Of a stretch of DNA of 64,000 nucleotides, positions 1-64,000 are shown piece after piece. The position numbers were made by a program, and so were the translations under genes. The notes beneath the pieces were generated by a model. It was not told where the DNA came from. It saw nothing but the letters and a program-made list of their open reading frames with translations, and searched no databases. This DNA comes from Chiloscyllium plagiosum (Eukaryota): NCBI RefSeq assembly GCF_004010195.1, contig NC_057758.1, positions 3,773,428 to 3,837,427 on the forward strand. The letters are read 5' to 3'. The first letter of the stretch is position 1. Every line of letters starts with the position of its first letter.

Positions 1-510
1 CTCTCCAGCAACTTCCCGACCACCAACGTCAGGCTCACTGGTCTGTAGTTACCCGGAATATCCCTACTACCCTTCTTATACAGAGGGACAACATTAGCAA
101 TCTTCCAGCCCTTCGGCACCTTACCTATATTTAAGGATGCCACAAAAATATCTGTCAGGGCACTGGCTATTTCCTCTCTCGCCTCCCTCAGCAAAATGGG
201 ATAGATCCCATCTGGTCCTATGGATTTGTCCAACTGAATAACTTCTTGCATACCCAACACATCTTCCCTACTTATGCCAACGTGATTCAGACTAATCAAA
301 CGTCTTCCTCTAATCTCAAGATTCAACATGTTCCTCTCCTTAGTGAACACTGATGCAAAGTAATCATTCAGAACCTCACCCATTCTTTCAGGTTCAGCAC
401 ACAGCCTTCCTGCATTATCTTTTAGTGAACCAATCCTTTCATTAGTTAACCGCTTGCTTCTTATATAAGAATAAAATGCTTTGGGATTTTCCTTAATTCT
501 GCTTGCTAAA
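1..510 (-). mobile_element. CR1-type LINE ORF2 fragment (pre-RT/RT start)
   Basis: Minus strand reads WKIANVVPLYKKGSRDIPGNYRPVSLTLVVGKLLE, the conserved CR1 motif preceding RT domain 1. Confidence 0.9.
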
Positions 511-639
511 CTTCTGAAGTCAATGAACAGTTGTTTACTTTTGCCATAGTTGAGAGAGAGAGAGAAGATGTTATCACCACCTCACCAAGCCCTCTATCTC
601 TTTTCTGAATTTGGACTCATCGTTGTCAGAGATCTGTCC

Positions 640-1790
640 TATCCCAGTAGTGTCGTTAGCAAACCTGCAGATTGCGTTCCTTTGGAATTACAAAGTCTAC
701 GGCGTACAGAGAGTACAGTAGAGGGCTGAGGTTGCATCCCTGGTGAGCTCCAATATTGAATGTTAACGTCAACGAGGAGCTGTTGTCGATATTCGCTGAT
801 TGAAGTCTGTCAGTCAGGACGTTGAGTATCCCGCACAATGAATGTGCTTTCTCAGTTACTGGGATGTTAGTGATCTTCTTGAAGCAGTTGTGGGCTTCGG
901 CTTGTAGGAGGAGAGGTAGAAGATGTAATTGAATTGCTTCGCCAAATGGTCCACACAGGCCCAGAGTGCTTGAATGGGATCACCATCTGGGTCAATCACT
1001 TTCTTTGGTTAACTCTGAGGAAGACTGATCTGACTTCTCAATGGTGATGAAGAGAACAAATGCGTCTGGAGTCTTGGGGCAGGCATCACCATCGTGCTGA
1101 CATTGTGCTCAAACTGGGCTTAGAAACATTGTCGACGTCAAGAGGGACGTGTCTTTGTCGTCTTACTTGCTCTGTTTCTTTTTCTACACTGTAATGCAGC
1201 TTAGTAATTACCACAGGCGTCTGGAGACTATTTGGCTCACTTGGGCCTCTAATGTGATCTGGTACTGAATGACAGCAACCCTGCTGGCTTTGCAGGGGTC
1301 ATTGCTGGACATCCTGTGTAGGTGTATGTCATGGGGCCTCAATACTGATCTTCACTCAGAAGTGGATTTCCTGGTTCAGCGAAGGTTTCCGACGGGAGAA
1401 CAACTGGATTGACATATTTTGCTGCACAGTCCTCCAAACATTTGCCCATTGAAGTCCATGGCGGTGGCTGCTTCTGGTCTCGGATTTTCGCCGATTTCTT
1501 GAATGCAGACCCGACCACCGATTCCAAGAACTCCAGGAGATGGTTTTCGACTGCTTCAGACCAGGTTCCTCCTTCACAAAATCGTTTCAGCTTGTGCTTG
1601 AAAACTGGGAGGAGGAACACAGTGGTGTTAAGTGGGGGTATGGAGAGGTAGGTTGACTCTACATAGAATTCCAAACTCACAGCACTGTCTTTACTGCTGA
1701 CCTGCTCTGTACATATATGTGACTCCATGCTGGCAACATGATGGTTCATATTAACCTGCTCTGTCCTACATGGGATTCCAGAGCTACAGT
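640..1790 (-). mobile_element. Degenerate Rex1/Babar-like LINE fragment (endonuclease tail to RT)
   Basis: ORF pieces ILNVLTDRLQSANIDNSSSLTLTFNIGAHQGCNLSPLLYSLY and VFLLPVFKHKLKR...WSEAVENHLLEFLESV resemble Rex1/Babar RT (G-PQG-VLSPLLYSLY) and linker motifs; internally deleted. Confidence 0.75.
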
Positions 1791-1884
1791 AATGAGGGGG
1801 ACAGTGATATGCTCTGTGCCTGCGTGTAACTCCATACCCACTTCACAACATTTTAGTTTGACTTGCTCTGACCTTAACATGTGA

Positions 1885-2000
1885 CCACAGAACCACTTCA
1901 GACAGTTCTGAGCAAGGGTAATTCAACCTGAAAAGTTAACTTGACTTCTCTCCACAGATGCTGCAGAATCCGTTGAGCTTCTCCAGTCATTTATGTGTTC
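1885..2000 (+). mobile_element. Degenerate Penelope-like terminal repeat fragment
   Basis: ttctgagcaagggta...cctgaaaagttaac...ctctccacagatgctgc...gagcttctccag resembles the PLE terminus seen repeatedly in this window. Confidence 0.55.
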
Positions 2001-2714
2001 AAGATCTAATTAGTTTGGTGAGACTGCCCTCGAGGGCTGAGTGACCTACTGTTGCTGTTGTTTTCTGTGTTCGTATTACTTCATGGAACATGACTAGCGC
2101 CCTCTCCTACCGCTATGTAATGTTTGTAACATGAAGTTTCATAATGCGACTTCTGCACGCTAAGTGGTACAATCACTTCCTGATGCTTGCCAAACCTGGA
2201 AGTAATTTCCCTCCATGTTTGTACAATGTGGATGAAAATTGACGTGATCCATGGTCTCTTGGTGTTTGGCAAGCAAGCAGAGAGAATTTGGTTTCCTGCT
2301 CTGTCCCAGCACGAATCCCAATTTCCATCCGAATCTTTTGAACTAAGCTGTGAGGCAGTGGAGATTCTCAGAAATATTGCGTCAACCGACCTGTGAGTGG
2401 CATAAGATGGCCTCTCCACCCCAAACTAAGGGTGTATAATGATGGAGTGAATTTGACTGTGGGCTATCGTTTCTGTGTGTTTGAGCACAGAATAATGTAG
2501 CCAGGATTTCTCGGAGAGCTTTTTCAGCCCATCAAGTCCACAATATGAAACACTATTCAAAATATATACCAGCCCCAGATCCAAAAATTTGACTTTTGAT
2601 TGGAATGTGGATTATCCAATGGCCTTTAAAAGACTATGAGGTGCCCTGCCTCAGGTGTCCTCCAGACCACCAAGTTGAAAACGCTTCTCCACAACTCGCC
2701 TCCAGTCTTTTGAT

Positions 2715-3030
2715 TGAGTGTTAATCCACAGACCCAGATAACGTTTTGGGAACCTGGGTTCGCATCGTACTGCGGCAGATAGTGGAAATTGAAATAAAAT
2801 ATGTAAAGAATGTGTACTTAACATGCGGAGGCTAAGCTTGAGTCCACTGTCGATTGTCAGAAAAACGGAAGTTATTCACTAATGTCCTTTAAGGAAAGAA
2901 AGTGTCAACTTTACGTGGCCTGGCCTGCATGTGGCTCCAGACATACAGAAATGCTGTTAACACCTAACTGGCATCTAGTTGGGCAATACATGCTGCCTCA
3001 TCAGCGATGCTCTCACCCTGTGAATAAAAT
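2715..3030 (+). mobile_element. tRNA-derived SINE (degenerate)
   Basis: B-box-like gggttcgcatc at ~2756; core ttcactaatgtcctttaaggaaag...catgtggctccagac is shared with 8760-8970; LINE-like tail gggcaatacatgctg. Confidence 0.6.
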
Positions 3031-4225
3031 CTTCTTCGACGTTTCAAATACACATAGTGTCTGTTTGTCAGTGACCATTCGACGATGGCGTGTAGTCGTT
3101 TTTTGTTTACTCTCTCCGTGCCTCTCTTGACCTTATACTCCACAAACAGGCATCCCCAGTAACTTCGCTGCTCCAAAGCAAATAACGCAGGTGCATTCAG
3201 GCTCTCTTCACAGCTACATTGCTCCAAAGAACACAGAAATCAGGAACTGATTCTTTTTCACGCATGTCTGTGCCAAATGTATACCATCTGCCTGCACAGG
3301 CAGTGTGTAGCTGAATTCATTGCCTGGTCACATGTTTGTCGAAATGACTCTTCATCCTTGCTATCGTTTTTATTTCCAACGTCGCCCCTGGCAGTGTGGT
3401 CCAGACACTTGACACTCTCTGTGTCAAAACGTTTCCTAACACATTTCCTTTCCACTTTTTCCCTTTGAACATATGTAGCCGGCTAAGAAGCTTATTCATA
3501 TGTCAATTAGTCTGGATGCAGGTTTTCTCACGGAGCTGGAATTTTCGTTTCCTGACGTTACATCAGATGAGACTGCAGGTGAAGCACAGGTGGCATGGAC
3601 CGCTTTCTATTTATTTGTTTAGGTTTCTTTGGGCTGGTATTGTCATTTCCTGCGTGGAAGACATTTCCCGTGGTGATGCCCTTCCAGTTCTTTTCTCAGG
3701 TGTTGGTAAATGGGATCCAAGTCAATGTGTTTATTCATACTTCCGGTTCTTATCCCATGCTTCCAGGATTTCTCGTGCGTGGATGTTGGGTCTGTCAGTA
3801 TATTTAAAGCTGTGACAAAGTAAGTTTAATCAGGGTGGAGTATTCTAGAGTTATGTGGAAAAGTCAGAAAAGTCGAGTTAGGATGACCTGAATAGTCACG
3901 ATCTCATGGAGTCCCAGTGCCGTCTCGAGAAGCATCAATAGCGTGAAGATCCTCTTTGGGTTAGTGAGAACAAACTACACAAAATACTCCAGGTATGGTC
4001 TTGCCAACGCCCTGCATAACTTCAGTGATTCATCCCAAATTCCCCTTGCAATTAAGGCGAACATATCATTTGCCATCCACATGGCTTGCTAAATAACAAG
4101 CAGTAAATAAAAATTTGATTCCAAGCAACCTGCGGTAGAGGGTCAGACTGGATAGTGACTGGTTCGATTTCAGAGGAAATTTCGAACAAAAGTAGCATGC
4201 ACACACCAAAAACGTTTCGCTATTG

Positions 4226-4680
4226 TGTTATGGAGCAGGTCAGAACCCATCAAGATATTTCAAGGAAGTAGCCCAGACCCTAAATTTGCTATTTATTTAA
4301 GCAGGTGTAGACAAGATATTCCAGGAGTGATGCTGTTGACCCAAACACATAGTTTTAAGCCAATCAGAATTAATTTGGAAGATTACTGAGTGAAACACAA
4401 ACAATACAGAACAGAGTACAGAATGACTTCACCGATATGAAAACTGAACAGGTTACCCAACGTAATGATATGGCAAATTAGTGCAACAATCCCCATAAAC
4501 ACGGCCTTGGGACAAAAGAAGAAAATTAAACACAGGGTGCACGGAGGGAGAGGCAGATAGGTTCAGCATAGAACATCTTCTTCCACGTAGCTGTTTCTTT
4601 GACCAGCACCCTCCAAACTGAGGTACTATTTGCTCTGAAGAGCCAGACTTCTAAAACCCAAACCACAACAAATACAACAT
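4226..4680. repeat. LTR-like interspersed repeat (possible solo LTR fragment)
   Basis: Starts TGTTATGGAGCAGGTCAGAACCC...; similar start at ~31600 (TGTAATATGGACCAGACTTGACCCC); no internal LTR-element coding sequence seen. Confidence 0.35.
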
Positions 4681-4944
4681 AGCAGTGTTAAAGGACGAAT
4701 ATCGTCAGACTTCTGAGACAACTGGTGGTGGTTTATCATCCCAGTCACCACACCTCAGAGAAGGGGAGATAATGAGAAAGTCGAACCAGCAAATAATTAA
4801 TTGGTCTGAGCAAGGAAGTGAACATCCAGTCCCAAAAATTGTAGATGGCCGAACGGTAGGTGGAATGCAATGTTGTGAGCAGGATCAAAACCGTTTTATG
4901 AAATATATTAATTCCTCAAGTCAGTGGGCACAATATTGACAAAT

Positions 4945-5096
4945 GCTGAAAATCTGTTGCTGGAACAGCGCAGCAGGTCAGGCAGCATCCAGGGAATAGG
5001 AGAATCGACGTTTTGGGCATAAGCCCTTCTTCAGGAAATCCTGGAAGCAACACATTTTCAGCGCTGATCTCCAGCATCTGCAGACCTCACTTTCTC
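4945..5096. mobile_element. Short fold-back Penelope-like insertion with 16-bp TSD
   Basis: cacaatattgacaaat at 4929-4944 and 5097-5112 flanks an inverted PLE terminus plus the direct 3' end (ctccagcatctgcagacctcactttctcc). Confidence 0.85.
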
Positions 5097-5734
5097 CACA
5101 ATATTGACAAATATTGTATAACGTTGAAACTTTAATGTCTCTGACCAATAAAGGCAGGCATATCAAACACCTTCTTCACTATGCTGTCTATGTGCGACTC
5201 CCCTTTCAAGGAACTATGAACTTACCATCGAGTCATACAGCATGATCATGGACCTTTGGTCCAACTAGTCCATGCCAACGATAATCCCAAACTAAATCAG
5301 TCTCTCCTGCCTGCTGTTGGCCTGTATCCCTCCAAACCTTTCCTATTCATGTACTAAAACAAATGTCTTTTTATTGAACCCGCATCCACCGCTTCCTGAG
5401 GAGATTCATTCCACACATCAACCACCCTCTGTGTAAAATTAGTATTTGAATGGCAAGGATGAAGTTGAATTGAAATGGTTCATTAAAATAAACAGCTTCT
5501 ACCAAACCCCCTACAATAGGTATGGTAGCAACTCCAACTCTGGAGTCTCTCAAATCGATATTTCCATGGAGTGGAGGGGGGAGTAAAGTGTTGGATTCAC
5601 AGAGGTGGGCGTCTTCTGAGAGTGTAAAGCTAAAGTTAAACCCTGTGCTTTGCTTGAACTCAAACCGCATTGACGTGGAGAAGAGCGAAAGGAGTTTGCA
5701 AAATGTCCTCTCCTCCCCATGTGCTTCAGATGCA

Positions 5735-5800
5735 GGGCAGCGCAGGCGCAGTGCGCCCCCCTCCCCCACCCCAATGTGGACGTCACAACGTGGAGGTAGG
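5735..5800 (+). promoter_or_regulatory. Promoter-like motif cluster upstream of ZNF pseudogene
   Basis: GCGCAGGCGCA (NRF1-like), C-rich GC box, CCAAT and GACGTCA (CRE-like) within ~50 bp, ~0.8 kb upstream of the ZNF terminal exon. Confidence 0.5.
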
Positions 5801-7515
5801 CCTGTCAATTTCAGAGTGAAACTCCCTCCCTCTGGGTAACATCTGGGAGCAAAGCAATGTCTCTCCCTTTCCATTCCTCATCCTGGGAGGAGGGGGAGAG
5901 AGAGGCGTGGCGGGGTGTAGTGTGGGGTGGAGACTGTTCACTTGTAGCAACTGGAGTGACTCCATGGAGGGAGCAGGCTCTCCAAAGGTGCTCAGATGCT
6001 CTCTGTCCCTCTCAAAGGTATTTTTCTTGTGTATTCGCTCAGTTTGGCACGTATAGAGTTTGCACCCTGGAAAAGGTTTACTTCTTTCCTTATGTTCAGA
6101 ATTATAAGGGTAGTTTCTCATGGAACTGAGCAGTATTTAAGGAATTGGCACATTGATTTCAAATGTCGACATCTGTTGCTTCATATGGTGTATATCTGAT
6201 ATTATTGGCTGTTATAAAAACTTTGTGGCTATGATTTTTCACCTTCTAATGCAGTAATAGAATTACGTTCTATATCTCTTGTCTATTTTTTATTTACTAG
6301 GACAGCAGGAAGTCATTCAGTAACTTCACTGGCTTTCTTTTCCCAAGCAGCCTTGACATTTCATTATCATATTCGTGATTCAGCTCCATTTCCAGCACCT
6401 TTGTCAACAGCTTGTTCCGGGTTATTGCGATCTAAATTACGTTTTCCTCCATACACACTTAAGGCTATCTTGTTGCATGAGGGTTTTCTGCGTCCTGCAT
6501 AATATATGGTCAGCACTCATCTAGCAATCTACAGGAATTGCCACCGATGATATGTTCATTTAACAGTACTGACAGTGATCACTCAATTTGTGATTCTTTT
6601 TGCAGGAAGACATGCAGAAGAAATCTGAAAACAAATGATACATCATCTTCTGACAGAGCCACTTGAATCATTGGAGCTTGAATATCAGCAGCCATTCAAT
6701 TCGAGAAGAAATGTTTGCTTTTGTCTGTGTGAGAGATTTTGAACACTGGTGTGGCAGGAATAATATTGAGACACCCGAGTGAGGGAGATTCAGTACGCTG
6801 TCTGTGAAAAATGCGTCAAACAATTTACTCAGCTTGGGGGATCAAAATCTCACCCCTCCCAGTGGGGAGGGACTATGTATCCATTCTGTTTTTAATTTCA
6901 AATACAGCGCGACACAAAGAATGCTCCCCTCGTGGGGAAACCATGGAAATGTGGGGACTGTGGGAATGGGTTCCCTTCCCCATTGGGGATAGACACCCAC
7001 AGATGCGTTCTCACTGGGGAGACGCCGTTCTCCTGCTCAGTATGCGGGAAGGGATTCAGTTGGCTGTGCAGCCTGCAGACACACCAGCCTGCAGTCATAC
7101 CAGGGAGAGGCTATTCATGTGCCGCCATTGTGTGAAAGGATTCATTCAGTCGTCCCACCTGCAGACACACCAGCAGGTTCACATCAGGGAGAGGCCGTTC
7201 TCCTGCTCTGAGTGCAGGAAGGGATTTGTCGATTCTTACACCCTGCTGATCCACCAGCAGGTCCACCTCGGAGAGGCGCCATTCACCTGCCTTAAGTGCG
7301 AGAAGAGCTTCAGTCATGTGGGCAACTTGTGGAGGCAGCAGCCGATCCACACCAGGGAGAGGCCATTCACATGCTCTCTGTGCGGGAAGGGGTTCACTCA
7401 GACATCTACACTGTAATCTACCAAAGGGTCCATATCATGGAGAGGGCGTTCATCTCCTCTCAGTGTGGAAAGGGCTTCACCCGCTCCTCCCACCTGCGGA
7501 GCCACCAGCGAGTTC

Positions 7516-8628
7516 TGGAATTTTTTGAGGATGTAACTCTGAAGATGGACAAGGGAGATCCAGTGGATGTAGTGTACCTGGACTTTCAGAAAGCTTTTGA
7601 TAAAGTCCCACACAGGAGGTTAGTGAGCAAAATTAGGGCGCATGGTATTGGGGGNNNNNNNNNNNNNNNNNNNNNNNNNNNNNNNNNNNNNNNNNNNNNN
7701 NNNNNNNNNNNNNNNNNNNNNNNNNNNNNNNNNNNNNNNNNNNNNNNNNNNNNNNNNNNNNNNNNNNNNNNNNNNNNNNNNNNNNNNNNNNNNNNNNNNN
7801 NNNNNNNNNNNNNNNNNNNNNNNNNNNNNNNNNNNNNNNNNNNNNNNNNNNNNNNNNNNNNNNNNNNNNNNNNNNNNNNNNNNNNNNNNNNNNNNNNNNN
7901 NNNNNNNNNNNNNNNNNNNNNNNNNNNNNNNNNNNNNNNNNNNNNNNNNNNNNNNNNNNNNNNNNNNNNNNNNNNNNNNNNNNNNNNNNNNNNNNNNNNN
8001 NNNNNNNNNNNNNNNNNNNNNNNNNNNNNNNNNNNNNNNNNNNNNNNNNNNNNNNNNNNNNNNNNNNNNNNNNNNNNNNNNNNNNNNNNNNNNNNNNNNN
8101 NNNNNNNNNNNNNNNNNNNNNNNNNNNNNNNNNNNNNNNNNNNNNNNTAGGTTCACGAGGTCAATTCCTGGAATGGCGGGACTATCTTATGTTGAAAGAT
8201 TGGAGCGACTGGGCTTGTATACCCTTGAGTTTAGAAGAAAGAGGGGGGATCTGATTGAGACGTATAAGATTATTAAAGGATTGGACACTCTGGAGGCAGG
8301 AAATATGTTTCTGCTGATGGGTGAGTGCCGAACCAGAGGACACAGCTTAAAAATAAGGGGTAGGCCATTTAGGACAGAGATGAGGAGAAACTTCTTCACC
8401 CAGAGAGTGGTGGGTGTGTTGAATGCTCTGCCCCAGGAGACAGTGGAGGCCCAGTCTCTGAATTCGTTTAAGAAAGAGTTGGATAGAGCTAGCAAGGATA
8501 GTGGAATCAAGGGTTATGGAGATAAGGCAGGAACAGGATACTGATTGAGGATAATCAGCCATGATCATAATGAATGGTGGTGCAGGCTCGAAGGGCAGAA
8601 TGGCCTACTCCTGCACCTATTGTCTATT
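7516..8628 (+). mobile_element. Young 5'-truncated CR1/HER1-type LINE (contains assembly gap)
   Basis: LEFFEDVT...[22 protein letters not shown] motif; intact C-terminus ...RGHSLKIRGRPFRTEMRRNFFTQRVV...GIKGYGDKAGTGY; ctattg tail repeat; gagttc duplicated at 7510-7515 and 8629-8634. Confidence 0.93.
7655..8147. other. Assembly gap
   Basis: Run of N. Confidence 1.
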
Positions 8629-8749
8629 GAGTTCACATGCCATTGCAGGGGGATTGAAGTGGTGACGGCCGAGTGCCATTATCGACTGGACGATCAACTC
8701 AGTTCCGGGGATTCCCGGGGTTTGAATCCAGCCGAGGCAGATGGTGGGA

Positions 8750-8970
8750 TTGGAATTCGGTCAGAAATTTGGAGTTCTGAATCTAATAATGAAACCATTT
8801 TTGGGGGGGGGAGAAACTGCCATCTAATTCACTCATGTTCCTTTTAGGAAAGGAAACTGCCATTGTGGGAAAGGATTCACTCAGTCATCTCAACTGCATC
8901 CTTTATCGGTCTGGCGTCCACCTGACTCCAGACCCACAGCAGCATAGTTGACTCTTGACTGCCCCCCCAC
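8750..8970 (+). mobile_element. SINE fragment (same family as 2715-3030) in the ZNF 3' region
   Basis: ttcactcatgttccttttaggaaaggaaactgcc...tgactccagacccacagcagcatagttgactctt core. Confidence 0.6.
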
Positions 8971-9479
8971 CATGTCAAATGAGTGGGAATAACTAAAATG
9001 GATACAGTGTGTGGGTGGAAATTGCTGAGTGAGGCAATACTTCCTTCAGCTTAAGGCTGTACCAAGAATCCAATTATAAAGGGACAACTTGGTGCTGACC
9101 AACAGTAAAGGAAGTGGAGTTGGGAGGAGTGTGTGAGCTTTGAGCTGTTTTAAAAAATGCTTCTTTTGATACACTTTTTTTTTTGCTGGGGAAATCTGAA
9201 GCTGTAACAAAGTTGCGTGGCAATAAAGGTTACTTGAACTTAACCCCAGTCTCAGACTGTCAATGAAAGCTATGAGATCCAATAGGTTTTTGTTTTAAAA
9301 CTGCTCATTTCTTTCAACCTCTTGCACTAAGTTTCCAATATCGTGTATCAGAAGGAGCAGTGAATGAGTAGCTAATATTGTTAGAAATTGTAAGTTTTTC
9401 ATCTCTGCAGGTATTGCATCGTTTCATCGACATTGTAACGTCTACTGGCAGCACCGGGAAGTGTGGGATGTATTCACAA

Positions 9480-10170
9480 GAAACAAAGTTAAAAATCATA
9501 CAACACCAGGTTATAGTCCAACATGTTTATTTGGAAGCACGAACTTTCGGAACACTGCTCCTTCATCAGGTGTTTGTGGAGAAGGATCAGAGGCGAATTT
9601 ATAGCAAAAGATCGCAGTTTCATGCAACAGAAATGATATAGAACAAACTTAGATTGTTGTGAAGTCTTTCATCTTTTAGAATGGGTTGCAGGTTTTGGTT
9701 CATTAATATGTAAATCCCAGAACTTGTTTGAAGACACATTCTTGAGACAACTTAAGGTCTGTATCCCAATCTTGAGTGAGACTGGTTCTATTTCCAAAGT
9801 AGGAATTTATAAAATCTCACATGGATTAACTGCCTGTAGATTGTATTTGGCTCAAAAAGCGCACAATGTATCTGCAAATACAAAATCACACAAAAGCCTT
9901 ATATGTACGTGTGCATGCATGAGAGTATGGGTGAGTGTGTGCGTGCTTGATAAAGTGTGTGAGTGATAGAGTATCAGCCTGTGAGAGGGTGTATATGTGT
10001 GTGTGTGTCTGAGAGAGGGATCTGTGTGAATGAGAGTGTGTGCTTTGTGTGGGTGTGACAGAGCGTGACAGTGAAGTGGGGTTACCTGTCATGTGACATG
10101 AATCCAAGGTCCTGGTTGATGCCATCCTCATGTGTTCCGAACTTGGCTACCAGCCTCTGCTGGGCCACTA
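9480..10170 (-). mobile_element. Penelope-like element 3' fragment (second family)
   Basis: Minus strand encodes GIY-YIG C-terminal VAQQRLVAKFGTHEDGINQDLGFMSH, then a CA/CT-rich spacer and a terminus with cacCTGATGAaggagcagtgttccGAAAg hammerhead-like core. Confidence 0.75.
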
Positions 10171-10364
10171 AAACTGAATAAGCAGTTACATAGCACACAT
10201 TGTAGAGGGCAGGGTGGGACTTGTCTTTCGATTTGCAGAAGGTGGGAGGTTCTGGGTGCGGGAAACTAGGGAAAACAAATGCTGGAGGACTTTCGGCTCA
10301 GAGAGATGCAGCTGGAAACCAGGCTGCAGACACGTTGGGGGAATCATCAAACCCCCTACAATGT

Positions 10365-10606
10365 ACAAACAGGCCCTTTGGGCCAACAATCCACACTGAT
10401 TCCCCCCTCAGAGCATCCCACTCAATAACCTCCACAGCTAATCCCTGAATTTAGAACACACAATCCACTCTAAGCTGCACATCTTGGGAGGAAACCAGAG
10501 CACCAAGAGATTGGGGGGAGGGGGGGGAGTAGGAAAGTGCAAACTCCACACAGACAAACACCCTGAGGGTGGGATCGAAATCAACTCCCTGGCACTGTGA
10601 GGCAGC
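10365..10606 (-). mobile_element. HE1-like V-SINE
   Basis: Minus strand gctgcctcacagtgccaggga...ttcgatccc...tctgtgtggagtttgcac (tRNA head and V-domain) with a CR1-like tail; truncated by gap. Confidence 0.75.
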
Positions 10607-11521
10607 NNNNNNNNNNNNNNNNNNNNNNNNNNNNNNNNNNNNNNNNNNNNNNNNNNNNNNNNNNNNNNNNNNNNNNNNNNNNNNNNNNNNNNNNNNNNNN
10701 NNNNNNNNNNNNNNNNNNNNNNNNNNNNNNNNNNNNNNNNNNNNNNNNNNNNNNNNNNNNNNNNNNNNNNNNNNNNNNNNNNNNNNNNNNNNNNNNNNNN
10801 NNNNNNNNNNNNNNNNNNNNNNNNNNNNNNNNNNNNNNNNNNNNNNNNNNNNNNNNNNNNNNNNNNNNNNNNNNNNNNNNNNNNNNNNNNNNNNNNNNNN
10901 NNNNNNNNNNNNNNNNNNNNNNNNNNNNNNNNNNNNNNNNNNNNNNNNNNNNNNNNNNNNNNNNNNNNNNNNNNNNNNNNNNNNNNNNNNNNNNNNNNNN
11001 NNNNNNNNNNNNNNNNNNNNNNNNNNNNNNNNNNNNNNNNNNNNNNNNNNNNNNNNNNNNNNNNNNNNNNNNNNNNNNNNNNNNNNNNNNNNNNNNNNNN
11101 NNNNNNNNNNNNNNNNNNNNNNNNNNNNNNNNNNNNNNNNNNNNNNNNNNNNNNNNNNNNNNNNNNNNNNNNNNNNNNNNNNNNNNNNNNNNNNNNNNNN
11201 NNNNNNNNNNNNNNNNNNNNNNNNNNNNNNNNNNNNNNNNNNNNNNNNNNNNNNNNNNNNNNNNNNNNNNNNNNNNNNNNNNNNNNNNNNNNNNNNNNNN
11301 NNNNNNNNNNNNNNNNNNNNNNNNNNNNNNNNNNNNNNNNNNNNNNNNNNNNNNNNNNNNNNNNNNNNNNNNNNNNNNNNNNNNNNNNNNNNNNNNNNNN
11401 NNNNNNNNNNNNNNNNNNNNNNNNNNNNNNNNNNNNNNNNNNNNNNNNNNNNNNNNNNNNNNNNNNNNNNNNNNNNNNNNNNNNNNNNNNNNNNNNNNNN
11501 NNNNNNNNNNNNNNNNNNNNN
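10607..11521. other. Assembly gap
   Basis: Run of N. Confidence 1.
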
Positions 11522-11975
11522 ATCTCCATACCCTCTTCCCCCTGTCTAGTCCAGTCTCTCGTCCACCCTCTGCCTTCCTCCATCCAGTCCCTCTCCCCAC
11601 ACTCATTCTCTCTCTCCTCCCACTCTCTGCTCCACTCCATTCTCTCTCTTTCCCCACCCTCTGCTCTCCATCCATTCCCTCTCTCTTCCCCCAACCTCTG
11701 CTAACATTCATTGTTGCTCTCTTTCTTCCCCACCCTCTGTCCCCTTGCATTCTCTCCCCACCCACTGACCCACGTCCATTCTCTCTCCCCACACTCTGCA
11801 CCCCCATTCTCTCGCTCTCTGACAAACGCTTTGCCCCCCACCCTGTGCACCCCCAGGGTTTCTCTAACTCCAATGCTCTGTCCCCGTGTCCATTTCTCTC
11901 TCTTCCTCCTAGCCTCTGTTTCCCGTCCAATATCTCTACCTGCACCCCCACCCTCATCCTTTCTTGTATCAGCTC
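11522..11975. repeat. CT-rich low-complexity region
   Basis: Pyrimidine-rich, with recurring ccccaccctctg/cattctctctc motifs. Confidence 0.8.
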
Positions 11976-12259
11976 TTCTAAGGATAGAGAGAGCGCGGAT
12001 GGCGATTACTCTACCTGGGAGATGGGAGGGTGTGGTGTGAGAAATGGCTGATCTTTAACATTGAGAATCGCTAAAATGATATTTTCAAAAACATATAAAA
12101 AAAATGTTGAAAGCAAATTCAATTATTTTTTAAAAAAGCTCCAGACATTTTTCTGAAACTTGCATTGAAATCTGTGCAATTAGGCCACAGTTGAGGACAG
12201 ACTGTAAGGATGGAATGGCCAATTCCTCATCTTGTGAAGTTGGTTCAGATTAAGTAGTA

Positions 12260-12575
12260 ATAGAGTCATAGAGTTGCAGAGCAGGGAAACAAACCTGTCG
12301 GTGCATGCCAACCACATATTCAAAATTAATCTGGTGATCCATTTGCCACAATTTGGCCCATCTCTCTCTCAACCCTTCCTATTCATATACCCATCCAGAT
12401 GCCTTTTAAATGTTGGAATTGTTCCAGCCTCGACCACTGTCTCTGGCAGCTCATTCTATACATATACCACGTTCTGCATGAAAATGTTACCAGTTCGGTC
12501 CCATTTAAACCTTTCCCCTCTCACCCTAAACCTATGCCCCTCCAGTTTTGAATTTCCTCTACCCTGGGGAAAAGA
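12260..12575 (-). mobile_element. CR1-type LINE 3' end
   Basis: atagagtcatagag tail (reverse of the ctatgact repeat) and 3' coding remnant. Confidence 0.75.
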
Positions 12576-12669
12576 CATTCAAAAATTGAGCAGCCAGACA
12601 AAATGCAAAAGGAATAAACTGTTGATCCCCAGGAAAACAAACAAGTCTGGCTCCAGCCTTTTTTTCTCT

Positions 12670-13005
12670 CCGATTGGCAGTTGGACCAGCATCTCCACTG
12701 GGCATACTGCGCATGCTTCTCGGTGTCAGGAAGCATTGCGCATGTACGCTGGTGTCAGCAAAATACTACGAATGCTCTTTGCTGTTTGCGGAAATGGCGC
12801 GAAACATTCTTCTGATCGACCAATGGGAAGCTCTGAAGGACCGGAAGGAGTGTGGTCCTCCTGCAATTGAGAGCCTCCCCCCTATTGTCTGAATGCGGAA
12901 GTTGGACAATGCGCTTTTGAAGGTGTTGCTGCTCCTCTCTCTATGAATGAAGATTTAACTTCATCCCAGACTGCAACTTGTTTCCTCTGTCCAACATCTG
13001 TGAGT
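12670..13005 (+). promoter_or_regulatory. Second promoter-like cluster and putative non-coding first exon
   Basis: TGCGCATG twice (NRF1-like), AAATGGCG (YY1-like), CCAAT and CCGGAAG (ETS); consensus donor ct|GTGAGT at 13000-13005. Confidence 0.5.
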
Positions 13006-13204
13006 ACAACACACTCTTCTCACCCCTTTTCCATTTTATTTTTTCACTCTGGTGTTCAGTTCTTGACTTGCAGCAAAGTTGGTTCAGGTATGTGTCTCAA
13101 TTGGCAAACACATGGTAAACGTAGTAACGCAGTGTGAAGTTATAGCCTTTCCTATGAAATAAAAACAGAAAGGAGGTAAATTGTTTAAATGGTGATATAT
13201 TGGG

Positions 13205-13340
13205 ATGTGGAGTAAGTGAGGACTGCAGATACCGGAAATCAGAGTCGAAAATTGTGGCGCTGGAAAAGCACAGCTGGTCAGACAGCATCCGAGGTGCAGA
13301 ACAGTCAACGTTTTGGGCAAAAGCCCTTCATCAGGAATGA
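13205..13340 (-). mobile_element. Penelope-like terminal fragment
   Basis: Reverse of ttcctgatgaagggcttttgcccaaaacgttgac...atctgcagtcctcactt. Confidence 0.75.
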
Positions 13341-13944
13341 TGTGTGGATGTACAAACGTGCCTCAGATACCTTCTGCTCAGGCTTTCTACTCCAGTCAAT
13401 GCCAGTTGTCACATTGGTGCAGCAAGCAATCAGCAAGGCAAGTGGTATATTAGCAAGAGGAATTTAGTTCAAAGTGGGGATGCCTTCCTGTAGTTTGGGA
13501 CATATTGAAAATATTCAAAGCTGAGTTCATCTGACTTTTGAATGTCAAAAATAGTTATGGGGAAGGCAAGAATTTTTTAAAAAAATTTTATTAGAAACTT
13601 TTTCAAATCTCTCACAAGACCTCTATATACAAAAAAGAACAATACCAAAATACAGAAAAATAGCAGTACAACAATGTCATATTATGATACTATTAATAAT
13701 GAGCTACCTATTATTCTACTAGAACAAACTTAGCTTAAACTAAACTACAATCAAATTGAATAAAAATAAAATTAAACATAATTTAAGTTAATTTGAATTC
13801 TATCACATTACTTTATTCTATTTCACTCACCACATCTCCATTAAGGCTCCCATCCATGGGAGCACCAGTTATTAAACCCGTATTCTTTTCACCCAGCCTT
13901 GCCCTCCCAGGGTCCCATGAGCGCCCAGACTGATTCCCACAGTT

Positions 13945-16900
13945 ATACCACAGCTCTAATTAATACTGCTGATCAGTCTGCATCAATATAATTTAGAACG
14001 GGCTGCCACGTCTTGTAAAACTACTGTTTTGTGGTGCACCATATTTGTGAGGTCATCTTGGGGGGGATGCTCCATCACCAGCATATGCCACCCCATAAGC
14101 CCTGGGGTTTTTTCCAACGTCCAATTAATTAAAATGTTCTTCCTTGCACAGTGCATAAGAATGTTACACAGTCTGTTCCTGTGTTCTCCAAGAGAAGGCA
14201 AATTTGGCAACCCCAGAAGAAGAAATACCGGATTCACATTAACTTCAATCCCCCAGGATGTTCTTCAGCTCCCTGACTATAGCACTCCAGTATCTCTGGA
14301 TCTTACAACATGACCAATAGCAGTGTGTGAGTGCCTATACTAATTTTACATTTGGGAAACCCTGGTGATGTGCCTATCTTGAACTTAGCTAGCCTCTCGA
14401 GCGCCACATAAGCCCTGTGTAAAATCTTCAATTGCATGCCCTGTGCTTTGTTACATTTTCCTTACATTTTCCCATATATCTTGCCATACTTCTAATGAAA
14501 TATCCTATCCTAGCTCCCTATTCCACATCCTAGAGAGTCCCTCCACATGCCCTAAGGTACGTCCCTTCTGTAAATGATACAACGTACTAACTGAACGAGC
14601 ACCTGTACACAGAGTACTCTTTACTCCACATTTGACCTGTAATGCTGAGCCAGAAACGTGGTATTCCTCTGTATATAATCCCTTAGCTGAAAGTACCGGA
14701 AAAGGTCCCTCTTAGACAATGCATATTTCTGACTTAGCTGGCTAAATGACATCAAGACCAAACCCTCGAATAAATCTCTCAGACAGAAGATTCCCTTATT
14801 CTCCCATGACTTAAAGCCGGAGTCCATTGCCCCAGGTTTAAATTCTTGGGCTGCCACCAGTGGGGTAATCAGTGAGGTCATCAGCCAATTGCCCTTGTCT
14901 TGCCTCATTATCCTCCAGGCTTTCACTGTATTTAAAATGATTGTACTCTTACACTGCTCAGTCTCGGATTTCATCTTATCAATGAATAATAGATTAACCA
15001 GGGGACATCTCGACAGCAATGCTTCAACGTCAAGCAAAATCGACCCCGAGTCCCCTCGTGCCCAGTCACACGCGTGCTAAGAAAGCGCTTATTTGATATC
15101 TCTTCAAGTCCAAAAGGTCCACTCCTCCTCACCCTGTGAGAGCTGCAATTTGGTAAACTTAATTAGGGGGCGGCTGCGACACCAAATAAAAGAACCGAGC
15201 CAACCATTGAGCCTCAGTAATACTCATCTGGGTAGCAACAACAGGAGCATTCTCATGGGGTACAACAGGCGAGGAAGAACATTCATTTTAATCAGAGCTA
15301 TTCGGCCTAACTATGATAACGGGAATCTGTCCCACCGCTGCAAATCCTGCTTTATCCTCTCCAGTGATTGTACATAGTTAGCTTTATAAGCTGGTGGAAG
15401 GCAGGGGTGATAAAAATTCCCAAATACAAAAACTCTTTTGACGACCATCTAAACAGGAACTGCATTCCATCCTTCAGATCAGGCACCTCCACTAATTCTT
15501 CCCCTCCCCCATCGGCATGGCTTCTGATTTTGTAAAGTTGATCTTGCAGCCCGAGAAACTGCCAAATAAATTAATTGTTTGAGTCAATCGAGGAACGGAC
15601 TCCTCCAGATTGGCCAAGAACAAAAGGACGTCATCAGTATATAGGGTAATCTTGTGTTCCCCCATTCCCACTCCTGGCGCCACTATTTCAGGAATCCTCC
15701 TGGTAGCTTCAGCTAATGGCTCAATTGGCAAGGTAAATAGCAGTAGTGAAAGAGGACACCCCTGTTGACTACCTCTTCCAGTATTAAAGTTATCTGACTT
15801 AGTGCCATTTGTGATGACTGCTGCTTTAGGATCATTATACAACACCACCACCCACCTAGCAAAGGTTGTACCCAGACCAAAGCGCTTGAGGACCCCAAGC
15901 AGGTACAGCCATTCTATCTGGTCAAATGCCTTTTCTGCATCTAGGGAGGTCACCGAACCCAGGATCAACCTTTGCTGGCATACCTGCACCATGTTCAGTA
16001 CCTTCCTGATATTGTTGGAGGAGCTACGGCTCTTCACAAAACCCATCTGATCTTCTTTCACAATACAGAACAACACCTTTTCCAACCTCAGGGCCAGCGT
16101 CTTGGGTAGAATTTTAAAATCTACATTCAACAGTGAAATGGGTCTGTATGAAGCACATTCTTCGGGCTCTTTCCCCTTCTTTAAAATGAGGGAGATATTA
16201 GCCTTCCTAAGAGAGGGCGGAAGATAATCCTGTGTATATGAATAGCTATACATCCCCACCAACATATTTATGAATTCCTTATAGAATTCACTTGGGAATC
16301 CATCTGACCCCAGTGCTTTGCCACCTTGGAGATGTTTTATTGCATCCTGCACCTCCTGTATCGTCATAGGCCCATTCAACAGGAAACCTGTTCCGCGTTT
16401 ATACTAGGGAGATGCAGGATCTCAAAAAAGGCCTGCATTCTCGCTGCACTGTGTTCATCTCCCTCCGACCGATATAACCCTGCAAAGTATTCCCTAAATC
16501 TTCTTTAACTCACGGGTAACTGTACCAGCCTTCACTCTAACAGACATAATAGATTGGGAAGCATTTTTCTTTCTGGCCAGATATCTACCTGGCTTATCTA
16601 CAAAATCAAACAATCTTTGTTGAGCAAAGCAGACCTTTTTTTCCCCAGTGTGTGCAATGAGTTGGGAGCAGCCCGGAGAGCTGCAGCTTGACCAGTGAAG
16701 GCCTATTGTAATATATTTCCTCAGCTATCTGCAGATGGGTCTCCAACATCTGTTGTTGCTCCTTCCTCTGCGTCCTTCTAGTCGTTGAATTAAAAAATAA
16801 TCAGGCCTCATAAAGATGCCTGAATGGCCTCCTACAGTATTTCCGGATTACTGGCTGTGCCCGAGTTGATATCCCAGAAGGCTCTGAACTCTTGTGATGT

Positions 16901-17678
16901 ACTCAACCGATTTGCTATCCCTTAACAGGAATGGGTCCATGCACCAGTGCTGTGCATCCATTCCACCACTCTTGATTTTACCATCTAATTACACTGGCAC
17001 ATGGTCCGAGACAGCTATATTGCCAATTTCACAAGCCAATGTTCTGTCCAAGCAATCCAATAGCATTAAAAATTGTCAGTTCCCACGTGGTACTTGTGTG
17101 GGTTGGAAGAGAAAGTAAAGTCTCTTCCATTAGGGTGGAGATGCCTCCACACATCCACTAATCCCAACTCCTCACACATGTCCACCAACTGCTTAGGTTG
17201 CGCGGGTGTACCTGCCTGGCCCCTTGGCACCCTGTCTACCTCGGGATCTATTAGGCGATTAAAATCCTCTCATCCTCTCAGTGACCATGCGGCGTACCCC
17301 AAGACTCATTAATTTAGCAACTGCATCAATTAGGAATTTAAGAGGGTGCACCGGGGGGACAATACACATTCAGGACGCCATACTCTTCTCCATGTATTAG
17401 AGATTTAAGAATGACGGACAGTCCATGTTTGTCCTTAATTTGCTCAATTACCTGGAAAGGGAGGTTCCTTCTTACCAGTATAGCCACTCCTCTACACTTG
17501 GAGCGAAAGGAGAAGAATACCCTATCATAACCTCCTTGCTGCAGATTCAGATGTTCCTTATCAGTTAAATGTGTCCACCCTTTCCTTCCTGAGGCTTGAC
17601 AGCACCGTCTTTCTTTTTAATGGGGGAATGGCTCCCTTTTACATTCCAGGGGCACCACCTGAATGAATCAGTAGCCAT
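13945..17678 (-). pseudogene. L1-clade ORF2 (APE endonuclease + RT), disrupted
   Basis: MATDSFRWCPWNVKGSHSPIKK start; GKALGSDGFPSEFYK, SYRPISLLNVDFKIL, SLDAEKAFD, GRGSQQGCPLSLLLF, HKITLYTDD; multiple stops and frameshifts. Confidence 0.9.
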
Positions 17679-18206
17679 GGCCATCCAGGGCAGCCCGTGG
17701 TTTCCCAAGAGGAGGAAGCTTATCTGAGGTGTGGTGAGCAACAAAGACATTAACTCTATAAAGTCTAAAAACTGCTCCTATTCAAAACTACTATAAATAA
17801 AAATCTAACCACCACATATAACTTAAGCAAATGCGCAAATAACCCCCAATTATGTAGAGATCTCCCCCCTCAACCCCCCAACCCCACCATTGCCACCATC
17901 CTGCCTCCTTCCCACTGAGGCTGTGTCCCAAACTCCAGGCAATTCACAGATTGAAAAAAACATGTTATTTACATTCTGAGAGTTAACAATGGTTGCCCAT
18001 CTTCCCACACCCCTTCTCCATACATCTTAAGCACAGGTATAGCCACCCCCAATCCAAACACTAAAGGACAGCTGACTGTACCTAACTGACTGATATACTA
18101 TATAATTCCAGTTTTACGTCAAGGCAGTACGTATAAAGCCGATAACCACAAGAAAAGGAGCAAAAAAGTAATGATGTCCCTCCCGCCTTCACCCGACTCG
18201 ATTTCT

Positions 18207-19016
18207 TTAATTCAGAGAATTCGCAAAGTCCTTCGCCTTTTCTGCTGAATCAAAATTATATACCGTCCCTCCATGAGTGAAACGCAATACGGTCAGGGAC
18301 CTCAAAGAATATTTTATGTTCAGATCCCTTAATTTTCTCTGAACTTCATCAAATGCCCTTTTCTTAATCCAGGCTCCCGAGAAGTCCTGAAAATATATTA
18401 TTCTTGAGCCTTTGTGCATTAAAGCCTGTGGATCTCTTCCCAGTCTTCTTGCTGTAACAATCACTGTTTTTCTCTATAATGCAGGAGGTGCACTAGGACC
18501 ACGCGGGGCTGCGGGTCCGATCCGGACCTGCGCATTTCGATCCGGTGGGCCCGCTCCACACTCAACAGGCCTGACTCCAACTCCAGCCCCAGGAATCCAA
18601 CGAGGTCTTCGCCTTCCTCGTATTCCGGAAGACCCACGAGCTGTAAGATATTTCTTCGACTTTAGTTTTCCAGGTCGTCCACTTGCTCCTGAAGGACCCG
18701 AACCTGGTCTTCCAGCGTTTGGATCCTTCCTCCTGAGACCTCCGCCACGGTCTCCGATGCCACGGTCCTCTCCTCCGCTGCCTATTCTCTTCGGGCCAAC
18801 ATTTAAATTTCCTGCTCCATGCTTTTCCAGTGTGGCAGACAGTGTTTCCACCGCTGCTTCAATCTTTTCTCAGAGTTTGGCAAACTCCGAGAGTAACAAC
18901 TGCTGCCCCATTAAACCCAAAGGGTCTGCCCTGGGAGTTTGAGCAATGGCTCCAGGCGCCCCCAATGCAGTAGGGGAGTGCCCTGCCTGCTGCACCCGTC
19001 GGCCCCTATCCTTCAT
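18207..19016 (-). pseudogene. L1-clade ORF1 (Transposase_22/L1TD1-like), disrupted
   Basis: C-terminus IIYFQDFSGAWIKKRAFDEVQRKLRDLNIKYSLRSLTVLRFTHGGTVYNFDSAEKAKDF typical of L1 ORF1 CTD. Confidence 0.8.
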
Positions 19017-19167
19017 TTGCTTTTATTCTGGTCCTAAAGCTGTCAAACCACAATTATAGCAGCTCCAGACGTTCAGTAAGTTTATATTAGCAATTGTTTT
19101 CTCCGACGGGTGGTTAATGAGGTGGGGGGAGGGAGTAAAAGTCCACCTTGCCGGGGGTATGGCACAG

Positions 19168-19667
19168 NNNNNNNNNNNNNNNNNNNNNNNNNNNNNNNNN
19201 NNNNNNNNNNNNNNNNNNNNNNNNNNNNNNNNNNNNNNNNNNNNNNNNNNNNNNNNNNNNNNNNNNNNNNNNNNNNNNNNNNNNNNNNNNNNNNNNNNNN
19301 NNNNNNNNNNNNNNNNNNNNNNNNNNNNNNNNNNNNNNNNNNNNNNNNNNNNNNNNNNNNNNNNNNNNNNNNNNNNNNNNNNNNNNNNNNNNNNNNNNNN
19401 NNNNNNNNNNNNNNNNNNNNNNNNNNNNNNNNNNNNNNNNNNNNNNNNNNNNNNNNNNNNNNNNNNNNNNNNNNNNNNNNNNNNNNNNNNNNNNNNNNNN
19501 NNNNNNNNNNNNNNNNNNNNNNNNNNNNNNNNNNNNNNNNNNNNNNNNNNNNNNNNNNNNNNNNNNNNNNNNNNNNNNNNNNNNNNNNNNNNNNNNNNNN
19601 NNNNNNNNNNNNNNNNNNNNNNNNNNNNNNNNNNNNNNNNNNNNNNNNNNNNNNNNNNNNNNNNNNN
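19168..19667. other. Assembly gap
   Basis: Run of N. Confidence 1.
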
Positions 19668-20219
19668 AAGGCAAATTAAACCTGTTCACCACTCTCTAAT
19701 CAGTAAGATCCAGTGTGATCACTATATTGTGATCAGACAAGTTATTCAGTCATATGTGGTCACTCAACAGTGTTCAGTTGCTAGATTGTTGGTATAAATA
19801 CAACGCTTTATCAGTTGAAAGTCTGATGTTTGAATATTGAGAAGTGCTGAACATGTGTACCGACTACAGTAAAATAACATCTCAAGTGATAAATTGTGTA
19901 CAGTTTCAGGTAATTAGTATATGGACACTCGACAGTATGCATGCATTATATGTATTGATGACATGATTCAATGTCTACAGTGTGGGAGACTGATCACTTA
20001 GCTGTGTGTATGGAAAACACAAGGGCAGAATGTGACACTGGATTTTTTACAGTCTTTACCATCGGAGAATGAAGCTTTTGTTGAGTTCTGGCAGACGGAA
20101 AGGAGATTTGTAACCGGTGAGGGACTCAACCAACGATAATAGGCAGTCTGCCGAGGGCTCTAATGGTAACATGGAAGTATCCAGAATGTTTCTCCAGGAT
20201 AGCTGAGTTCATACATTTG

Positions 20220-21380
20220 CAGAGTCATAGATCACGGCGGTAGACAGTTTGGCCTAAACTGCTCCACGCCAATCAAATGTCAATCAACGTTGACTCCATT
20301 TCCTGGCACTTATCCAATATCCTGCGAAACCTTTCCGAACCATGTATTGGTTGAAATGTATTTTAAATATTGTTAATGTACCCGCCCAGCCACTTCTGCT
20401 GTCAGCTCATTTCATTCATTCCATTCCTTATGCTAACCGCCCTCTCTTTAAAAGGTTATCTCTCAGGTTTCCTTTTATTTGTTCCCCGCTAAACTTAAAT
20501 TCATGCCATCTCAACTTTCGTTGGCAAACCGTGTGTAAAACGCTAGGTGCATTCACCCTCTATATGTTTCTCAAGACTTCTGCACTTCTATTAAACACCC
20601 CTTAAGGCTCCACAATTTGCCATGAAAATCCTACCTTGATTTGACACTCCATAAATGCAAGACCTCACGTATATCTTTACGACGGTGCATGTGTCATTTC
20701 TCAGCCCGTTTCCCCAGCTTTTCAAGGTCCTGCTGCAATTTCTGTTCAACGTTCTCGTATATCTTGTTACCGTCTGTTCTAGTAGCAACTGCAAACTTAC
20801 ACACACGCCTTTTGCAATCTTATCCAAATTGATAGACATAAAAATATCAATGGCCTCAGAATCGACCCGTGACGCACTCCACGAATCACAGGCCTCCAGT
20901 CCGATACGCATCCATCCCTATTAGGCACTGCTTTCAATCACAAAGCCAATTGTGTATCCAATTTGCCAACACCCCGGATTCCATCCGAACTTACCTTCCA
21001 GACCAGCCTACCATGTGGACCAAAGGCTTTCCGAAATTCAAATAGGATATGTCTACCGCCCCGCTCTCAATAACCTTCCTGCTCCTTTCATCAATGAGCT
21101 GCAACAAATTTGTGAGTCATGATATCACAAGCAAAAAAAGAGCAATGCTGAAGCTTTATAATCAAACCCTGTATTTCCAAATGCTTGTATATCTTATCTC
21201 AGAATTTTATCAACTAACTTATCTACCACAGATGGTCGACTTAGTGGCCTTTCTTTCCATGGACGTTGTTTGCAGGCCTTCTTGAATAAGGGCAAAAACG
21301 TTGCTATTCTCCTGTCTTCCGTGACCCCACCCATGGTTAATAATGATGCAAAAATGTCAGCTCGGGCTCTGACAACCTCT
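20220..21380 (-). mobile_element. Highly degenerate CR1-type LINE
   Basis: agagtcatagat tail; reverse-strand RT remnants (AVDISYLNFGKPL..., WIHNWL). Confidence 0.75.
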
Positions 21381-21399
21381 CTATCATCTTACAGACCAC

Positions 21400-23535
21400 A
21401 ATTGTGTTGCGTTTCCTTTAGTGATGGTAAGAGATAGGTATATACCGCAAGGCATGAGATATAGCTTGGCGAAAGACAATTATGATGCGACGAAGCAAGG
21501 TTCAGCGAAAGAAACTGCAGGGTATGGGCACAATTCAAATGTGGAGCTTGTTCCAGGAACAGCTACGGCGTGTCCTTAATAAGTAAGTGAGGATTGGGTG
21601 GAGCGAGGGAGACATAGTTTCCGAAAGAAGTTGGATCTTTTTCCAAGAGGAAGAAGGAGGCATAATTAAAGACGACACGTGAAGGCTTTGTCAGGGCGCT
21701 TGAGAATTTCAAGTTAACCAGGATCGACATAAAGAAGAACCATAAGGGGACAAGAGAATCTTTGGCAGGTCAAAAAAAAGAACAACGCTTTTGAGAGCTA
21801 TGCAGAAATAAAAGAATGGCAAGGTTTACATTATAGGCAGTCAAGGGTGGTCCTTGGAAGTTCTGTTTGGGGTTTGAGGAGATGGGAGAGGCGCTAAATG
21901 TATATTTTTCGTTAGTCAGCACACAGGAAACGAATAGGTTTGGCAAGGAGAATACTGAGATGCAGGATATTAGACTAGACGGGCCTGAGGTTCAAAAGGA
22001 GGAGGTGTAAGCAATTGTATAAGGTGTGAAAATAAATACGTCCCTTGGACCGAATGGAATTTATTCAAGAATTCTCTGTAAAGGTAGAGAGGGGATTGCA
22101 GAAAATGTGACTTTGGCCTTTCTCTCGTCATTTTTTACAGGAATAGTGCCAGGAGACTGGAGGATAGTACATTTTGTCCCGTTGATCAAGAAGGGAAGTA
22201 GAAATAACCATGGAAATTACCTCACTTCGGTTATGGGAAAAGTGTTAGAAAGGGTTATAAGAGATAGTACTTCGAATCATCTGGAAATAAACATTTTGAT
22301 TAGGGAGAGTCAGCACGGTATTGTAAAGTGTTCGTCGTGCCTCACAAACGTAATTGAGTTATTTCAGAAGGTGACCAAACAGGTGGATGAGGGTAAAGCA
22401 GTTAATGCAGTGTATATAATTTCAGTAAAGCGTTTGATAAGGTTCTCTGCGATAGGCTATTGCACAAAATACGGAGACAAGGTATTGAGGATGATTTATC
22501 GGTTTGGTTAAATACTGCTTAGCTGAACTAAGACAGAGCTGCGTTAGTTGATTTGAAATGTTCAGTTACTACCTCAATGATCTGTTACGGGGCAAGTGCC
22601 GTTTATCATTTTTATAAATGAGCTGGATGAAAGCGTAGAAGAATGGTTAGTGAAGTCGTGAATTCCACTTATGTCAGTGGAGTAGTGGTCAGTGCCAAAG
22701 GATGTTGAAGGTTCCAGACAGACGCAGGTAAGCCGCAGAACTATGCTGAGAGATGGCAAATGGAGTTCAACACAGAAAAGTGTGCGGCGATTTCCTTTGG
22801 ATGGAGTAGCATGAATAAGTAGTACTGGACTAATGGTGTGATGCTTCGTAGTGTGGATGATCAGAGAGATTTAGGTGTCCCTGTCTATATATCTATATAC
22901 GCCACACAGGTTGATAGGAACACTAAGAATTCGTACGGTGTGTCAGCTTTTATTGATAGTGGGACTGAGCTTCTGAGCCAAAAGGTCATTTTGCAGCTGT
23001 TCAAAACACTGGTACGGACGCACAAGCAGTATTGCATACAGTTCTAGTCGCTGCATTATAGGATGGATGTGGAAACATTGGAAAGGGGACAGAAGACAAT
23101 TACGAGGATGGTTCCTGATATGGAGGGAAGGTCTTACGGGGAAAGTCTGACGGCCTTGAGGCTGTTTTCGTTAGAGAGAAGAAGATTCACAGGTGATGTA
23201 TTTGAGACAAAGAACATGAGTAGAAGACTGGATATTTTTGGCAATGAGAGTATTTCCTCGGATGGTGATGGCGAGCACGAGGGGACAGAGCTTGAAATTT
23301 GAGAGGTGTTGATATAGGACAGATGTCAAAAGTATTTTTTAGACACAATTTAGAAAGGGCGTGGAACGCCCTGCGTGCAGCAGTCACCAATTCACCAAAC
23401 GTAAGGACATTTAATAATTGGATAAACAATGGATGACAACGCAATAGTCACAGTTGCATGGACGTCAGATTGGTTTCCCAGATCGGTGCAAGATCGAGTG
23501 CTGAAGAACTGTACTGCGCTGTGGCATTCTGTACT
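21400..23535 (+). mobile_element. Degenerate CR1-type LINE ORF2 and 3' end
   Basis: SLGPNGIYSRIL, VPGDWRIVHFVPLIKKGSR, ESQHGIVKCSSCLTNVIELF, QRDLGV, LFSLERRR motifs. Confidence 0.88.
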
Positions 23536-23539
23536 CTTG

Positions 23540-24285
23540 AATATACCTGCTCAAGACCAGAGGATTTTTTCAACTTTATATATTCTAATGCATCAAAGAT
23601 CTCCTCTAATGTGATATGGATTTTGCCAATAATAACACCAAACGCTTCCCTAAGTTCTCACGTTTTAATACCTTTCTCCACTGCACACAGAAAGGGGAAA
23701 TATTCATGGAAGTCCTCGTTAATTTTCCCGCAGATCTGAAATTCATGATCGTTTTGTTTTTGAGGGGCTATATTTTCTCTCTCGCTGTTGATTTTTTTCC
23801 TTTGGTATACTTAAACCACCCCTTTGAATTCACCCTAAAATTCTCAGCCATGTCAATCTCGTGCCGCCGTTTCGTCCAACTGATGTTCTTCTTCACTGAA
23901 CTTCTGTATTCTCTGTATTGCTTCAGAGATTCCATTGATCCCAGGTGCCTGTGTCTGATATATACATCCGTCTTTTTTTCAGTTCAAAGCCAAGATATTA
24001 ATTGTCATCCTGGGTTCCATATTCTTGCCCATCTTTGCCCTTCACCCGCAGAGGAACAGGTAGGCCTTGAACTCGAACTATCTCAGTTTGGAAGTCTTCC
24101 AACTTGCTGGACGTCCTTTTGCTTGCAACAAAACATTCTAATCAACTCCTGCAAGATCGCTTTTAATTCCATCAAAGTTTACCTTGCCTCAATTTAGAAC
24201 TAGAACTGTAGACCAGTTTTGTCCCTCTCTCTAGTTACTATAAAATTAATAGTCAGTCGCGCCAATGTGCTCGGCCACTATCATC
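23540..24285 (-). mobile_element. Degenerate CR1-type fragment
   Basis: Reverse-strand endonuclease-tail/linker remnants similar to other CR1 copies here. Confidence 0.6.
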
Positions 24286-25699
24286 TCCATCATCTCACAC
24301 ATCTCCTCATGAAACCGCGGAAGCACAAAACCAACGTTAAAATGGCAGCAATGTTTTCTTTGTAATTAATAATGGCTGCTCATTGTTGAGACCATCGTTT
24401 CATTGATGAGACAATCGGGAAAGCAGCTACAGTCTCTCTTTATATCCACTAGAAGTCTGCAGAGAGTGATGTGCTTTGATCTTTGAGGCTGAGTGATTTG
24501 TCCCTTGTCTTTTCCTGCTCGATCTGCTGTGACATTCCTTTCTGATCACATATCGACTTCCAGGGCTACATAGCATGTCTGATTAAGCTTCCAGCTGTAG
24601 TTCTCTTGGCATGTTCCAGACAACCAAACTTGGAAGCATTTTCCACAAATCCAAAAAATCCGCCTTTTGTCTCAGGACCAATTGGTACATCACTACCAGT
24701 GACTGAATCTCACTCAACCTCAAACACTTCCGAGAAGAGACCTCGAGACTTTCCTCAAGTTCTCTGGCACCAATAATAAACTCCCGACCAGATCAGCCAA
24801 TACTTCACTGCTGACTTTGGGAGCTGACTGTGAAAATTGCATGTCTTCTCTCCCCGATTAAAATATTGCATTAATCATTAGTTATTACACGTCTATCCAA
24901 CATTCTTAGACACCTTAAGATTCACTCCCTCTCAGCCCTCCTCAGTATTTCACAAAATCACTCTACGTTTGTTTCTGTATTTGATTCCAATGCTCCTCCT
25001 TGTCTTATTTCTGTCTATTGGCATTTGCGAACATTCTTTCACCTTTCCACAATCATGTCATTGCAATTGTGTCAGGTTTGAGGCTGGGTCACTGTTTGTC
25101 GATTTTACATTCCGAATGATGTCAACAATGAAGATTTGATTTGGTCATCTGCCGAGGTAGAGATCATAAGGAATAGGCACCACCATTTTTATCGTACACT
25201 GTCCAGAATGCAGAGTTAGAGTAGCGTCTCTGCTGGTGTGAGCATCTGGGTGTGTTTGTCAGTGGTGTATGTGCGAATGTGCATGTGTCACTGTCATTGG
25301 TGACTTCACGTGTGGATATGTCAGTGTATGTTGACGGTCCTGCGTTTGAATCGACACTTGTGCTTGTTACTGTTTGACTCATAAGTGAAAGCTTCACATA
25401 TGCATCATGGACTTTTCCGTGTTGTGGACTTTGCAGTTATGAATCACAAGATAGTCTGCTTTGTCACATGAGGACGTTTCATCTTCCAAGTAGGTTGTAC
25501 TGCAGCAGAATATCAGCAGAGGATGAAAACTGTCCAGTTCATAAATGTTAGATTCTTGGTAATGGTGCAGAGCCGATACAATGTGGCGTTGTGTGACGCA
25601 TACAAGTTCAGACAGCACCCAATACACACGAGGGTTGACGTTTCTTGCAGAAAACTTCAACAGTACCGTGGAGTCGGGGGGGGGGGGTCACTTAGAAAT

Positions 25700-26050
25700 G
25701 TACAATAGGTTTGTTGCTTCGGGGAAAGTAGGTGGGATGACGATAGGTGGACAAAGGTGGAGCTGATTGTGTTAGGTCCGTAGGAAGGGTGGACCGGTTA
25801 GGTGGGATGAAGAATGGATGGGTAGGGAAGGCCAGTAAGATAACTTCGAGTCAGAGATTTGAAGTTAGGATGAGGCAGTGGGAGAAGGATTTGGAAACTT
25901 GTGAACTCAATATTGAGGTCATGTGCTTATAGATCCCCGAAGCAGAAGAATGACATGTACCTCCTCTAGTTTGTGGGTCGCCTTCTTTAGGCGGTGATGA
26001 GGCCCAAACTCGGCACATCATCGAGGGTGGTAAAATGGTTGCCCACCATT
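25700..26050 (-). mobile_element. Degenerate Penelope-like GIY-YIG fragment
   Basis: Resembles 30830-31210 (purine-rich spacer, KLEE-H-F...LNIEF remnant). Confidence 0.55.
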
Positions 26051-26169
26051 AGCGTCTGTAGCCTGGGCCCGTCGAGATTGTGCTCATCTCCATGAACCCT
26101 AACTCACTGTTTTGAAACGTCAGTAAAGTTGACCAGCGCATTTCTAACATTCCATAACATGTGTCTAAT

Positions 26170-26560
26170 TTCAGATTGTGACAATTATGAGCCATGCTGC
26201 TATTGGGGGACAATAGTCTGAAATGGCATAGACAGTGTCACCACTGTCATCTCCATAACAGCCAGCTTCATTGAATCGCTGTTGAGAGACAAGACATAAT
26301 GCACCGCTACCAACTCTTGAGTATGACTTGAGGGATAATAGACAATACGTTCCAAACGCATGTTCACTTCCTTCTGGAAGGGCAAGCGTGCCAGATAGAT
26401 GGGAGCACTTCAAATAGTACTCCAAGCCACTCACCATCTTGACTTCGAAATGCATCTGCCAATCCATAACTATCGCCATGTCCAAATCCTGAAATTTCTA
26501 CACTGACAGTTGGCTGTGGGTCAGTCTATAGCATTCGGACTGCAGCAGCTCAAGAAGGAG
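26170..26560 (+). mobile_element. LINE 3' fragment (same family as 50050-51220)
   Basis: ctccaagccactcaccatcttgacttcgaaat...ggactgcagcagctcaagaagg tail. Confidence 0.55.
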
Positions 26561-27959
26561 CTCAATGCTTCTGCCGCACCCGCCCCGCACCAATCCCCAT
26601 AACCTGCTCTGTAAAACGTGTTAAATAGTGAAAACATTCTGAAGTAGAATCAGGAGAAATGGAAAAATCGGAGTCAGGATATGTTAGAGGAACTCGATTC
26701 TGACCGAGGCCCGAAAATAATTAACACCAGTTGATGACACAAAAAAGCAGAGATGGTTATCTTTTGTTGGCTCATGTTTGTTTCGTGAAACTGAATGAAC
26801 ACATTTCCGAAATCTGGGAGCTTCATATCTTCACTCGGAAACCATTCAATATGTCACTCAACAAATTATGATTTATAACGCTTCATAGAGTCTTTCCAGT
26901 CATTTGCCCATTCAGGATTGATCACGCATCAAGAAATCCGATTTCCGAGCGCCTGGGTCAACATCTCCCCAGAGTGTACCGCACCAACTTCTTGGTTCCA
27001 GCAAACACAGTCAATTATAAATCATCACCTCAAAGTTGTCAATGTTCACATTGCAACGTAAGGCACTGGATAGCTGACAAAAGAGAATTAACGTTAAAAA
27101 TTCACGAATATGTGACAACATCTCAAGCGAATGAGGATTAAAAGGATCATTTGTATTCAAGGTGTATATTTGTACTTGTCAGAGTTTTCAAGGTGCCCTT
27201 TCTTCCAAATGACTTACATAAATGATTTAATTTACTTTGCTTAAGTTGTTGTACGGTGCATTGAAGACCAAACATTCACGTGCACTGATACATACAAACT
27301 GACACCGACCACAGACATACACACTCAGTCAGCCACCGTCGCACACATGAATGCACGCAAACACTGCGCACTGATAATGCACTTAAACAACCAGAGAGAG
27401 CCATACACTCCTTCATTCATTCAATGTCCCACCAAAAGACACACTCAGACGTACACAAAATTGAAACACTCAATAAAAGGCATGTATATAAACACACAGA
27501 AACAGACAGAGAAGAACAGACAGTTGCTCTACTAACATTATTTGCATTAACTTAAACACAATCAGGTGCGTTTCGGTTTGCTTGAAGCAGCAGATGGAAT
27601 GAAAAGAATTGAAAAGGAAATGAAATCTAATGCATACCGACTGAAGGAGCAATGGGATTGCTTCTCATATGAATCAGCCCGTCACTGCGCGGCTAACTTC
27701 TTTGGCCTGAAAATTATCTGCAATTTAATTGCAATTTCCCAATCTCTTTAAGGCCAAAGCTCTCTGAGACGTCTACACTCTTACGTTTCTTGCATTTTGA
27801 GAGTCTCCCACATTGTTGGCCACTTTTGTTTCCGATCTGCTAAGCATCGTATTGCCTGCATGCAGGTGGCCAAGCTGGTCTTTATTTTATCAAATACTGA
27901 GGTTCTTTAGGTTTCATCACCTTTTCCTGTGCCTCTGGATAATTTGTGTATTTTTACCA

Positions 27960-29645
27960 AGCTTTTTTGTATGATGTACTTTGCTAATCAGTAATAGTGT
28001 CATAGGTGCAGAAAGGGAGATCGTCGAGGAGGGATCTCTGCATAGTATGCATGGGTGCAAATCAGAAATAGGAAACACCCAATCACTTTATTGGGAGATT
28101 TTTGAAGCCCCAACCCCCCTCCCACCAATACCAGCGGAGACACGGAGGAGCAGATTGGATTGTAGATATTTGGAAAGTGCAGACATAACAGGGTTGTTGT
28201 CACAGGTGGCGCTAACTTCTCTAATATTGTTTGGAACCTCTTTCGTTCAGATAGTTTGAATTGAGCACTTTTTGTCACGTGTGCCCATGAAGGGTTTCTC
28301 GTGCAATATGTACATAGACCGAGGAGATGGCAGGCCATATTGGATTTGGTGCTTGGCAACAAACCATACAAGTTATGAGTTATCTCTGTGGTCGAACATT
28401 GTGATAATAGTGGTCACAAATCTATAATCGTTTCTATACTCCTGGAGAATGGTAGGAACAGACGTTATGGAAAGTATTTAGTTGGAGGAGGGGGAAATTT
28501 GGCATGAACTGGGGTGCCGAATTGGGGTTAAATGGATTTATCCCACCGAGGCAATGAAGTGATGTTAGTTGAAATAACATTGGCTGACAAGGAATGTGAA
28601 ACATCTAGTAAAAAGGAAGAAGCAAGCTTACTTAACGTCAAGGATCAGGCAGGCCTTCAGAGGATGAAAATAAAGCCAGGAAGGAACTGGAGAGTGGAAT
28701 GATGATATGTATCAGATGCAATGAGGAAAAGCTTTATCGGATAGAATTAAGCAAATCCTAAGTCTTTCTAACTTATATGAGGAACAATAGGACGACTAAA
28801 CTGACGGTAGTGTCGATCAGGGATACTGAAGGGTGCTTTGCACCTGGAGTTAGACGAAGTAGGGGAGGTCCATAATAAATACTTTACTTCAACATTCCCT
28901 CCTGGGAGGGACTTAACATTTCTGAAGACTGCGTGAAACAGACCGATATGGTAAAATACTTTGAAGTTCGGAAGGAGGATGGACTGAAAATTTTGAAATA
29001 AGTGAGGATTGCTAAATTGTCTGGGCCAGATGGGATATATCATGGGTTAACCATCTAAAGCCTGGGAAGAGATTTCTGCTGCTTTGGTGATGATCTCTGC
29101 CGCCGGCTCTGTCCATTGGAGTTGTGCCAAATGATTGCTGGGTGGAAAAAGTTATTCACTTATTCAAAGAAGTGAGTAGGGATAATTCTGGGAATAACAG
29201 AACAGGTAGACTAAGTCAGCGGTGGGCGACGTACTGGAGAGTATTCTTAGAGATAGGACTTATAATTACTTGGAAAAGTATATTTGATTGGAGATTGTAA
29301 GAACCGTGTTGTGCGGGTCAGGTCTCGCCTCTCAAAATTTATTGAATTATTTGAAGATGTGACAAAATATTTTGATTAAGATAGAGCAGTGGATGTGTTG
29401 TACATGGATTTTAGCAAAGCGTTTTATGAGTTTCCCCATGGTAGCCTCAGTCCGAAACTTGGAATGGATTGAATGCAGGAATACCTTTTAATCTGGGTAC
29501 AGAATTAGCTGGCCCACAAAAGACAGAGCGTGGGCTTCTATGGAAAGTATTCAGCGTGGAGCTCGTTGACAAGTGGTGTTCCCCTGGGATTGTTTCTGCT
29601 GTATGTGAATTTTATAAATTACTTGGATGATGGAGTGAAAAGGCG
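27960..29645 (+). mobile_element. Degenerate CR1-type LINE (endonuclease to RT)
   Basis: AILDLVLGNKP, AVDVLYMDFSKAF and SGVP remnants. Confidence 0.8.
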
Positions 29646-30649
29646 CATGTCGGAGTCATTCAGTTCATTGACTTAAAGACCACAAATGAGGATCGAGGTG
29701 AAATTGACAAGCGGGTTATTCACACAAAATGATATCATTGAAGAGAAATCGACAAGGCGAACACAGAACTGATTCTCTGCACGGATGGCCAGAATTCTAT
29801 TCCCAGAACTGAAGGCGCAGACATGCCTTATAGGGGTAAAACGCAATGATAATAATTGTAAAGAATTACAGTACAATAGTGCAACTTGTAAAGTGGTCAA
29901 GTCATCTATAATCCGAATGGAAGTGAATTAAGCGCCCGGCAGTTCAATTCATTTGTAATCAACACTGGAGATTCCAGCCTTCTCCGTGAGTTGGTGAGAA
30001 TGTCTTCTCGAGGATTCTTCATTGTACTTCCCATCCGTGCGAATATGTGTAAATGTCACTTTTCATTGGATTCAGGTGTATCCATTACGGTTATAAAGTA
30101 TGCAAAGTCTTCCAGCATTCCTCACTGATAAGCACACATACAGACATACCGAGAGACGTATAAATCGCGATAAACACACAAAAGCAGACACACACATGCT
30201 AAATTATAGAGAGAGACATAGACGGAGAAATAACGAGGCTCACAGAGATGCACACAGGTCCTCTGAGTTGGTAAATACCTAGCAGAGTCGGTAAGTATGA
30301 GGTTAACGAATTTGTGTGCAAAATTAGGAAGACTGATTATGATTGCAGTGGCTGCAAAGTTGGAGATTAGATTGTTCAGTGAGAGTGTGAGGTGTGTCCA
30401 ATCAGTTTGGGGTCACTGTGGGGCCTGTGTGTTAAGAGTAGAGTCTGTGAGTTCACTGTGGAGGTCGGGTGTTCAATGTGCGTTCAGTGTGTTCATTGTA
30501 GGGTCAGTGTGCATTAAATGCAGGGTCAGAATCTTCAGGATGGGGTCTGTGTGTTGAGAGAGTGGCCTATGTGTTTTGTGTGAGTTCTGTGTGTTCAGAT
30601 ATGGGCTCTATGCTTTCATTGCGAGGCCCCTGTGGGGCCTGTGTGTTCA

Positions 30650-31598
30650 CAGTGGATTCTGGATTAGTGGTGCTGATAAAACACAGCAGTTCAGGCAGCA
30701 TCCGTGGAGCAGTAAAATCGACGTTTCAGGCAAAGGCCCTTTATCAGAAATGCAGGCAGAGTGCCTGAACGGTGGCGAGATAAATGAGGGGAGGGTGGGG
30801 GTTGGGAGAATGTTGCACAGAGTACAATAGATGAGTGGGGGTGGTGATGAAGGTGATAGATCTGGGAGGACGGTGAGGGAAGGGAGCAAAGAGTACAATG
30901 GGTGTTGGGGTTGGGATGAAGGTGATAAGTCAGAGAGGAGGGTGGAGTGGACAGATGGAAAAGAAGATTGGAAGGTAGGACAAGTCATGGGGACAGTGCT
31001 GAGCTAGAAGTTTGGAACTGAGTTGAGGTGGGGAAGGGGAAATGAGGAAACTGTTGAAGTCCACATAGATGCCCTGGTGTTGAAGTGTTCCAAGGAGGAA
31101 GATGAGTCGTTCTTCTTCCAGGCGTCGGTAGTGAGGGAGCGGCGGTGAAGGAGGCCCAGGACCTCCATGTCCTTGGCAGAGTGGGAGGGGTAATTGAAAT
31201 GTTGGGCCACAGGGCGGTGTGGTTGATTAGTTCGGGTGTGCCAGAGATGTTCCCTAAAGCACTCTGCTAGAAGGCGTCCAGTCTCGCCAATGTAGAGGAG
31301 AGCGCATCGGGAGCAATGGACGCAATAAATGATATTGGTGGATGTGCAGGTAAAACTTTGATGGTTGTGGAAGGCTCAATTAATGCCTTGGATGGAGGTG
31401 AGGGAGGAGTGGCCGCAGGTTTTGCAATTCCTGCGGTGGCAGGGGAAGGTGCGATACGGGAGGGTTGGTTGCAGGGAGGCGTGGACCTGACCAGGTAGTC
31501 ACGGACGGAACGTTCTTTGCGGAAGGCGGAAAGGGGTGGGGAGGGAAATATATCCGTGTTGGTAGGGTCTGTTTGGAGATGGTGGAGATGTCGGGGAA
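30650..31598 (-). mobile_element. Penelope-like element 3' half (GIY-YIG endonuclease + terminus)
   Basis: HLQTDPTNTDIFPSPPLSAFRKERSVRDYLVRS; AQHFNYPSHSAKDMEVLGLLHRRSLT; terminus with hammerhead-like core at ~30720-30747. Confidence 0.88.
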
Positions 31599-32650
31599 CT
31601 GTAATATGGACCAGACTTGACCCCTTCAAAACATTTTAAGAAGTGAACCTTAATCCGAACATTTTTTACTTTAAAGGCAAATGTGAGCGTCTTGTCGTAG
31701 ATGCAATGTGACTGGTCCATTTAACTCGACGTTAAACAATCGGCTTTTTTCCAATGGTACAGTTATACCAGCATTTAAGAATACAATAATTATTGGAAAA
31801 CTTGACAGACTAACAGATAGAGTTCTAATTAATTGTTCCAATAGAGTAACATCCGCGAACATATGCCTTAGATTAAAGAAAATGCAGAAAAATAGATTTG
31901 TTTAAAAGGAGCCCAGCAACTGATACAAAGCCCATATTTTAGCTGTAACTCCATCTCAGTACATGTGATACCATAAATAAATCTAATCTAAATCTGTGCT
32001 GAGTGCCATTGATCATATTATGTAATTCTAAATGTTTTGGGATTATTTCCTTTTTGAAAGACTATAATGTGTCCCAATGTATATCTTGCTCTGTCCAAAT
32101 CCAATGTGAACAACATGCCTGTGTTTGCTATGATCTGCTTGTACTGCTCTCAGAAAACAAAACGGCATGAGTGATATGCGGATTAGAAAGGACAGAAGTG
32201 GGATGTTGTCCATGGAGTCTGAATAGGCAAAAGAGGTGTCAAATGAATATTTTCGTCCGTATTCACACGGGAAAAAAGGCAATGCTGTCGAGGAGATTCT
32301 GGCTAATGGATTAAACTGATTGAGGTTCAGAAGTAGGAGATGTAAGCCAGTCTGGAAATTGTGAAAATAAGTATGTCGACATGGGCAGGATGGGATTTAA
32401 CCTAAGCTAGGGAAGAAAACGTAAATGCTTTGGCTTGCAGCTTTATGTTGTCAATATTTACAGGAAAGAAGGATAGCAAATGTCGTCCACTTGTTCAAGA
32501 AAGTGACCAGAGAGAACCGTGGTATATTAGACGAGTGAACCTTACTTCACTTCTGGGTTAAAGTATGGAAAGGATCATATGATAAGAGTTATAATCATCT
32601 GGACAAAAATAAGTTCATTTGGGATACTCAACCCTATTTGATCAAGCATA

Positions 32651-32782
32651 ACCCTTCCTGAAGAAGGGCTTATGCCCGAAACGTCTATTCTCCTGCTCTT
32701 TTGATGTTGCCTGACCTGCTGCGCTTTTCCAGCAACACATTTGTAAGCTCTGAACTCCAGCACCTGCAGTCCTCACCTTCTC
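32651..32782 (+). mobile_element. Penelope-like terminal insertion inside CR1
   Basis: CTGAAGAagggcttatgcccGAAAcgtc core at 32658-32685; caagcata repeated at 32643-32650 and 32783-32790. Confidence 0.8.
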
Positions 32783-34000
32783 CAAGCATAGGTCGTCCCT
32801 CACAGACCTTACTGAGTTCTTTGCGAAGGTGACCAAAAAAGAGTTGAGCGTAATGTGTTTGATGTGTTATATAAGGATTTTAGCAAAGAGTTTGAAAACG
32901 GTCCCCCGGTACACTTTCGCGGAAAATGTGGAGGCATAGAATTGAAGGTGACTTAGCAGTTTGGATCAGAAATTTGCTAACTATAAGAAGATTGTTGGGA
33001 AATGTTCATCATGGAGTTCAGTTACTTGTGGTGTGCCGCATGGAGCTGTTTAGGGGCTACTGCTCTTCGTCATTCTCATAATTGACCTGGATGTGGGCGT
33101 AGGAGAAAGTGAGTACTACAGATGCTGGAGCTCAGAGTCGAAAGGTGTGATGCCGATTCCACAGTTTAGGCAACACCCGATGAGAAAAAGAATCGACATT
33201 TCGAGCATAAGCTCTTCATTAGTAATGAGGGGTAGCCGAAGGGATGAGACATAAATGGGTGTGGAGAAGGGCTGAGGGACGATCGCCTGGAATGCGATAG
33301 CTGCAAGAACTTGCGGGGTGAAGGTGATATGTCGACCAAGAGAATGATGTCTAGGTCTGACCTGCTGCGCTTTTCCAGCAACACATTTGTAAGCTCTGAA
33401 CTCCAGCACCTGCAGTCCTCACCTTCTCCAAGCATAGGTCGTCCCTCACAGACCTTACTGAGTTCTTTGCGAAGGTGACCAAAAAAGAGTTGAGCGTAAT
33501 GTGTTTGATGTGTTATATAAGGATTTTAGCAAAGAGTTTGAAAACGGTCCCCCGGTACACTTTCGCGGAAAATGTGGAGGCATAGGATTGAGGGTGACTT
33601 AGCAGTTTGGCTCAGGAATTTGCTAACTATAAGAAGATTGTTGGGAAATGTTCATCATGGAGTTCAGTTACTTGTGGTGTGCCGCATGAAGCTATTTAGG
33701 GGCTACTGCTCTTCGTCATTCTCATAATTGACCTGGATGTGGGCGTAGGAGAAAGTGAGTACGACAGGTGCTGGAGCTCAGAGTCGAAAGGTGTGATGCC
33801 GATTCCACAGGTTAGGCAACACCCGATGAGAAAAAGAATCGACATTTCGAACATAAGCTCTTCATTAGTAATGAGGGGTAGCCTAAGGGATGAGACATAA
33901 ATGGGTGTGGAGAAGGGCTGAGGGACGATCGCCTGGAATGCGATAGGTGCAAGAACTTGCGGGGTGAAGGTGATATGTCGACCAAGAGAATGATGCCTAG
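32711..34000 (+). repeat. 646-bp direct tandem duplication
   Basis: 32711-33354 is near-identical to 33357-34000; the ORF track shows MLEFRAYKCVAGKAQQVR twice, offset by 646. Confidence 0.92.
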
Positions 34001-34372
34001 ATTGGACAGCATACGAGGTGCAGGAAAGGCAACGTTTCAGGCCGGAACCCTTCATCAGGAATGGAGGATTGGGTGGGTGGGTGGGAAGGAAGATGGACAA
34101 GAAGGACAATTCAAGACAGCTGAACAACGTTGGAAGTTTGGATCTGGAATATGATTGGGGGAGGGAAAATTAAGAAACTGGTGAAGTCTAAATTAATCCC
34201 GTGTGGATGCAGCGTCTCAAGGCGGAAGAGGTGACGTTCTTCCTCCAGGCATCGGGTGGATAACGTTTTGTGGTGGAGGAAGTACAGGACTTCCATCTCC
34301 TTGGTGGAGTGGAGGGGGGGAGGGTGTTAAAATGTTTGGCCACAGTGTGGTCATTGGTGCATATGTCTAAGA
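34001..34372 (-). mobile_element. Penelope-like 3' fragment (GIY-YIG + terminus)
   Basis: MEVLYFLHHKTLSTRCLEEERHLFRLETLHPHGINLDF; ctgatgaagggttccggcctgaaacg. Confidence 0.8.
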
Positions 34373-35279
34373 GACATGTCTAATGGAGTAGTAATTTGCG
34401 GATGACACGAAAGTCCACGGAGATGTGGACAGTGCGGAAGGATGTTCCATTTTCCAGAGGGCCATAGATAACCTACAGAGCTCAGCTGATAGGCGGCAAA
34501 TGCAGTTAAATGTAGAAAATTGTGAGCTAATTAATTTTGGAAGGAGTAACAGGAATAAAGCCTACTAGGCGAATGATCGTGTTGATCTCGTTGTTTATGT
34601 GCAGAAACCCCTTCAAAGTTGTTACGGGGTTGATAGAGCTGTTTAAAAGGTGTACCCTGTGTTACGTTTTATTGTTAGAATTATTGATTTTCGAAGCGAT
34701 TAGGTCAAATTGTAGCTGTACATTACTCTGGAGCGGCCGCCCTTGCAAATTGCATACAGTTCTGTTCGCCATGTTATACGAAGGATGGAAAAGCGTTCGA
34801 AAGGTTGCAGTGGAGATTTACCATATGTTGCATGATCTTATGAGGAAAACCTGAAGGACTTGAGGCTGCTTCCCTTACAGAGAAGAAGGTTAAGAGGTGA
34901 CTTAATAGAGAGAAAAAAGATAATCAGAGGGTTAGATTGTTTGAACAGTGAGAGCCTTTCTCGTCGGATGGAGCTTGCTTGCAGGAGGGGACATAGCTTT
35001 AAGTTGAGGTATGATAGATACAGGAAACATGCCAGTGTAGGTTCTTTTCTAAGAGAGTACTAAGCGCGTGGAATGCCTTGCCTGCAACAGTAGGAGAATA
35101 TCCAACGTTAAGGGCGTCTAAATGTTCATTAGATAAACATGTGGATGATAACAGAACAATGTCCGTTAGCTGGGCTTCGGACTGGTTTCACAGGTCGGCG
35201 CAACATCAAGTGCTGAAGGGCCTGTCCTGCGCTATAATGTTCTGTGTTTTGGGTTCTCTAACCATCTGCACTGGAGAAA

Positions 35280-35770
35280 TCATGGTCTGAATTATCTGTG
35301 TATGTGACTCCAGATCCGTACTACTCTCGTTGCCATGGAACTATTGTATCTGCACATGTGCCCCCCAGGCCAACGGTAATGTGCTCATCATTGTCCTGCA
35401 TCATCACTGTATTGGATTTCGAGACACACAGAATTATGATTCTACTGACCTGCTTCATCTCTACATGTAATCCCAGCCCCACAGCAACATGATTCCCAAT
35501 AATCTGCCCCAGTTCTCAAATATGACTCTTGACTCACAGCGCTGTGGTTACGATTGACCCACTCAGTCGAGACATGTGACTTCATGCTCAGAGCACCATG
35601 GTTCGTAGTGACCCCTCCAATGTTGCAGTGACTCCAAAGCAACAACACTCTGTGTACCACGAGCCTGCTCTGTTGCTACATGTAAGTCCAGACGCTCAAC
35701 ACTGTTCTTGTTCTTGACCTGTGCTGGCCCTACATGTCCTACCAGACCCACGTCATGATGGTTGCGAGTA
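35280..35770 (+). repeat. Degenerate ~54-bp tandem array (9 units) derived from a SINE core
   Basis: catgtgactccagaccc-like motif at 35301, 35355, 35410, 35464, 35519, 35573, 35625, 35679 and 35733. Confidence 0.75.
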
Positions 35771-35809
35771 AGCTGCAATTGGAATGTCACTCTTTGCTTC
35801 AAATTGGAC

Positions 35810-36580
35810 AGATATCTGCCTTAAACAGCTTCTCAGGCAGATGTTCCATATTTCTGCTATCCTCTGAATGAAACAAAAATATCTAATTTCACTTCTCAAC
35901 CAATTATTCATCAGCCAAAACTATTACTCTCTGGTCTTAGACACGCCTGCAGTGTGGAAAGTTTCTCACAACCATTTCTGTTTATAACTCCCAAGACATT
36001 GTTTGCATCAATCCGAATTCCCCTCAGCAACCTCTGCCCCGAGGAGAATAAACACAGTCTGTCAATTCACTGATCATAACTGCGATTTTAATCCCAGGCA
36101 ACATCATAGTCAATCTCCTTTATACCCTCTCCTATACACAGCTCTCGTTCCGATAATGTGGTGACAAGCACTGCACATATTATTCCATGTGTGGATGAAC
36201 CAATGTCTTACAGGATTGTAATAAATTTTTTTTGCTCCTATACTCCAATTGGAAATGATGACTAGCATTGTGTATGAATTCTTCACCATCCTTTTTAACT
36301 GTGCTGACATCTTCAAGGATTTATTAACTTGTACACTAAGACCCCTTTGTTCTTCAGTACCCCCTGTGGACCGAACAATCATTAGGCATGTGTTTCCCGT
36401 TTCAGACATTGCAAAATGCTTATGACACTTATCATAATTAAATTACACCTGCCTAATTAAGCAGCTGATCATTATCAGACTGTAGCCTGAGACCATCCTC
36501 CTCACTATTACCAACACCATCAAATTTCGAGTCATCTGAAAACTTCCCAAATATCCATTTTACGTTCTTAGCCAACTTTT
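35810..36580 (-). mobile_element. Degenerate CR1-type LINE
   Basis: GTEEQRGLSVQVNKSLKMSAQ and FSDDSKF remnants. Confidence 0.75.
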
Positions 36581-36859
36581 ATATGGAAAGTCCATAATCA
36601 GGAAATACAGTTTTGTTATTTAAAACTAATATAAACAAGCACTTCTTTCTTCTTAGAGTGTTTTAAACCTTTTGAATTTCCATTTTGAAAAGGCAACTGT
36701 GCAAGCTCTTTAAGTATTTTTATGGCATATTCACAGAGATTTGTGATAATCAACGGGACGAAAACTTATCAAGATAATGTAGTAATGCAGAGTTAAGAAG
36801 ACACCATGATCTAATTGAATAAAAACTGGAAGAAATATGCATAATATAGATTAGATGAA

Positions 36860-37065
36860 AAAAATTCTGGAAAAGATCAACAGGTCTGGCAGTTTCCAGG
36901 GAGAGAAATCATAATTAATGTTTTGGGTCGAGTGACCCTTCCTGAGGAGTCAGGTTCATTTATCCAGTTCTGAGGAAGTATCAGACGACTAGAAAGGCTA
37001 TCACTGACTTCTCTGCACAGATGCTGCCGAACTTGCAGAGCTTTTCCAGTAATTGCTGTTGTACA
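36860..37065. mobile_element. Degenerate fold-back Penelope-like terminus pair
   Basis: ctggaaaagatcaacaggtctggcag ... inverted as gctgccgaacttgcagagcttttccag. Confidence 0.6.
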
Positions 37066-37559
37066 TTGTGTTATTGATTTGCGGGCTTGCAGAAATGAAA
37101 GGCTGAGTGGTCTACAGTTTCTCTTATATTATGTGTATGAACGACTCCACGGAGAACGTTTGGCTGCCTCTCCAACCGATACCTGCTGAACAAATACGAA
37201 CATTCTTTCTGTGTGTTCTGCCCCTAAATGGTTCACTCGTCTCCTAATGCACTTCAACGTTGGTGTTAAATCTCCTCCCTGTTTGCACAATGTGGATAGA
37301 ATTCACACAAATTTTGTTTTTTCTTGGTGTTCGGTCAGCATGCAGGATAAATTTTGTCTCCTGTTCCGAACAAGTGTGGCTCCCAATTTCCATCCCTGCC
37401 TTTGAGCTCAGAACGCGAGAAAACGGTGAGTCTCAGTGTGATGCAACAGGGTGATGCCTAATTTCTGTCTGAGTGAAACATCACGCCTCCTATCCCTTCC
37501 CCAAAGAAAGATGCAGAATAATTCAGCGACTTTGCCTGCAGGCTATGGTGATCAATCAT

Positions 37560-38560
37560 CGAGTCAAAGAATGTAGGCGAGGCACTTCAGCCCAATTGAG
37601 TCGGCATCGTGACATGTGAAACAAAAGCTACACTTGTCACACATTCCAAAACATAGCGCTTCGCCTTCAATGTTCGGGCATTTCATGCGGTTTATGCAAG
37701 ATCTTTTCAAAAATTGCGAGGTTTCCCAGCTGAACTACACTCCCGGCCAAATAATTCCAGATCCCACAATCCTCTCGTTGAAGCGTTTTCCCCTCAACTC
37801 CACTCCACACCTTTTTGCCTTTCAATTTCAAATTATGCCACCTGGTTATTGACCGTTCGACTGAGGGGAGCTGCGTTTTACTGCTCACTCTTGTCCGTGG
37901 CACTATGACTCTTGCACACATCAAACAGTTTTCCTCGCTATCTTCTCTGCAACAACCCGTGCAGCGCTTGCTTCCCTTTGTCGCTAAACCGTTCCATAGA
38001 ATTTCAAACCGTACAGCACAGGAACGGCTCCTTCTGCCCACCATTTTACCATTTTAAACTAATTCTATATGCCTGCATGTGCTTTGTATCTCTCTATACT
38101 CTGTCCATGCATGTATCAATCTAAAAGCATTTTAAGCTTTCCTATGGTATCCACTTCTGTCACCTCCCCTGGCAGTGTGGTCCAATGAGCTCAGCTCTCA
38201 CTTAAAAAAACAACTTTACTTACATATTTGCATAAAGCGTATTCCCCTCACCTTAAATCTCATTACACCGGTATTTGACATATCCGCTCTGGGCGAAAGG
38301 ATATCCAACCGGCAACCTATCCTCGCATCATTTTTTTTGTGCTTCTGACACGTCGCCCCTCCTACTCCCATACTCGATCGGAAACGATCCAAGTTTTTGC
38401 AGTCACCCCTTGCAGCTAAACCTCTTCTATCCTGCCACACCTCTTTTGGAGCCTCCCCAAACCATCCATATCGTTGCTGTGCTGTGGTTATCCGGACTGA
38501 ACATAGTCTTCCGATGGCTGTGTAACCAAAACCCTGCAGCTAAGCTACGACAGTGACAAC
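37560..38560 (-). mobile_element. CR1-type 3' fragments
   Basis: TRWHNLKLKGKKV and FKVRGIRF remnants with tails. Confidence 0.6.
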
Positions 38561-39599
38561 GCCATCATGGTGTCTTGCCTGTTTTTTGTGACTGCTGCCC
38601 TCCTCGCAGTTACTGTGTTAGATGAATGACCTGAATGAGAAATGAGACATGGACAATTAATTTTTGCTGGTGTCATTCAGTTTTATTCACGTGTCTGAGA
38701 AAGCAATGCACCAGGGCTCGCTGGATTAACACCATGAAATGAAGCCTGAATTGAAGAGATGACGGATATCTCCGATCGGAAACTCAACTACTTTCCAACG
38801 TTGTTATGTTACCTTTTCTTCATCGCTGGCAAGAAAGGCATGCAGCAAACTTGGAATTGTGGGCATGTTCCTGCATTCCTTACTGAAACATCAGGGGCAC
38901 AAAGCAAGAAGGATGCAGATTGTTGTCTCCCGTTTCTAAATAGAATTTATTGGGGTCGCAACAGTGCACAATGCTTGAAATACTTTCTCCTAATTGTTTG
39001 TGAAGACCAGACCCGTGTGCACTTCTGTGGCTCTGGCCTGATATTGATATAGCCGATTAATAACTGGTCAGTTTGTTCACACTGTGCAGCCATTTGGGAA
39101 GAGAGACTGCAACGTTCCTGAGCAGTTTGCCCCAAGAAGTGAGACGCGATTGGAAACATTAGCTGGCATAAAAGTGAACAGATCCCCTGGTCTGTAACTC
39201 AGTGGTTTCATTATTCAGATAGCTGTTGGGATTTGCAACCCGCTGCGAGGGAGAGAGGTAAAGGTAGGATTCAAAAGAGACTTCGATATTCATTTGAAGG
39301 GGATGAATTGAGAGGAACGTGGCAGATACAATGGATTGAATGGTCGCGCTGTGAACTGGAAAATTCAACGATTCTTATATGATGGATAGCTGACCAAGCC
39401 TTGTTCAAAGGGGGGTGGTTTCTGACCAATCTCAAAGGAAGAGATAGATGGCGTTAATTTTAAACAGTTTCTGCTGCAACAGATATCTTGACGCATGGCC
39501 AATATAGTCAGATTTATTAAGACAGCATATATCAAAGAAGACCGGACTTAGAGGGATGCGGATATCATGAAATTTTCAAACTGCAACCATTGCATATAT

Positions 39600-40230
39600 C
39601 AGACCAAACGATGGAGGAGCCAACGTAGGCTGTTCAGCCCATCGACTCTGTTCTGCCATTCACTGAAATTGTGAATGATCTCATCATCCTCAAATCCAAT
39701 TTTTCTCAGACTTCATCGATTCCATTGCGACTTGAAAAAACATCTGTCTATCCGACCTTTGAACATACTGAATTTGTGAAGCTCGACAGCCCTCTTGCGT
39801 AAAGAAGTCCCTGGAGTTTCAACAATCCGATTGAAGAAACTCGGCCTCAACACTGTCTTAAATCGTCGACACTTTGTTCTGAGATGAGGCCCTCTGATCC
39901 TAAACACTGCGACAAGGGCAATCGACCTCACATCAGTTTAACGGTAAAGTCCTTAAAGAGTCGTTCATTCTTCAATAAATTCATTTCGTATTCTTCGAAA
40001 CCGTAATGTGTTCTCATCCAATCTACTGAACCCCTCCTGCGAAGAGAGTACCTCCATAACAGGCATCAGCCCAATGAACTGTCTGTGGTCTGCCTTTCTT
40101 CAGATAAAGTGCTCGAGAACTGTTCACAATATTCCAATGTGCTGACTAGTGTTTTGTTTTTAATTTAGTGAAACATTCTAATTTTTTTTAAAAGCCAATG
40201 CATTTGAAATTAAAGTCCGGCAAACCCATG
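39600..40230 (-). mobile_element. CR1-type 3' fragment
   Basis: RIRGPHLRTKCRRFKTVLRPSFF...FKGRIDR remnant. Confidence 0.65.
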
Positions 40231-41479
40231 CACTTAATAAAACAAATCTGGTGAAGTTTTTGCAAATCCATCTGCTACAGAGATGTTATAACACACCTTT
40301 GGAGCAGGTAGAATTTGAACCCTACATTGCACCACGACATCCCATGATCATTACGTTGTCGCATATCAATCGCACGTCTGAGAAGCCAGGAAATATCTCC
40401 TTGGCGATCAATACTTGCAATAAGAAAGAATGCAAGCGTACAAAGTTTTGGACAGACTGGGAATTACGATTGTTATCTTTCTGTGTGCATTTCTTTTCTT
40501 TTCCAAGATTACACAAAAAGGAAGGAATGAATGTTGATGTGAATGAACACATATGATTTACCCGAACGGCAGCAAAGAGTATAGTAGCTATCGTTGAAAG
40601 CAGTGCTTCCCTCGTTTGCCCACGAGAAGATGTGCAAATCGCTGCAAGTCAGATTAACTGGAGTACTTGCAATTATTGTTGACTTTCACAAACACCAGGT
40701 TTCCCCGCAGTAAAAGCAGTGTCGCCAACATCATCACTGTAGTTGTGAGAGGAAGGATGACAAGACTGAAGCACAGATTCTCATTTTATGGGTTCAAAGA
40801 CTGCGCTAGTGGCTTTCATCACTGACAGAATGATGACTGTCACCTGTTTGAATTCATTTAAAAATTAGAGCACTAACTGATACATGGAGTGAATGGAATG
40901 GAAGCTTACCACTGACTCCTTCAAGTTTACAGTATGTACTGAACAAAGTTATTGGCCTGAGTAATTAATGAGCGGAAGAAGACCAAAATAAATTACCCAT
41001 AGGAATTCAGGAAGACAATAAGGCCATTTAGATTCTCGAACCTGCTCAGCCGCTCGTATAACCATATGTTATCGGTGTGTTAACACCATATTCCTGCCTT
41101 TAATCCATATCCCTTGACACTAATGCTCAATAAAACTGTATATCTCAGATTTAAACGGAACAACTGACTTATTATTCACCCCCATTTGAGTACGAGAATT
41201 CCTGAGGGCCACTACTCTTGGTGTGCAGAAGTGCTTTCTATTATCTCTCCCGAATGACTTCAACCTCATTCTTACAAAATGATGTGGACATATCTTACTG
41301 GACCCAACAAATATTGCCTATTATTATTATTTGCCCTCACCAGAAGGTAGTGGAGAGCTGCCTTCTTCATCTGTTGCAGTCTCTGTGCTGTTGGTTGACC
41401 GACAATACCCTTAGGGAGGGAATTCTTGGATTCGTCCAAGCATATCTTATACTTTTAATTCAACTGTGGAAATAATTAC

Positions 41480-42852
41480 ATCTTACGTCTGTAGTCAGCA
41501 AAGATTTGGAAAGAATTCTGAAGGACAGCATTTATGACTATTTGGCATAGCATATTGTGATTAAAAACAGTCAGCATGGCTTTGTGAGGGTCAGGTCATG
41601 CCTCACAAATATTTTTGAGTTCTTTGAGGAGGTGACGAGACAGGCTGACGAAGGTCGAGCAGTGGATGTGGTGTATCTGGACTTCAGCAAGGCATTTGAT
41701 ACGGTTGCCCGTGATGGGCTCATTCATAAAGTCAGGACGTATGGGATACAGGGAGATGTGGATATCTGGATTCAGAATTGGCAGGATGTCAGAAGGCAGA
41801 GAGTCGTTTTAGCTGGAAGGTATTCTGCCTGGAGGTCAGTGTTGTTTGGCATCCCGCAGGGCTCTTTTCATGGGCCTCTGCTCTTTGTAGCTTTTATAAA
41901 TGACTTGGATGAGGAGGTTGAGGGGAGGGTTAATGAATTTCCAGATGACACAAAGGTTGGAGGTCCCGTTGATAGTATGGAGGGAGATTGCAGGCTGCGG
42001 TAGACAGAATGCAGAGCTGGGCTGTGAAATGGAAGATGGAGTTCAACCTGGATAAATGCAAAGTGATGCATTTTGGAAGGTCGAACTCGAATGCTGAATA
42101 TAGGTGTAAAGACAGGATTCTTGGCTGTGTGGAGGAACAGAGGGATCTGGGTATGCAAGTACAAAGATCCCTCAAAGTAACCACCCAAGTTGATAGGGTT
42201 GTTATGAATGCATATGGTGTTTTGACTTTCATTAACAGGGATATCGAGTTTAAGAATCGCAAGGTTTTGCTGTAACACTACAAGTCCCTGGTGAGACCAC
42301 ACTTGGAATATTGGGTCCAGTTCTGGTCGACCTACTTTATAAAACGATACAGAGGCTGTGGAGAGGGTGCAAATAAGGTTTAGCATGATGCTGCCTGGAC
42401 TGGAGGACTTGTCTTATAAAGAAAGGTTGACTAAGCTCAGACTTTTTTGCTTGGAGAGAAGGAGGAAGAGAAGATACCTGATAGGGGCGTACAAAATAAT
42501 GAGTGGAATAGATAGAGTCAAGAGCTAGAGACTTTTACCCAGGGCAGGATTGACTGGTATGAGGAGTCATAGTTTGAAGATATTAGGAGGAAGGTGTAAA
42601 GGAGATGTCAGAGGAAGATTCTTCACGCAGACAGTTGTGAATGAATGGAATGCTTTGCCAGCTGTGGTTGTGTAAGCAGAATCATTAGGTACATTTAAGC
42701 GACTGCTGGACATGAACATGGATATCAGTGCGGTGAGAGGTCCGTAGGATAAGTTGCTATATTTTACATTAGGACTATACCTCGGCACAACATCGTGGGC
42801 CAAAGAGCCTGTTCTGTACTGTTCTTTTCGATGTTCTATTTTCTATGTTCTA
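41480..42852 (+). mobile_element. CR1/HER1-type LINE RT and 3' end
   Basis: [59 protein letters not shown]; (ttctatg)n-like tail at ~42820-42852. Confidence 0.93.
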
Positions 42853-43254
42853 GTTTACGTTTATCTCCCTTAATTACCCTGTTGACGCCCGGAAGAATTT
42901 GATTAGACCACTTCTTCAACTTCCGGATTCCAAATATGATAAACCGAATATGTCTTATCACTTGTCGAAAATTAAAACGTGATATTCAATTCTTGTACTT
43001 ATGTCCTTGTAATGATCTCCTTCCAGATCATTGTTCTTCTTCCTGAAGTCTTTGGCAGAGTGAATTATTTTAGTTGGGGGTATTCCCAGAGATTTGGAGA
43101 TCTGCTGCTATCCCTCGTATTCTGCAGTTGACTCTGTCAATGGATAATAGAAACAGATCTAGAATCTCAGAATCCCTACTGTGTGGAAGCAGGCGTTTCA
43201 GCCATTGTTTCCAAAGCGACTGTCTGGAGACCATCCCAGCCAAACCCACCACCA

Positions 43255-43468
43255 TACTTTGATCCAGTCACCTCCCATTTACTACGGCCAATCCACATAA
43301 CCTGAATCAGAATAATATTGGAGTGTGTGAAGAAGGCGAATTCCCCAAAGGCAACGCACGCCAATGCAGGGAGAATGTTCAAAAGGCCAGTCACTCATGG
43401 GTGGAATCGAAACAAGTTTGTTGACACTGTGAGGCAGCAGGGTTAGCCACTGAGCAACCGTGCCACTC
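43255..43468 (-). mobile_element. HE1-like V-SINE
   Basis: Minus strand gtggcacggttgctcagtggctaaccctgctgcctcacagtg...tttcgattccaccc (A/B boxes) plus V-domain remnant. Confidence 0.8.
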
Positions 43469-43974
43469 AATAACCTTGCACAGTTTATTGCACAAATATT
43501 TGGGAGAATAACAAAAACTCCACATTAGCAGAACAATGTAAGAAGTAGGAAGTATTGAATATAATTTGGAAATGTACAGCTTGATGAATGTTTGTGAGGG
43601 GCAGATGATGCTTCAAAAAACTTATGGAATTATTTGAGAAAGTGACAAAATACATTGAATAGGGGATCGCAGTTGATGTCGAGATGAATTTTAGCATGGA
43701 GATTGCTAATTCAGAAAGTAATGACACGTGGTCTACAGGGACATCTGGCTACTTGGATACAGTTTTGGCTGTCCCACAGAAGAAATAGAGTGGTAGTAGA
43801 TGGAAGGATAAAATATCGGCACAATATCGAGGTTCGAGGGCCTTTACTGTGCTTTACTGTTCTGTCCTATGCTATCGTTAAATAAAAATGATGCAGGCTT
43901 GATAGCTGAAAAGTATCCTTTCTTGTCTGTTTCTGAAAATACAGGCGCAAAGGTTGTGTTGCCTACTTCTGTCA

Positions 43975-44055
43975 TTTCTCTCTGTCTCTCTCTCTCTCCC
44001 TCTCTCTCTCCCGCTCGCTCTCTCTCTCTCTCGCTCTCTCTCGTTTTCTGTCTCC
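43975..44055. repeat. (CT)n microsatellite
   Basis: Imperfect tc repeats. Confidence 0.85.
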
Positions 44056-44929
44056 CTGTCATTTCATGAGGTAATATCAATCAGACTGGATGAAGCACAT
44101 GCTTACATTCTGCCGGCCATGCTTAATGGGCTGTCAACGTGATACACACAAGATGCAACCAATAACTTTTCCTGACGAGTCATTATTACTGACAGAGGAC
44201 TTCTTGATCTTATAAGCTTGCGAACTGGCTTCGGCCCGGAGATGTGAGGCAGTCAGTGGAGAATGTCGAAGGCACCACTCTTGGCACACAGTGTACTGAT
44301 GCTTGTACGGTCCGTTCCTTCTGACTCATTTTTCGAACCTGCCGAATACGAAAATCAGTATTTTTTCTCCCATTGCACCATTCGTCGGTATATGAGAAGG
44401 TAATTCACTCCCTCCATTCCGACATCACGAAAACTGTTTCAGCACTGAGTCATGTCCAAAATTCATTTCTTCGTTGAAACAGTATTCACTTCCATCAAAT
44501 AAGACCAATGCTTTCCTGATGGATCAGAATGTGTTTCTCAATTTATTCATTAACATTCTTCTAATTGTGTCCATTCCTGTCAGTCATCCGCACATTGATC
44601 ATTGCCATCTGCAGTCCACATCCATCCCCTCTTCTGGGCCATCCCCTTATTTTGACACTCGGCCTTTCAATATCCCAACTCTTAACCCTTCTATCATAAA
44701 TCTGAAGATTGAATCCCACAGTTAGGAGACTTGTTCTGGCACAGAATGCGACCGTTTAGCTCTTGATTTAATACCAATTCAAATGTTGATGGTACCTCGC
44801 AGCATTGAATAATTAGTTATTTGAAATTTATTCTTAAAGGAATCTACTATAAAGAAGTAATTGTTTCTGCAACCGTAGAAGGCATCAATAGGTCTGTCGT
44901 TTGAATATGCTGGACAGTTGTGATCGCCT

Positions 44930-47680
44930 TACTTTAGTTGTTTAGGAGGCAATTCAGAGGAGGTTCAGTCAATTGAGACAAGTATTGAAGATTTTGCTAA
45001 TGAAGAAGATTGAAACAGTTAAAACCTCTCAACTCCCAATAGTTAGAAGAATGGGTAGAGATGAAATCAGAATCTGTAAAATGATATTTACGATTGATAA
45101 AATTGACGTGGAACGGATGATTCTTCAGATACACTTATGAGCAATGTCAAAGCAGTTGGAGCCTCTAATCCGCCAATAGTTAGAAGAATGAGTGGAGATG
45201 TAATCGTAGTTTGCAAAATGTTAAGTACTCTTGATAAAGTCGACATAGAACCGATCGTTCTGCAGATCGGGCAATGCAGAAGGACAGGCACAAGTTTTAG
45301 AATGAAGCGTACAGATTGAAAGCAGAGATGAGAAAAAATACTTTTCACAAAGTGTCGTTAATCTGTGGAACTCAGTGACGCAGAGTGCAGTGGATGTCGC
45401 GACATTAAGTAAATATAAAGAGGATATGAACAGATTTTGAACTGACAACGGGTTGAAGGGAGACTACTGGAATGTGGCGTTGGGCTTGAGGTAAGTTCAG
45501 CAATGATTGCATGAAATTAGCGCATACTTGAGTGTTTGACTACGTTTCTCCTTTTCCTGGTTCTTGTCCTCGCACACAATATAGTTAACGCCGGGGTCGA
45601 TTTTTATAATGAGACACTGACATAATCCCTGCACACTTCCCTCCAGCAGCACGACTGTGTAGCGTCCACAAGGCAGACATGATTCAAAATTTTCTCTGCA
45701 TACTCTATCGAATTGGATCGCCCATGCCAAGTAGTACTCACAGATTTGATCATATTTCTCTGTGTGTATGTTCGAGCAATGCCCGAATTTTAAAAGCATT
45801 TGTTTTCGAATTATTTGAAGGCAGTCTACCATCCCCCTCCCTTTCAGCACTACCAGACGTCCAAATGTCCCATGCCTGTTTCCCACCAATTGCAGCTGGT
45901 TAAGACTCACCGAGTTAGGTAAAACGTTAGCTGCGGAACAATGATGGTGGGATGTTGTAGCAGGGCATTTGGAAGATTACAAAGGCAGTTGGGGTAAAAA
46001 TAACATGGTTTGCTGAAACATCATATTTTTACGAAGCTATTTGAGTTAATTGACAACACGAGTTGTAGACAAAGGGCAACCCTTGGACGTGGTTTACTTA
46101 AATTTTAAGAAGGCTTCATATAAGGTGCTCCACCGCGGAAATAGAATGTGCAATGTGCAAGGGTGGCACAGACAGAAGAATGACGATTCTGGTAGGAAGT
46201 AGACAGGAGTTAATTTGGGACGGGTTCAGCTTTGCAATTCGTGCGGCAGAAGGTTACAGGCTGGAACATTAAATGTTTGCTGTATTTACAAATCGTTCAA
46301 ACACAGAGATGTGCATTACATTTTCCAATTTTGTGGAGCGCAGAAAGATAGCCCGACAGAAAAATCCCTCAATAATCCAGTTCTTCACATGAGTTGAGAA
46401 TTGGGTAAAATAAGTTAAGGAAACGCACTTCGGGGAAAAAAATCACGACAGGAGTGTAGTCGAGACTTCTGGGTCATGACGAGGCTCAAAGGAATAGAGG
46501 TATCTTCGCGTCATTGTCCATATGTTAATGCTACAATTAAGAGCGACCATTTCCTTTATCATTCGCGGCATAGACTTTAAAAGCAGAAGGTTATATTGGA
46601 CCTGCACAGAACTTTAATTTGGGCACAGTTGAAATATTGCTTGTACAATACAGGAAGGATGCACCTGCACTTCTGGAGAACGGGAAGAGAATCTGGCAAG
46701 TTCAATTAAGTCTTGAGTTTCCACACGAGCAATTTCTCCACATCGCCGCCTTAATTCTTCAACCCCTTATTCTCAAACTGTGGCCTCCCGTTCTAGATAC
46801 CGACGACGTCAGGAAACATCAGCTCGATCTTAACTTTGTCTGTCTTTTAGGCAGCTCACACAGACTCACAAAGTCATACAGTTTTGTGAATTTTGTTTTG
46901 TGAATTTAGAAATAAATGCAAAAGGAGGTATTCAATGCTTCAGTATGACAGGGTATCGGTGATACTGCATCTGGAGTGCAGAGAACAAAAATGAATTTCA
47001 AATATGCAGATGACTCGAACCTTGGGAGAAATGGAAACTATGGGGAGGATATTGCAAAGATGGAAAAAGACACTGAAAAATTGTTGGAGTTGGCAGTGAA
47101 GAGGATGACACATTTCCATAGAGGGAAATGTAAGGTGATGCACTTTGTTGGAAGAATACTGAATGGTAAAAATACAATTGGGAGTGGGTGGTGCAGGTGG
47201 TAGAACGTTAAAGAAGGCCAAGCGCAAATGAACATGTATGTATCTGCTCACAGATATTAGACCTTGGCTGGACCGAGGGAGCGAACAGCAAAGAAAGAAT
47301 AAGTTAGGTGGGACTGTTCTTACTGGAGAGAAGACGGCTGAGAGGAGATCGGATGGATGTTTTCAAAATCATGACACAACACTGAACGGAGTACATAGGG
47401 AGAAGGCTTTACCATTTGCAAAAGTAACAAGAACGAGAGGGGCGTACAGTTAACGTGCTGGGCAAATGAAGCAATGCTGAAGAGAGGAAGTTTTGTATTC
47501 ACCCTGCGACTACGAGGGGTCTGGAATGCATGGCCTGGAAGGATAGGCAAGGCTGAAGTTGGGAGATTGTTGGGATGGAAATGGAATGCAGGTTTTGAGG
47601 AAATTGTCCAGAAATGTATATCAGGTGACAGAATAGGACTGTAAACAGCGGGCCAAATAGCATCAGGGTGTGCCCTAAAT
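44930..47680 (+). mobile_element. Several highly degenerate CR1-type fragments (interspersed with unassigned sequence)
   Basis: RRMSGDVIVVCKML, LDVVYLNFKKA, KYADDSNLG and KCKVMHFVG remnants. Confidence 0.55.
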
Positions 47681-47776
47681 AATCTGGGGGATTCCATGAC
47701 ATTGGAATTCGCCCTTCTAACTCAGGCTTACACTGGACCAGAACAGACGTATGTAAGTGTCTTTAATTCCTTGCAG

Positions 47777-47907
47777 GGTATAGAACCGACTGTGAAAAAG
47801 CTGGTGGGATGTGCTCGGTCAATGTGTGCAGAGCACTACAAGTGGAATCTGTCGTGAGGCTGTGCCCATTTGAACAACGCTGTTGTAAGAATCGGGACTT
47901 CATTTGA
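47777..47907 (+). CDS. Terminal coding exon of a beta-defensin-like peptide gene (partial CDS)
   Basis: Acceptor ctttaattccttgcAG (47775-47776); phase 1, uninterrupted frame xGG-YRTDCEKAGGMCSVNVCRALQVESVVRLCPFEQRCCKNRDFI-TGA; C-X6-C-X4-C-X11-C-X5-CC with GGxC. Confidence 0.8.
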
Positions 47908-47976
47908 TGATTGCGTTGACTGCGAAGGTTGTGAGGGGTTTGACTGCTACAATGCGTTGTTCCTTATGAGCTGTAA

Positions 47977-47982
47977 ATTAAA
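47977..47982 (+). promoter_or_regulatory. Candidate polyadenylation signal of the defensin-like gene
   Basis: ATTAAA 70 nt after the stop codon. Confidence 0.45.
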
Positions 47983-48154
47983 CCGGCTGAATTGTTAACC
48001 GCACATTTTCCATGTCCCATGTGTTGCCACATAGTCTTGCCTGGGAAAAGTCAGGATGTCTGGCATAGAGAGAGAGGGAAGCAGAGTCAACATTTCGAGT
48101 CTGGTTGGACTTTTTCTGCAGAGAGAAACGCAACTGTTCTTCCAGGAAGTATGG

Positions 48155-48250
48155 ACAGAGAGAAGAAGAGTGAGCGAGAAAGAGAGAGGGAGAGAGAGAG
48201 AGGGAGAGACAGAGACAGATAGAGACAGGGAAAACACAGAGGGAGAGACA
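48155..48250. repeat. (GA)n-rich microsatellite
   Basis: Imperfect ga/gaca repeats. Confidence 0.85.
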
Positions 48251-48269
48251 TTGTTCAAGAACAGGGAAT

Positions 48270-48790
48270 GAAAAAATATTCGCGAGTGCAGAGGAATGAG
48301 GTTGGAAAGAAATCAGTCATAATCGGGGAATTGATTCAAAGTTACAGAATACTGAGAAACCTGGATAGAGTGGACATGGCGAAGATGTCTCCGTGAATAG
48401 GAAAGGCTGGGATCCGAGCGCACAGCTTGAAAGTAAAAGGACAACCCTCTTGAACTGATTTAAGACAGAATTTCTTCATCTATAGGATGGTGATTCTTGA
48501 AACTCCTTGTCCCAGAAGGCTGTTAAAGCCAGGCCATTAAGTGCATTATAGTCAGGAATAGTTAGGCTCTTGGTTCGTAAGACGATCAAGGGTTATGTGG
48601 CGGGGGAGTGGAAGGTGGACGGCAGAAGCCTGCTGTTGAGAAAGCTATCGGCTTTGATCGAATGGTGGAGCAGATTCAGGGGCAAAATGGTTAAATGCTG
48701 CATCGATGTTTCACAATCTTGTGATTTTGTGGAATGGGATAGCAGGCTTGAATGTCCAAGTCGCCGATACTCGTCCTTATGCCTGTGTTG
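48270..48790 (+). mobile_element. CR1-type 3' fragment
   Basis: GELIQSYRILRNLDRVD...AHSLKVKG...IKGY remnant. Confidence 0.7.
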
Positions 48791-49708
48791 GCGGCTCGTC
48801 AATGCAGATGGAGCTCCACATTTTCAAATGTCAATGCTAATAAAAGGGCGTTAGTCGAGGTTGAACAGCAAGAGATTACCACACTGTCCGAGAGCTCACG
48901 CTGAGAAATGATCTCGCTGTCAGCGGGTTTAAATAGTGGGAGCGCATTTCGATCGGAGTGTCAGTGTAATATGGATGGAATGGAGAGTCAAGCGGAATTA
49001 CAACTCGCTGTGAGCTGATATTACACTGAGCACAGCAATGTCAATTTGTCAGTAATGAAGGAGCAGCAAGCACTCTCCCGTACGGGCTGCACTGATGTCT
49101 GCACTCACTACGACAAAGGGAGATCTGGTGGGGCAATAGACTGTTGCAGACTCAGTCCTGATACAATCCTGCACTAACACATAGTCAATCTAACGTGAGC
49201 GCTAAGTGGAGGCGAGTTGGTCTGGAACAAACATTGCAGGGTCAGAGGCAGGAAATTGGGGGAAGGATTACGCTGCAGAAAGATCTCCAGATATACCAAG
49301 ATGACCACAAGATAGCGAGACTTTGATTCCTGTTGCTATTCTCTACCCTCACCTACCCACTGATAAGTAAATTAACACCTTCATCCATTGAGGCTCTGTG
49401 GACAGAATCCTAACCGGTGTCTCTGATAGTTCCAAACAATTCTCCCCACACGTCTACCGGAAGACTGGGTCTAACCATCCGGAGGGGGTAGCAAACTGGC
49501 ACCCCATTGCGAGGAGATTCCAGTCGTTTGGAGCAATTCCTGGGTCCCAAGAGTTCATTGGACCAAACGTAGACAATGGCAGAGATCTACGCATTGAATG
49601 TATACCCCCCTCTGAGAAAAACTGGGAAGTGAGCAAGCAGTTTTACCACAGGAGAAAAGAACTCTACATCTCGCACAACGCCTCAGCTTTTGAATGCATG
49701 TCATTAAC

Positions 49709-49711
<3 letters not shown>

Positions 49712-49749
<38 letters not shown>

Positions 49750-49760
49750 GCGTGTGTGTG
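49712..49760. repeat. (GT)n microsatellite
   Basis: tgtgtg run. Confidence 0.95.
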
Positions 49761-50049
49761 CCGGTGAACATGTATAATAAAAGTCTGTCCAAACATTTGA
49801 AGATAAGTCAATCAGAAATCCATTTTAATGCACGATGAATTTAGAGACATATAGCTGTTTTTATTCATTCGTGACACATAGGCCTCTCTGGCTGTCCAGC
49901 ATGTATTGCCCACCACTAGTTTCCACATGAACAAGGTGGCTGTGAGTGCTTCCTTGAACAGCTGCTGTCCATGTGCTGGCGGTAGACTCATAGTGCTGTT
50001 TGGGAGGCTGTCAGGAATGAGATCCAGTGACACAGAAAGAAAGGCCTGA

Positions 50050-51225
50050 TTGGATTGGGGCACATTCACTCAGCTAGTCACCACATTGTGGCCTTGTTTC
50101 AAACATGGACAACATAACTGAATTTCAGAGATAAGGGAACTGACAGATTTTGATTTCAAGGTCGCATTCGACCGAGCATGAACAAACCTGGAATAAATAG
50201 TTAGCAAGGGGTAAATACACCAGTGGTTGGGATCATACCCTGAGGATAGGCCAAATGTCGAGGTTATAGGAGGTCAGTAATCTCAGTTCCAGAACATCTC
50301 GACATGTGTTCCTCAGGGTCGTGCCCAAGGCCAAATTATCTTCAGCGATTCAATCATAATTTCATGCGTGTGGATTTTGATGGCGAGTGTCCAATGTTCC
50401 TCATCATTTCCATCCACGTAGTTACGGAAACAGTCAATTCTAAAGTGCACAAGATCGAGACGATGTGTGGGCTAGGCTGACAAGTGACAGGGCGGAAGTG
50501 AGGACTGCTGATGCTGGAGAATATAGTCGAGAATGTGGTTCTTAAATAGCACAACAACATCCGAGGACGACGAAAATCGATGTTGCAAACAAAGCCCTTC
50601 ATCAGGAAGTGCCTTTGTCCGAAACATAGATTTTCCTGGTCCTCGGATGCTGCCTGTCCTGCTGTATTTTTCCAGCACCACATCCACGTCATACAAATGC
50701 TAAGGAGAGACAATATAACAATTGCCCCTTCAAATTCAATGGTGTTACAATCAATGAGTCCCCACTATCAATATCCTGGGGTTTACATTTGACAAGGAAC
50801 TCAACCGGACTTACCACATAAATACATTGGATACAGCAACTGGTCAGAGACTTGGAATTCTGCGGCAATTCTGTGACCAAAGGCGCTACATAATCTAAAA
50901 GACACAGGGCATGAGTTTTGTGGATTACTGCCATCTTGTCTGGATCAGTGCAGCTGCAACAACACTTGAGAAGGCTCGCATCATCCAGGACAAAGCACAC
51001 TGCATGAATGCCATTATATTCCCAACGATCCAATCGTTCCAACGCCCATGCTCAGAAGCAGCACAATGTACTTTATTCAGGACGTATTGACGAAAGTCTG
51101 GAAGGTTCCTTCAGATCGCACTGTCAAAATCCAAGACCATTTTGCACTCGAAGGAAAAGATCAGCAGTTATATGGGAAAGCTTTAGCTGCAAGATTTCCT
51201 CCAAGTCACTCACATACTGACTTCG
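50050..51225 (+). mobile_element. Degenerate CR1-group LINE (second family) RT fragment
   Basis: DFKVAFDR, VPQGRAQGQIIFS and INILGVT-like remnants; interrupted by a PLE insertion at ~50497. Confidence 0.7.
50497..50683. mobile_element. Fold-back Penelope-like insertion inside the LINE
   Basis: aagtgaggactgctgatgctgg...cccttcatcagg followed by the inverted arm tccgaaacatagattttcc...tttccagcaccac. Confidence 0.75.
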
Positions 51226-51279
51226 AACAAATAACAAAAGGAAGTGAAGAACTGGAAGAGGCTCTCAGACTCCAAATCT

Positions 51280-53390
51280 TTGCCAAACATTATGCCTTAA
51301 TTAAACTAAAACTCAAGCATTCTTCCCTTGAACAGTCCGTATCTCTCTACCACGTAAGCATCCAGATGCATCTTAAATGTTGCCAACGTGATTGCTTCCA
51401 TCACCTGATGTAGCAGTCCGTTTCAAACTCCGACCAAACTCGTTGTGAAATTCTTCCCTTGCACATTTCCATTGGTGAATACTGCTAAATGTCTTCATTA
51501 AGCATCTCTCTACTTTCCGTGGCTCAATGCATAATTTCAACTCCGGGTCCTTTATTGTTGCATGTGACAACAGTTTCGCTTGCTGCATTCTTTCTTCTCA
51601 CATATACATGAAAAACCTTGGATTCTCATCGACGTGGCTTGAGAAAAGCATTTCGTGGCCCCCTTTAGGTTTCCCAATTCCACGTTTAACATCCTTTCTA
51701 GTTTTCTCTATTTTCCCAAGTGCTTCGTCAGTTTGTACCTGCCTGGATCTATTCTACACTTCTTTTTTTTCTATTGGCTAAGCTTACAGTTCCCCTTGAT
51801 ATCCACGTTTCCTGATTCTTGGCAGGACTGACCTTCATTTCTTTTAAAATGTCCTGAAGTTTAACCAAATTTTCTGTAAAACCCTCCCAATTTGCAGATG
51901 CAGATTTGCCCTCAAATAGTATGGCCTCGTTTCTGGGAGCATTGTCCGTGCACTGTCTCAAAGAAACCTCCTGATCAATCTAATAATCAGCTCTCCCTCA
52001 GATCGCCTGGATCGAAGTGAGACGCAATCAACAATAGAAAGGTTCACATCACCAATCACATCTAACCTGTTTTCTTCAAACATTTTCAGTATCTCACTAT
52101 GCATCTGCTCCTCTGTCTCCTGCAGTTCCTTTGAGCCCGGTGACGTCTCTCTACCTATTCATACTCTAGGTCATGCCTATCTCAGTCTCACATTTGTCCC
52201 ACTGACTGGCTCGCTGTTCCGATACTGATCCCATGCCACGCTGGGCTGAATCCTCCCGAAGATATATAGCAAATATATTTGGAAGTATATTGCTTTTCCG
52301 TCACTGTCACGGGGTCAAAGTCATGGAATTCCCTCCCTGATACCATTGTGGGTCAACCCGTAGGAGGTGGCCTTCAGCCATTCATGAAGGATGCTCATAA
52401 CCGCGTTCTAAAGGTGGATTAGGTGTCAGCAATAAATGTTGTCTCGCCAGTAAATTACACGTTCCGAAAATGAACCTAAAAATGAAATTCCATGTCATGT
52501 TCAGGTTCAAATATCCAAGTTCATCGGGAAAGACAGAAGGCAAGGAGAGCGTTGGCCTATATTTCAAAGCTAATAGTGTGCCAAGTTAATTTGTGCAAAC
52601 TATACAAGGTACATTTCAGACCCCTGCTGAAATTTTGCCAACAGTTTTTTTTTATCGCCATGGTAAGGAAAGATTTGATTGTTGGTTGAGAAAGAATGTA
52701 TCACTCATCCATAATTTCCATCCGTTTATTGCCTTGGCGCACATATATATTAACCTATGTCAGCTCTGGTCAATGATTCAGAACACGCCATCTTTGAAGC
52801 TAACATATCAATCACGGTCCGAATTCACGATTCAATCTTTTTTAGAAAAGGACTAGTGGTTAGGCCATTAATGAAATACTGCAAAAATTCTCGACGCCTT
52901 GCACGAGGATGGATGTTAATGAAACTTGAAAAGGTTCAGGAATGACTGACAAGGATGTTGCCAGTGTTGTACCGTTTCAGGCAGAAGCTGGAGTGTTGGG
53001 TGCTGAGACATGGCCACACGGAGGTTTGTGATATCATGAGGAGTACGAATAGGTTAAACAGACACGATTTTTTTTTTTCGTCAGGGTGGTGGAATCCAAT
53101 ATGAGAGAGCATCGACTTAAAATGAAAGGGCTAATATTTCTAAGGCATACAAGTTACAAAACGTTTGCATGCAGCCAATGCCATAAGTATGGAATGAGCT
53201 GCTGAATTAAATGGTGGATGCTGAGACATCTAAAACGCATCTGGATGTGTATTTGAGTGGGAAGGGCTGAGAATGATATTGGCAAATACTGGCAAATGGG
53301 ACGAAATTTATAGAGGATATCTGTTGGCATTGATGCGTTGGAGTGAAACGTCTCTTTCTGCCCGGTATATCACTGAGACTCTATGAACTC
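51280..53390. mobile_element. Mixed degenerate CR1-type fragments (minus ~51280-52260, plus ~52490-53390)
   Basis: FEGKSASANWEGF...PWI-like remnant on minus; LVVRPLMKYC, KLEKVQ and ctatgaact tail on plus. Confidence 0.55.
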
Positions 53391-55067
53391 ATGCACATGC
53401 CAGGGAATGCTGAATTCTGATTAAGCGTAAAAAAGATCCTTAAACAAAATGGTTAACATTGCATCTGGGTGATCTTTATGTCCAGGCCAATGGAGAGAAT
53501 GGAAGATCTTGGACTGTGCTATTGACTTTGTTAGTGCTGGTGGTTGTGGTGGAAAGGTTTGCATTCTTATTCAGTCCAAAGCATCAATAGACAAGTAACT
53601 GATGGTGGACCTGAAAATCTGAAAAAAAGTCTCCACAATATCCCATTAAAGAATTATCCACTGGAAATTTAACAGCGCCTTTTTATCCTCCCTCCAGTGA
53701 TCTTATTGAACTTGAAATGTGTTCCCTGGTTTTCTGGTGTAGTTTTCTGTAAAAAGCTGTAGTCAGAGCATCTTGATGATTCAGTGCACATCTCTGGTCA
53801 GCACACTACGAATGCCTTTCCCGTGTAAGTATTTTTGTCTTCCTCATGTTAATCTGTCCACCACATGTAATGTATCCAACCATTCCATACTGATTATTTT
53901 CCGCCCGTGCCTCTGGATTACTCCCTCAATTTGGCAAACGATGTGTTTAATATGAGATCCAGTTTTTCGCTGACCCCTCTTCCATACCTGCATTTGGGAA
54001 GATTGAACAGCTTTTCCAGCAGGACATTTTTTTATTTATGTAACCCTCTATCGCACTTTGCAGTGAGTGTTTGATCGAAGTTTTATGCTACACACCTGGA
54101 ATTTGGAACTTCAATCGAGAGAGTCATGGAACGTTATTTGGAGTCAACACATTTGGTTGTCTTCTTGGTCGGTTTACTCTAATTAAACACGTTGATTTTC
54201 AAACAGATTACTACTGTCATGGGACGTTTGCTCAATATAAAAAATGCTTGCATTTCAGATATAACCATTTTTCAGAAGTAAAACTTATTGACTCCACAAC
54301 ATCAGAGCCTACTTGTAAAAATGAAGTAGTCGGTAATCGTCCAGGTACAGAATATTTATTGCACTATACTTGCAGCTGTTGGTGTCACTTGTAAGACTAT
54401 CACTCCAATGTTGTTATATAAGATAATATTTAACTGCAATGTAATGTTCATGTGTGAAATGTATCTAATTTGCCGGGATTTGTTAATTTCTAAGTCAAAT
54501 CTTTCTCCCAGAGGCTGAACGGGAATTCTTCTTGTGCTCTCACAACAGAAATCTCACTACAGATTCATAAACACTCGGAAAGTTCTGGAATTCTAAAAAT
54601 AAAACGTTTGTTCTAAATAATTTCCTTTGTGAAATATTGTGCCATATATTATTAGAAAAAAAGTGCTTGAATTGTTTGATAAATATCCTTGAGGGCGTTT
54701 ATGAATTTTCTGCAGGAAATACATAAATGAGATGATTAGATATTAACAAAACCACACGGTGATTATTCTTTCTTGATCCTCGTATTTAATGTGTCTACTG
54801 ATTTCCATACACTAATGCAACTTTCAAGTCTTGGTGATTGAACCTGTTTCCATTTGGCACAGTTTTGATTGACTGAAATCTTAGTACACTGAACAGCAAA
54901 GTTTAGTAACTTTTGTTACATGTCCGAAATTGTGACACATAGGGTTAAGTTCATAAACATCAGGGCAAGAGCTTTCATTTTGTTATTTTCTCCTGGTAAA
55001 AATAATGATCTATGTTATATTCTTTGATAAGTATTCATACTGCATTATTTCCGTTGGTTGTGGTTCC

Positions 55068-55753
55068 CAGGACAGAACCCCACTGGTCCTCATCTACCAC
55101 CCCACCAATCTCCATTTACAGCACATCATCTGCCGTCATTTCCGCCACCTCCAAACGGACCCCACCACCAAGGATATATTTCTCTCCCCTCCCCTATCAG
55201 CATTCCGTAAAGACCACTCCCTCNNNNNNNNNNNNNNNNNNNNNNNNNNNNNNNNNNNNNNNNNNNNNNNNNNNNNNNNNNNNNNNNNNNNNNNNNNNNN
55301 NNNNNNNNNNNNNNNNNNNNNNNNNNNNNNNNNNNNNNNNNNNNNNNNNNNNNNNNNNNNNNNNNNNNNNNNNNNNNNNNNNNNNNNNNNNNNNNNNNNN
55401 NNNNNNNNNNNNNNNNNNNNNNNNNNNNNNNNNNNNNNNNNNNNNNNNNNNNNNNNNNNNNNNNNNNNNNNNNNNNNNNNNNNNNNNNNNNNNNNNNNNN
55501 NNNNNNNNNNNNNNNNNNNNNNNNNNNNNNNNNNNNNNNNNNNNNNNNNNNNNNNNNNNNNNNNNNNNNNNNNNNNNNNNNNNNNNNNNNNNNNNNNNNN
55601 NNNNNNNNNNNNNNNNNNNNNNNNNNNNNNNNNNNNNNNNNNTGCCCGAAACGTCGATTCTCCTGTTCCCTGGATGCTGCCTGACCTGCTGCGCTTTTCC
55701 AGCAACACATTTTCAGCTCTGATCGCCAGCATCTGCAGTCCTCACTTTCTCCT
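55068..55753 (+). mobile_element. Penelope-like element 3' half (contains gap)
   Basis: DRTPLVLIYHPTNLHLQHIICRHFRHLQTDPTTKDIFLSPPLSAFRKDHSL before the gap; terminus tgcccgaaacgtcgattctcc...ctcactttctcc after it. Confidence 0.9.
55224..55642. other. Assembly gap
   Basis: Run of N. Confidence 1.
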
Positions 55754-55756
55754 CCT

Positions 55757-57250
55757 GTATCAGGTATAAACTGGAGAGATCGAGTGAATCCTTAGAACAG
55801 TATAAAGGCAGTAGAAGAATACTTAAGTGGGAAATCAGGACAGCAAAAAGGAACATAAGGTATCTTTTGTATTTAGTGTTGAGGAGAATCCAAAAGTGTT
55901 TTTGTAAATGCATTAAGGACAAAATGGTAACGATGGTGGGAACTTGGCCCCACAAGGATCAGAAAGGCAGCCTTATTGTGGAGCCAAAGGAGACTGAACG
56001 ATATTTTGCAGAAGTGATTACTGCGGAGAAGGACAGGAAGACATAGAGTGGGGAAAATAAACGGTGAGATCTTGACAAATGGCCATCTTACAGAGGACGG
56101 GGTGCTGGGTGTCTTGAAATGCATAAAGGTGGATAAATCACCTGCACCTGATGAGGTGTACACTACAAATCTGTGGGAAGCTAGGGAAGTGATTACTGGG
56201 CTCCACGCTGAGATATTTATCTCATCGATAGTCATAGGTGAAGTGCCAGATGGCTGGGGGTTGGCTGACATGGCACCTTTTCCTATTAAAGGTGTGAAGG
56301 ACAAGCTAGGGAATTATAGACCCGGGAGCCTGACACCACTGGTGCTTAAGTTGATGGAGGGGGCCCTGAGGGACAGGATGAACACATATGGTAAGGCAAA
56401 GATTGGTTTGGAATAGTAAACATGGCTTTGACCTTGGGAAAACATGAGTGATGTACTTGATTGTGATTTTGGAAGAAGTAATGAAGATGCTTGATGAGGG
56501 CAGAGAGTTGAATGTGATTTCTGCAATTCAAAAAGGCATTCGATAATGTTCCCTATTGGAGACTGGTTAGCAAGGTTAGATTTCATGGAATAAAGGGAGA
56601 ACTAGCCATTCCGATACAGAACTGGCTCGAAGGTAGAAGACAGACGTGATGGTGGAGAGTTGCTTTTCGGAGTGGAAGCCTGTGGCCAGTGGTGTGCCAT
56701 AAGTATCAGTGTTGGGCCCACTACTTTTCATCATTTCTATAAATTATTTGTATATGAACATCGGAGATATGTCTACCAAGTTTGACAATGACACCAAAAT
56801 TGGGAATGTAATGGACATCGAAGATGGATACCTCCGATTACACCGTGATCTTGATCAGATGTGCCAATGGGCTGAGAATTTAATTTATAGAGATGAGATG
56901 TGATACATTTTGGGAAAGAAAATCTTAGTAGGACTTATACACTTAATGGTAAGGTCCGAGGAGTTGTTGCTGAACGAAGAAGCATTGAAGTGCAGGTTCA
57001 TAGCTCATTGATAATGGAGTTGCATGTAGACAGGATGGTGAAGAAAGCATTCAAATGCCTTCCTTAATTGGGTAGAGCAGTGAGTATAGGAGTTCGATAG
57101 TCATGTTGCCGCTGTACAGGATGTCAGTTAAGCCACATTTGGCATATTGCGTCTTGAACATTCGTCTCCATCCTATCGGAAGGATGTTGTGAAACCTGAA
57201 AGAGTTGGAGGGCTTGAGCGAGAAGGAGAGACTGAATAAGCTGGGACAGC
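55757..57250 (+). mobile_element. Degenerate CR1-type LINE ORF2
   Basis: IKVDKSPAPDEVY, GEVPDGW, GNYRPGSLT, SVLGPLLFIISIN and KFDNDTKIG. Confidence 0.88.
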
Positions 57251-58082
57251 CGCCCCTTTAGCGGAAGATACAAATCTTCAAAAAAAACTCACCTACATTA
57301 TACAGAATACAGGCTTAGTTTGTTTAATCTTTCCTCAGAATTTAACCTCCGAAGTACTGGGATCATCCTTGTGAAACCGCACAACACTGAGGACGCTAAT
57401 GACGTGGATCACGAGAACACTCTATATAGTGTTGTCAAAACACTTCAATTTTATGTGTATTTCTGCCTGGAATATCCTTCCCTATTGCCTGGCTTGCTAT
57501 GCTTTTCCAGCCGCCTGCCTGTCTGTTTTGGATGATACCATCTTCAGTTTTTTTTGTCTCACAACCATCCGCAGAGTCAAAGAGTTGCAGATTCCCAACA
57601 TGCTCTGTCTAAAAAGAAAACTGGACAGCCGCTCAATCCCCACCCTTTCCTGTAAATCAATGCCACCAGTCATTGAGTCTTGCATCAAAAGTGATCCTTG
57701 GATTCTTGCCTATCATGTCTACTCCTCTCAAAATGCTTACATCTCAATCATCCCTCCTCCCAATCTCTTCTGTTCAAAGGAAATAAAAACAGTCTGTCCG
57801 ATCGCACTTCATTCCTAAATGTCTTCAGGACAAGCAGCATGCTGGTGGTAATGCCACAAAGTACACTATTGCCAGTACTATTGCATTGCTCCGGTCATAT
57901 GGATGCCATAAGTGCAACAGTACTCTCACAGTGGCGTGAGCAATGTTATTTGGTGTTCCTGCATAACAGTTCTCAGTACTACGCCCAAGTCAGATAATTA
58001 GTCAATCGTGGAAGCACAGTCTGAGACTGATCCTGGAACTGAGCCAAAATCAGTTGTACAGAAGCTCTGTTTTTTTTTCTAT

Positions 58083-59115
58083 TTAAGACATAGGAGTGGA
58101 AGTAAGGCCATTCGGCCCATCGAGTCCACTCCGCCATTCAATCATGGCTGATGCGCATTTCAGCTCCACTTACCAGCGTTCTCCCCGTAGCCCTTAATTC
58201 CCCGAGACAACAAGAATCTATCAATCTCGGCCTTCAACTGGACTTCATTGAGGGACCAAAACTGGACATAGTACTCCAAATGGGGCCTAACCAGAGCTTT
58301 ATAAAGTCTTAGTAGTACATCTCTGCTTTTGTATTCCAACCCTCTTGAGATAAGAGACAACATTGCATTCGCTTTCTTAATCATGGACTCAACCTGCATG
58401 TTTACCTTTAGAGAATCCTCGACTAGCATTCCCAGATCCCTTTGTGCTTTGGCTTTATTAATTTTCTCACCATTTAGTAAGTAGTCTATGCTTTTATTCT
58501 TTTTGCCAAAGTGCAAGACCTCGCACTTGCTCACGTTAAATTCCATTAGCCATTTCCTGGACCACTCTCCCAACCTGTCTAGATCCTTCTGTAGCCTCCC
58601 CACTTCCTCAGTACTACCTTCCTGTCCACCTAACTTCGTATCATCGGCAAACTTCGCTGGAATGCCCCCAGTCCCTTCATCCAGATCATTAATATATAAC
58701 GTGAACAGCTGCGGCCCCAAACACTGAACCCTGCGGGACACCGCTCGTCACCGGCTGCCATTCTGAAAAAGAACCTTTTATCCCAACTCTCTGCCTTCTG
58801 TTAGACAGCCAATCCTCAATCCATCCCAGCAGCTCACCTCGAACACCATGGGCCCTCACCTTGCTCAGCAGCCTCCTGTGTGGCACCTTATCAAAGGCCT
58901 TTTGTAAGTCTAGATAGACCACATCCACTGGGTTTCTCTGGTCTAACCTACTTGTTACCTCTTCAAAAAATTCTAACAGGTTTGTCAGGCATGACCTCCC
59001 TTTACTAAATCCATGTTGACTTGTTCTAATCAGACTCTGCTCTTCCAAGAATTTAGAAACCTCATCCTTAATGATGGATTCTAGAATTTTACCAACAATC
59101 GAGGTTAAGCTAACT
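58083..59115 (-). mobile_element. Young CR1-type LINE RT fragment with internal deletion
   Basis: SQHGFSKGRSCLTNLLEFFEEVT...SGVPQGSV; LGPQLFTLYINDLD, KFADDTK; jumps from VQFWS directly to the terminal LKAEIDRFL. Confidence 0.93.
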
Positions 59116-59277
59116 AAGGAGACCTAACTGGGGGAACAGTCTGTCAATGCATGTGGGATGGATCACATTCCTAATATTACCACTGGAATTGAGCAAAATT
59201 TCCAATCTTGGAATTCCAATCGGTCATAATCTCATTAAGTCACGGAACAGTCTCGACGGGCTGTGAGTCTATTGTGA

Positions 59278-59497
59278 AAATGTGCTGCTGGAAAAGCGCA
59301 GCAGGTCAGGCAGCATCCAAGGAGCAGGAGAATCGACGTTTCGGGCATGAGCCCTTCTTCAGGAATGTGATTCTTGAAGAATGGTTCATGCCCAAAACGT
59401 CGATTATTCTGCTCCTTGGATGCTGCTTGACCTCCTGCGCTTTTCCAGCAACATATTTCCAACTCTGATCTCCAGCATCTGCAGTCCTCACTTTCTC
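59278..59497. mobile_element. Fold-back Penelope-like insertion with 17-bp TSD (1 mismatch)
   Basis: ctgtgagtctattgtga at 59261-59277 and ctgtgagtctatggtga at 59498-59514; ~90-bp inverted arms centred near 59368. Confidence 0.9.
59331..59366 (-). ncRNA. Minimal type I hammerhead ribozyme motif (PLE-associated)
   Basis: Minus strand AUUC-CUGAAGA-A-GGGC-UCAU-GCCC-GAAA-CGUC-GAUU: both core boxes, 4-bp stem II, palindromic ACGU stem III, GUC triplet. Confidence 0.6.
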
Positions 59498-60194
59498 CTG
59501 TGAGTCTATGGTGATGAGTTCGTATTTGAAAGGACAGATCATTCTCCAGGTGTGGTCTTCCTTGCAAAACGTTAATGAGTAATCGCTCCGCCTGAATTCC
59601 AGCCCTCCTGCAATAAGGGCCGATATAACATTTGCCATAATCATGCCTTGCAGCAAAACAGGAAGTGAGAAAACTGTTGATTCACGATTAGTATACGAAT
59701 TCCAAACACATTGAGAAAGAGATTTGGACAGGATGTCGACTGGTGCCACTTCAGAGTAAACAGTGAGGAAAATGAATGTAGATCATATCAATTATTTAAC
59801 TATTAGCAGACAACTGATTGCGGTTTAACCAGAAGCTCACCACTGCCCAGGATACAGGATAACTTGTAGATGTCGGATTGCGCTTTCTTGCTGAGTTATT
59901 GGAAGGACATGAACGTTCTATCGCCAAACGTGCAGGCGACGTAGGGATACAAGGTTAGACAGAGAAATTGGCAGATCAGTCAATGGTGTGGAGGTGAGGG
60001 TAGTGAAATGGCAACTGGTGCAGAATGCGGGAACACGTGACATTTTTCATTTCCAAGGGTAGAGCGTTTATGCTGTAGAGAGAGGCTGAATAGGCTGCGA
60101 TGTGTTTTCCTGAAGAGACAGATGTTGAGTTGTCAACTTACAATGGTTTGAACATTCATGATGGGCATAGGATCATGAAGTAATTGAATTCCAA

Positions 60195-60450
60195 CAGAAA
60201 AGAAACATCAGCCCAAGAAGTCCCCACCGACTCTCTGAAGCATGACCCAGTCAAACCCATTCCCCAATCCTATTATCCTGTAAATATCCCTGACTAATTC
60301 AACTAATCTGCACATCTCTGAAAACTATGGGCAATTTACTATGGACAATTGTCCTAATCTGCACCTCCTTAGAATGTGAGAGGAAAGCAGAGCACCTTGA
60401 GGACACCCACGCAGACACAGAAGAAGTAGGCAAGGTCTTTCCGCTGAGTT
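60195..60450 (-). mobile_element. HE1-like V-SINE fragment
   Basis: aatctgcacatctctg...atgggcaattt...gaggaaagcagagcacc...cccacgcagacac V-domain on minus strand. Confidence 0.7.
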
Positions 60451-60849
60451 GTGGCGTCCAGACCTCGAGGGCAAAGAGTGGAAAGATTTAAAGAAGACCG
60501 ACGGGAAGATTTTTTCACACAAAAAGATGGTGCGTGCATGGAATGAGCTGCTGGAAGAACTGGATGAACCTGGTCCGATTATAACTTTTGAATCATACCT
60601 GGATGAATATCTGAATAGAAAGCGTTTAGAGGGATAGGGTGCATGTCCTGGCAATAGATTAGTTCAGAATAGATTAGTTCAGAATGTTTCAGGAGCATGA
60701 ATCGAGAATGCACCAGCCAAGCAGTGTCAGGAAAGTAAGATTGAATGTAAAATAATTACCTCGTGAATTGTAGGAGCAAAGGATGAAGAGGTGTGGAAGC
60801 AAAAATGGCGACTGCTGGGAAAGTGAATTAATATATTCGGGCAGCAGTT

Positions 60850-62760
60850 AAATCCGCACTCTTGCATGTTTGATGTCGACCACACGTCGTCCTCTCCTAA
60901 TTAATAAATGAAGTTGCAATGAGGAATTTTGTTGAGATAAGGTAGCATTTTATTAATCTCTTTTCGCAACTTAGAGCAGAGGAGATGTGGCTGAGTGCTA
61001 TTGTTTGCTCTTGTTGCATAATATGTGAGGTAAGGGTCACCACTGTTGTCCCTGCTGACTTCACCTGCGAGAGTTGCGCCCAAGTCTCGTTCAAAGGAAG
61101 TGATGAGGATCAGGAAAGTCAATATAGAGTGTTAAGTTGGAAGCGAAAAGATAACACGAGGAGAGTTCTAAACTCAGATTTGCTATCGGTGCTATGGGCT
61201 AGGGAGGCTAGGAACAGAAAACAAGTGCGGCTGAATATGTAGCTGCAAAACTGATGTGAGAGGGAGAGTTTTGGAATAATGAATCATTGTGAGATCATCT
61301 GGGGAAGTGTACACTTGTAAAAGGAGGAGCGGTTGCACCTGAACTGGAAGGGCACCAATATCCTTGACAGGAGATTTGCAAGAGCTCTTCGGACGGGTTT
61401 AAATTAGTTTCCCGGGGTTGTGAAACGGATCAACGGATGATATGATGGGGTAACTCTCGATACTGCAGAACAGTGTGCGGAGAGTCTGTGCAGGAGTATA
61501 GACAATTGTTAGGGCAATGTTACAGTCAGTGTGATGGATTGTAGTGTGTCTATTGTAACACGAGTAGACTCAGAACGAAGGTGATGAAATTAAAGCACGG
61601 ATAATTACTTGAACCTACGGTTTTGTGGCCATTACTTCGACTGAGATGTCATTGGTGGTAATGGTTGTTCAATGTTCCGGGTTGATTTTTCAAAAGGAAC
61701 ATAGAGGGGGTAAATGAGATGGGGGAATGGCATTGCTGATCATGGAGAATATCACAGCTGCCGAAAGTAGCCTTCCTGTTTGTTGATCACGTTTTGTCCA
61801 TTGAGTCAGTATGGGTGGAATTCAAAAACAGGAAAGTCTCAGTCACTTTATTGGAGGCTTTCTGTAAATCTTCCAATAATAACAGAGACACGGAAGAGAA
61901 GATTGCAAGGCAGATTTTTTAATGACGTAGAAGTAACACAGTTGTTGTTATGAGTGACTTCAACTTCTCTAATATTGATTGTATCTTTGTTACTGCAAAT
62001 GGATTGGAATGAACAAATATGGTCAAGTCTGTCCAGGAAACATTCCTGGCACAGTGTGCAGATAGGTCGACTAGAGGAGAGGCAGTATGGGATTTGGTGC
62101 TTGGCAAAGAACCAGGTCATGTGTCAGATCGATCGGTTGGGGAGCATTTCAGTGATAAGCATCACAACTCCCCGAACGGGTGCACTCAGAGATGGAATTT
62201 GTTTAGAGAGCACTTGCTGCGAGTGCTAAATTGGTTGTCCCACTGAGAGAAGGAAAGGATGGTGGGATGAAGACACCATTGATGACAAGAGATATGGAAT
62301 ATGTAGTAAAGAGGAAGATGGAAGCTTGCTTAAGGTTCAGCAAGAAAGGAACAGAAAGCTCTAGAAGGTCAAAAGCTATCGAGGAAGGAACTGAAGAATA
62401 GACTCAGGAAATGTTTCATGAAACAAAATAGATGGGTAGGATTAAGGAACGACCTAAGGTGCTCCAAACTTATGTGAGGTACAAAAGGATAGCCGGAGTG
62501 GTTGTATGGCCGATCAGGGATAACTAATGGAACTTGTGCCTGGAGTTGGAGGAGTAGGAGAGATTTTTAATGAATTATTTGCTTCAGTGTTCACTACTGA
62601 GAGGCACTCGTCGCGTGTAAGGACAGCGAGAAACAGGTTGATATACTTGAAGAGTTTGATGTTATGGTGGATGAGCTTGAAACTTTGAAAAGCATGTTGA
62701 CAGATAAGTCCCCGGCCAGAGGGAATATACTCGAACTTGCTACGAAAAGTGCTAGAAGAG
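60850..62760 (+). mobile_element. Degenerate CR1-type LINE with ORF1 and endonuclease remnants
   Basis: ORF1 zinc finger IVCSCCIICEVRVTTVVPADFTCESCAQV; esterase-like RLHLNWKGTNILDR; endonuclease ESVWVEF, VVMSDFNFSNID, TRGEAVWDLVLG, HFSDKHHN. Confidence 0.82.
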
Positions 62761-62764
62761 ATCA

Positions 62765-64000
62765 AAAGCAGAGGAAAAGCGTCGTGTTTTTTGGTCGGAA
62801 TGGGTTTGTCCTGCTTTTATGTCCAGGGCAGAGAGTCCACATTGACAAATGGATGCCTGTATTATAATGCACTGGAACAGCTTGGCGAGGGATGCTGGAC
62901 GTTCAGGAGCACAAACCTTCAGTATTATTGCCGTAATTTTGCCCGGGTCCGTAGACTTTGCAGCATCCGGTACCTCCAAACATTTTTGAAATCACGTGGA
63001 ATGAATATGATTGACAGAAGATTTTATTTTGTATAATGATGACGACCATCGGAGGAGCCCTAGATGAATCATCCACTCTGCACTTCTGGATAAAGTTTGC
63101 AGTGCAAGATTCATCCTTACCTTTTGCACTGATGAACTGAACTATTCCATTATTGATGACGGGGATATCGGTAGAGCTTCCTTCTCCAGTAAGAAGTTTA
63201 ATTTCATACCACTGGATATGCAGGGCTGCAGAGATTCAACCTTATCCCTTTGTTGTGGGCTCGTTTGGCTATGTCTATCACTAGTTGCTTATTTTGCTTG
63301 ACGTGCACGTCGTCATATTTGTTGGTTTCATAAGGTTGACACCTCACCTTCAGGTGTGCCCTTTTCTGCTCCTGATATGCACGCCTGAAATCTTCATTGA
63401 TCCAGGGATGCTTACCCAGTCTTAATGGTAATGGTTGACTGGGGGATATGATGGTCCATGAGGTTACAGCTTCTGCTGGAGTACAATTGTTGTACTGTTG
63501 TTGGCCTTCAGCGCTTCGTAGATACCGAGCCTTGTATTGCCAGATCTTTCTTTAGTCTTTCCCACACAGTAAGGTGACAGTGCAAACAGCACAACAGGGG
63601 TTATATTCAAAACGAAGGTAGGGCACCGTCTCCACAAGGACTGTAAGGAGGCTGCTCTTACCGATACTGCCATGGACAGATGCATCTGCACCTGTCAGAT
63701 TGGTAAGGATAAGATAACGTCTTTTCTTCCCATGGTTGGTTCAGTTGCCATCTACCATATGTTCATTTGTACCAGACCCGCTCGATCAGTCGTAATGCTA
63801 CCGTGCCACCCTTGGTGGTGGAAATTGAAGTAGCCACCCAGAGCACAATTTGTGTCTTTATAATCCAAAAAGTTTCCTCTAATTGTTGCACAACAGAAAG
63901 GAGTATCAATTTATCCATTAATTGAAGGTTTCTTTGCCCTTGTATAACTTGAAAATACGAGAATTCACTGAGTACAGATTCAATGCCGAGGACTCCCTAA
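62765..64000 (-). mobile_element. Degenerate LINE (second CR1-group family)
   Basis: DAAKSTDPGKITAIILKVCAPERPASLAKLFQC remnant and endonuclease remnants further 5'. Confidence 0.7.

Follow-up and report, generated by a model that had tools for sequence, protein, structure and literature searches.

The six-cysteine exon flagged in the initial annotation of this Chiloscyllium plagiosum locus is probably the mature-peptide exon of a two-exon gene of beta-defensin type, with a candidate first exon at 44263-44383, the second exon at 47777-47910 and a polyadenylation signal at 47977. Positions are those of the window, i.e., the whole 64-kb stretch of DNA analysed here. Membership of the flagged exon in the beta-defensin family is probable, and that this copy is a working gene we rate somewhat below an even chance. 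About 18 copies make up the young subfamily to which the gene appears to belong, and this subfamily would lie inside a much larger and diversified beta-defensin family.

The six-cysteine exon and its reading frame

On re-reading the window, the pyrimidine-rich acceptor, the GG followed by an open frame and the tandem TGA TGA were all found where the initial annotation had placed them (Table 1). The ATTAAA hexamer after the stops is also present and begins 66 nt past the second TGA, where 70 nt had been given. The exon 2 peptide contains six cysteines spaced C-x6-C-x4-C-x11-C-x5-CC, with GGMC preceding C2, and a net charge of +2 (seven Lys or Arg against five Asp or Glu). Direct counting thus reproduced each of these traits as first described, namely the spacing, the GGxC before C2 and the charge of about +2. 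The peptide fits the cysteine ranges of beta-defensins, C-x(4-8)-C-x(3-5)-C-x(9-13)-C-x(4-7)-CC. A relaxed version of the beta-defensin cysteine pattern exceeds chance in the window, with one occurrence in the six frames of the 64 kb and none in 100 mononucleotide shuffles.

The lack of an initiating ATG in the exon frame had also been pointed out. Since a TAA at 47764-47766 closes the frame upstream and no in-frame ATG precedes C1, the frame is readable only as a spliced exon.

Table 1. Features of the candidate gene and of its duplicated surroundings in the window
Feature	Position	Strand	Remarks
TATA-like box TATAAG	44211..44216	+	47 nt before the candidate ATG; retained in group-A copies (GATCTTATAAGC)
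Candidate exon 1, coding part	44263..44383	+	From the ATG, 40 codons (MSKAPLLAHSVLMLVRSVPSDSFFEPAEYENQYFFSHCTI) and 1 nt (C); donor in phase 1
Phase-1 donor GTCGGT	44384..44389	+	GTAGGT, GTAGGC or GTAAGT in the other seven group-A copies
Putative intron, 3393 nt	44384..47776	+	Holds pieces read as decayed LINE, ~44946-45590 and ~46050-47640
Polypyrimidine tract and AG acceptor, phase 1	47761..47776	+	14 nt 5' of the C1 codon; tract tctttaattccttgc; AG at 47775-47776
Exon 2, coding part	47777..47910	+	GG, 42 codons (YRTDCEKAGGMCSVNVCRALQVESVVRLCPFEQRCCKNRDFI), then TGA TGA (47905-47910)
3' untranslated stretch	47911..47982	+	Closes with the polyadenylation signal ATTAAA (47977-47982)
Segmental duplication, ~19 kb, gene inside	36132..55060	.	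blastn; sister copy on the same contig

Close copies of the exon and the duplicated segment

The animal's own 3.56-Gb assembly was searched in six frames with the exon 2 peptide, which gave 22 matches. Close copies number 18 with the window copy included, 17 at E<1e-7 and one partly masked by N, a count that may be inflated, as the assembly consists of about 102,000 contigs and some copies on small contigs may be haplotype duplicates. The exon is not the single hidden survivor that it had been taken for, since this genome also contains 17 close and many distant paralogues of it.

The frame and all six cysteines are preserved in six of the 18 close copies (the window copy and those labelled L002, L003, L004, L007 and L008). 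The other 12 are broken, five by stops, six by the loss of at least one cysteine and one by a one-base insertion, and three of the six youngest copies are disabled. The acceptor AG is retained in 11 of the 17 close copies with a readable site and lost in L002, L014, L010, L015, L016 and L017. The last four have CCG at this place and are also the ones with two stops, or with a single stop inside the loop; L002, otherwise intact, has CAT instead of CAG. All nine group-A copies have the ATTAAA signal. The reading frame is preserved by the indels in the C-terminal tail, namely the loss of 27 nt in the window copy and a difference of 15 nt between the subgroups. After the CC, the other members of the subfamily have a 13-residue tail, RRSQRSHGDPDFI, of which the window copy retains only RDFI. 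The charge of the subfamily consensus, by count, is about +5.

The 2-3 kb on either side of exon 2 align at 70-85% in the same ~20 places, so that the flanks were copied with the exon, and the only high-copy repeat in these flanks is the stretch at ~47306-47540. The repeated unit is therefore, as its alignments indicate, a low-copy, gene-sized duplicated segment and not a transposon. The sister of the ~19-kb duplication that holds the window copy is found on the same contig at a distance of ~0.3 Mb (C49, ~4.12-4.14 Mb), with ~84% identity by blastn, and is frameshifted in both exons.

One rival explanation takes the cysteine pattern for a chance open frame in a low-copy repeated unit (a segmental duplication or a LINE-transduced flank) that has nothing to do with defensins. 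The duplication of the flanks together with the exon over 2-19 kb would suit it, as would a decayed LINE on the same strand that stops ~130 nt 5' of exon 2. We nevertheless consider it highly improbable. Shuffled sequence never produced the pattern, and spreading by LINE 3' transduction is out, as homology extends 0.7-7 kb past the polyadenylation signal, hence well beyond the point where such a transduction would have ended. The more distant paralogues weigh against it as well.

A wider family with a shared acceptor position

The genome holds dozens of more distant putative six-cysteine exons besides the close copies. When 20 of the weaker matches were fetched, 17 showed the six-cysteine pattern. 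A second subfamily, ...SSCEFVGGVCRANFCHPGEVYIVVYCPEGLRCCKKK*, was reached through a weak match (43% identity) and has 21 genomic matches at E<1e-3. With two of its members added to the 17, the pattern is present in 19 of 23 further loci. The window's 10-Mb contig carries 19 matches of both searches together, all between 3.30 and 8.28 Mb.

The phase-1 acceptor proposed for exon 2 found support at the DNA level in these loci. A pyrimidine tract and an AG placed exactly 14 nt before C1, in phase 1, were found in 16 of the 19 distant motif-bearing paralogues, as in the window; among the exceptions, one has its AG at 2 nt and two have none. Several of the 19 are recent duplicates of one another, so that they represent closer to ten independent lineages. 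The shared acceptor position is not merely an inherited flank, because the introns of different lineages cannot be aligned. In an alignment of 16 distant paralogues, all six cysteines were invariant, and so was a Glu located four residues past C3. Retention of the cysteines, of this Glu and of the acceptor offset by paralogues whose flanks are unalignable argues against a chance frame.

Relationship to beta-defensins

A comparison with the Pfam beta-defensin families, which the initial annotation had proposed as a check, gave a divided result. The exon 2 peptide itself matched Defensin_beta with 14.1 bits (E=0.049), below the gathering threshold of 21, a shortfall that would fit a chance frame. 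Its other Pfam match, to the tick carboxypeptidase inhibitor family I68 (E=0.05), is far below threshold. Only one of the six intact subfamily members matched Defensin_beta, and the other five matched nothing in Pfam. The distant paralogue L063, located on the same contig at 5.71 Mb, scored 24.3 bits (E=3e-5), above the curated cut-off of 21. A beta-defensin family (PF00711, PF13841 or PF17333) was matched at E<=1 by 13 of the 16 distant paralogues, three being without such a match, and a search of the whole genome with PF00711 returned five matches above the cut-off.

When a profile of the 16 distant paralogues was run against 177,635 PDB sequences, it found beta-defensin 106 (E=9e-4), spheniscin-2 (0.04) and big defensin (0.75). 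The same PDB sequences yielded nothing with the exon 2 peptide or with the subfamily profile. An hhalign comparison of the subfamily profile with the 16-paralogue profile gave E=4.4e-4 over 38 columns, with a probability of 34% and the six cysteines aligned. The window subfamily would lie further out than the distant paralogues and be tied to them by this profile-profile match, the exon plan and the location. The Pfam-passing paralogue and the recovery of solved beta-defensins by the family profile stand against an origin of the frame by chance, and the proposal of a beta-defensin-type mature-peptide exon is upheld by these two results and by the 13 paralogues that match beta-defensin families.

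A HMMER search of 1.84 billion protein representatives, a library that may lack shark peptide genes, found no homologue; its sole match (E=9e-4), a low-complexity repeat protein, was rejected as spurious. No homologue was found either in a word-indexed protein collection, which may have the same gap, queried with the exon 2 peptide and with a canonical paralogue exon.

Structure prediction also favoured the beta-defensin fold first suggested for the peptide. The AlphaFold2 model of the exon 2 peptide, built on an alignment of 21 sequences that included beta-defensin-like paralogues, reached a pLDDT of 81.9, with a helix at residues 4-7 and three strands; an earlier run on six near-identical subfamily members only was unusable (pLDDT 50.8). 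The predicted fold is a short N-terminal helix and a three-stranded antiparallel sheet, in the topology of beta-defensins. Of 43 Foldseek rows, the best 15 were all beta-defensins, with TM 0.6-0.7 and a probability of ~0.9 for hBD-1 and hBD-2; the best E was 0.24, and none of the 43 rows reached E<=0.001. VIA-align superposed the model on hBD-1 with Z 4.4 and an rmsd of 1.3 A over 33 of 36 residues. For a disulfide peptide of 40 residues, such fold scores are about the most that these tools can give. Crotamine and a platypus defensin-like peptide were among the lower-ranked structure matches.

Candidate first exon and gene architecture

Signal exons of paralogues were sought in three 5-kb upstream stretches. 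In three distant paralogues, a textbook signal exon that ends in a phase-1 donor lies 0.8-2.3 kb upstream (MKSLLLLLIVLVLVEPITADG..., MQTLLSLLIALVLVQPITADGDK and MRTVVSLVLGVLVMVQPGTAEK...), and these canonical exons are a further point against a chance frame. For the second subfamily (CEFVGGVC...), no signal exon was found in the 10 kb upstream of three copies. The signal-peptide exon joined in phase 1 that had been postulated is thus clear in three paralogues, and the window copy has a candidate for it.

This candidate exon 1, which would encode a signal peptide and a propiece, was found by tblastn with the three paralogue signal peptides as a match that is weak and, taken alone, not significant (E ~1-5, the database amounting to a few hundred kilobases). 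A stretch of 261 nt that includes the candidate (44180-44440) is repeated at 30 genomic places; where it and exon 2 could be located on the same contig, it precedes exon 2 by 2.7-7.6 kb. In five of eight group-A copies the ORF of the candidate is open. The phase of its donor suits the 47776 acceptor: the split codon C|GG encodes Arg, and the frame continues into the cysteine exon. The TATA-like box upstream of the ATG might act as a promoter.

Several traits set the window copy of this exon apart. Its donor is weakened by a C at +3, and a stronger donor, AAG|GTAATT at 44400, lies 16 nt downstream; this second site is in phase 2 and would lead to a stop two codons into exon 2. The signal-like core has His and Ser where other copies carry Leu and Gly. 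The predicted propiece, of about 20 residues, is unusually long, acidic and aromatic, and contains a seventh cysteine. In the contig-33 copy, where exon 2 is intact, the exon 1 region is missing altogether. Both exons are visible as intact on one contig only for the window copy, the other intact second exons being located on contigs that are too short.

Other candidates for exon 1 were rejected. A signal-like ORF at 45503-45625 (FLLFLVLVL) has a TAG in six of eight group-A copies, has phase-0 donors only and is without an ATG in the divergent group; it is a retroelement tail, which we take to resemble a common LINE 3' tail. The match of 36861-37046 to the region upstream of the chromosome-33 copy is a palindromic short repeat and not an exon. 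Further combinations of an ATG, a hydrophobic stretch and a phase-1 GT in 36000-47776 (e.g., at 40430 and 44519) have poor donors and are unconserved.

Selection and intactness of the window copy

The intactness of the exon had been read as a sign of selection. In pairwise comparisons, the exon 2 core is 91-93% identical to the other group-A copies, against ~80-84% in the 110-120 nt on each side. On the subfamily tree, the exon required 0.30 parsimony steps per site against 0.45 for the flanks, a value equally low in 176 of 1692 sliding windows. The exon 2 core underwent four changes on the window copy's own branch, where 5.5 would be expected from the flanks (P=0.36); on inspection of the alignment, three of the four alter an amino acid and one is silent, and the in-frame 27-nt deletion comes on top of them. 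Between exon 1 of the window copy and that of the other intact copies there are 12-15 nonsynonymous differences but only 1-2 synonymous ones, the window copy's own branch having about 12 nonsynonymous changes to one synonymous, and its coding conservation is 0.84-0.86 against ~0.85 in the flanks, with a local peak of 0.93 over the donor region. There is no sign of purifying selection on the window copy. With a branch close to the flank expectation, changes that are almost all nonsynonymous and 12 of 18 close copies broken, the inference from intactness to selection is not supported.

Intactness is nonetheless an argument that can be put in figures. The substitution rate on the window branch is 0.047-0.079 per site. 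Over ~2260 aligned bases the window copy has 16 indels, of which 10 have lengths not divisible by three, and the single coding indel is in frame. In a neutral simulation from these rates, a two-exon copy remained formally intact over the window branch 3-7% of the time. As an argument for selection, intactness is thus weak but not worthless, because a neutral copy would so seldom stay intact.

Two readings fit these results, a live gene under diversifying selection and a lucky young pseudogene. Diversifying selection is common in defensins, where it usually affects the mature peptide rather than the signal region. The pseudogene reading, to which we give an even chance, regards the window copy as an unprocessed, beta-defensin-derived duplicate that is untranscribed or mis-spliced, has not yet received a disabling mutation and makes no peptide. 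It is favored by a substitution rate on its own branch equal to that of the flanks, by a nonsynonymous excess that extends to the signal-like core, by the weakened GTCGGT donor beside a stronger one out of phase, and by the deletion of most of the C-terminal tail that other copies keep. The frameshifts in both exons of the sister copy, the 12 broken copies among 18 and the LINE debris that fills the intron point the same way. The nonsynonymous excess, however, is equally expected from diversifying selection on a defensin. Moreover, both exons, the ATG, GT and AG, the six cysteines, the stop and the ATTAAA are all intact, for which the neutral simulation leaves a 3-7% chance, and the lone coding indel is in frame in a copy where 10 of the 16 specific indels around are not multiples of three.

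Proposed expression and function

If the window copy is a working beta-defensin-type gene, we infer its splicing, secretion, disulfide pairing and activity as follows. Transcription would start from the TATA promoter, the 3.4-kb intron would be spliced out, and the transcript would be polyadenylated after ATTAAA. The precursor of 83 residues would enter the secretory pathway, with its signal peptide cut near ...SVP/SD, and the propiece of about 20 residues would then be removed. The released peptide would form a short helix and a sheet of three strands, the sheet held by three disulfides, C1-C5, C2-C4 and C3-C6. By analogy with beta-defensins, the product may be a compact host-defence peptide of mild positive charge, able to bind and disrupt microbial membranes, to attract leukocytes, or both.

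A working secreted peptide with the beta-defensin fold could also serve another role than the killing of microbes, as other peptides with this fold do (in the reproductive tract or egg case, as a receptor ligand, or as a toxin-like or protease-inhibitor-like peptide). We find this improbable. The net charge of only +2, the long acidic and aromatic propiece with its seventh cysteine, the 11-residue C3-C4 loop, the I68 inhibitor match (E=0.05) and the presence of crotamine and a platypus defensin-like peptide among the lower-rank fold matches could all be read in its favor. However, the results point to no particular alternative, the subfamily consensus is more cationic, at about +5, and the I68 match is far under threshold.

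Comparison with known defensins

The candidate gene resembles those of vertebrate beta-defensins (PF00711, PF13841; human beta-defensin 1, 2 and 106, AvBD3, CpoBD13) in several respects. Both have the same six-cysteine spacing with Gly-x-Cys before C2, and both follow the same plan, with the mature peptide on one exon behind a phase-1 intron and a separate signal-peptide exon (here a candidate). They have in common a cationic charge and a fold of a helix and a three-stranded sheet (here predicted), and in both the genes lie in clusters shaped by duplication and decay. Unlike vertebrate beta-defensins, the exon 2 peptide falls under the Pfam cut-off and has an 11-residue C3-C4 loop without a Gly before C4. 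The long predicted propiece with a seventh cysteine, the charge of only +2 and the subfamily's 13-residue tail after the CC, reduced to RDFI in the window copy, are further differences, and the host here is a cartilaginous fish, a group for which the literature searched gave no published beta-defensin.

Teleost beta-defensins are likewise small secreted six-cysteine peptides of fish. In teleost beta-defensin genes, the mature peptide is split over two exons, with three coding exons in all. Unlike in those genes, a single exon here carries all six cysteines, which is the arrangement of mammals and birds. Crotamine, ovodefensins and platypus defensin-like peptides have the same fold and ranked below the classical beta-defensins; they gave no match at the sequence level, and no sign of a venom or egg context was seen.

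The big defensins of invertebrates (horseshoe crab, PDB 2rng) share the cysteine pattern in their C-terminal domain and, just upstream of it, the phase-1 intron, according to the relevant passages of PMC7203481. These passages also describe the phase-1 intron just 5' of the cysteine-rich region as a hallmark common to beta-defensins and big defensins, and give the range of beta-defensins as teleosts to mammals. Big defensin was a weak match of our family profile (E=0.75). The hydrophobic N-terminal domain of big defensins is absent from candidate exon 1 and from the three paralogue signal exons; unlike in big defensins, the candidate upstream exon would encode a signal peptide and a short propiece only.

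The initial annotation had supposed that cartilaginous fishes have few documented genes of this sort, and the full-text literature agrees with it. The openly readable papers searched gave no description of beta-defensins from cartilaginous fish, although unnoticed annotations may exist in subscription journals or among database gene models. The passages of PMC6795676 on antimicrobials of sharks and skates name transferrin, squalamine and kenojeinin only, and those of PMC10707392, PMC9363672, PMC10247546 and PMC4364288, which matched our search terms, added nothing on cartilaginous-fish beta-defensins. The kind of gene is known, and this member and its host lineage appear new.

A more specific reading makes the exon a live member of a shark-specific, fast-diversifying beta-defensin subfamily, marked by a long cysteine-bearing propiece and a C-terminal extension, in a cluster of several dozen genes over ~5 Mb of one small chromosome. 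We hold it tentatively, as a prospect well short of even. If it were true, it would be the first beta-defensin repertoire described for a cartilaginous fish, and the two-exon phase-1 plan, the placing of six cysteines on one exon and the birth-and-death clusters would already have existed in the common ancestor of jawed vertebrates. A large shark beta-defensin cluster on the mammalian and avian gene plan would fill a gap between the big defensins of amphioxus and the beta-defensins of bony vertebrates. As the plasma of this animal is rich in salt and urea, the cluster would also offer a set of natural peptides that are candidates for salt-tolerant antimicrobial activity. The flagged copy is one doubtful member of the wider family, and it is this family, in which signal exons are clear and one member passes Pfam, that is the more valuable result.

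Surrounding DNA

The description of the surroundings as decayed repeats was accurate: the rest of the window is mostly retroelement debris, and a Pfam search of its 114 ORFs of at least 90 residues identified reverse-transcriptase fragments at four places. The putative intron contains reverse-transcriptase-like ORF remnants without a Pfam match, which we read as probable LINE pieces. One of the 114 ORFs encodes a C2H2 zinc finger.

Candidate two-exon beta-defensin genes elsewhere in the genome

Three complete-looking beta-defensin genes were found among the distant paralogues (Table). In all three, a clear signal-peptide exon with a phase-1 GT donor is followed by an intron of 0.8-2.3 kb and then by the six-cysteine exon. 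The gene located on C49, the window's own contig, also passes the Pfam Defensin_beta threshold. The copy in the window is a weaker candidate for a functional shark beta-defensin than any of these three genes. The long frames past the CC pair in L062, L067 and L069 may mean that the gene continues into another exon downstream, spliced from a donor just past CC, or that the peptide has a C-terminal extension.

A second subfamily, with the pattern …CEFVGGVCRAN(F/C)C…CCKKK, has 21 matches in the genome. No signal exon was found in the 10 kb upstream of three copies. Most members carry a seventh cysteine adjoining C3, and some have tyrosine in place of C5 (YC for CC) or of C3, with the 45-46-residue frame still open.

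Features identified in the window and in the genome (L, genomic loci; L076-L078, upstream stretches of paralogues; C, contigs)
Feature	Location	Position	Strand
Frame open 30-70 residues past CC	L062	112-414	-
Frame open 30-70 residues past CC	L067	295-501	+
Frame open 30-70 residues past CC	L069	292-519	+
Two-exon gene	C49, about 5.712-5.714 Mb	L076:3580-3670 + L063:289-402
Two-exon gene	C8	L077:2652-2721 + L067
Two-exon gene	C39	L078:4133-4226 + L066
Second-subfamily example	C49	5971425
Second-subfamily example	C49	7724443
Second-subfamily example	C26	11482334
RVT_1 fragment	window	15495-16403	-
RVT_1 fragment	window	41551-42000	+
RVT_1 fragment	window	58163-59123	-
N run	window	7655-8147
N run	window	10607-11521
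N run	window	19168-19667
N run	window	55224-55642

Segmental duplication and other frames in the window

About 19 kb of the window (36132-55060), including the defensin copy, is segmentally duplicated. The sister segment is found roughly 0.3 Mb off on this contig and matches it with about 84% identity; both exons of its defensin copy are frameshifted. A palindromic short repeat (36861-37046) is also present upstream of another close copy, on contig 33.

Among the 114 long ORFs of the window, the only non-retroelement Pfam match was a 202-residue open frame with C2H2 zinc fingers (6808-7413, plus strand; zf-C2H2, E=1e-14). The reverse-transcriptase fragments derive from several retroelements, and the window contains four N runs (Table). 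A stop-free minus-strand frame of 159 residues (45497-45976), which gave no Pfam match, was observed between two LINE fragments; it lies within the inferred intron and belongs to the duplicated unit carrying the defensin copy.
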